The notes under the pieces are model-generated. The model worked only from the letters and a program-made list of their open reading frames with translations, ran no database searches and was not told the origin of the DNA. Source: a virus (lineage: Duplodnaviria > Caudoviricetes). Taken from it: 32,713 nucleotides of DNA. Where the stretch lies: the IMG/VR virus record IMGVR_UViG_3300030372_003259, positions 1 through 32,713 of that record; one strand, 5' to 3'. This document shows positions 1 through 32,713 of the stretch, in pieces (position 1 is the first letter of the stretch; the number at the start of each line of letters is the position of its first letter). The translations under genes were made by a program, and so were the position numbers.

Positions 1-864
1 ATTATCGTCAAATTCTTTTGAATGTTTAATAGCAAAAGCAGTAGATGCTGCATCAAGTATTTCATCTGTAACTCTTATACCACTACCTTCTAATGCATCT
101 TCCATTAATTGAACAAACTCATCATCAGTTGGATAATTTTTAATAGCTTGTTGAAATAACTCACCCTCAATTTGTTTTTTCTTAGCTTCAGTTTCTTTTT
201 CTTTTAAAAACTCAGTATCTTTAACATATTGTTCTACACCAAAGTTAAAAATTTTACGTTGCATATCGTATTCATCATCTTCTTGAGATAAGAAAAATTT
301 AAGTGGAGGTTTTTTTTCTAAGTCTTTATATTCAGGACTATTAGGTGTAACACTAAAATTAGCATCTGTGTAATCCATAATTTCTTGTACAACACCCATA
401 AGTAAATCGCTATATTGTCCTCTAGTATTATCAAATGTTCCTTTAGGAACTACACCAGAATTTTCTAAGTATGCTTGAAATGCTATTATTTCATCTACAG
501 AATTTGCATCATCTATAATTCCTGATATTGGAAAATCAGCAAAATGTGTTTCAAAGTTTTCAAAACCAACTGAATTACCATTTTCATCATAACTTGTAAC
601 TTTTCTACCATCGTCACTACCAGAACCAATCATAAGTGGTAAATATTCTCCAAGAATCATCATTACATTTACACCGTTATTTTCTAAGAAATCAGTAGTC
701 ATATCATTTTTAAACTTCTCAGCACTAGTTGAATCTAACAATTCCATATATTGCATAATGTTTGCTTGTTGTTGAGGATTTAATTGATTAAATAATACGT
801 CTTCTTCTGCTGGAGCGTTTTCGTCAGTTATATTTTCTGATTTTTTTAAATTTCCTGTTACCAT
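1..864 (-). CDS. Hypothetical virion-associated protein, runs off the window edge (up to 288 codons visible, begins MVTGNLKKSENITDEN)
   Basis: ATG at 864-862 overlaps the stop of the 1933-aa ORF (TAATG). The frame is open at both ends that I translated. Absent from the ORF track, consistent with no stop codon in the window. Confidence 0.8.
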   Translation of the reverse strand, partial: MVTGNLKKSENITDENAPAEEDVLFNQLNPQQQANIMQYMELLDSTSAEKFKNDMTTDFLENNGVNVMMILGEYLPLMIGSGSDDGRKVTSYDENGNSVGFENFETHFADFPISGIIDDANSVDEIIAFQAYLENSGVVPKGTFDNTRGQYSDLLMGVVQEIMDYTDANFSVTPNSPEYKDLEKKPPLKFFLSQEDDEYDMQRKIFNFGVEQYVKDTEFLKEKETEAKKKQIEGELFQQAIKNYPTDDEFVQLMEDALEGSGIRVTDEILDAASTAFAIKHSKEFDDN

Positions 865-3800
865 TATTTTCCTAAACTAGCACCAAATGCAAGTGCTTCA
901 CTATCATCTCTAAACAATCTTAACATAACTCCGAGCCAGACATAGTAAAAATCAGGATGTTCTTCTGCTACTTGCATAGCCATTTGATGTGCAATAATTC
1001 TCATATATCGTGCTTCATCTTGTGTAGATGACAACCACCAATCAGGGTTAGCATTTGTTGAACGTTTCATTGATTCTGCTTCAAATCCTTGCCATATAGG
1101 CCAAAACATTGCAAATCCTTTACCAGCATCAGTAGTTAAAGCAAAACTACCTTCTTTTAACCATTCTTTTTCCATTTCAGCTATAATATCTTTTGCTTTT
1201 ACAGCTGTAGTAATACCATATGTTTGACTTTGAAAACCTGGATAATCCATAATTAATTGATTTCTCATTAATCTTTTCATTAATACTTTTTGGTCACTAT
1301 CAAAACTTTCATTTGCTTCTACTTTTTCGCTAAATGCAGCATATCTATAATATGCAACAGTATCATTGACACTTCTACGATATTGGTCTGGATTTAACAT
1401 AATTGATTCATTATATAAATCAGAATAACTTCTATCGTCTAATGGGTTATCTGGTAATAAAAAGAATCCACTTAAAGTGTAAGGTTCTAGTTTGTCTGCA
1501 TTTTCTTTTTGCCATTCTTGTACTCTTTCTGTAATAGAACGTCTACCTGCAATAGATACAGATTTACCAGAAGTTAACCAACCGTGGTCATATCCAAAAT
1601 CTCTTAAAAATTGTTCTGCAGCTGCTACGTCATTTTGATTTAATTCTTCTCTAATTTTTCTATATTCATCAGCAAGTATTTGTGAAGACCATAACTTACC
1701 TTGTTCATCTTCTGCGTAATATATAGGTTTAAAACCTACAGGTCCAATAAATTGTGCTAATGCTCTAAAACCAAACAAAGCAGTTGCTTTTTTATTAGAG
1801 TATTCTAGAAAAGCTTCATCAATATCTGATTTAGTAAGTAATGATGGATTATAATCTTTACCATATTTTTCTTCATAAAACTTGTCTAATTTACCAGCTT
1901 TATGTAATCTCATATTTTCGCCTGTTAACATACCATATCTATATATATCAATAGTTGTAGATGCACGCATTTGTGCTAATTCGCTTTTGTATATATCTGT
2001 ACCAAAATCATCTATATCATCTCCTAAACCTTGTATGTATGCACCAAATTTTTTCATCCAAGGTGCTTTAGGAATAATTACATCTTTTATAGTAGGAGGT
2101 GAAAACTCACCAAAAAATGTTTCTCTAAGTTCTCTACCATATCCATACTTAGGTAACACTTTATCTAATGCAAAAGCAACATATGGGTTAGGTCCAGGTA
2201 CAAATCCTTGTCCTAATAAGTTAATACCAGTAACATAACTTTTAGCTCTAACCTCTGTTTTTCTATCTTTACCATAAATTAATGAACCTAAAAATCCACT
2301 AAATGGATGTACAAACAATTCATTATCAGGATTAGTAGGGTCAGGTGCAAAAAATGCATCATTTTGAAATTCTCCGCTATCTAATCCTCTAGCTCCTTTA
2401 ACTGTTAAATAACCTTTTCTAATTAAATAAGGATTGTTAGCAAGTAACTTACTCCATGTAGTTGCAAGTTCAAACCATACTTCAGGGAAAGGAAATATGT
2501 TTCTAGTTACATCAGATAACATATGTCGTCTAGATGTATCATACAATAAGTTTTTAGTACCAGCTAATCCATATGCTCTTGCATTTACATCAGCTACTCT
2601 AAAATTATCTATTTTTCCAGATGCTGTTGCATTTCTAGCATCTCTCATATCTGCAATTACTTTTTTAGGTACACCTAAATTTTCTGCTTCTCTAATAAAT
2701 TCATCTCTTACTTTAAAAGAATAATTCTCAAAGTTTTCAATTATGTGTGCCATTCTAAATTGTTTAAAAGCTACAGACCTAGATAGATATGCATTAGGTT
2801 TTCTCATTAAATATTCAAAACCTATGTTTATTACTTCATCCATAGATTCTCCCCATCTAGCTAAAACTTTCATATCTTTTCTTTTTATAATATCTTCAGA
2901 TACTTTTACAGCACCTAAATCTAAATCTAAACCTTTTTTGTTAACATACTTAACTAATTCGCTATCTATGTCAGATAATGTAGTTTTTCCAGTAGGACTA
3001 TATTTTTTAGCAATTCTTTTATTTAAATCTTCTAAGAAACTAATACCTTCACCTGTTTGTCCAACATCATCATATCTGTATAGTTTGCCTGTTGTAATAG
3101 CATCTCTTAGGTTTTTGTTACCAGTGTCAGCATTAGCTTTAGATAAATTGTATCTGTATTGTTTAGTAGCTTCATCATAAAAATACTCAGTACCTTTTTC
3201 TACTTTGCCACCAGTTTTAATACGTATACGTGCTTCAACTGATTGTAAGTATTGGTCTATAAAATCATCATCATTTAATATTTTTTTAAATCTACCACCA
3301 CCCATTTCAACTAATTCTTTTCTAGCTGCAGCACCTTCTTTAGACACAATCCATTTATTTAAATTATCACTACCATATCCAAATTCAGATACTTTTCTTG
3401 CTATAGCATCACTTCTTAATAGCATTAACTCAAACCTTACAGCTTCTGCATAATCGTTCATATTTGTTACAAGGTCGCCTTTTCCTATTTCATTTTTTGT
3501 ACGCATAACGTATTTAATGTTTTTGTTTTTTAAACTGCTTCTACCTTGTAAGCCAGCAAGTGAAAATGTTTGTTGTTTTGCTGCTAAATGTTGATAAGAA
3601 TCTAATAATTTGTTTTCATCAATACCACCACGTCTAACAACTTTAGCTAATTTACCTTCTTGTCCTAGTGTTGCCCATTGTAAATAATGTACAGGATGTG
3701 TAAAAAACGAATCTAAATGTCCTGCAGCAAATCTCATTTGTTCTTCTAAAAATACACGTGTAAAGAAAGCTGCTCTAAGTAATACAGCAGGTTTAAATAT

Positions 3801-6665
3801 GCTACGATTGTAAAAATCAAGTACCATAGTTATAGCATCTTCAGCTAAATCATCTACAGGTAATGTCTTTAATTTAGTTGTACCATCTTCTAGTATTTCA
3901 TAAAAAGGATTTTGTCCACCTTTTTTTGCATATTCACTACTAAATGGATTTATATATTTAGTTACAAAATTTTTAGTATCTTTTAAAGGTCTAGTAAAAG
4001 TTTCAGTCATAGATGTCATATCATCATAATGTGTAAACAATGGTGACATAGCACGTTTCATTAAATTGTAATCTGTTAATTGTACAGCTGTATCAGCCAT
4101 TTCTGACATTAAATGTGCAGAAGGTATAATTACAGTTCTATCTACACCATCAATACCTTTGTAAGTCATTTTTTCTAAACCTTCTGGTAAGTTACCTGCA
4201 AATGACATATTTTCACCCATTTCATCAATAAACATTATGAAACGTTTTTCTTCACGTTTTGTATAATTTTCTAGTGATTTTGCAATTAATTCGTGCTTAC
4301 CACCCATTTCATGTACATGTACGTAATCTCTTACTCTTTGTTCGTATGCAAATTTACGTACTTCTCTATGGTCAGAATATTTTAATTTAGCAAATTGTTC
4401 TAATATTGCATCAGCGTATTCTTCTTTGTAACCAGTAGCTTGTAAATGTGCAAACAACTGGTCATACGCTGCTTCAAAGTTTCTTAATGGTAATCCCATA
4501 TCAGGTATTAATCCCATCATTCTCATTTGTGATGGAGTTCTACCTGCGTTAAATACAGAGTTAAAACCTAATAACTTTTCATATTTTTTATCTGTAACGT
4601 TTATTACTTCTTGTACATTAGATTTTGCAGTTATAATACTTTCTATAATTGCTTCTTTTTTAGGAAAATAATCTCCCCAAGCAGAAGTACCATCAATCAT
4701 TTTTGCATTACGTCCTAAAGGTTTTAATACGTTTAATATTTTTATATTGTTGTTTTTTCTTAACGGTGTTAATCCAATATTTAAACCTTGACCCAAATAA
4801 CTTCTAGCACTTCTAAATGCAGCATTTTCATTACCTACTGCAGATATACCTTTACCTAATAATTGCTTAGCAACATTGTCAGATGCTTGTAATTTTTTAC
4901 CAGTTTTAGCAGTACCAATTAAAAACTTATTTAAAGCAAAAGATGCTACTTTAGGCATTTCAGAAAGTTGGTCAAATTGATTACCTATCTGTATACCTTC
5001 ATCAAGTAACTGTCCAAACATTTCTTTAATTTTTGCTGGATTTTTTTCTTTAACTAATTTTTCTATAACTCTACCGTTAATACCTCTAAAAAATGGATTA
5101 GCTTTTAATACAAATCTATTAGTTTCTTGTGCAATAGATACATACAATTGTTCCATAAACGGTGTACTTAAAAACTCATCTTTTGTTTGTCTAAAGAATT
5201 TAGGTACACGTTCACCAAAAAAACCATATTCTTTAATTTGTTTGTTAGTAGCTTTATAAACTACTTTTGTATTTTGTAATTCTTTTAATGATGCATTTTT
5301 AGTTAATTTTGCAGCTTCTAAACCATCCTCTAATTTATCTTTTTCGAATTGTCTATAAATTTGTTTTCTAATAGCTTTTTCATTTAACTCAACGCGTTTG
5401 CCTGTAGATATAATCTCACCTGTTTTTTGGTCAAGAAGTTTATTAACACGTCTTAAATTTTTAAATTGATTCATTCCTGCTTTAACACCTTTATCAGCAA
5501 ATAATTCAGGTATTAATGAATAAACAAAGTCTATACTTCCACTTAAATTATTATAAGCTTTTGTACCAGGTGCATATACAGTTGCTGCTTGATATCTACC
5601 AGGTGAATAAGGTTGCAGCATATTTAAACCTTCTTCAGTTCTTAATACATCTTCTGATGAATAAACGTATCCTTTTTTCCTACGTTCAGCAAAAAAGTTA
5701 ATTTTGTTTGGTTTTTCTGAACTTAAATAATTTATCTCACCAGGTTTATCTTCAGGTGCAATAGGGTCACCAATGTATTTATATATTAATTCTTTAGCCT
5801 GAGCGTCTGTATAACCATAAATATTTGTTAAATCATGGTATTGAGGCATATTTTCTACATCAATTGTTTTAAAAATAAAACCATTACTACGGTCATAGTT
5901 AATAGGTTCGCCAGCTGCAGACTTTTTACGCATAGCACTATATATTGTTTCTCCACCCATTTCTCTAGATTCTTTGAATATATCTATATATTTAGATATA
6001 AAACCACCTGGACCAACATCTTTACCAAAATTTCTAATAGATTCTATTTCTGTTGGGCTAACATCAATAGCTAGATTACCTCTTGCTTCAGTTGGGTCTA
6101 CACCTTCTCTTATTAATTTGTCGTATGCCCACAAAGATTGCATATATCGCCAAACTCTACCTGATGAAACAGATGTTGTAATAGTATTTATTTTTCTTCC
6201 ATCTTCTGTAGTAATTACTTCTAAAGGAAATAACCCTGCTGCGTCAGGTAATGGGTTATATTTTTTAATATTTTCTATACCAGCACTTAATGCTTCCATA
6301 AACCATACTCCGTATTGTGTATCACCTTTAAGTAAGTTACCTAGTGTAAAAGTCATATCATCAACGTATTCTTCACTTTGATACTTTTCAGTCATGTGCT
6401 CCCATATTTCAGCTTCTTTTTTGCTAAATGTTTCATACATTTGAGAATTAATTTCTTTTAATCTATCTGAATTAGGGTCTTCACGTAACATAGCAGCAGA
6501 CATAACTACCCCTTTAGGTAACATAGGGTTTTCTTCTGTTATTCCAATAACTAAGTTTTGTAACTCAGGGTCGTTAGCTAGTTGTGCTTTATATGTTTTA
6601 AATAACCTATTTTGTCTAGATTTAATAGATGTAAAATCTTTTTCAAAAAAATAATCTGCAAACAC
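864..6665 (-). CDS. Very large (1933 aa) putative internal virion / DNA-ejection protein
   Basis: Long ORF just downstream of the portal, TAATG-coupled on both sides. Size and position resemble podovirus ejection proteins. No catalytic motif recognised. Confidence 0.6.
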   Translation of the reverse strand: MFADYFFEKDFTSIKSRQNRLFKTYKAQLANDPELQNLVIGITEENPMLPKGVVMSAAMLREDPNSDRLKEINSQMYETFSKKEAEIWEHMTEKYQSEEYVDDMTFTLGNLLKGDTQYGVWFMEALSAGIENIKKYNPLPDAAGLFPLEVITTEDGRKINTITTSVSSGRVWRYMQSLWAYDKLIREGVDPTEARGNLAIDVSPTEIESIRNFGKDVGPGGFISKYIDIFKESREMGGETIYSAMRKKSAAGEPINYDRSNGFIFKTIDVENMPQYHDLTNIYGYTDAQAKELIYKYIGDPIAPEDKPGEINYLSSEKPNKINFFAERRKKGYVYSSEDVLRTEEGLNMLQPYSPGRYQAATVYAPGTKAYNNLSGSIDFVYSLIPELFADKGVKAGMNQFKNLRRVNKLLDQKTGEIISTGKRVELNEKAIRKQIYRQFEKDKLEDGLEAAKLTKNASLKELQNTKVVYKATNKQIKEYGFFGERVPKFFRQTKDEFLSTPFMEQLYVSIAQETNRFVLKANPFFRGINGRVIEKLVKEKNPAKIKEMFGQLLDEGIQIGNQFDQLSEMPKVASFALNKFLIGTAKTGKKLQASDNVAKQLLGKGISAVGNENAAFRSARSYLGQGLNIGLTPLRKNNNIKILNVLKPLGRNAKMIDGTSAWGDYFPKKEAIIESIITAKSNVQEVINVTDKKYEKLLGFNSVFNAGRTPSQMRMMGLIPDMGLPLRNFEAAYDQLFAHLQATGYKEEYADAILEQFAKLKYSDHREVRKFAYEQRVRDYVHVHEMGGKHELIAKSLENYTKREEKRFIMFIDEMGENMSFAGNLPEGLEKMTYKGIDGVDRTVIIPSAHLMSEMADTAVQLTDYNLMKRAMSPLFTHYDDMTSMTETFTRPLKDTKNFVTKYINPFSSEYAKKGGQNPFYEILEDGTTKLKTLPVDDLAEDAITMVLDFYNRSIFKPAVLLRAAFFTRVFLEEQMRFAAGHLDSFFTHPVHYLQWATLGQEGKLAKVVRRGGIDENKLLDSYQHLAAKQQTFSLAGLQGRSSLKNKNIKYVMRTKNEIGKGDLVTNMNDYAEAVRFELMLLRSDAIARKVSEFGYGSDNLNKWIVSKEGAAARKELVEMGGGRFKKILNDDDFIDQYLQSVEARIRIKTGGKVEKGTEYFYDEATKQYRYNLSKANADTGNKNLRDAITTGKLYRYDDVGQTGEGISFLEDLNKRIAKKYSPTGKTTLSDIDSELVKYVNKKGLDLDLGAVKVSEDIIKRKDMKVLARWGESMDEVINIGFEYLMRKPNAYLSRSVAFKQFRMAHIIENFENYSFKVRDEFIREAENLGVPKKVIADMRDARNATASGKIDNFRVADVNARAYGLAGTKNLLYDTSRRHMLSDVTRNIFPFPEVWFELATTWSKLLANNPYLIRKGYLTVKGARGLDSGEFQNDAFFAPDPTNPDNELFVHPFSGFLGSLIYGKDRKTEVRAKSYVTGINLLGQGFVPGPNPYVAFALDKVLPKYGYGRELRETFFGEFSPPTIKDVIIPKAPWMKKFGAYIQGLGDDIDDFGTDIYKSELAQMRASTTIDIYRYGMLTGENMRLHKAGKLDKFYEEKYGKDYNPSLLTKSDIDEAFLEYSNKKATALFGFRALAQFIGPVGFKPIYYAEDEQGKLWSSQILADEYRKIREELNQNDVAAAEQFLRDFGYDHGWLTSGKSVSIAGRRSITERVQEWQKENADKLEPYTLSGFFLLPDNPLDDRSYSDLYNESIMLNPDQYRRSVNDTVAYYRYAAFSEKVEANESFDSDQKVLMKRLMRNQLIMDYPGFQSQTYGITTAVKAKDIIAEMEKEWLKEGSFALTTDAGKGFAMFWPIWQGFEAESMKRSTNANPDWWLSSTQDEARYMRIIAHQMAMQVAEEHPDFYYVWLGVMLRLFRDDSEALAFGASLGK

Positions 6666-7063
6666 TATTCATTACCAGAATTTAGTAATTCAGCAATAGC
6701 TGGATGCGGATTTATAGAATACAAAGCTGCTAAAAATACATTAACGTCACTATTGCCTTCTACAGGAAAACTACCTTCTCCAATAGGTACACCTTCAGTT
6801 ACTGGTTCACCTGGTCTATCAGTAGGTGCAAATACATTAGGTCTAACACCAGTAGGTTGTACTGATTGAGGTGATAATCCTTGTTGTACAGGTAAAGGTG
6901 CAGCTTTTTGCTGGTCCATTAATTGTTTACCTTCACCGTATTCTTGTCCTGGTATACGTCTTAAAGGTTGTTTTTTACTTGCTGGACCACCATCTGTTCT
7001 GTTACCACCTACAGGTGCAGGATTTTTAGGTTGTCTATATCCACCACGTCTATTCTTTACCAT
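6665..7063 (-). CDS. Hypothetical Pro/Gly-rich protein following the portal (132 aa)
   Basis: ORF track; GGAG RBS upstream; coupled to the next gene. Confidence 0.8.
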   Translation of the reverse strand: MVKNRRGGYRQPKNPAPVGGNRTDGGPASKKQPLRRIPGQEYGEGKQLMDQQKAAPLPVQQGLSPQSVQPTGVRPNVFAPTDRPGEPVTEGVPIGEGSFPVEGNSDVNVFLAALYSINPHPAIAELLNSGNE

Positions 7064-7253
7064 AAAACTCCCTAGTAATAATTACTATAATACCTCGCAT
7101 AGGTGTAATAATTTCTTCTACACCTTCAGATAATATATCTAATTCATCTGTTACACCGAATTCTTGATACACCATATCCCAAAAACTTGTATCATAATGT
7201 TCTTGCATCTTATAATCCAAAAGCTTGTGCCATTCCAGGAACACCGCCACCAC
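7050..7253 (-). CDS. Small hypothetical protein (true start probably MQEHY at 7208)
   Basis: Fills the gap between the portal and the 132-aa gene on the coding strand. Confidence 0.55.
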   Translation of the reverse strand: MVAVFLEWHKLLDYKMQEHYDTSFWDMVYQEFGVTDELDILSEGVEEIITPMRGIIVIITREFYGKE

Positions 7254-8991
7254 CCATCTGCTGTTGCATCATTTGTTGTTGTATCATAGCTTCTTCTTCA
7301 GGTGACATCTGTGGCTCTTGTGGAGTATAGAACTGCTTCATAATATCTGTAATTGAAGAAGGATACTCGTAAATAGCTATTGCAGCCATTGTAGCTGCAG
7401 GGTCACCTTGTGCAGACCTTGCTAATATACTGTCAAACAATACTTGTTCAGCTTTGTTTTTTCTTATACGTTCTTGTACTTTTGCTATATTTTCTAAACC
7501 ATCAATGTTATCTTGTAAAGTTTCTACGTCTATAACACCTGCTTGTAATAATTGCAACCCAGTTACAATTTTTTGTGGTTCATCAAAACCAGCCATAACA
7601 CCGTAAATACGTCTTGTAGTAAAGTCACCGCCTATATCTTGTAACACGTTATAGTTTTCAGAAAATGCAGAACCATTTAAATAACCTGCCATAGGTTTTT
7701 TAGTTATTCCTTGTGTATAAGACATAACTACATCTAGTTCTAATCTTTTAGCATCCATATCTACTAAACCGTGTTTGATTATTTCTCTATATTCATTAAT
7801 CATTAATGACATAGTGCTGTTAAGTTCAGACAAACCTGCACCAGTAACAAAAGAGTTAGGTGACTGTGAGTCATCTGTAACAGGGTAACCACCTACCATA
7901 CGCAACTGTCTTTCCAACCTATCTATTTGTTGGAACAATTGATACGGCATATTATTCATTGGTTTAGAAACTTGTGTACCAGGAGCTAGATAATTAACCG
8001 CAAATCTGCCTTTTCTGTATTGTCCGGATTCTATCTCTCCTGATATGTTAGTTTCTGTAAACACAGAATCTTCCATTGCAATTGCAGACATTATGTTAAT
8101 TTTTGCCATCATAGCCATTAGTCCTATAACGTGGTCATATTGACCTTTAAGTTGGTCGAAAGAAACTCTTTTCATAAATACAAATGGAGGAGTAGACAAT
8201 ACGTTAGGTATAAAATCAAGTATCATGTTTCGTTCTGGAAACACTACATAAGTACCACCCATGTCATAGTATTCAATAATTCTTACACCAGAGTATGTAT
8301 TATCTTCCCAGTTTTGTTCTCTATTGTTTTCATATGAAAGAAAAGGTGTAGCAGTATCAGTTTGTGTATCACCTTCATCATCATCTTGTTTTAAAATTTG
8401 GTCTGCAAACTCAGGATATATCTGTGCAAGTTTATATCTAGGTATTCTTCTAATAACAGCCATTTCTCTTGGTTGTTGGTCAGGACCAAAGTTACCTGGG
8501 AAAGTATCATAAGGGTCACGTAGTTCAGCACTAGGATAAAAATAACCGTTCTTATCTCTTTTAGTAGTTATTACAAATGCACAAAAACCATAGCCAGGTA
8601 ACCACCTAGCTGCTTGTGCTAATTGTAAAGAAAGGTTTTGTTTGTCATCTAAGTTAGTAACAATACGTTCTAGTTTTTCTGCACGTACTTTACTTCTATT
8701 TGAATCATTATCGTTAGGTACATCTACTCTAACTTGAGGTATTCCAGATATTTTTTGTGCAAGTCTATCTATACCAGATTGCAACATGTTAGGAGCTGGT
8801 AATAAATCAGCATCACTAGTTTCCATTGTGTTACCTAGTAAAGCTTTAATACCATCTGACCCACCATTAAGAATTGCTTTTATTCTAGCTTTCTGTACTT
8901 GTCGTTCTTGTACTAATTTACCAGATGTAAGTTCAGCAGCATTCTTTACTATCTCTTGATAGGTTTTAACATCTAAATTTTCTATGCCCAT
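7210..8991 (-). CDS. Portal (head-tail connector) protein, 593 aa
   Basis: Immediately follows the terminase. Size and Gln/Met/Gly-rich C-terminal tail are typical of P22/T7-type portals. Confidence 0.8.
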   Translation of the reverse strand: MGIENLDVKTYQEIVKNAAELTSGKLVQERQVQKARIKAILNGGSDGIKALLGNTMETSDADLLPAPNMLQSGIDRLAQKISGIPQVRVDVPNDNDSNRSKVRAEKLERIVTNLDDKQNLSLQLAQAARWLPGYGFCAFVITTKRDKNGYFYPSAELRDPYDTFPGNFGPDQQPREMAVIRRIPRYKLAQIYPEFADQILKQDDDEGDTQTDTATPFLSYENNREQNWEDNTYSGVRIIEYYDMGGTYVVFPERNMILDFIPNVLSTPPFVFMKRVSFDQLKGQYDHVIGLMAMMAKINIMSAIAMEDSVFTETNISGEIESGQYRKGRFAVNYLAPGTQVSKPMNNMPYQLFQQIDRLERQLRMVGGYPVTDDSQSPNSFVTGAGLSELNSTMSLMINEYREIIKHGLVDMDAKRLELDVVMSYTQGITKKPMAGYLNGSAFSENYNVLQDIGGDFTTRRIYGVMAGFDEPQKIVTGLQLLQAGVIDVETLQDNIDGLENIAKVQERIRKNKAEQVLFDSILARSAQGDPAATMAAIAIYEYPSSITDIMKQFYTPQEPQMSPEEEAMIQQQMMQQQMGGGGVPGMAQAFGL

Positions 8992-10904
8992 GGTGCTTCG
9001 TTCATATCTGTCATTTTATAATCTCCATAACTAGGATTATAATCTAATCCTAAATCAGCAGCATGCTCTTTTTGCATACGCCTAAAAACTTTCATTGGAA
9101 ACCAACTAGCCATAACTATGTCAGTCTTCTCTTTGTTTCTTTTAGAAACAGGTTTTCCATCAAAGTATAACAGTTGTTGCCTATATTTCTGTACTTTAGC
9201 GTTAGATTCTCCATCACCAGTAGGTAGATGTATTCTTCTATCTTCAAACAAATCAGCCATAGCTCCAACACCATACAATGGGTCATGTTTGTTTTTACCT
9301 GTCATATGACCTTGTACAGTTATACCAGTACGTAATGTAAATTCTTTTATTTGTGAATCTTGTCGTATAGCAGTTTGAAATCCGTTTTCTTCTACTATCC
9401 AATGTCTACAATCGTAATCGTGTAACCATACGGCCATTTGGTCTAATGCTGCTCTAATACCTCCACCTCGCTTATTTTCAAGGTCTACAAGGTACAACTC
9501 ACCTCTGTACTGGTCTATACCCCACAATACACTTGCTTGGTAGCCACTTGATGCAGGGTCTAGTCCAGCAACTAAATACAAATTTTTATATACTTGACCT
9601 AGTACTAAGTCTGGTCTAAAACATTGGTCAATAATATTCATAGTAAATATTTGTGTACCTTCTACATATGCTTGATTGTAATAAACCATTTCGAAAGTTT
9701 GTCTACCACCTGTTGACTCAGCAGAGTGCAACCTAGACATTAACCATTTGTAAGTTCTTTTACCTGGCCATAACATACAATCAATATGTTCATCTTCTAA
9801 ATGTTCTGGTATTTGACACTCCATAGCATGTGCTGTTTCTACTATGCTTGTAAAGTTATCTGATTCAAGTAAATGATTATATAAATCATCAGGGTGCTGT
9901 CTTGACCCAATTACTACTACAGCAGTATGTTCCTCTTTACGACTTGATAATGTTGTAGTCCACCATTGTCTTGTACTTTCTCTTGCACCAGGTTGCATAG
10001 TAGTTTGATGGTCTTCAATGTCGTCAGCAATAATAATATCGCAGTCACGAGATAATATCTTTCCACCTTTACCTACAGCAACCATAGTAGGTGACTTAAT
10101 ACCTGCAACAGTTCTAGTACCTACAGTAAATTGATTTTGTGACCAGTTCTTACCTGACCTGTTATCTGGTTTAAAACTTGTACCAGGCATACAAAAGTCA
10201 TCTCTCAATTCTTCATTAGTATCTAATACATCAAGTACAGCAGATAATGCATTCTTAGCAATGTCTTCATTACCACCCACCCACATAATTCTTACGTTAG
10301 GGTTTTTGCATATTTGATATACAGCAAAGTGTATTAACAGTTCAGTCTTTCCATGTCGTGGGGGTGACAGTATTAATAACTCTTTACCATTTTCTATACT
10401 GTCAATAATGTTATTAATCCAGTTCTTATGAAAATCCGCGGTGTCATATACTTCTCCTAGTTCAGTTCTAAAATAGCGTTGTCGGAAGCTCGAAAAATTT
10501 TCTAATGAGTCTTTTGCATCTTGTGATAGTTCCCAATCTTCTGCAGCTACTTCGTTTCTAGTATCTATTTTGTAGGCAGCAAGCATGCGACTGACAGTAG
10601 CTGAAGTGCAACCAAGGAGGGAAGCTGCGTCAACTACTGTCATATCGCCAGTGGCCACTTGTTCAGCTATTCCTTCGCTTACGAAAGCTCGGTAATACTG
10701 TCCGCGCCTAACGGAAGCGTAGTCGCCCTCGTCAGACTTACGTTCTATATTAATAGGTTTTATGTCATCTTGCTTGTTATATATATTATCACGTGCAAAT
10801 TGTCGTTTCTGACACTTAGGAGAACAGAATTTACGTTGTTTACCTTTTAATTTTTTCCTGCAACCCTCTGCTATACAGATTACATTTACGGGTGTATCTA
10901 CCAT
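8982..10904 (-). CDS. terL: Terminase large subunit with N-terminal Cys-cluster and HTH extension
   Basis: Walker A PPRHGKT, Walker B IIIADD, motif III-like GSR, RNase H-like nuclease GLDPAS and C-terminal TDIVMA. Confidence 0.93.
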   Translation of the reverse strand: MVDTPVNVICIAEGCRKKLKGKQRKFCSPKCQKRQFARDNIYNKQDDIKPINIERKSDEGDYASVRRGQYYRAFVSEGIAEQVATGDMTVVDAASLLGCTSATVSRMLAAYKIDTRNEVAAEDWELSQDAKDSLENFSSFRQRYFRTELGEVYDTADFHKNWINNIIDSIENGKELLILSPPRHGKTELLIHFAVYQICKNPNVRIMWVGGNEDIAKNALSAVLDVLDTNEELRDDFCMPGTSFKPDNRSGKNWSQNQFTVGTRTVAGIKSPTMVAVGKGGKILSRDCDIIIADDIEDHQTTMQPGARESTRQWWTTTLSSRKEEHTAVVVIGSRQHPDDLYNHLLESDNFTSIVETAHAMECQIPEHLEDEHIDCMLWPGKRTYKWLMSRLHSAESTGGRQTFEMVYYNQAYVEGTQIFTMNIIDQCFRPDLVLGQVYKNLYLVAGLDPASSGYQASVLWGIDQYRGELYLVDLENKRGGGIRAALDQMAVWLHDYDCRHWIVEENGFQTAIRQDSQIKEFTLRTGITVQGHMTGKNKHDPLYGVGAMADLFEDRRIHLPTGDGESNAKVQKYRQQLLYFDGKPVSKRNKEKTDIVMASWFPMKVFRRMQKEHAADLGLDYNPSYGDYKMTDMNEAPWA

Positions 10905-10929
10905 TAATTAACTATCTTTCATTAGATGT

Positions 10930-10957
10930 TTGTATAGTGAGAATTATATGCTATAGT
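10930..10957 (+). promoter_or_regulatory. Extended -10 promoter facing right, upstream of the putative ncRNA
   Basis: TTGTAT (10930-10935), 16-nt spacer ending in TGc, TATAGT (10952-10957). Confidence 0.5.
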
Positions 10958-10971
10958 CAACTTAATTACAA
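10943..10971 (-). promoter_or_regulatory. Sigma70/HrdB-type promoter for the terminase-portal operon
   Basis: Minus strand TTGTAA (10971-10966), 17-nt spacer, TATAAT (10948-10943). Confidence 0.65.
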
Positions 10972-10984
10972 ACACTAAACACAA

Positions 10985-11168
10985 GTAATTTGTTACAGGT
11001 GAAGATGGCATCGGGAGTCGAAAAGCTGCTCACTGGCAAGACAGTACACTAGAAAGACAAAGGCAGTACCCAAGGACACAAGAAAAGGTTTAGTCAGCAT
11101 ACTGACATAATATGCCCGCTAATGCTCAAAAAGGCTGTGTTTACTGACAATACGGTCTACAGAATTAC
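10985..11168 (+). ncRNA. Putative structured ncRNA (~185 nt), family unknown
   Basis: GC-enriched island with no long ORF. Closing stem GTAATT/AATTAC; GGCAT-CGGG with CCCG-cta-ATGCT; GCTGCT/GGCAGT; hairpins ACTG/CAGT and GTCAG/CTGAC. Confidence 0.5.
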
Positions 11169-11218
11169 CAACATATTTTTTACGTATAATAAAGTGACAG
11201 TCTAGATTAAAACCTGTT

Positions 11219-11321
11219 AGTCAAACATCTTGTATATGAATTTCTGTATATCCGACTACTTAGATACTTTAAATTTATAGACAATATAGATATACAGAAA
11301 TACATATTTATATGGTTGACT
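11219..11321. repeat. Long imperfect inverted repeat (~33-nt arms, 36-nt loop)
   Basis: 11234-11252 pairs with 11289-11307 at 18/19 positions; 11219-11228 pairs with 11312-11321 at 9/10. Confidence 0.85.
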
Positions 11322-11490
11322 TACATACCCTAGTTAATTAAATATACCCCTATATAGTTTAAATTGATACCTATATGAACTTAAGTAATATATATATTTA
11401 GATGTTAATATTTTCTTCGTCTTCCTTTGGGAATCCGAACTAAATCTATAGTTTTGATTTCTTTTAGTTATATATAGTGAAAGGATAGTA

Positions 11491-11757
11491 ATGGCTATAT
11501 TAAATAAAAAGTCTACAGAAGAAACTGTAGATAAAGTTGAAGTAACCGAAGAAGTAGTTGAAGAAACTAAGTCTAGTACCTATGAATGTAAAGGTTGTAA
11601 TAAAACTTTTAAGAAAGGTAATAACTTTAGATGGATTCGACCTAAGGCCAAATTTGATAATGGTACTTATGTAGATAATATATTTATAGTTTGGAACTGG
11701 TGTAAACCTTGCGGTGAATCTAAAGCTAAAGAAGCATTCGGTTATATTAACAACTAA
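11491..11757 (+). CDS. Small putative zinc-finger protein (CKGC...CKPC)
   Basis: GAAAGGA RBS; two CxxC motifs; first gene of the rightward arm. Confidence 0.8.
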   Translation: MAILNKKSTEETVDKVEVTEEVVEETKSSTYECKGCNKTFKKGNNFRWIRPKAKFDNGTYVDNIFIVWNWCKPCGESKAKEAFGYINN

Positions 11758-11767
11758 ATATCCAATT

Positions 11768-11821
11768 TACTTGGTTAACTAGGGTAATTAATTTTATCTT
11801 AGTTAGCCAGGTATTTTTTTT
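11768..11821 (+). terminator. Long-stem intrinsic terminator
   Basis: ~20-bp stem with G-U pairs (11768-11787 / 11794-11813) followed by T8. Confidence 0.8.
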
Positions 11822-11842
11822 AGTCGCTTTATCTGTAGTCTA

Positions 11843-11857
11843 AATGTCAAACGATAG
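11843..11857 (+). repeat. Intergenic motif AATGTCAAACGATAG, copy 1
   Basis: Identical 15-mer at 18074-18088; 12-mer at 13318-13329. Confidence 0.8.
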
Positions 11858-11910
11858 TATTTTTTTCTTCCGCCTGCATTCGCATTCGTAATAAAAAAAA
11901 AGGATTTTAT

Positions 11911-12057
11911 ATGAAAATAAATTGGTTTGAGTATTGGATATGGATACCTATATATGTAGCTATTAAGAATAGAGGTAATTTGTATAGTATATATAGCGAA
12001 TTATTTGTGATTAATGGCATAAGATTAGGTAAATATAAACATTTAATTGAAAGGTAA
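11911..12057 (+). CDS. Small hypothetical protein, 48 aa (MKINWFEYWIWIPIYV...), not in ORF track
   Basis: AAAGGA RBS 6 nt upstream; stop 2 nt before the next ATG. Confidence 0.7.
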   Translation: MKINWFEYWIWIPIYVAIKNRGNLYSIYSELFVINGIRLGKYKHLIER

Positions 12058-12059
12058 AT

Positions 12060-12311
12060 ATGAGTAAAACAATTATCTGCGGACACTGCGGTAATGATGT
12101 TGAACCAAATAATAGGTATTGGCATAGACAAAAAGCTAAATGGTATCCGCTATATATACATAACCATTGCGGTGTTAAGTTACACGAAATAGGTGAAAGT
12201 AACCAAATCTGGAACGTACATCGCAGAGGTAAACTAAATACAAAAGCTATAGAAGATAAGTTAGCTAAAGAAGCAACAACTAAAGCCGAACAGCTTAAGT
12301 TATCTCTATAA
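12060..12311 (+). CDS. Small putative zinc-binding protein (CGHC...HNHC)
   Basis: GAAAGG RBS; Cys/His motif pair. Confidence 0.8.
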   Translation: MSKTIICGHCGNDVEPNNRYWHRQKAKWYPLYIHNHCGVKLHEIGESNQIWNVHRRGKLNTKAIEDKLAKEATTKAEQLKLSL

Positions 12312-12314
12312 ACT

Positions 12315-12355
12315 AGTTGACTAGGTAGTTTCCCTTATCTACCTAGTTAGCTTTT
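12315..12355 (+). terminator. 14-bp hairpin with C/U-rich loop and short T tail (weak terminator or processing site)
   Basis: AGTTGACTAGGTAG / CTACCTAGTTAGCT, loop TTTCCCTTAT. Confidence 0.6.
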
Positions 12356-12368
12356 AAAGTCACTAACT

Positions 12369-12686
12369 ATGAAAGGAATAATAAACGTGAGTGAATTAAA
12401 ATCATTAAGATACGCAATACATCATACTGGTATTCCAGTTAATAATCCAGAAGATTATGACCCAGCTAAATATTATAATCGTTCTGGTTGTGCATACGTA
12501 GATACATTATGCAGTTGTAGTCTAGGTAAAGGAATTACTTATTACTTTGACTGGTATAACGATACCGATGATTCTGTATATCGTGAACATATAGAAGAAG
12601 AAATTAAAGCTAGATTTAATAATAAGTTTCGATTCTGCGATAGTTGTGAATCGGAAATAATGGATAAGATAAAAGAACAATACTAA
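12369..12686 (+). CDS. Hypothetical Cys-containing protein (start may be GTG at 12387 after the GAAAGGA RBS)
   Basis: ORF track; CSC and CDSC motifs. Confidence 0.75.
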   Translation: MKGIINVSELKSLRYAIHHTGIPVNNPEDYDPAKYYNRSGCAYVDTLCSCSLGKGITYYFDWYNDTDDSVYREHIEEEIKARFNNKFRFCDSCESEIMDKIKEQY

Positions 12687-12743
12687 TGTATTTTTTTTCT
12701 ATCTTGCCTTCGCAATCTATAAAAAAAAAGGAGTGTTTTATTT

Positions 12744-12923
12744 ATGAAAGTAAATGAAGAACTAAAAAATGCAATTAATCTTGTAGTTAATTTTGTTGAA
12801 GAAGTTAACGAAGATAATGCAAATACTGTAAAAGAAATTGTAGCTACTAGTGTAAAAGCACATAGCTTAAACAAATATGAAGCTAGATTAAAAGACGATT
12901 TAGATTATCTAGAAGTTGGATAA
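12744..12923 (+). CDS. Small hypothetical protein, 59 aa (MKVNEELKNAINLVV...), not in ORF track
   Basis: AAGGAG RBS; fills the gap on the coding strand. Confidence 0.8.
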   Translation: MKVNEELKNAINLVVNFVEEVNEDNANTVKEIVATSVKAHSLNKYEARLKDDLDYLEVG

Positions 12924-12940
12924 TCGGAAAGGATATTATT

Positions 12941-13231
12941 ATGGAAAATGATAATACTACTTCTGTTGACTCTACAGAAACAAAACAATATGAGTTACCT
13001 ATCTGCGGTATTACAGGTAAACCCTTAGAATGGGGACAACGTACTTGGATATCAACATATGTAAAAGGTAAAAAGGAAGTTATTCCTTTGTATTTGGATA
13101 TTGAAGCAGTTCGTGCTTTACATAGACAAAGTCCTACTTATATAGCTAAAAAAGGTAATCAAGATACCCAACAGGTAGATAATAATCAAGTAAATATGGA
13201 TGATTTAGTTGATGAAGAAGTTAGCATATAG
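12941..13231 (+). CDS. Hypothetical protein (96 aa, acidic C-terminal tail)
   Basis: GGAAAGGA RBS; ORF track. Confidence 0.8.
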   Translation: MENDNTTSVDSTETKQYELPICGITGKPLEWGQRTWISTYVKGKKEVIPLYLDIEAVRALHRQSPTYIAKKGNQDTQQVDNNQVNMDDLVDEEVSI

Positions 13232-13246
13232 CCTTCTCTGTTAATT

Positions 13247-13294
13247 GTAGATACTGCGTAGTTAGTAATAGCTACGTAGTTATCTATTTTTTTT
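13247..13294 (+). terminator. Long-stem intrinsic terminator with GTAA loop
   Basis: GTAGATA-CTGCGTAGTTA / TAGCTACGTAG-T-TATCTAT followed by T8. Confidence 0.8.
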
Positions 13295-13299
13295 ATTAA

Positions 13300-13329
13300 G
13301 TCACGGATTTTTACAAAAATGTCAAACGA
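13300..13329 (+). promoter_or_regulatory. Bipartite motif GTCACGGATTT-N13-AAACGA
   Basis: Same two boxes with the same spacing at 14591-14620. Confidence 0.65.
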
Positions 13330-13338
13330 AAGGCAACT

Positions 13339-13554
13339 ATGCAAAACCTAATAGAAAAAATACATAGTTTATCTGTACGTAGTTTAATTACAGTATTACT
13401 ATGGATTATAAATGACTTGAACAATGCAGCTAATTCATCTAATTATGCAAACTTAGACGAAAAAGTTAAGGGATGGTGTGCAATGTTACTTGAAGCTGTT
13501 GAATATCAAGTCGATAAGGAAATTAAAAGAAATAATACTATAGAGGAGGAATAA
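13339..13554 (+). CDS. Hypothetical protein (71 aa)
   Basis: GAAAGG RBS; TAATG-coupled to the next gene. Confidence 0.8.
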   Translation: MQNLIEKIHSLSVRSLITVLLWIINDLNNAANSSNYANLDEKVKGWCAMLLEAVEYQVDKEIKRNNTIEEE

Positions 13555-13841
13555 TGGACGAAATGTTAGATATGATGAAGAAAACATCTGCAATGCTAGC
13601 AAATCTAGATAATAGAATAAAGTTATTAGCAGATATTACTAGTGTAATGACAGAATATCTAGGTGAACGTGATAGTGAATTTAGAAATATGTTTATTATG
13701 GGAACATTACATAATGATGATTTACGTAATCAATTTACAGAATTTCTTAATCAAAATCACAAAGATATAGAACACGGTGATGACCTTATTACAACAATGA
13801 TGGAAATCAACGAACAATTTGCTAATAAAGAGGAGGAATAA
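13554..13841 (+). CDS. Hypothetical protein (95 aa)
   Basis: GGAGG RBS; TAATG coupling on both sides. Confidence 0.8.
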   Translation: MDEMLDMMKKTSAMLANLDNRIKLLADITSVMTEYLGERDSEFRNMFIMGTLHNDDLRNQFTEFLNQNHKDIEHGDDLITTMMEINEQFANKEEE

Positions 13842-14464
13842 TGCCTAATTGGACAGCTAATTACTTAGAAATTACTGGTAAACCAGAAGATGTTGATAGA
13901 TTTATTAATGATGTAACAGTATTAGAAGCAGAACCAAATGATGTTTCTATTAGTTATGATTTAACTAAAATAAATCCACTACCAGATATATTTGATTCAA
14001 TGCACACTGGTGCAAGAAATATAGATGGTGTTAAATATACACAATGGTTTGAAGATAGTGAAGGTGTTAGACCATTACTTGAAATTAATGCATTAGAAAT
14101 TACAGATAAATATGGTACTTGTGACCCAGTTGACTGGCAATATCGTAACTGGGGGACTAAATGGGGTGATTGCGATACAGTAATTGTATCTAAAAACACT
14201 ACAAATGATAGTATCAAAGAACTTGAAATGCGTTTTGATTCTGCTTGGGGTGAACCTTTTATGTTATTAAATGATATATCACGAAAGTATAATTTAAGTA
14301 TTACAAATACTTGGGATATAGAATTAGGTAACGGTGATGGTGTAACTAAATATCCTTGGACGGATGAACATACGCAAGAAACATATGAACATTTTGTTGA
14401 ACAACACGAAGAAATGAAACTAAGTGTCAAAAAGATGTTTATGGATAGAGATTCAACTGCATAA
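13841..14464 (+). CDS. YubB ferredoxin-like / DUF1281-family protein
   Basis: Family-typical motifs MPNW..N.L.I.G, W...NWGTKW and F.SAW. Confidence 0.8.
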   Translation: MPNWTANYLEITGKPEDVDRFINDVTVLEAEPNDVSISYDLTKINPLPDIFDSMHTGARNIDGVKYTQWFEDSEGVRPLLEINALEITDKYGTCDPVDWQYRNWGTKWGDCDTVIVSKNTTNDSIKELEMRFDSAWGEPFMLLNDISRKYNLSITNTWDIELGNGDGVTKYPWTDEHTQETYEHFVEQHEEMKLSVKKMFMDRDSTA

Positions 14465-14542
14465 GCAATTGAAACGCAAAATAAGATGAAGGACCTAGTT
14501 AGTACGGTACTAATTCCCTGTTGTATACGGATGGCTAGGTTC

Positions 14543-14589
14543 TTCTCTTGTGTTCTACTCTCACAGACCACAAGAGAAAGTTTTTTTTT
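14543..14589 (+). terminator. Intrinsic terminator
   Basis: TTCTCTTGTG / CACAAGAGAA stem followed by T9. Confidence 0.75.
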
Positions 14590-14590
14590 G

Positions 14591-14620
14591 GTCACGGATT
14601 TATGTAAAAATAATAAACGA
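14591..14620 (+). promoter_or_regulatory. Bipartite motif GTCACGGATTT-N13-AAACGA, second copy
   Basis: Matches 13300-13329; lies between a terminator and an RBS. Confidence 0.65.
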
Positions 14621-14635
14621 TAAAGGAAGGTAATA

Positions 14636-15118
14636 ATGAAAATAGAAATAGGTGATTGGCATAATATATATTCACAAGAACCAGACAATAAGCTATACAT
14701 ATGCCAAGTAGCTTATATTCCACAAGACTCACACAAAGATAAAAAAAGTTGGGGTAATGATGGTACTGTATTTAAAATTAGAGTACACGCACCTACAATA
14801 GAAACTGCTTTAGCACAAGCTATGCGTATTGTGAATATAGAACGTGCTATTGATATGTGTATGATACCAGATGAACATCCAGATTATATAGGTAAAGAAT
14901 CATTAACACATGATGATATCAAAGCAATTGTTGATGACACTAGAGAAAGAGGTGTATATCAAGCTTGGATGTTAATAGAACCTACTTCGATACAAATTCA
15001 TTTAGAAGATGACGAAGAAGCTTTGATGGGTATGACTGCAAATAATATAGAACAAATTATTGAACGTACTAGTGATGAAGCAGAAGAATATTTAAAGGAA
15101 ATAACAGATGATGAATAG
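14636..15118 (+). CDS. Hypothetical protein (160 aa)
   Basis: AAAGGAAGG RBS; ORF track. Confidence 0.8.
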   Translation: MKIEIGDWHNIYSQEPDNKLYICQVAYIPQDSHKDKKSWGNDGTVFKIRVHAPTIETALAQAMRIVNIERAIDMCMIPDEHPDYIGKESLTHDDIKAIVDDTRERGVYQAWMLIEPTSIQIHLEDDEEALMGMTANNIEQIIERTSDEAEEYLKEITDDE

Positions 15119-15419
15119 CACAGACATTGTTCAACAAGAACCACCAAGAGTTAATAACTCTAATAAAGGTCGTAAACCAGTATTGTTGAATGACAACGTA
15201 GTTAAAGTTTTACTAGCAAATCCTAATGTATGGTTTCGCATTGGCGTAACAGACAACTGGATAAGCGGAGTAAAAAAGAATATAGAAAGTATGCAACAAA
15301 ATAATATAAAACATCTTATAGATGTTGGCAGATTTTCTATTGTACAAAGAAAGAATGATGATACTAATAAAATTGATATTTATTGTCAATTTGTTACATC
15401 ATCACAAGAAGAAGAATAG
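15108..15419 (+). CDS. Hypothetical protein (103 aa), possibly DNA-binding
   Basis: AAAGGA RBS; overlaps the upstream gene end. Confidence 0.75.
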   Translation: MMNSTDIVQQEPPRVNNSNKGRKPVLLNDNVVKVLLANPNVWFRIGVTDNWISGVKKNIESMQQNNIKHLIDVGRFSIVQRKNDDTNKIDIYCQFVTSSQEEE

Positions 15420-15434
15420 TAAGGAAGGAATACT

Positions 15435-16154
15435 ATGGAAAAACAATTAGACTGTTGGAAGCTAGCCAACGCTGTATTAGGTAAGTCACGTAGAATTTTA
15501 TTATACGGACCACCAGGTACAGGTAAAACATATAGTGCAGTTAAAACAAATGCACCACTAGATATGGACGGAAAACCAAATGTATACCAAGTAACAATGA
15601 CAGAAGATACAGCTTCTGCAAACTTGGAAGGCTTTTATATGCCTAGTGCAGATGGTTCATTTAAATGGAATGACGGTATTGCTATACAATCTTGGCGTAA
15701 TGGCGGTAGATTAGTTATTAACGAAATCGACCACGCTTCACCAGATGCAATGACATTCCTACACGCTATATTGGATGACCAAGATATTGCAATGTTGACG
15801 TTAAACAATGATAATAAGGAAACTGTTAGACCAGCAGAAGGCTTTCAAGTTATTGCTACAACTAATAGTCCGCCAGAATCATTGCCACTTGCATTAAAGG
15901 ATAGATTTCCTGTAAAAATTAATATCGATAAAATACATCCAAAAGCAATGGACAAATTCCCAGCAGAATGGCATACAACAATCCAGGACACTACATTGAT
16001 AGATGACCCGGAAGAACGTATATCTGTTCGTGCTTGGAACGAATTCTTTGAATTACAAAACAAAGGCTTTTCTATAGATGTAGCAGGTAAGCTAATATTT
16101 GCAGACAAAGCAACAGATTTGTTGGACGCTATACACTTAAGCCAGGTCGATTAA
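15435..16154 (+). CDS. MoxR-type AAA+ ATPase (CbbQ/NirQ/NorQ, CobS-like)
   Basis: Walker A GPPGTGKT, variant Walker B LVINEID, sensor ATTN, arginine finger ALKDRF. Confidence 0.92.
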   Translation: MEKQLDCWKLANAVLGKSRRILLYGPPGTGKTYSAVKTNAPLDMDGKPNVYQVTMTEDTASANLEGFYMPSADGSFKWNDGIAIQSWRNGGRLVINEIDHASPDAMTFLHAILDDQDIAMLTLNNDNKETVRPAEGFQVIATTNSPPESLPLALKDRFPVKINIDKIHPKAMDKFPAEWHTTIQDTTLIDDPEERISVRAWNEFFELQNKGFSIDVAGKLIFADKATDLLDAIHLSQVD

Positions 16155-17575
16155 TGCACGGTAATAAAAGATATCCATATCCACAGATAGTTACTGGGGA
16201 TGACTGGACTGTTTACAATACTACATCATTAGATGAAACACCTAAGACAGACAATTTAAATAAACAAATGTATGTTCCTATGGATGCAGAATGTAATAGA
16301 TGCGGTATTGACCACAGTAGAATGATTCGTAGACACGAATTAGGTCACGCAAAATGGTCACCAGCTACCATTGGTAAACTTAAAGGCATACGTAAGGATG
16401 CTATTGAAGCAATGGAAGAAGTACGTATTAACTATTTATTAGGTAAATACAAACTTCCAGTTGATGAACCAGTTATGTGTTTGGATGACATAAAAATACG
16501 CTATATGGATTTGATTTATAATCAAAGTATTGCAGATTTAATGCTGTATACAATTGCTAGTTATTCACATAATCGTGATTACGAATTAAATAAAAACTCA
16601 ACTTTTGAGGCTTTATTAGAATTGTTAAATACAGCACAAGAATATGATGATTTATCACCTATGCGTAAAGCAGAACTTGCTTTTACTCACAATGTTGTAA
16701 GGGATTTAACAGGTGAAATACGCTATTCACGTTCTGGTAGCAATCCAAGTTATCGTAAGGTACAAAAACTAGCTAAACGCTTGACAGATATACTAAATAT
16801 GTTTCAAGACAAACCAGAACCATATCAACCGGAAGCAGATAGTAATTCTATCGGAGGTGAAACCGAAGAAGGTGAAGGTGATGGTAGTGATGAAGCAGAA
16901 CAAATTGCTTATGGCGTTTCCGATTTAGAAAAACGTATGCGTAAAGAATTAATGCAAGAAATGCAATATCGTACAACATCTGGTATAGGTTACTGGGGTT
17001 CAATGGAAATATTGCAACCAGCATTAACAGTAAACTTACAAGGTAGACTCAAAGCTAGTAGAGGATACCAAGCTAAAGATTATGGCTACAATCCTAAATA
17101 CATTAATAGGTTTTGTGTTGACAGAAAAATATTCAAACAAAAGTTGAATGTTAAAGGCGGTACAATACTTATAGACGCATCTGGTTCAATGATGTTTAAT
17201 GGCCAAGATATATTGGAAATTATGGAATTATTGCCAGCTGTAACTATTGCTATGTATAACGGTCACTATAATAAAGGTCACTTACGTGTAATTGCACGTA
17301 ATGGCAAACGTGTATCGGAACAATATTTAAATACACATTCTGGAGGAGGTAACGTTGTTGACGGTCCAGCATTAGAATGGTTGGCTACTATGCCAGCTAG
17401 ACGTATTTGGGTATCCGATATGAAAGTAGTAGGTTCATATCAATCTAGAAATGCAACAGGTTTTAACCTGCTTAAGGAATGCTACGATTTATGTACTAAA
17501 CATCGCATTATTAATTTAAAAGATGTTGAAGAAGTAAAGGAACACGCACTTAAATTAAATAGTGTGTTAAAGTAG
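16154..17575 (+). CDS. HExxH metallopeptidase-like plus vWA domain protein (MoxR partner, CobT-like)
   Basis: RHELGH near the N-terminus, acidic linker, MIDAS motif IDASGSM; coupled to the AAA+ gene. Confidence 0.85.
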   Translation: MHGNKRYPYPQIVTGDDWTVYNTTSLDETPKTDNLNKQMYVPMDAECNRCGIDHSRMIRRHELGHAKWSPATIGKLKGIRKDAIEAMEEVRINYLLGKYKLPVDEPVMCLDDIKIRYMDLIYNQSIADLMLYTIASYSHNRDYELNKNSTFEALLELLNTAQEYDDLSPMRKAELAFTHNVVRDLTGEIRYSRSGSNPSYRKVQKLAKRLTDILNMFQDKPEPYQPEADSNSIGGETEEGEGDGSDEAEQIAYGVSDLEKRMRKELMQEMQYRTTSGIGYWGSMEILQPALTVNLQGRLKASRGYQAKDYGYNPKYINRFCVDRKIFKQKLNVKGGTILIDASGSMMFNGQDILEIMELLPAVTIAMYNGHYNKGHLRVIARNGKRVSEQYLNTHSGGGNVVDGPALEWLATMPARRIWVSDMKVVGSYQSRNATGFNLLKECYDLCTKHRIINLKDVEEVKEHALKLNSVLK

Positions 17576-17725
17576 TAGGGAATATAGTAACACGCAAGTG
17601 TACCTATGTTTCCTTTCCATAGGTTAAGCTGTATTTAGTAGCAGAATAGAGTGCAGGGAGAACCTGCAACGGGTTACCTTCATTAACAGTCAACAGACCT
17701 ATAGTGAACACTGCTACGACTACTT
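17570..17725 (+). ncRNA. Putative structured RNA domain A (multibranch; GNRA hairpin; anti-SD-like loop)
   Basis: Nested helices AAGTAGT/ACTACTT, AATATAGT/GCTGTATT, ACAC-GCAA-GTGT, ACCTATG/CATAGGT, GTAGCAG/CTGCTAC, TGCAGG/CCTGCA, TTCATTA/TAGTGAA. G-U pairs favour the + strand. Confidence 0.7.
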
Positions 17726-17733
17726 AGACGAAA

Positions 17734-17821
17734 CTAATGGCATAGCCAGGACGAAGGCTAAGCAACGAAGCACCATCGCTGGTGCTAGGAAGCGTGCGTG
17801 AGGGATGGCAGATGCCATTAG
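17734..17821 (+). ncRNA. Putative structured RNA domain B
   Basis: Perfect 10-bp closing stem CTAATGGCAT/ATGCCATTAG enclosing AGCC/GGCT and AGCACCA/TGGTGCT hairpins; GC-rich against an AT-rich genome. Confidence 0.65.
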
Positions 17822-17846
17822 CTAGAGTTAACAAAAAGGATATAAT
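17818..17846 (+). promoter_or_regulatory. Putative promoter for RNA domain C
   Basis: TTAGCT, 17-nt spacer, TATAAT (17841-17846); no ORF follows. Confidence 0.5.
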
Positions 17847-17861
17847 GTAAATTAATTAAGA

Positions 17862-18053
17862 AATAATTATACTGTTACATCGTATAGAGTAATAGTTTAG
17901 TACTAGTACGCAGGCAAACCCATATACTGTAAAGCAGTTGAACTTCCCTGTACGCGGTAAAACTAACTGCCTAACTATATGAGTTAGATGTTGGACTAAA
18001 CAAGTTTTATGTAACTAAAACATAACTTTGTAACAGATTAATTATTTTTTTTT
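17862..18053 (+). ncRNA. Putative pseudoknotted ncRNA domain C, raiA-motif-like core
   Basis: Closing stems AATAATTA/TAATTATT and CTGTTACA/TGTAACAG, inner GTTTAGT/ACTAAAC, CTAACT/AGTTAG, GTTTTA/TAAAAC, crossing pair GTATA/TATAC, core CGCAGGCAAA...GCGG...CTGCC; ends in T9. Confidence 0.7.
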
Positions 18054-18073
18054 GGTTAAACAAAATACCTAAG

Positions 18074-18088
18074 AATGTCAAACGATAG
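18074..18088 (+). repeat. Intergenic motif AATGTCAAACGATAG, further copy
   Basis: Identical to 11843-11857. Confidence 0.8.
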
Positions 18089-18106
18089 ATAATTTTTTTT
18101 AGATAC

Positions 18107-18135
18107 TTGCATTGATGACAATATCAAACTAGAGT
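18107..18135 (+). promoter_or_regulatory. Promoter yielding a leaderless mRNA
   Basis: TTGCAT-17-TAGAGT, then 7 nt to ATG at 18143; no RBS. Confidence 0.6.
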
Positions 18136-18142
18136 GAATACT

Positions 18143-18379
18143 ATGAATATAGATGAATTGCTGCTTGAAGCAGAACAAGGAAAACGTAGTCCAATATTAG
18201 CAAGAATAACAAAAGAAGCATTGCCTTTTTGGGAAGGATGTGAAGCTAAAGTACTTAATGGAACATCAATAAAACCATACGTAGTTATGCGTTTACTAAA
18301 GGAACATTTTAATGTGAAGATTAGTGAATCTGCTATACGTAATCACTTTGAAAATTTGGCTGCATCTAATGGCAAATAA
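18143..18379 (+). CDS. Small HTH-like hypothetical protein (start revised from 18134)
   Basis: VKISESAIRNH recognition-helix-like segment; leaderless promoter geometry. Confidence 0.75.
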   Translation: MNIDELLLEAEQGKRSPILARITKEALPFWEGCEAKVLNGTSIKPYVVMRLLKEHFNVKISESAIRNHFENLAASNGK

Positions 18380-19430
18380 AAAAAATATAGAAAAGCTTTT
18401 ACTAGAAGCTGAATCACAAGAAATACGTGATTTAAAAGCAGACAACCTTCGTTTATTAAAACAACTAGAAAAAGCTAAACGTAAAAAAGAAGATTTAATT
18501 GACGCTATATATCAAGCAGTATCTACTAATCTACGTACTTGGAATAAACCTAAAATACCTAAACCTCGCATTCATAAAAGAACAAAAGACGCAGAAGTTG
18601 CGGTAGCTGTTTTATCAGATATACAACTAGCTAAAGTTACACCAGATTACAATACATTAGTAGCGGAAGAACGTGTAATAGAATACGCGAACAAAATTGT
18701 TGAATTAACAAACGTACAACGTTCTGCACATCCAGTTAATAAATGCGTTGTATTAGCTGCAGGTGATATTGTTGAAGGTGAGCTTATATTCCCGGGTCAA
18801 ACACATCTTATAGATGCTTCGTTATATAACCAAGTTACAATAGATGGACCAAGAATATTGACAAAGTTTTTTGACATATTACTTGCTAATTTTAATGAAG
18901 TAGAAGTACATTGGGTGATAGGTAACCACGGCAGCCTTGGCGGTAGAGCAAGGAAAGACTACCATCCAGACTCTAATGCAGACAGAATGCTTGGAAAGAT
19001 TATGTCAATGGTATATGAGAAAGAAAACAGAATATCATGGACAATACCAGACAGTACAGGTGACAACCACTGGTTCGACATCGCAGATGTAGGTGAAGGA
19101 TGTAAATTCTTCGTATGGCATGGTGATAACGTAAGGGGACACAGCGGATTTCCTTGGTATGGTTTTGGTAAAAAGTTACTAGGGTGGAAAGCATTAGCGT
19201 CAAGAGGACTCATGCCCGATTTCGATTACGCTATTGCTGGCCACTTTCATACACCTACAACCATGTACGTTAATGACGTAAGGTTATGGGTTAATGGAAG
19301 CACAGAAAGTTACAACACTTACGCTTTAGAGCAGCTTGCAAGCATGGGAAGACCATGTCAATGGCTGTTATTTGCAAAGCCAGGAGCTGGAGTGACTGCT
19401 GAATACCTTGTAAATCTTAATAATGTATAG
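18369..19430 (+). CDS. Calcineurin-like metallophosphoesterase with N-terminal coiled coil (start revised to MANKK)
   Basis: Motifs SDIQ, GDIVEG, GNHG, HGD, GHFH. Confidence 0.9.
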   Translation: MANKKNIEKLLLEAESQEIRDLKADNLRLLKQLEKAKRKKEDLIDAIYQAVSTNLRTWNKPKIPKPRIHKRTKDAEVAVAVLSDIQLAKVTPDYNTLVAEERVIEYANKIVELTNVQRSAHPVNKCVVLAAGDIVEGELIFPGQTHLIDASLYNQVTIDGPRILTKFFDILLANFNEVEVHWVIGNHGSLGGRARKDYHPDSNADRMLGKIMSMVYEKENRISWTIPDSTGDNHWFDIADVGEGCKFFVWHGDNVRGHSGFPWYGFGKKLLGWKALASRGLMPDFDYAIAGHFHTPTTMYVNDVRLWVNGSTESYNTYALEQLASMGRPCQWLLFAKPGAGVTAEYLVNLNNV

Positions 19431-19437
19431 CTATAAT
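19408..19437 (+). promoter_or_regulatory. Promoter yielding a leaderless mRNA
   Basis: TTGTAA-18-TATAAT, then 7 nt to ATG at 19445; no RBS. Confidence 0.65.
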
Positions 19438-19444
19438 GTATAAT

Positions 19445-19615
19445 ATGAATGACTTAATTGTCAAGTCTAAATGGAAATTAAGTAGTATAGAGTACAGTGG
19501 TCTAGGTGACACACCATACTTTATATTAACTAATGACCAAGGTGAAACTAAGTTAGTACCTATTGAACGTGGTGTACATAACTTACGAAGCCTATTAGAC
19601 TTAGAAGAAGAATAA
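19445..19615 (+). CDS. Small hypothetical protein, 56 aa (MNDLIVKSKWKLSSIEY...), not in ORF track
   Basis: Open frame filling the gap; promoter directly upstream. Confidence 0.75.
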   Translation: MNDLIVKSKWKLSSIEYSGLGDTPYFILTNDQGETKLVPIERGVHNLRSLLDLEEE

Positions 19616-19670
19616 ATATTTTTTTCTATCTGTTCCTTTTGGACCAGATATAAAAAAAAGAAAGGATGTT

Positions 19671-20243
19671 ATGACTAATAACGTTGATTTACTATCCCCT
19701 TTTCCACAGGAGTTAGTAAGAAAAGCACCCGCAGGTAAGTTCGGTGATTATGTGCCACATGCACATTATGTAGAACGCCTAAGGGACAGTGGAATAAATT
19801 ACAAATGGGAATGCGAACCAGTGTATAGCACACACAATGGAGAACAACGTATTGTAGGTGCTAAAGGTACTATTACTTTAGACGGTATGGGTAGCTATAC
19901 AGGCTTTGGTGATGTAGATACATTTAAGTTAAACAACGACAAGTTTAATGATGGTAGCAACCTTAAAGACGCAGAGTCTGATGCATTTAAACGTGCATGT
20001 ATGAGGTTTGGCCTTGGCGTAGAGCTATGGTCAGGCAGTAAACAGTCAGAAGAAGAAGCTACTGCAGCTACTGAACCAGAAGATAAGGTTGAAGTAACTA
20101 AAATAGACATGCGTAAGAAAGAAAATAAGCCTACAGCAGAAGATATGAAACGTATGAATGACATTATGGATAGTATCGTAGGTGAAGGTACAGAAGATGA
20201 TACAGATATTAAACCATATCCTAAAGACGAAGCACCTTTCTAA
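19671..20243 (+). CDS. Rad52/Rad22-family (Sak-like) single-strand annealing protein
   Basis: Signature K.AESDAFKRAC..FGLG..L; acidic tail ending DEAPF. Confidence 0.85.
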   Translation: MTNNVDLLSPFPQELVRKAPAGKFGDYVPHAHYVERLRDSGINYKWECEPVYSTHNGEQRIVGAKGTITLDGMGSYTGFGDVDTFKLNNDKFNDGSNLKDAESDAFKRACMRFGLGVELWSGSKQSEEEATAATEPEDKVEVTKIDMRKKENKPTAEDMKRMNDIMDSIVGEGTEDDTDIKPYPKDEAPF

Positions 20244-20782
20244 TGCCTGACTTAGAGTTTATAGCCAGGACTATACACACAATGACTGAAGGTGTACAGA
20301 ATAAAGAAACATTACATAAGATTATGGGTACAGCTAATGAGTACGCTAAGACTATGAAGTTTCCTAAATCTAAGACTGAGTGGTCAGATGAACAGTTAGA
20401 CAAGTATTTTAACATGATTGAAAGACTTGTAGAACTACCTGTACAATACTCTCAAGCAGACTTTGATGAGTTAACATTAGAGGAAAGACTAGAAGCTGCT
20501 GGTTTAGCAGCGACAGACAAGACGGAGGGTCTACAACAACCCGGAGGTCTTGTCGGAGAGGTATTGAAAGATATGGAACAACAGAACAAGTATCGTGACG
20601 ATTTGAAATGTCCCTATTGTCAAGCAATGGTATATGATAATCGTAACAGCAAAAAGTCAGATAAAAGTCCAGACTTTACTTGCAGCACTAACGACCCTGT
20701 TGTATGTGGTGGTCATACAGGCAAATGGCGTAAGTCATGGTGGTTAGACAACACAGATATACCAGAGGAGTGGGGTATATAA
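20243..20782 (+). CDS. Hypothetical protein with C-terminal zinc finger
   Basis: CPYC...YDNR...K.PDFTC...C motif; coupled to the annealase gene. Confidence 0.8.
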   Translation: MPDLEFIARTIHTMTEGVQNKETLHKIMGTANEYAKTMKFPKSKTEWSDEQLDKYFNMIERLVELPVQYSQADFDELTLEERLEAAGLAATDKTEGLQQPGGLVGEVLKDMEQQNKYRDDLKCPYCQAMVYDNRNSKKSDKSPDFTCSTNDPVVCGGHTGKWRKSWWLDNTDIPEEWGI

Positions 20783-20880
20783 TGAATAGATTACAGCGTA
20801 GAGCTGCTAAATCTAAAAAGAAAACCAGATACAGAGGTTTAAGTAAACGACAAGTACTTACACCTGATAGCTGGAGATAA
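20782..20880 (+). CDS. Basic micro-protein, 32 aa (MNRLQRRAAKSKKKTRYRGLSKRQVLTPDSWR), not in ORF track
   Basis: TAATG overlap with the upstream stop; ends just before the next gene's AAGGAGG RBS. Confidence 0.7.
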   Translation: MNRLQRRAAKSKKKTRYRGLSKRQVLTPDSWR

Positions 20881-20889
20881 GGAGGTCTA

Positions 20890-21156
20890 ATGATACCTGA
20901 ATCATTTAGAGGTGAAGAAATACCAGCATATATTAAAAGTAAGACACAACTGGTAGCGTATGTTCTTACAAGATATATGGGAGAAAGTCCTATAAGTAAC
21001 TGGGAATTTGTAGCAGAATTATATTGTCATAGATTTGGTGGTATTATACACAATCTAAGACAAGAAGGTTACAAGATAACTACTTTACCTTCAAAGAAGC
21101 GTGGTTTAGTACATTACTATTGTACTGAATTACCTACGAAAGCTACCATTAGCTAA
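20890..21156 (+). CDS. Winged helix-turn-helix protein
   Basis: RFGGIIHNLRQEGYKITT pattern typical of phage wHTH proteins; AAGGAGG RBS. Confidence 0.75.
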   Translation: MIPESFRGEEIPAYIKSKTQLVAYVLTRYMGESPISNWEFVAELYCHRFGGIIHNLRQEGYKITTLPSKKRGLVHYYCTELPTKATIS

Positions 21157-21608
21157 TGATAGAACTAGTAGTTGGTTGTTTGTTTCCGCTTTCACTAACA
21201 ACTAACAACTTACCTGAATACCGTGACTGTCAAGTGGTGGAATATAACATTAATCATGTTATAGACTATACAGACATGGTATCCAGGTACTTTAAAGAGG
21301 AAGACATCTTGCAATCGCTTAACATCATCTATTGTGAAAGCAGCGGCAAAGTAAATGCCGTAGGTAACAATAAAGATGGTACGCAAGATGTTGGACTCTG
21401 GCAATTTAATGATGATACTTGGGCTTGGTTAAAACCTAAATTAAGTATAATAAGTCCAAGGACTAATCCAGAAGTATCTACAGCAGTTGCTTCATGGTTA
21501 GTATACAATGACGGTTGGCATCATTGGAATAGTAGTAAACACTGTTGGAAAGGAATAGATAATGAATTGTTGTGGTATAAAGTTATCCCAAGTATGCGTG
21601 GTAACTGA
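21156..21608 (+). CDS. SLT-family lytic transglycosylase
   Basis: Catalytic CESSG, GLWQF and GWHHW motifs; hydrophobic N-terminus. Confidence 0.88.
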   Translation: MIELVVGCLFPLSLTTNNLPEYRDCQVVEYNINHVIDYTDMVSRYFKEEDILQSLNIIYCESSGKVNAVGNNKDGTQDVGLWQFNDDTWAWLKPKLSIISPRTNPEVSTAVASWLVYNDGWHHWNSSKHCWKGIDNELLWYKVIPSMRGN

Positions 21609-21669
21609 CCAAGTATATTGTGATTACTGTGAAAAAGTATGGGGTCACGTAGATGAGTTTTTAGAATGA
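21562..21669 (+). CDS. Cys-rich micro-protein, 35 aa (MNCCGIKLSQVCVVTDQVYCDYCEK...), not in ORF track
   Basis: GGAAAGGA RBS; ATGA overlap with the next ORF; overlaps the SLT 3' end by 47 nt. Confidence 0.7.
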   Translation: MNCCGIKLSQVCVVTDQVYCDYCEKVWGHVDEFLE

Positions 21670-21845
21670 ACATAGACGATAATTTATATAGTTACAAAGT
21701 AAACAAAAAGTTTATGGAACAAGTAGACAGTATGTACAATTATCAATGTGAAGATTGTAATGATGTATATATGACAAACGTACCGTGGGATGTTAAGTGT
21801 CCCCATTGTATGGACAATTATTATAAAGGACAAGATGATTTATGA
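21666..21845 (+). CDS. Zinc-ribbon protein, 59 aa (YNYQCEDC...CPHC, FmdB-like), not in ORF track
   Basis: ATGA overlaps on both sides; two CxxC motifs. Confidence 0.75.
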   Translation: MNIDDNLYSYKVNKKFMEQVDSMYNYQCEDCNDVYMTNVPWDVKCPHCMDNYYKGQDDL

Positions 21846-22093
21846 GCAAAGATAATAAAATAGATTTAGATAAGATTAATATATTTACACATCATAAGTA
21901 TTTAAAAACATGGGCTGCAATGTTTAGTAAAGCATGTGGCAGTGATACTTTTGATGTAAAGCCAGATATGAATAAACTTAGATTCCTTATGGATAAGTTT
22001 GTAATGGATTATAACTGGCATTTAGAACAACTAGATAAGGACATGCAACATGACGCGCATGTAAAAGACTATCGTAAAATGGAAGAAGAATGA
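21842..22093 (+). CDS. Hypothetical protein (83 aa)
   Basis: ORF track; ATGA overlaps. Confidence 0.8.
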   Translation: MSKDNKIDLDKINIFTHHKYLKTWAAMFSKACGSDTFDVKPDMNKLRFLMDKFVMDYNWHLEQLDKDMQHDAHVKDYRKMEEE

Positions 22094-22284
22094 GTAACAT
22101 TAAATATGTTAAACAACTTTTAGATAAAGAAGAAGAAATTTGTATGCATACAAGTGGTATTAATGACTTAAGAAAAATTATTGCATTTCTTAAAACAAAA
22201 GATAATACAATCTTTTCTACAAATTGTGAATGTGGATTAGTAGCAAGAAAACATAAATCGTATGTTAAAGATTGGGCAACTTAA
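22090..22284 (+). CDS. Hypothetical protein (64 aa)
   Basis: ORF track; ATGA overlap. Confidence 0.7.
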   Translation: MSNIKYVKQLLDKEEEICMHTSGINDLRKIIAFLKTKDNTIFSTNCECGLVARKHKSYVKDWAT

Positions 22285-22294
22285 AGGAGGAATA

Positions 22295-22417
22295 ATGACA
22301 GCTAAAGAGCATCCAATGTACAACACATATTTATATTGGAAAAAAAATAAAGAAACTATTAAACAACGTATAGAAAATACTTTTGATTTAAAACATAAGC
22401 TATATAGAGATGTCTGA
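22295..22417 (+). CDS. Small hypothetical protein, 40 aa (MTAKEHPMYNTYLYW...), not in ORF track
   Basis: AAAGGAGG RBS; overlaps the HNH start. Confidence 0.75.
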   Translation: MTAKEHPMYNTYLYWKKNKETIKQRIENTFDLKHKLYRDV

Positions 22418-22688
22418 TATATCGCTTATACGTGAAAAAGCCATGGAACGTGCTAATTACAGCTGCGAATGGGCATACTGTACAGACAGTAGATGGTTAG
22501 AGTTAGCACATATCCAGGCAATTGGGATGGGTGGTAGTCCCAAAAGAAAGTTTGACATTAACAATGTAGCAATACTATGTAAACATCACCATGATATTTA
22601 TGATGGTAGACAAAGAGTGGGTAATAGTGTAGCGTACAGAGAACTGTTAATGGGTTTTTTAAAAAGAGAAACGTCTACAAAAGAATAG
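22410..22688 (+). CDS. HNH endonuclease
   Basis: CEWAYC...ELAHI...MGG...N...LCKHHH pattern. Confidence 0.85.
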   Translation: MSDISLIREKAMERANYSCEWAYCTDSRWLELAHIQAIGMGGSPKRKFDINNVAILCKHHHDIYDGRQRVGNSVAYRELLMGFLKRETSTKE

Positions 22689-22699
22689 CTAACGCGAAT

Positions 22700-22993
22700 T
22701 TATTTTTTTGGTTTCTTTTTAATATACATACCATACTTATCATATTCAGACAAGACTTCCATACTATTAGCTAACTCTTGATGATAAAAACCACGGTAAA
22801 CATTTGCTACATCTTTTGAAGTTAGTGATTCTTTTTTACCACCACCTGCAGCTTTAAATGCTTTGGCTGCTAATGCATTCTGTTGTTTAACACGTCTATT
22901 TAGTTCTTGCTTTCCAAGACCTTTAACACCTCGACCTACCCAAAAATCATTACTCCAGTTATATTTTCCTGAAGGTTTCATACGTTTAGCCAT
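22700..22993 (-). CDS. Basic hypothetical protein (97 aa)
   Basis: Lys-rich; TAATG-coupled; last gene of the late arm. Confidence 0.75.
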   Translation of the reverse strand: MAKRMKPSGKYNWSNDFWVGRGVKGLGKQELNRRVKQQNALAAKAFKAAGGGKKESLTSKDVANVYRGFYHQELANSMEVLSEYDKYGMYIKKKPKK

Positions 22994-23220
22994 TATGGAT
23001 TTAACTTTGTTCCAATATTATCACGATTTCTATCTTCCCAAGTTTTAATAGAAGATATTTGTTTATAATTAGGTTTTTGAACTCCTGTTGTTATATAATT
23101 ATCCATTTGTTGTCTAGCAGTCAATTTCATTTTCATTGCTTTTAACTTAGTTCTATATTGTTCAGCACGTAACTTTTTAGGTTTAGGTTTACGTTCAGGA
23201 TTTTGTTTAAGTTTAGGCAT
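22993..23220 (-). CDS. Basic hypothetical protein (75 aa)
   Basis: Lys/Arg-rich; TAATG-coupled. Confidence 0.75.
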   Translation of the reverse strand: MPKLKQNPERKPKPKKLRAEQYRTKLKAMKMKLTARQQMDNYITTGVQKPNYKQISSIKTWEDRNRDNIGTKLNP

Positions 23221-23285
23221 TAATATCTTCTTTTTTTGCCAGGTTTTTTATATGCAGTTTTTTTACCTTTTTTTGATATTGGCAT
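23220..23285 (-). CDS. Basic micro-protein, 21 aa (MPISKKGKKTAYKKPGKKRRY), not in ORF track
   Basis: GGAGG RBS; TAATG overlaps at both ends exactly fill the gap. Confidence 0.8.
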   Translation of the reverse strand: MPISKKGKKTAYKKPGKKRRY

Positions 23286-23569
23286 TATTTACCTCCGATT
23301 TGTTTCTTAGCGTAAGTTTTAACTACTGCTAACGCTGCTCCACCACCAGCTAACGCAGCTAGTTGTAATGTTTCAGCTTCTACACCTACTAAAGGTGCAA
23401 CTGTTAACGCACCTATAAAAGCTTCAATAAATGTCCAAGCTGTACGTTCTAACATATCTTTTAAATCTTCACTCATTTTGTAACTCCATGCTTCGGACCA
23501 AGGTGTCCACGCTACATCCTTCTTGAATGTACCATCTTGGTTACGTTTTCTATTTGATTTAACAAACAT
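23285..23569 (-). CDS. Holin, r1t-like (actinobacteriophage type), with N-terminal extension
   Basis: DMLERTAWTFIEAF motif, two hydrophobic segments, basic C-terminus. Confidence 0.75.
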   Translation of the reverse strand: MFVKSNRKRNQDGTFKKDVAWTPWSEAWSYKMSEDLKDMLERTAWTFIEAFIGALTVAPLVGVEAETLQLAALAGGGAALAVVKTYAKKQIGGK

Positions 23570-25719
23570 TACGCCTCTGGTTTCTTAGGGTAAAGTATAT
23601 CATCAAAAACTTTTTTCGGCAACATTGACAAAACACTTAGTGCAGGATTAGTTTTACTAGTTATATTAAGTACAGTTTTACCTAATTTTGCAGTACCTAC
23701 TAAACCAGCTGCACCTTTACGTATTAAATCTACACCTGTTTCTTTAGCTGAACCAGTAAGTTCACTAGCTAATGTGTTACCAGATTTACCTGGTCCTTGT
23801 GTAAAGTATTTACCACGTTTAGCTTTATCTCTAGCTTCTTTTGCTGCTATTCTTCTTTGATTTTCAGGACTAGTTTGATAATTAAAGTCACCTTTACCAG
23901 AAGTTCTTGTATCAGGACCAGCATTAATATTAATATTTCCTTTGGCTTCTAATTCTTTAAGTAAGTTTGTTCTAAACTCTGCACTTTGTACTTCATAAGC
24001 AAATTGTTTAAGTTTGTAATCATCTCTAATTTGACCAGGTAATACTTTACCTGTTGTAGAAGAACGTGGTAAATTAGCAATACGACTGTCTTTTAATAAT
24101 TTTCTATCTGCTTCTTGTTGCCAGCCAAATCTTGGATTTTCTGGGCCTACTTCTCCTTTTAGTTCTAATATTTTTAATTCATCAGGAGTTGGTCCAGATG
24201 TAATCATACCCATATCTCTAGGCTTAACGTCAAGATTACTAAAGGTAGCACTTTTAATTTTTTTATCTGCTTCATCCATAAAGATACGTTGTTGCTTAAT
24301 AATTCCTTCAACATCACGTTGTTTAATTCTTTCGTTTTCAGCAAGTATTTCAGCAGCTTTAAGGTCTACACTTTTACTTGCACGTTCTAAAGCGTATTCA
24401 ACATTAGACGCTGGTGTGTAAGTAACTTTTGGTTTTCTATCTGTAGTTCTTATACGATTAGGGTCGTTAGCAGCTAAACCTTTATTTTTATCTTCAATAA
24501 GTTTTAATACAGCAGACTCTTTGTCTAGTCCTGGATATTTTAATTGTGCTTCTTTAGCATAATTTTTTATATCTGATTGATAAGGTGCTTCTACTTTACC
24601 ACCAACTCTAGGCATTTCTTTAGTAAGTATTTGGTCTTTAGGTATATTAATCATACCATCAGTTGTTACTACAGGTTTACCCTTTATACGTTGTCCTTGA
24701 CTAGTTGTTTTACTACCTCCAACTGCATAATTACCTGTAAAATCTACACCTTTTGTAACATTTCCTACTGCTTCTTGACCTAATTCTTCTCCTAATTTAC
24801 CTAAAGTTCCTGGTTTACCTTCTATTGTTGTACCTATATTCTTAGTGTCTTCAATGTTAAGCGCTATTTCTTTAGGACTATATCCAGATGTACGTTCTTT
24901 AATTAATTTTTCTAAAGCTTCATCTTCTTGTGCAGGTCCCATTTGTAATTTTGTTTTAGCTATGTCTGCTTCTAAAGCTTTAATCTCTGATTCAAGATAA
25001 GCTTTAGTCATTGACACATCTTCTTTAGGTAGCTTACTTAATAACTCTTGTGATAATGTTTGACCACCTTTTAATTCTGGTAATTTAGATTGAGTAGCAG
25101 ATTTTTGACTAGGTCCTTGTGTTTTTTCTGCAACAGCTCTAGCTTCTACATTTTTTTTAATTTGTGCAGCTTTTCTTTGTAATGTAAAATCAGCCATTCT
25201 AGGTGCTTTAATATCACCATATCTAGAAAGTTGACCTTTTAATACGTCTAGTTGTTCCATTTGTCCAAACAAAACTTTGTCTTGTTGTCCTGCACTAGGT
25301 ACTCTTTCAACTTTAAATTCTTCTGCAATATTTACTTTGTCTAAATTAGCTCTAACACTTTTAATAAATGTTTCTGATAAATTTTTATAACCTTTTTCTT
25401 CTTTTAAATATCTAACTAAATCTTCATCAGTTGATAAATCATTGTATTGATTTCTAATTTTATTATTTTCAGCTTGTGCTTCAATATTAGCTTGTGTATC
25501 TACAGCAGCTTCTTCTAAATATTGTTGGTCTGCTGTTTCATAAAAACCTTCTGGTTGAGGATTATCACTACCTATGTCATCACTTGTTATAAAATCTGAA
25601 GCAGCTTCTTGACCTAATTGTTCTGTTTCTTTAGCAGCATCATCAATATTAAACCCATCTTCTGGGTCAAATTCATCAATATTATTACTAATTTTGTATG
25701 GTTGATTAGGTCTAACCAT
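23569..25719 (-). CDS. Large hypothetical protein (716 aa; acidic N-terminus, basic C-terminus)
   Basis: Long ORF, TAATG-coupled on both sides; no recognised motif. Confidence 0.8.
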   Translation of the reverse strand: MVRPNQPYKISNNIDEFDPEDGFNIDDAAKETEQLGQEAASDFITSDDIGSDNPQPEGFYETADQQYLEEAAVDTQANIEAQAENNKIRNQYNDLSTDEDLVRYLKEEKGYKNLSETFIKSVRANLDKVNIAEEFKVERVPSAGQQDKVLFGQMEQLDVLKGQLSRYGDIKAPRMADFTLQRKAAQIKKNVEARAVAEKTQGPSQKSATQSKLPELKGGQTLSQELLSKLPKEDVSMTKAYLESEIKALEADIAKTKLQMGPAQEDEALEKLIKERTSGYSPKEIALNIEDTKNIGTTIEGKPGTLGKLGEELGQEAVGNVTKGVDFTGNYAVGGSKTTSQGQRIKGKPVVTTDGMINIPKDQILTKEMPRVGGKVEAPYQSDIKNYAKEAQLKYPGLDKESAVLKLIEDKNKGLAANDPNRIRTTDRKPKVTYTPASNVEYALERASKSVDLKAAEILAENERIKQRDVEGIIKQQRIFMDEADKKIKSATFSNLDVKPRDMGMITSGPTPDELKILELKGEVGPENPRFGWQQEADRKLLKDSRIANLPRSSTTGKVLPGQIRDDYKLKQFAYEVQSAEFRTNLLKELEAKGNININAGPDTRTSGKGDFNYQTSPENQRRIAAKEARDKAKRGKYFTQGPGKSGNTLASELTGSAKETGVDLIRKGAAGLVGTAKLGKTVLNITSKTNPALSVLSMLPKKVFDDILYPKKPEA

Positions 25720-26300
25720 TATGTAATCCTTTTTTTGTCAAGTTTAGCAGACAATATTTGGACTTCACCACTAATCTCTTGTAATTTTTCCATTACATCA
25801 GATGTATTTTCTGGTGTATTAGTTACATCACCATCATAATCTATGTATGTAACCTCGACATCTTGTCCAGATTGTATAGCTGCAGCAACACGTGGATATA
25901 CAAACTTATATGCATCAACGCTACTGCCGATGAACCCGTCTTTAGCTATACGATTGTTAGTTTGTGTGTTACCCAGTATTAAACAACCAGCTGTATGCTC
26001 ATCAGTATTACCTGTATGCCATAAGATATACTCAAAACCTGGTACATCTTGTACCCATATCATACCTTTATGAAAATCTGCACTATATTTAGCTAAATAT
26101 CTATTATGAAATCCACCTTCAGTACGTAATTTAAGCTTATAAGTACCTGCAGGTATACGTGTTTCACCCCAAACTTTTACATCACGCTGTTCATCTTCTA
26201 ATGTGTAGGCTAAAAATGTACGTTTACCTCTGTCAATTTCAAATAACAAGCCTGATGTAGAGTCTTTACCACTACTAATTCTTAATACTTCATACTGCAT
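25719..26300 (-). CDS. DUF5675-family protein (candidate endolysin, His/Cys peptidase-like)
   Basis: Motifs YTLED, TRIPAGTY and ILWHTGN..EHTAGCLILG; C-terminal coiled coil. Confidence 0.82.
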   Translation of the reverse strand: MQYEVLRISSGKDSTSGLLFEIDRGKRTFLAYTLEDEQRDVKVWGETRIPAGTYKLKLRTEGGFHNRYLAKYSADFHKGMIWVQDVPGFEYILWHTGNTDEHTAGCLILGNTQTNNRIAKDGFIGSSVDAYKFVYPRVAAAIQSGQDVEVTYIDYDGDVTNTPENTSDVMEKLQEISGEVQILSAKLDKKRIT

Positions 26301-26467
26301 TATTTTTTCTTAGATTTTTTTTTAGCTTTATTTTTTTTGCTATTAGGAAAACCTTTCTTCATATCAGAATAAGCTTTTTTAGATATAGTAGAATTTTTTT
26401 TAGACCTACTTGTACCAGCTTTTTTTCTTTTATTTATATTATGATAAAGACCTTTTTTAGCAGCCAT
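26300..26467 (-). CDS. Very basic protein, 55 aa (MAAKKGLYHNINKRKKAGTSRSKK...), not in ORF track
   Basis: TAATG overlaps at both ends. Confidence 0.8.
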   Translation of the reverse strand: MAAKKGLYHNINKRKKAGTSRSKKNSTISKKAYSDMKKGFPNSKKNKAKKKSKKK

Positions 26468-26658
26468 TATTTACCTACTTTCTTTTGAGCATTTTTATGT
26501 GCTTTACTAAATGTTGTACCACGTTTCATAGAATTAACCATAAATTGTATGTGTTTTTTACTGTGATGTTTACTATGTTTTTTCATACTATCTTGTTGTC
26601 TTTTATTTAATTTAGAAACATCAACACCTTTAATTTTTTTTGTAACCATGTTTACCAT
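26467..26658 (-). CDS. Basic Lys/His-rich protein
   Basis: ORF track; KKHSKHHSKKH segment. Confidence 0.8.
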   Translation of the reverse strand: MVNMVTKKIKGVDVSKLNKRQQDSMKKHSKHHSKKHIQFMVNSMKRGTTFSKAHKNAQKKVGK

Positions 26659-26945
26659 TTAACCTTATGTGACCAATATCTTGCTGACATTTTACTAGGA
26701 TTTCTATCTTGTGCATTATGTCTTGCATAATAAGATTTTTTACGTGCTTTGTCTTTTTTGGTTTTAGGATTTTTACCTGCGCCTTTAACACCTTGTTGAC
26801 CAAACCTAATTAATTTAAGTTCGTGTCCTTCTTGTGCTAATACCATATGCGACTTAGTTGCATGTCCAGGTGTACGCTTAGGTTTGTTTACACCTTTAAG
26901 TCCATGTTTTTTTAATAACGCTTTTTTTCTAGCTTCGTGTGCCAT
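26652..26945 (-). CDS. Basic phage protein (DUF6321/DUF5754-like)
   Basis: KLIRFGQQG...RKKSYYARH...SARYWS motif, recalled from marine phage proteins. Confidence 0.7.
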   Translation of the reverse strand: MAHEARKKALLKKHGLKGVNKPKRTPGHATKSHMVLAQEGHELKLIRFGQQGVKGAGKNPKTKKDKARKKSYYARHNAQDRNPSKMSARYWSHKVKW

Positions 26946-27025
26946 TATTCTTCCTCACAATTTCCGTATTTGCAGTTGCATATTTGTACAAATGAACCGT
27001 CTAGTTTAGTTGTAACTATACACAT
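26945..27025 (-). CDS. Cys-rich micropeptide, 26 aa (MCIVTTKLDGSFVQICNCKYGNCEEE), not in ORF track
   Basis: GGAGGT RBS; TAATG overlaps at both ends. Confidence 0.75.
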   Translation of the reverse strand: MCIVTTKLDGSFVQICNCKYGNCEEE

Positions 27026-27063
27026 TAGTTACCTCCGCAACAACCGTTACCACAACAGTCCAT
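27025..27063 (-). CDS. Cys/Gly micropeptide, 12 aa (MDCCGNGCCGGN), not in ORF track
   Basis: AAGGTGAG RBS; TAATG overlaps at both ends. Confidence 0.65.
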   Translation of the reverse strand: MDCCGNGCCGGN

Positions 27064-27290
27064 TACCTGCTCACCTTGCCTTTATTATCTGGTTTATCTT
27101 TTCTAAATCCTATGGTTAATAACCATACTACTAATGTAATTATAGTAGCTAATCCTGTTATTTGTTGTGCAGAACCTGTCAATGTTAATGTAGCTATAAT
27201 TAAACCAACAAGAGTCCATGACAAATTAAGTGTTTCTTTGATTATTTCTATTAACCAATTCCATACTTTTTTAATTGCTTTTTTTATCAT
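27063..27290 (-). CDS. Small two-TM membrane protein (75 aa)
   Basis: Two hydrophobic stretches; ATGA-coupled to the acidic protein gene. Confidence 0.8.
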   Translation of the reverse strand: MIKKAIKKVWNWLIEIIKETLNLSWTLVGLIIATLTLTGSAQQITGLATIITLVVWLLTIGFRKDKPDNKGKVSR

Positions 27291-28981
27291 ATAGTTTTCC
27301 TAAATATAAATGAAGCCATAGTAGCTATTCTAGTCAAAATAACTGGGACTACAACTTCTTGAGCTTTTTCCTTTTGGTCACTAGTCATGTCATCCCCAAT
27401 ACTTGTAAGGTTTATATCTTGTATATTTACATCTACAAAAACTTCTATAGGATTTTCTATAAATGCTTCGTATTGTATCTCTGTAACAACGTCAGCTAGG
27501 GTATAATCTTCTACGTCTGCATTTTCTACAGCTCTTTCCACGTATTCTTCTACAGCTTCTGCTACTACAGTATCTGATTTAACAGCCTCTGCAATAATTT
27601 CAACATCTTCAGTTTCAACTGATAATACCTCAGCAACAACCTCAATTTGTTCCTCTGTAAGTTCTTCAACATTTTCAATTGCCTCCTCAACAACAGCTTG
27701 TACTATTTCCTGTACTTCTTCAGTAGCTTTATCTAAATTTTGTACACCAACATCATTAACTTCTTCAAGAACTTCTACAACTTCTTCGGTGGTAGCTTCT
27801 TCAACGACAATATCCTCAACGATTTCTTCAACTTCAGATACTGCGACAACGACTTCTTCCTCAGAAAGTTCTTCTGCAGGTTCCTCCTCAACATCTTCCT
27901 GTATTGGCTCATCCAAAACTTCCTCGATAACTTCTTCATCTTCCACCACAACAACAACATCATCTTCTAAAACCTCTTCCTCAATAACAATTATAATATC
28001 TTCTGGTATATCTAGCTCTATAACTTCTTCTTCTATTTCTATAATTTCAATAGTATCTTCAAGTTCTTGTATAATATCTACAAATTCCTCTAATTCCTCT
28101 TCAGATAAATTTTCAAGGTCAATAGTGCTATCCTCAAGCTCTTCTAATATAAGTAATTCTTCTTCAGCATCTATCTGTTCCTGAATTAAACGCTCTTCTT
28201 CAGCAGCAATCTCTGCTTCAATAGCAGCTATTTCTTCTTCCGTGAGCTCAATAACTTCCTCTTCAATGAGAATATCTTCCTCTGTAAGGGTGTCATCTCC
28301 AAGTATCTCTTCGTCCAACTCATCATCTATCTCTTCTTCGACAATATCAATAACATCATCAGGTATGTCAGTGCAATCACCGGGCTGATATCCAAACCAA
28401 TCTCCACTTTCTACGGCTTCCAAATATTGTTTATACGATAAAGGGTTACCTGGGTGTTCACAACCATTTTCGTCCCATGCCAAATACGTTGTAATATTAT
28501 CTTCAACGACATCTTCTGCTTTGGGTAAGGTTGTGCTAGTTGTTGTCGTACTAGGTGGCGTTGTATCAGGAACATAATCATAATTATATAATACACTTTC
28601 TACAGGTGTAAAGTCGCTAGTTGTACCATTAGTATCGTGAAATGCTTTTACCTTTGCATATATCTTTTGATTATTTACAGACAACTCGTTGTATAAATAC
28701 TCTGCTGTAAATGTATAACTCTGCCAAGACAGTGCTTCTGTAAAACCAAAGTCTGTTTGTTCTGATATATCATCAGCAGTTTCAGTAAGTCCAATATAAA
28801 CTATGTAGTATTCAGGTGGATTATCTTCAAAGCCGTCACTCTCTTGCCAACTTACTGTAATGCTACCATCATTGTTTAATGTATTAGTTATACCATAAGG
28901 TGTTTGTGTTTCAGTATGATACGCATATACAGGAGTAGCTATTAGTAATACTGCAGCTACAACAGCTAATAACTTTTTCAC
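27287..28981 (-). CDS. Exported, highly acidic protein (signal peptide, Fn3-like beta domain, Thr linker, Glu/Val/Ile-rich stalk)
   Basis: N-terminus MKKLLAVVAAVLLIATPVYA (GTG start), TTPPSTTTTSTT linker, ~300 aa Glu-rich region, hydrophobic/basic C-terminus. Confidence 0.8.
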   Translation of the reverse strand: MKKLLAVVAAVLLIATPVYAYHTETQTPYGITNTLNNDGSITVSWQESDGFEDNPPEYYIVYIGLTETADDISEQTDFGFTEALSWQSYTFTAEYLYNELSVNNQKIYAKVKAFHDTNGTTSDFTPVESVLYNYDYVPDTTPPSTTTTSTTLPKAEDVVEDNITTYLAWDENGCEHPGNPLSYKQYLEAVESGDWFGYQPGDCTDIPDDVIDIVEEEIDDELDEEILGDDTLTEEDILIEEEVIELTEEEIAAIEAEIAAEEERLIQEQIDAEEELLILEELEDSTIDLENLSEEELEEFVDIIQELEDTIEIIEIEEEVIELDIPEDIIIVIEEEVLEDDVVVVVEDEEVIEEVLDEPIQEDVEEEPAEELSEEEVVVAVSEVEEIVEDIVVEEATTEEVVEVLEEVNDVGVQNLDKATEEVQEIVQAVVEEAIENVEELTEEQIEVVAEVLSVETEDVEIIAEAVKSDTVVAEAVEEYVERAVENADVEDYTLADVVTEIQYEAFIENPIEVFVDVNIQDINLTSIGDDMTSDQKEKAQEVVVPVILTRIATMASFIFRKTI

Positions 28982-29169
28982 ATTAAGTTATTGATTAACA
29001 CCACCAATGCTGAGATTGCAACTAACCAGCCCGATAACTCTTGTCTTGATATTTTTTGATTAACTTTTTCGTGTAATTCATCTATACGTTTATTGATATC
29101 TTGTTGTCCTTCTAATATAAGTTGTAACATTTCTTTTTGTGTAAAGCCATTACCGTTATGGGAGGTCAT
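28978..29169 (-). CDS. Coiled-coil protein with C-terminal TM helix (XhlA-like architecture; start revised to MTSHNG)
   Basis: Heptad segment QQDINKRIDELHEKVN, then a hydrophobic tail. Confidence 0.7.
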   Translation of the reverse strand: MTSHNGNGFTQKEMLQLILEGQQDINKRIDELHEKVNQKISRQELSGWLVAISALVVLINNLM

Positions 29170-29314
29170 CAACATTCCAATCTTGCCAATCCCAATCATC
29201 TTTCTTTGTGTAATAATAAGGTTCTTTATTAGATTTACCTGTTAAAAATTTATATAAATCAGCATAGTTTTCCCATACTAAAGCAACTAAGAGTAATAAA
29301 AAAAGTAAATCCAT
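29156..29314 (-). CDS. Small membrane-anchored protein, 52 aa (MDLLFLLLLVALVWENY...DDWDWQDW), not in ORF track
   Basis: Open frame with N-terminal hydrophobic helix; leaderless promoter directly upstream. Confidence 0.75.
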   Translation of the reverse strand: MDLLFLLLLVALVWENYADLYKFLTGKSNKEPYYYTKKDDWDWQDWNVDDLP

Positions 29315-29321
29315 AAATGGG

Positions 29322-29330
29322 ATTATATCA
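29322..29330 (-). promoter_or_regulatory. Extended -10 promoter yielding a leaderless mRNA
   Basis: Minus strand TGaTATAAT, then 7 nt to ATG at 29314. Confidence 0.65.
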
Positions 29331-29541
29331 TATTCTCCAGTAGGTTTATAAGTAATTCTATATAATCTGCATGAGTACTATCTAATGTTATGCTTTTATC
29401 TTGCTTAGCTAACTCTATAGCTTTATGTAATGTATAACCGTCTATGTACGTTATTGTGTAAGGGTCAGGAAGCAAATTATAATCAGGAGGATTTTTAACA
29501 AACTCACTATTTATTATCCATTCGTCCAGTGCTTCTATCAT
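29323..29541 (-). CDS. Hypothetical protein (start revised to MIEALDEW)
   Basis: ORF track 29323-29568; internal ATG gives a shorter overlap with the upstream gene. Confidence 0.65.
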   Translation of the reverse strand: MIEALDEWIINSEFVKNPPDYNLLPDPYTITYIDGYTLHKAIELAKQDKSITLDSTHADYIELLINLLENMI

Positions 29542-30247
29542 TGTCAAACTCTTTAACTGCTTTGTCATAGTACATTCTACTAGTAGCTATTACTGATGCT
29601 GCTTCATCTCTAAATACTTGGTCAGTTTGTTCTGTAGCTTTAACTACATCTAGTTCAAATGTATCATCTATTGGAACAACAGATATGTGTATAAGAGGAG
29701 TACCTTCTGTTACTTGCAATACTTCTCCTACTTCCATTGGTCTATTTATTTCAAACGGAAAATTTACTTGACCATACGCATCAGTTCTAACAAGACCTGA
29801 TAAAAACTTAATAGGCCTATCTTCGTAGTGCCAAAAAGGGTCGTTAAATATTAAACCCCAACCAGGTGGTGTTTTAAACTGCCAAGGTGATACAAGTTTA
29901 AATGCACCTCCACCAACTAATGGTGTAACAGGTGAGCCTTCTATTTGATATTGAGAGTGACCATCTATTGCTTTGGGTAATGGTCCTTGTCCTATTTGCC
30001 AATGTACATCATCTTCTGTTCTAGTAAACTCTATCCAAGACCACGAAGGCATTATATATCCATAATTAATTACATCTCTAATAGCAGGGCAAGTTTTAAT
30101 GTTTCCTGAATTTGCTAAACTTTCATAATTACTATCACGTTTAATTGTTTTCCACCAAGCAGGTGGTGCTTTTTTTGCAGCAACAATAGGGTGTAAATCT
30201 ACTATCCAGTTTAAATCTTGGTATATAGGAATAACTTCTAGTTTCAT
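29507..30247 (-). CDS. DUF6065-like / dUTPase-like beta-fold protein
   Basis: P.WWK...IKTCPAIRD....GY, PW.FKTPPG, G.V.TD, GTPL motifs recalled from phage tail-region proteins. Confidence 0.6.
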   Translation of the reverse strand: MKLEVIPIYQDLNWIVDLHPIVAAKKAPPAWWKTIKRDSNYESLANSGNIKTCPAIRDVINYGYIMPSWSWIEFTRTEDDVHWQIGQGPLPKAIDGHSQYQIEGSPVTPLVGGGAFKLVSPWQFKTPPGWGLIFNDPFWHYEDRPIKFLSGLVRTDAYGQVNFPFEINRPMEVGEVLQVTEGTPLIHISVVPIDDTFELDVVKATEQTDQVFRDEAASVIATSRMYYDKAVKEFDNDRSTGRMDNK

Positions 30248-30921
30248 AATAATTTTTTTGGCCTTCTTTTCAACACGGTATTGTATATTTTAGTAGTATT
30301 GTTTCTTACTTTAGTAATATTTTTTACCTCTTTACACATAGCCCACATTTCATCAGTCATAAGTTTATAATCTAAAGTTACTGATTTATTAAAATATAAA
30401 AGCATAAAAGGTTTATCAACACTCCATTCAAAGCTAGCTTGTTTCTTTTTATCTGTTACCTCTACTGCAAAATTTAACATTCTGTTCCAACTGTAAATAT
30501 TAAACGAACCTGGTACAAATGTACAGTTATCCATTTTTAAATCTGTTCCAGGTAGTAATGATATTTCAATATCTTTAGTATCTGTAAAAAGTATATAAGG
30601 TACTATACATTGAAGTGTAAGAACACCATATACTTCTTGTTTTGTTACATTTATAAAATTAAATATATCTTGACCTAATTGACCTGCAGTATTGCTACCT
30701 ATAAACTCTGTTTCCATAAGGCCTGATATAGGATTGTATATCCACTTTACATCTAAAGGAGCATTGATTGCATATAATCTATTGTTAGCTATCTGAACAG
30801 CAGGACAACCATACGTATTTTTGTTATATAAATATGGTTCACTAAATATACTTGTTGGATAACTATAACCTCTATCTAATGAATAAACTACTTTAGATTT
30901 TTTGTATCTATTAAATAACAT
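30244..30921 (-). CDS. Hypothetical protein, probable distant relative of the adjacent DUF6065-like gene
   Basis: GCPAV motif, PGSFNIYSW.R.LNFA segment; AAGGTGGAG RBS. Confidence 0.6.
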   Translation of the reverse strand: MLFNRYKKSKVVYSLDRGYSYPTSIFSEPYLYNKNTYGCPAVQIANNRLYAINAPLDVKWIYNPISGLMETEFIGSNTAGQLGQDIFNFINVTKQEVYGVLTLQCIVPYILFTDTKDIEISLLPGTDLKMDNCTFVPGSFNIYSWNRMLNFAVEVTDKKKQASFEWSVDKPFMLLYFNKSVTLDYKLMTDEMWAMCKEVKNITKVRNNTTKIYNTVLKRRPKKLL

Positions 30922-30937
30922 ACTCCACCTTTAAATT

Positions 30938-31258
30938 TTATTCTTCAGTATGTAAAACCCATTGTGTATTTTCTTCGTCCCAATCCCACCATTGGTTCTC
31001 TAATATTTCATCTGTTGGGTAATCTACAGGTGGTTTCCATTCCCATTCACTTTCATTCCAAACCCAACTTGGAAAAGGTCCACTAGCAGGTTTAGTAATT
31101 TTTTTATCTTCAGCCCATATGTCACCTATAACTACAAGGTTACTTCCTGGTGCCAGTGAAAATGTATCACCAGGATTTTCTTCAGATAAGAAATCGTCTA
31201 TTGTATCTCCGACAAGAATATTTTTTACAATGTTATCAGACCCTATGTGTACAATCAT
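30938..31258 (-). CDS. Trp/Pro-rich tail-fibre-associated protein
   Basis: PFPSWVWNE...W.PPVDYP...W.WDEE...W pattern; follows the Gly-rich fibre gene. Confidence 0.7.
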   Translation of the reverse strand: MIVHIGSDNIVKNILVGDTIDDFLSEENPGDTFSLAPGSNLVVIGDIWAEDKKITKPASGPFPSWVWNESEWEWKPPVDYPTDEILENQWWDWDEENTQWVLHTEE

Positions 31259-32142
31259 TAAAGTTTTTTTACTTTCTTAATATTAGTTACGTTACCTGCA
31301 AGTGTTGGTTGGTCATATTTTAATATTTGCATACGACCTGCTGAACCGTGACCACCCGCGTTACTATTACTGTCATTCTTTCTACTACCTCCACCTGAGC
31401 CATAGCCACCACCATTGTTAGGTGTATTTCCACCATTGCCTCCAACGTTTGTGTTGCCTACATCTCCTCCTCCACCTGAACCATAAAACCCTTGTTGACC
31501 ACCACCTGCACAGTAGTTTTCTCCTAGAAAAGCAAATCCATCTCCACCGCCTTGAGCACCATTATCACCAGTTAAATCAGAACCCATACCTCCACCACCG
31601 CCACCCATATAGCTGTTGTTGTTAGTTTTAGGTCCACCATTTCCACCTATGTTACCTGTTGGTGCAGTATTGTTATCTGCTCCTGAGCCACCTCCGCAAC
31701 CACCTGAACCACCTGCTTGGCCCTGTCCTGCACCACGACCACCACCTGAAACAGAAATATTAGATAAAGTATTTTTATTATTTGATTGAGCTTTAAAAGT
31801 TGCAGCATTCATACTTGTAGTACCACCATTACCACCATTTAAAAATTGACCTTTGTTAGCACCACTACCTCTACTACCTATAGATATATTAGAAGTACCA
31901 CTAAATTGTACGCCTTCAAAGAATACAGCTCCTGCTGCACCCCCTCCACCTGCACGCCAACCTCCGCCACCTGCACCACCACCAACGGCAAACACTTGAT
32001 ATTTGGTGTTATTGCTTTCAGGTGCAAATGAGCCATTACTATTGTTTGTTTGAACAAGTGTCATAGCTTTTGCATTGAGGTCTTCACCTCTACTTATATG
32101 TGAAGTTGTACCATCATTTAATGCAAGTCTTTTAAAACCCAT
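31258..32142 (-). CDS. Glycine-rich tail fibre / receptor-binding-like protein
   Basis: AVGGGAGGG...GGGGAAG, YCAGGG and GGHGSAG repeats; AGGAG RBS. Confidence 0.75.
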   Translation of the reverse strand: MGFKRLALNDGTTSHISRGEDLNAKAMTLVQTNNSNGSFAPESNNTKYQVFAVGGGAGGGGWRAGGGGAAGAVFFEGVQFSGTSNISIGSRGSGANKGQFLNGGNGGTTSMNAATFKAQSNNKNTLSNISVSGGGRGAGQGQAGGSGGCGGGSGADNNTAPTGNIGGNGGPKTNNNSYMGGGGGGMGSDLTGDNGAQGGGDGFAFLGENYCAGGGQQGFYGSGGGGDVGNTNVGGNGGNTPNNGGGYGSGGGSRKNDSNSNAGGHGSAGRMQILKYDQPTLAGNVTNIKKVKKL

Positions 32143-32158
32143 ATTAACTCCTATTTAA

Positions 32159-32488
32159 TTATGTAATCTGTGTACCGAATGCACTAAATGAAACGTTATT
32201 GTCAGAAGCACCGACAGAAATTATGTCAGTTTCAGCTAAAGTTATACCAAGTGTTAATGTAACAGTATCTTTAGCAGCTATTGATGTTTCAAAAGCTAAA
32301 CGGTCTTCGTCAGCAACTACACCGCCTCCAACTTTTACGTTAATATTAAACGTATTTGCTGCGTTTTCTCTATTACATACGACAATGCTTGATACAATTG
32401 CACTTGTGCCTGCAGGTACAGTATAGAGTGTAACATCATTACCTGATGCGGCTCCTGTCTGTCCTAGTACTTTATATTCGTTTGCCAT
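32159..32488 (-). CDS. Small beta-rich tail-associated structural protein (109 aa)
   Basis: YKVLGQ...LYTVPA...IVVCN...LTLGITL...SFSAFG pattern; AGGAG RBS. Confidence 0.7.
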   Translation of the reverse strand: MANEYKVLGQTGAASGNDVTLYTVPAGTSAIVSSIVVCNRENAANTFNINVKVGGGVVADEDRLAFETSIAAKDTVTLTLGITLAETDIISVGASDNNVSFSAFGTQIT

Positions 32489-32515
32489 TATTCTCCTATA
32501 TTATCATATATTTTC

Positions 32516-32713
32516 TTATGCACCTAATAATAACATTTCATCCACATCTAGGTACTGTAATGCGAAACCTGTATCAGACCATAACATTAATTGTAAATCT
32601 ACATTTATTGCTACGCCTGCATCAGGTAGTAAATCTATATCTTCGTCTATAGGTAAGTTACCAATAGTATCTATACCTAAACTACCACCTTCTTTCATCA
32701 TAATTAATATACT
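32516..32713 (-). CDS. Hypothetical acidic protein, probably 5'-truncated by the window edge
   Basis: Frame stays open upstream of ATG 32701 to the window end (SILI-MMKEGG). Confidence 0.6.
   Translation of the reverse strand, partial: SILIMMKEGGSLGIDTIGNLPIDEDIDLLPDAGVAINVDLQLMLWSDTGFALQYLDVDEMLLLGA

Follow-up and report, generated by a model that had tools for sequence, protein, structure and literature searches.

A conserved phage-encoded RNA with an invariant anti-Shine-Dalgarno seed may repress GAAAGG-led mRNAs in trans

The window analyzed here spans the entire record (32,713 nt) of an uncultured marine phage. Its rightward arm (11491-22688) carries small genes together with a MoxR-type ATPase, a vWA-like gene, a phosphoesterase and an annealing protein, and the terminase gene lies on the opposite strand. 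We refer to these as the early and late arms, labels that were assigned by strand and gene content and of which timing is no part. A long divergent intergenic region (10905-11490), GC-richer in its first part (10995-11170), runs from the terminase gene to the early arm. The phrog_33218 gene, which we read as vWA-like, is followed by the structured element described here (Table 1). The RNA begins directly 3' of the stop codon of this gene in every homologue examined, and the neighbouring genes are syntenic across all regions examined.

Among cultured phages, actinophages give the best matches, with low identities for both the phosphoesterase (42% and 34%) and the terminase (25-27%); we consider the host of the window phage likely to be actinobacterial. 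No WhiB gene was found in the window or in five other records. A single GTDB contig bearing the element (L223) sits in a gammaproteobacterial MAG, possibly by mis-binning, and the 16S tail obtained from one fetched genome was non-actinobacterial. The conserved core of the element, which we call A1, was absent from the two cultured actinophages whose phosphoesterases matched best. The family is plentiful in marine viromes, where one scan returned 222 relatives of the neighbouring gene.

Table 1. Positions of the element, its parts and related sites in the window.
Feature	Position	Strand	Description
Upstream gene (read as vWA-like)	16154..17575	+	473 aa, phrog_33218; DASGSM; preceded by MoxR-type AAA gene
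Candidate extended -10 promoter, TGT-TAAAGT	17565..17573	+	predicted start 17580-17581, first base of P1
P0 5' strand, AAGUAGU	17570..17576	+	pairs with 17719-17725; read-through RNA only
AGGG leader	17577..17580	+	alternative fold (17577-17587 with 17604-17614) pairs it with the loop
Domain A1	17581..17635	+	three-way junction, ~57 nt; from homologue alignment and folding
A1 stem P1	17581-17588/17628-17635	+	outer stem
A1 arm P2	17590-17601	+	GNRA hairpin, GCAA tetraloop
A1 arm P3 (flagged hairpin)	17602..17624	+	invariant seed CCUUUC at 17612-17617
A1 joiner UAA	17625-17627	+	
Domain A2	17638..17717	+	three-way junction P1-AAUAGAGU-P2 with GAGAR loop-RAC-P3-UKAACA-P1'
P0 3' strand, ACUACUU	17719..17725	+	behind A2
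Domain B	17727..17829	+	long variable hairpin, z -4.67; missing from shortest homologues
Start-stop element, AAAGGA-N4-AUG-UAA	17835..17850	+	in 16/67 regions, all long versions; head of domain C
Domain C	17858..18053	+	multi-hairpin, closed by 22-nt stem, then U-run
Promoter-like site of leaderless-looking gene 18143	18107..18145	+	TTGCAT-17-TAGAGT-7-ATG
Predicted target, GAAAGG site of gene 11491	11479..11484	+	others: 12049, 12927, 13328, 19660, 21548

The initial annotation had flagged a perfect 7-bp hairpin behind the vWA-like gene, and its letters are as described, with ACCTATG (17602-17608) and CATAGGT (17618-17624) enclosing the loop TTTCCTTTC (17609-17617). This hairpin is real, but it is only one arm, P3, of the conserved unit A1. 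The 475 nt from 17576 folded far better than shuffled sequences (z -4.9). The single-sequence minimum fold of this stretch has the loop paired with the AGGG upstream of it, which is why we turned to homologues to settle the structure. Judging from its GNRA loop and many G-U pairs, A1 is an RNA of the + strand, and the records searched hold one copy per genome. At the gathering score no Rfam family matched A1 in the window, a search of 17400-18300 at E<=10 returned chance hits only, and ARAGORN called nothing. Neither the element region nor a distant A1 gave a blastn match in 50,697 deposited phage records.

Perfect 7-bp hairpins occur in the window at chance level (34, compared to 22-38 in 12 shuffles), as does CCTTTC (13 occurrences, 11.2 expected), and none of the 12 shuffles gave a 7-bp hairpin with CCTTTC or GAAAGG in its loop. 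The early strand also carries a 14-bp hairpin at 12315-12352, with the loop UUUCCCUUAU and a folding energy of -18.7 kcal/mol. What places the flagged hairpin above chance is its conservation, that is, an invariant loop on covarying stems.

Protein searches gave 23 IMG/VR loci and then 80 of 222, and the regions from the vWA-like gene to gene 18143 were cut out by synteny alone, leaving 67 distinct regions (the window included) once five incomplete loci had been dropped. We found CCTTTC within the first 90 nt of all 67 regions, and again in 18 of 18 distinct regions of a second search begun from a distant member (28 of 29 loci usable, some regions repeating the first set). In an alignment of 53 distinct A1 sequences, which was fitted to the model and hence leans to it, 95.9% of cells paired and 18 of 20 pairs changed on both sides; slid controls brought pairing down to 27-47%. 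An ungapped alignment of 16 close homologues, made with no model fitting, gave 96.6% pairing, and 10 of the 20 pairs changed on both sides. CCUUUC was invariant in all 53 distinct aligned homologues. Along with the 6-nt seed, the G-C pair that closes the P3 loop is invariant (52/52), and the length of the loop and its 5' bases vary between homologues. The initial annotation had set loop conservation against stem covariation; the loop proved invariant and the stems covary. The feature that marks anti-SD loops as a class, an invariant unpaired seed on covarying stems, is present in the A1 family, with the unpaired state predicted.

We compared the seed with the 3' tail of 16S rRNA. In the accessible text of PMC6107228, the B. 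subtilis 16S rRNA ends in the 15-nt tail GAUCACCUCCUUUCU, of which CCUUUC makes up positions 9-14 and UCCUUUC positions 8-14. The commonest 13-base tail listed there is GATCACCTCCTTT (14,088 of 20,495), and similar tails appear in the available part of PMC6288834. The ending CCUCCUUUCU, which had been ascribed to actinobacterial 16S rRNA, is not Actinobacteria-specific according to these portions of the two papers. Among 36 distinct P3 variants, the base preceding CCUUUC is U in 33 and C in two (giving UCCC), and a C at -2, which extends the match toward the CCUCC core, is found in six. Two homologues extend to ACCUCCUUUC, and loop bases kept beyond the seed often lengthen the 16S match. We conclude that, at the level of sequence, what the seed conserves corresponds to the distal end of the tail, complementary to GAAAGG(A), and not to the CCUCC core. 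The earlier description of the loop as a 16S-tail mimic is therefore apt for the distal CCUUUC, kept in 53 of 53 homologues, but not for the core (C at -2 in 6/36).

The loop could be a decoy, a copy of the free 16S 3' end that soaks up a host protein binding or cutting the tail, such as a defence RNase that cleaves the anti-SD, or else a 30S factor like Era, RbfA or bS21. The match to tail positions 8-14 in 33 of the 36 P3 variants, the two homologues that reach ACCUCCUUUC and our impression that the P2 hairpin of domain A2 looks like helix 45 are all consistent with this. Toxins that cut the 16S tail also exist: in the accessible parts of PMC12274833 and PMC12620021, mycobacterial toxins cut it 11 nt from its end, and MazF-mt3 does so at U/CCUU. 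However, the loop of the window phage lacks the MazF-mt11 site CACCU, the CCUCC core is mostly gone, A2 is mostly found without such a loop, and the strand bias of GAAAGG sites described below would not be expected from a decoy. We regard this explanation as unlikely.

We next consider the ribosome-binding sites. GAAAGGA does precede genes 11491, 12941, 19671 and 21562, as the initial annotation had stated. The 10-nt match before 21562 is likewise real, but two of its 10 nt pair with the 3' arm of the stem and the ORF is only 35 aa long. We counted sites among the ORFs of related genomes using one rule for both strands. In 11 genomes, GAAAGG/AAAGGA sites preceded 57 of 238 early-strand ORFs compared to 17 of 346 on the late strand, and control GGAGG/AGGAG sites showed no difference (47/238 and 84/346). 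With four distant genomes added, the counts were 78 of 321 on the early strand, which is that of the RNA, and 22 of 474 on the structural-gene strand, with AGGAG/GGAGG sites again even (77/321 and 113/474); all 15 genomes are relatives, so that p-values from these counts overstate independence. The claim that early genes use GAAAGG-type sites is thus borne out as an enrichment on the early strand. The share of these sites was higher on that strand in 14 of the 15 genomes, the exception having a truncated early arm. Among starts with a 5-nt tail match, the ratio of distal-only to proximal-only matches was 68:35 on the early strand and 58:96 on the late strand.

In the window, the loop is predicted to bind 13 of 26 early but 2 of 22 late starts, chosen by us, at -6 kcal/mol or better. 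The seed, a short and AU-rich sequence, gives duplexes of about -6 to -9 kcal/mol with accessibility ignored. In a second phage family, GAAAGG-type sites preceded 10/54 early and 4/54 late starts in genomes with the loop (p 0.15), compared to 11/88 and 6/59 in those without it (p 0.79); with module borders set by us, the difference lies in the expected direction and is not significant. The early-strand bias may be generic. We also examined co-evolution of the loop with SD sequences and rejected it: the pooled signal, although significant (AAAGGAG 30/66 in CUCC-loop genomes vs 12/68), reflects one deep split, independent pairs gave p 1, and UCCC and AUCC loops do not track their own SDs. As a separate observation, early-gene GAAAGG sites in relatives (L311, also G009, at 1249 and 3481; L298, also G005, at 4456) and in the window (19623-19665) have (A)UCCUU-type loop hairpins 6-7 nt ahead of them, and these hairpins could fold onto the SD in cis. 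The word ATGTCAAACGA, possibly an operator, is repeated at 11835-11870 and 13290-13335 (before early genes) and at 18066-18100 (before the 18143 promoter).

The two genes that the initial annotation had called leaderless, 18143 and 19445, do have that appearance, the latter with TTGTAA-18-TATAAT-7-ATG. For gene 18143 the pattern holds family-wide, with a -10/N7/ATG arrangement in 63 of 67 regions. The idea that leaderless genes are spared needs widening, since the class that would be spared is mainly the structural-gene arm, with its AGGAG-type, weak or coupled starts, and goes beyond these two genes.

The seed might instead be recognised by an RNA-binding protein of the phage or its host, such as the one encoded by the adjacent gene 18143, with the likeness to 16S rRNA incidental. 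A protein site would fit the strict 6-nt invariance together with the closing G-C pair, the absence of fine tracking of SD variants and the synteny of the neighbouring genes. However, the length and 5' bases of the loop vary, the extra bases that are kept often lengthen the 16S match, and the SD bias is left unexplained. On balance, we judge a protein site unrelated to SD sequences to be very unlikely.

The fold and 5' end of the RNA determine whether the loop is open. The alternative fold between leader and loop is the predicted minimum for 17573-17640 (-18.9 kcal/mol). This pairing is significant in 24 of 41 homologues, the window phage among them, and beats non-cognate leaders in 32 of 41; the L003/L071/L093 and L027/L028/L032 clades lack it, and their loop is equally invariant. 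The proposal that the loop pairs in cis with AGGG at 17577-17580 accordingly stands as a prediction for the read-through RNA of this phage, but as several clades lack a leader partner, cis pairing cannot explain the invariance of the loop. Only 21 of the 67 regions contain GAAAGG, leaving no conserved cis partner, and with a leaderless-looking gene next in line in 63 of 67 regions, the loop has no SD downstream that it could sequester in cis.

The candidate extended -10 promoter overlaps the end of the vWA-like gene (Table 1). We found TANNNT 4-8 nt before P1 in 52 of 60 distinct homologues, as eight hexamer variants in three registers relative to the stop codon, and TGn accompanied that hexamer in 33 of the 52, compared to 16 of 325 in the background. 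A shifted-window control, which is a weak one, reached at least 0.49 in 2 of 20 shifts, with 0.87 observed. A distant clade has TTCGCA-16-TATAAT, in which a -35 is added. A further stem, P0, would close read-through RNA around A1 and A2: its cognate duplex beats non-cognate ones in 43 of 54 homologues (p<0.05 vs shuffles in 28/54), and it covaries and precedes a U-run in short versions. The promoter motif and P0 imply different 5' ends, and two RNA forms may both exist; an RNA started at P1 from its own promoter would lack the leader. The loop is predicted to be open in 50 of 54 homologues in RNA from P1, in 42 of 54 when closed by P0 and in 29 of 54 in nascent RNA, and the corresponding probabilities in the window phage are 0.98, 0.52 and 0.45.

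These folds bear on a cis switch, in which the loop would pair with the leader behind the upstream stop codon or with the SD of the start-stop element, so that termination or processing would switch with the translation state of the upstream gene. The energy of the alternative fold, its significance across homologues and the covarying P0 with its U-run in short versions all point in that direction. Set against them are the invariance of the loop both in clades without a leader match and in A1-only clades, whose fold is dominated by a long P1, the occurrence of the start-stop element in only 16 of 67 regions, the leaderless promoter of the next gene and the lack of a leader in RNA from the candidate promoter. 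We consider a cis switch quite unlikely.

Downstream of A1, the partner is exchangeable: it is A2 in most homologues, the tRNA-like domain (TLD) of tmRNA in one clade and a bare pyrimidine run in another, and the CCUUUC loop is kept with all three neighbour types (A2, TLD or none). A2 is an autonomous motif, widespread in unrelated phages (L223-L285, L104-L222), and mostly occurs without any CCUUUC-type loop. A strict pattern recovered 44 distinct stretches from 63 loci, at least one of which (L252) looks like chance, and 15 of the 17 predicted pairs of A2 covary; seven GTDB contigs also carry the pattern. A2 lies between co-directional genes, for example upstream of T7-like RNA polymerase genes, adjoins tRNA-like sequences in two loci (L224, L281) and occurs as tandem copies in two others (L221, L227). 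No Rfam family matched A2, and neither the window nor 20 other loci gave an Rfam hit to a catalogued class of small self-cleaving ribozymes. One A2 searched by blastn against the 50,697 deposited phage records gave short coding hits in Listeria phages, which we counted as chance. Our impression is that A2 resembles helix 45 (in its P2 hairpin), RNase P or the L1 stalk, and it may bind tRNA or process the transcript.

In the second phage family, ACUCCUUUC is embedded in P3 of A2 (L120, L145, L214, L316-L331, L335-L349), often with a GNRA-type hairpin next to it and a gene of the same phosphoesterase family (phrog_284) downstream. Among 15 distinct upstream regions of this family, the seed was present in 6 of 6 with A2 and in 0 of 9 without it. 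As the seed here sits inside A2, it survives a change of scaffold.

The TLD replaces A2 behind A1 in the L102, L103 and L364-L368 clade (six distinct regions) and is absent from the window, where A2 takes its place. The stretch L102:3630-3705 matches both ends of the Rfam tmRNA model RF00023 at 40.7 bits (E 4e-13), below the gathering score of 47, and ARAGORN made no call on it. As in tmRNA, this tRNA-like domain has the G3-U70 pair and a T-arm; it differs from tmRNA in having no mRNA-like domain or tag frame, about 284 model positions being replaced by 6 nt. Beyond A2 in the window, the start-stop element could act as a ribosome-loading stabiliser or as a sponge for the loop, and the U-run behind domain C is likely the 3' end.

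From these comparisons, we conclude that A1 is a phage-encoded, conserved three-way-junction RNA with P3 as its predicted seed arm. We propose that it acts in trans as an antisense RNA, pairing with GAAAGG-type sites to repress early and probably host mRNAs and sparing structural and leaderless genes, a role to which we give slightly better than even credence. The RNA would arise at the early operon's end, with its own extended -10 promoter as a probable second source, and would be stable and accumulate. Its loop would nucleate a 6-9-bp duplex on the SD and compete with the 30S subunit. The leader of read-through RNA may at first hide the loop, whose later release by folding or processing would introduce a lag, and the outcome would be a translational early-to-late timer. 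An extended form of this proposal, which we hold as possible but doubtful, is a timer that splits the SD code: the seed would cover the distal GAAAGG half and shut off early and host mRNAs, late genes would have been selected for the AGGAG half or for no SD, and the RNA would be self-masked in the read-through transcript and serve as a plug-in module fused to ribosome-directed RNAs (a tag-less TLD, or A2).

Pairing with GAAAGG sites might also stabilise or recruit mRNAs instead of repressing them, for instance by holding an mRNA near A2 or a tRNA-like partner. The RNA shares an operon with its predicted targets, its partner is ribosome-related in at least one clade (the TLD; Rfam tmRNA, E 4e-13), and B11 may also stabilise some targets, according to the accessible part of PMC10470900. 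However, a duplex on the SD itself should block 30S binding, and A1 stands alone in one large clade. We consider such a positive role highly improbable.

For lytic phages that encode neither an RNA polymerase nor a known host-shutoff protein, the means of lowering early translation is largely an open question. If repression in trans by A1 is true, a 57-nt, chaperone-free RNA able to distinguish the two halves of the SD would achieve this without a protein, and would also offer a small scaffold for repressing selected RBSs in Gram-positive hosts. With the family come a second uncatalogued RNA motif, A2, and a tag-less tmRNA fragment.

RsaE/RoxS, RNAIII, other UCCC-motif sRNAs and the 'cuckoo' CCUCCUCCC RNAs show an anti-SD seed in a loop. 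The seeds of all these RNAs match the GGAG/GGGA core, whereas that of A1 matches the distal GAAAGG end; the unpaired UCCC of UCCC-motif sRNAs is mostly missing here (2/36 P3 variants), and there is no Rfam match. The 16S tail itself differs from the A1 loop in that its CCUCC core and GAUCA are not conserved in the loop, and in being a free 3' end where the loop is closed. Phage antisense RNAs such as C4 of P1 and P7 and CI of P4 use short single-stranded seeds to target transcripts of the phage itself. Like them, A1 is a phage-encoded structured RNA with a short seed, and action on its own transcripts is what we propose; unlike them, it has a seed that is a generic SD complement, where C4 and CI have one or two dedicated leader targets and a role in immunity, and it has no Rfam match.

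The closest parallel in Actinobacteria is 6C/B11, whose loops repress through RBS pairing of at least 6 nt with no chaperone, as described in the accessible portions of PMC6486639 and PMC10470900. As set out there, 6C/B11 are small structured RNAs with unpaired pyrimidine-rich loops acting on the RBSs of many mRNAs free of Hfq; A1 is alike, with the pairing predicted, and the host phylum is likely shared with the window phage. In contrast to the chromosomal 6C/B11 with their two C-run loops, A1 is phage-encoded and has one CCUUUC loop and a GNRA arm on a three-way junction, and the 6C/B11 Rfam model matched neither the window at the gathering score nor 17400-18300 at E<=10. A1 is thus a real RNA family that matches no Rfam entry, probably working like 6C/B11 and UCCC-motif sRNAs and a member of neither. 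In the literature searched, including the accessible part of the review PMC12197685, we found no described phage anti-SD RNA. The searchable supplements of a catalogue of viral structured RNAs (PMC10690425) held no match, and A1 or A2 may still be among its candidates; PMC7771536 and PMC9004378, in their accessible parts, served as general background.

Nine RNA runs contain part of the window. These runs were picked with the window stretch itself, four of them (X1-X4) come from one study, their contigs give no strand, ends or level, and two (X5 and X7) were left out because they contain largely relatives or pieces one read long. The X1 contig identical to 17539-17644 had a depth of 60.9, compared to 4-20 for the other listed pieces of the phage. 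The contig covering 17603-17833 in X2 had a depth of 20.2 (others 2-10), and that covering 17617-17804 in X3 a depth of 12.5 (others 3.7-7.6). In each of these three runs the deepest contig falls on the element, which gives a weak hint of its expression.

Follow-up and report, generated by a model that had tools for sequence, protein, structure and literature searches.

The window, that is, the whole stretch of 32,713 nucleotides analysed here, is a viral record (32.7 kb, 33% GC, 78% complete) in which a gap of 119 bp on the minus strand is filled by two very short genes, A and B. TAATG overlaps at 27063, 27025 and 26945 connect the two with one another and with the genes on either side (Table 1). 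The 75-aa gene that precedes A returned no match in Pfam and PHROG searches, and the 97-aa gene that follows B is widespread in other marine phages and is not tied to A or B. In addition to the holin-like protein and the putative endolysin, the late region holds small membrane proteins and a very acidic 564-aa protein (27287-28981, minus strand) with an N-terminal hydrophobic signal and a conserved hydrophobic C-terminus; the latter and the 75-aa gene constitute a module common to podo- and sipho-type genomes. Tiny Lys/Arg-rich late ORFs are found at 23220-23285, 26300-26467 and 26467-26658 (minus strand). The non-structural arm encodes a 35-aa peptide with CC, C and CxxC (21562-21669, plus strand), followed by a 59-aa zinc-ribbon-like ORF (21666-21845, plus strand). 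Elsewhere on the plus strand (15435-17575), a gene for a MoxR-like AAA ATPase precedes one for a 473-aa partner, likely a VWA protein, that has a DxSxS motif.

Table 1. Genes and translation signals at and around the A/B locus, in window coordinates.
Feature	Coordinates	Strand	Remarks
Gene A, 12 aa, MDCCGNGCCGGN	27025..27063	-	ATG at 27063, TAA ending at 27025; family M[DE]CCGxGCCGG[KRNSE]
Gene B, 26 aa, MCIVTTKLDGSFVQICNCKYGNCEEE	26945..27025	-	ATG at 27025, TAA ending at 26945; predicted beta-hairpin, Cys2 to Cys16
Shine-Dalgarno-like AGGTGA of gene A	27071..27076	-	Within the tail of the 75-aa gene; -10.4 kcal/mol
Shine-Dalgarno-like GGAGGT of gene B	27031..27036	-	Made by the Gly10-Gly11 codons of A; -10.9 kcal/mol
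Weaker GAGG element for the 97-aa gene	26953..26956	-	Inside gene B; -5.6 kcal/mol
75-aa hydrophobic gene, likely two-helix membrane protein	27063..27290	-	Upstream of A; commonest upstream neighbour of A
97-aa Lys-rich protein, phrog_7595 (unknown function)	26652..26945	-	Downstream of B
DUF5675 protein, putative endolysin	25719..26300	-	Pfam E 1.4e-22
Holin-like protein	23285..23569	-	phrog_443, E 2.8e-6

The exact tiling of the gap is, taken alone, weak evidence for two genes, since 9,425 of 300,000 shuffles (3.1%) with both outer TAATG overlaps held fixed also tile it with coupled frames, and since the TAATG overlap is the usual junction in this genome (at least 11 other junctions among those listed). 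The initial annotation had called such tiling unlikely by chance, which overstates its weight. The strong evidence is instead the Cys content and the conservation in relatives. Together, A and B have Cys at 8 of 38 residues, as compared with 24 of 5,949 (0.4%) across 15 late ORFs (binomial P ~3e-12), and we conclude that both are almost certainly real genes. The view that they are coupled micro-genes of the late membrane/lysis region is borne out by their frames, their Shine-Dalgarno (SD) elements and their conservation. Contigs from two metatranscriptomes of one study cover the A+B region (26594-27300 and 26699-27256) with a single synonymous change, at 27028; such contigs show neither strand nor level, DNA carry-over is possible, and they lend weak support to expression. 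A scan for promoters and terminators gave results at or below chance (33 against 42 and 3 against 3.7 expected by chance, respectively).

The family to which gene A belongs occurs in an estimated ~300 viral stretches, and the pattern MDCCGxGCCG matched an estimated ~280. The counts given for A are among the matches listed, from overlapping scans that include redundant assemblies, and are not counts of species. When length was left free in the search, exactly 12 residues were found in 116 of the 120 matches examined, and among the metagenome matches, for which the position of the stop was free, 112/117 are 12 aa long and 116/117 lie next to a gene matching the same phage modules. When the search fixed nothing but M[DE]CC-x3-CC and the stop, Gly5 and Gly7 were present in 114/120; of the six without both, five look like chance matches and one is a member with Gly5 replaced by Arg. 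When the Cys residues were left free (118 of 119 loci read), four Cys were found in 115/118, the exceptions being two genes with a changed Cys8 and one chance match. The loss of frames and Cys residues in relatives, which the initial annotation had named as grounds for abandoning the idea, is thus the opposite of what is seen. Synonymous codons vary at every conserved position (matches selected for Asp/Glu), and pN/pS is 0.16 (0.119/0.745) across 101 distinct 12-codon genes and 0.142/0.746 in 18 genes from loci chosen by their neighbours, both sets having been selected on the start of the motif.

An allelic form, A', with the pattern M(G)(G)DCCxxCNCGG (57/61 matches), has altered spacing and keeps the four Cys. 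It also retains the terminal Gly pair and the Asp before CC (the Asp being fixed by the search pattern), and it uses the slots of A behind the same kinds of upstream genes; A was not found at any of these 61 loci. Selenocysteine versions of A and B were considered and rejected, as TGA is found at a Cys position in 0/452 A, 0/74 A' and 0/169 B matches; these loci include redundant ones, and patterns of Cys codons were used to retrieve most of the A loci; the fairer Cys-free search likewise gave none. The motif MDCCG retrieved nothing relevant from the full-text literature, and the A motifs are absent from the readable supplements of PMC12856327. Because GMSC calls ORFs from 30 nt, according to the accessible part of its description (PMC11364881), A may sit unannotated in small-gene resources. 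Both A and B are apparently undescribed so far.

The B family comprises 73 distinct cores with 3-5 Cys each. The search pattern included Cys2 and Cys16; Cys18 is found in 61/73 cores and replaced in 12, Gly10 in 67/73 and Gly21 in 69/73. That just two Cys are fixed would suit a disulfide as well as a metal site. In loci chosen by their neighbours, pN/pS is 0.26 for B (17 cores) and 0.15 for the 75-aa membrane gene. An AlphaFold2 model of a 39-aa member contains strands at residues 2-6 and 12-16 followed by a disordered tail, with a mean pLDDT of 90 over residues 1-10 and 83 over residues 11-20. From the register of the strands, Cys2 and Cys16 are predicted to face each other and close the hairpin. 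Searches of PDB sequences, Foldseek and the ESM Atlas returned no usable match to B, and no Pfam family was found at E<=1; phrog_26807 matches weakly (E 0.004). The B profile has 40 matches at E<=0.001 among 1.84 billion representatives, 38 of which are 29-50 aa long, and the cluster members looked up are unnamed or hypothetical proteins. Two longer representatives were rejected as fused forms, one being an unrelated repeat and the other a single-contig fusion with the 97-aa gene. The statement that such genes are invisible to gene callers holds for the 26-aa B of the window, which is absent from a collection of 15 billion proteins, and does not hold for its longer homologues, which are catalogued.

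Pairing with the ribosome was calculated with an anti-SD string equal to the 16S ends of two putative host-order genomes. The elements of A and B are the strongest among 16 starts tested, with one other start tying at -10.9; the ribosome-binding element claimed for each TAATG is therefore strong at A and B and weaker at the 97-aa gene. Across 132 contexts, an SD-like word precedes gene A in 110, with a purine-rich peak at -11 to -7. Gene A overlaps the upstream stop in 40/120 matches and is coupled to the next gene by TAATG in 80/129 contexts, the other 49 having no such junction. Codons 9-12 of A contain GGAGG in 28/80 and GGTGG in 38/80 of the coupled contexts, and the conservation of Gly10-Gly11 is partly explained by these codons serving as the SD of the next gene.

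At some loci (L081, L132, L241 and relatives), a B without an ATG is placed in the +1 frame relative to A. Each of the 19 distinct A genes so arranged has a GTG at the Cys9/Gly10 junction, and 16 of the 19 have Gly6, with codons that form a stronger SD for that GTG (-8.7 vs -5.1 and -5.7 kcal/mol). The internal GTG and its SD are suggestive of selection that keeps B translated, the lineages concerned being related. Entry into the ATG-less B by read-through or a programmed +1 frameshift out of A or the 75-aa gene is less likely, as the GTG with its SD accounts for those loci. Elsewhere, B and the end of the 75-aa gene overlap. RNA structure around A is not conserved (mean z -0.52, 7/60 below -2, commonest pair in 8/60 contexts), and with no Rfam match near the gathering score and no conserved fold, an RNA element was rejected.

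Gene A is found in genomes of both podovirus and siphovirus type, and in the late operon of all genomes mapped. In eight carrier genomes, whose gene roles were assigned by eye, the terminases range from 71% identity with that of the window down to undetectable. In podovirus-like genomes, A follows membrane genes of the lysis module; in a siphovirus-like genome, it lies between a gene for an Arg-rich peptide and a putative major tail gene. Small membrane genes predominate among the 111 distinct upstream contexts, of which 8 are tail-terminator-like and 7 Arg-rich. Such mobility, between tail, membrane and lysis neighbours and between podo- and sipho-type genomes, argues against a single structural partner. 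A peptide with a run of Arg is directly coupled to A in siphovirus-like genomes (L494:13387-13464:-), an arrangement that resembles a protamine whose basic and Cys portions have been separated and that might allow packaging together with DNA. A or A' is present in 11/23 genomes chosen by the 75-aa gene and in 7/12 of the near-complete ones, and A is thus an accessory gene. The 97-aa gene was rejected as a synteny anchor, as 71 of 80 loci chosen by it contain none of the Cys families.

When loci were chosen only by the 75-aa gene, 77 of 80 contained at least one Cys micro-gene, and these belong to several unrelated families (A in 25, A' in 9, B in 63, D in 10, F in 20, none in 3; some rows negative for A are contigs that end early). 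A and B are separable and mobile members of a larger set of interchangeable Cys micro-genes, a feature that the initial annotation had missed. Family D consists of four-Cys peptides of 24-27 aa (MICGLCSGSCxTCP; a 24-mer in the 10 loci above) behind the 75-aa gene (L214:2710-2781:+ and L701-L720), which fill the A+B slot without A or B in 20/20 D loci. The tail that D shares with some B was rejected as homology between them; it looks like the overlapping 5' end of the DUF5675 gene that follows. Family F is a HiPIP-like four-Cys protein of 50-55 aa in the same module of related phages (L248:1546-1695:+, L208:3276-3434:+ and 13 more). It matches Pfam HIPIP below the cut-off (E 0.004-0.1), its four PDB sequence matches at E<=1 are all of HiPIP type (three named HiPIP plus PioC), and its structure model, which is poor (pLDDT 56), matched nothing in Foldseek. 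It would be unusual for a phage to encode a minimal HiPIP. Family E consists of acidic 25-36 aa peptides ending DDCGD[AS]CKI (L088:2039-2146:+, L095:2294-2398:+), an end that we take to resemble the redox C-terminal tail of class I ribonucleotide reductase; such peptides could act in trans. Six-Cys peptides of 21-25 aa, family C (MCKCNYLCCGCKLHC...), are often coupled right behind A (L104:2039-2101:+, L161:339-410:+), and further Cys micro-ORFs, MTAIRRSIQICTVVCCG and MSKEKCCESCSCGAGEE, occur in L257, L273 and L134.

Neither D nor F was found in 548 A-bearing loci, many of which are short or redundant, and in whole records a strong F match is present in 4/12 genomes without A and 0/29 with A. 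In a trait tree of 70 of the 80 loci (10 with short flanks were left out), A and D/F never moved in the same direction, with only 3-4 independent pairs (sign-test p 0.25-0.5), and after correction for relatedness the tendency of F or D to exclude A falls short of significance. A whole layer of thiol micro-peptides is hidden in the late operons of an abundant group of marine phages.

Several observations bear on the host. The best annotated matches of the window terminase are Streptomyces phages (25-27% identity). WhiB, an actinobacterial marker used for such phages according to the accessible part of PMC7771536, is present in 3 of 35 related viral records that carry micro-genes, the window itself lying outside that search. 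The A pattern has two matches in 185,579 cellular genomes, one a GC-rich chance match and the other on a phage-like contig in an Actinomycetota MAG. That contig (L403, 54 kb) has a phage-like late region close to that of the window. The order of this MAG comprises 65 genomes of 0.6-1.1 Mb, and the CCGxGCC pattern is absent from the other 64; gene A was not found on any of the host chromosomes searched. Actinobacterial FmdB-type zinc-ribbon proteins end in a Gly/Cys tail similar to A, and this lead gave no match in the 64 other putative host-order genomes. Given the genome sizes, the marine origin and WhiB, the hosts are probably Actinomarinales, by a link to the window phage that is indirect. 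None of five putative host-order genomes has MshC, GshB, EgtD or CysK/M over the cut-off (Pfam ATP-grasp matches fall far below that of GshB), and a copper P1B ATPase is over the cut-off in 4/5. Judged on these five genomes, the putative host appears to be a streamlined bacterium without the usual small thiol buffers.

No signal peptide, leader or export signal was found in A or B, and the claim that no modifying enzyme lies nearby is confirmed for the window proteins scanned with Pfam, PHROGs and NCBIfam in this 78% complete record. The peptides would thus most simply be cytoplasmic and reduced. A, A', D and F all place four Cys within a small frame that is Gly-rich or compact, with no fixed virion type or neighbour; this constancy, and the use of unrelated Cys sequences in one slot and role, favours generic thiol chemistry over a dedicated partner. 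Because the putative host appears to lack these thiol enzymes and mostly keeps a copper ATPase, Cu(I)/Zn(II) chelation is put first. Our leading interpretation, held with somewhat less than even confidence, is that A and B act in the cytoplasm as Cu(I)/Zn(II)-thiolate peptides whose chemistry resembles that of metallothioneins without their belonging to that family; metal binding is, we infer, their likeliest role. Behind it we rank redox buffering, followed by iron-sulfur binding and an extracellular disulfide-stapled role, these two together, and then a cysteine-sensing relay.

In the metal-thiolate model, the peptides would be made late in infection, likely stay cytoplasmic and unmodified, and likely bind soft metal ions such as Cu(I) and Zn(II) through their Cys residues, buffering metal and thiol chemistry during virion assembly and lysis. 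A, presumably too short to fold, would enclose one or two ions or assemble into small oligomers bridged by metal. Since a single ion is rarely chelated by adjacent Cys pairs, the 12-mer would need oligomers or bridging. In B, the hairpin is predicted to unite Cys2 and Cys16, with Cys18 and a Cys of the tail as further ligands. The benefit may be that Cys- or Zn-dependent phage proteins, such as the putative DUF5675 endolysin, are shielded from copper or oxidation, which would matter in a host with a poor thiol pool. More tentatively, and as an idea more probably wrong than right, we propose that in the smallest actinobacteria of the ocean the lost glutathione or mycothiol of the host is replaced by phage products, namely a thiol buffer of phytochelatin size made on ribosomes and an interchangeable four-Cys kit. 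If so, A would represent, with only 39 bases, a previously unseen type of viral auxiliary gene, and the peptides freed at lysis would constitute a viral source of copper-binding ligands in seawater. As copper or redox buffers, A and B would extend auxiliary metabolic genes to peptides sized like small-molecule chelators. A gene of 12 codons under strong selection in unrelated phage morphotypes lies below the reach of most annotation, and both peptides are short enough to be synthesised, such that their chemistry is testable without culturing the host.

The same peptides might instead, without serving as metal ligands, act as sacrificial redox buffers that cycle between thiol and disulfide and take the place of glutathione or mycothiol as a product of the ribosome. 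We consider this unlikely. The lack of MshC, GshB and EgtD in the five host-order genomes and the acidic peptide E at related loci would suit it, and a sunlit-surface context of reactive oxygen species is argued in the accessible part of 10.64898/2026.04.03.716425. However, spacing, length and Gly residues are held more tightly than a simple supply of thiols needs, and a Cys-based buffer would be costly in a host without CysK. Improbable in our estimate is that A, along with D and F, is a minimal iron-sulfur peptide that carries or scavenges clusters late in infection. Each of the three has four Cys, and both the HiPIP-type matches of F and its strong occurrence only among genomes without A point that way. 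CC-x3-CC and CC-x2-CxC are not ferredoxin spacings, however, and A and B have no canonical Cys spacing; the only profile match belongs to the separate F, below the cut-off, the F model is of low confidence with no structural match, and the A/F exclusion is not phylogenetically significant. A role outside the cytoplasm, in which A and B are disulfide-stapled in the virion or at the envelope during lysis with B as a stapled hairpin, is comparably improbable. The predicted strands of B would let a Cys2-Cys16 disulfide close the hairpin, and lysis-module membrane genes make up most of the genes found upstream of A. The disulfide reading in the initial annotation therefore fits the geometry of B, but it clashes with the absence of a signal or leader sequence; moreover, A also lies between tail genes in siphoviruses, across unrelated virion types, and B has no fold or PDB match.

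Quite doubtful, and ranked below these, is the possibility that A is a cysteine-sensing translational relay in which stalling on the paired Cys codons gates the coupled late gene. In mycobacterial polycysteine short ORFs, two consecutive Cys codons sufficed, according to the accessible part of 10.1101/834739; the probable host is an actinobacterium without CysK, A is TAATG-coupled to the next gene in most contexts, and Cys number survives the changed spacing of A'. The RNA around A has no conserved structure, however, A is internal to operons with its own SD and is not a leaderless first ORF, the downstream genes are mutually unrelated with no sulfur-metabolism gene recognised, and 49 of the 129 contexts are not coupled by TAATG. 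Features other than Cys (Gly5, Gly7 and length) are also conserved, and the fold of B is left unexplained. That the two frames are neutral filler or a DNA/RNA element, with translation incidental, is very improbable. It could draw on the 3.1% of shuffles that tile the gap and on samples that were selected by pattern and include redundant assemblies. Against it stand pN/pS values of 0.16 and 0.26 for A and B alongside 0.15 in the neighbouring membrane gene, third positions that vary freely, a stop at codon 13 in 116/120 and 112/117 matches that was not selected for, and the lack of an Rfam match near the gathering score; this reading is already contradicted by the codon pattern.

The A and B families, conserved as proteins in hundreds of marine phage sequences, can be compared with several known systems. 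The matches of B, phrog_26807 (weak) and catalogue proteins, are of unknown function or unnamed. Cys-based RiPPs, namely ranthi-, sacti- and lanthipeptides, have a short Cys-rich ORF in common with A and B, which differ in having no leader, modifying enzyme or fixed neighbour; window scans and the eight carrier neighbour maps inspected by eye revealed neither an adjacent modifying enzyme nor a leader, and a host enzyme might still modify A and B in trans. The mycobacterial polycysteine leaderless sORFs, as described in the accessible part of 10.1101/834739, resemble A in being very short, in having consecutive Cys codons (two CC pairs in A) and in the probable actinobacterial cell. A differs from them in that it is operon-internal and not a leaderless first ORF, has no conserved hairpin or other mRNA structure masking a downstream ribosome-binding site, precedes no recognised sulfur genes and is conserved at the level of the peptide.

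Phytochelatins, glutathione and mycothiol are enzyme-made thiols, whereas A is gene-encoded and viral. The size and thiol count of A are near those of the four-unit form of phytochelatin, and by this analogy it would be a plausible Cu/Cd chelator or redox buffer. Metallothioneins, among them fungal Cu-MT and bacterial SmtA/MymT, have roughly 25-80 residues and 7 or more Cys. Like A and B, they are small, Cys- and Gly-rich and contain CC and CxC motifs. A has a metallothionein-like composition (4/12 Cys, no aromatic residue), and B has 4/26 Cys together with Phe and Tyr; with 4 Cys in A and 3-5 in the B cores, neither reaches the at least 7 Cys in one chain of a multi-metal cluster. Unlike metallothioneins, A has 12 residues and four Cys and lies in a phage late operon with no metal-responsive regulator seen. 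A' begins like plant type-2 metallothionein, the N-terminus of which is MSCCGGN in a family of ~80 aa and 14 Cys (accessible part of PMC5192482). The likeness of A and B to metallothioneins is of low complexity and may be convergent, and the literature titles and abstract openings listed contained nothing relevant on phage metallothionein-like genes. A and B thus fall outside the metallothioneins because they have too few Cys, and in the metal-thiolate reading they would work like miniature metallothioneins or phytochelatins.
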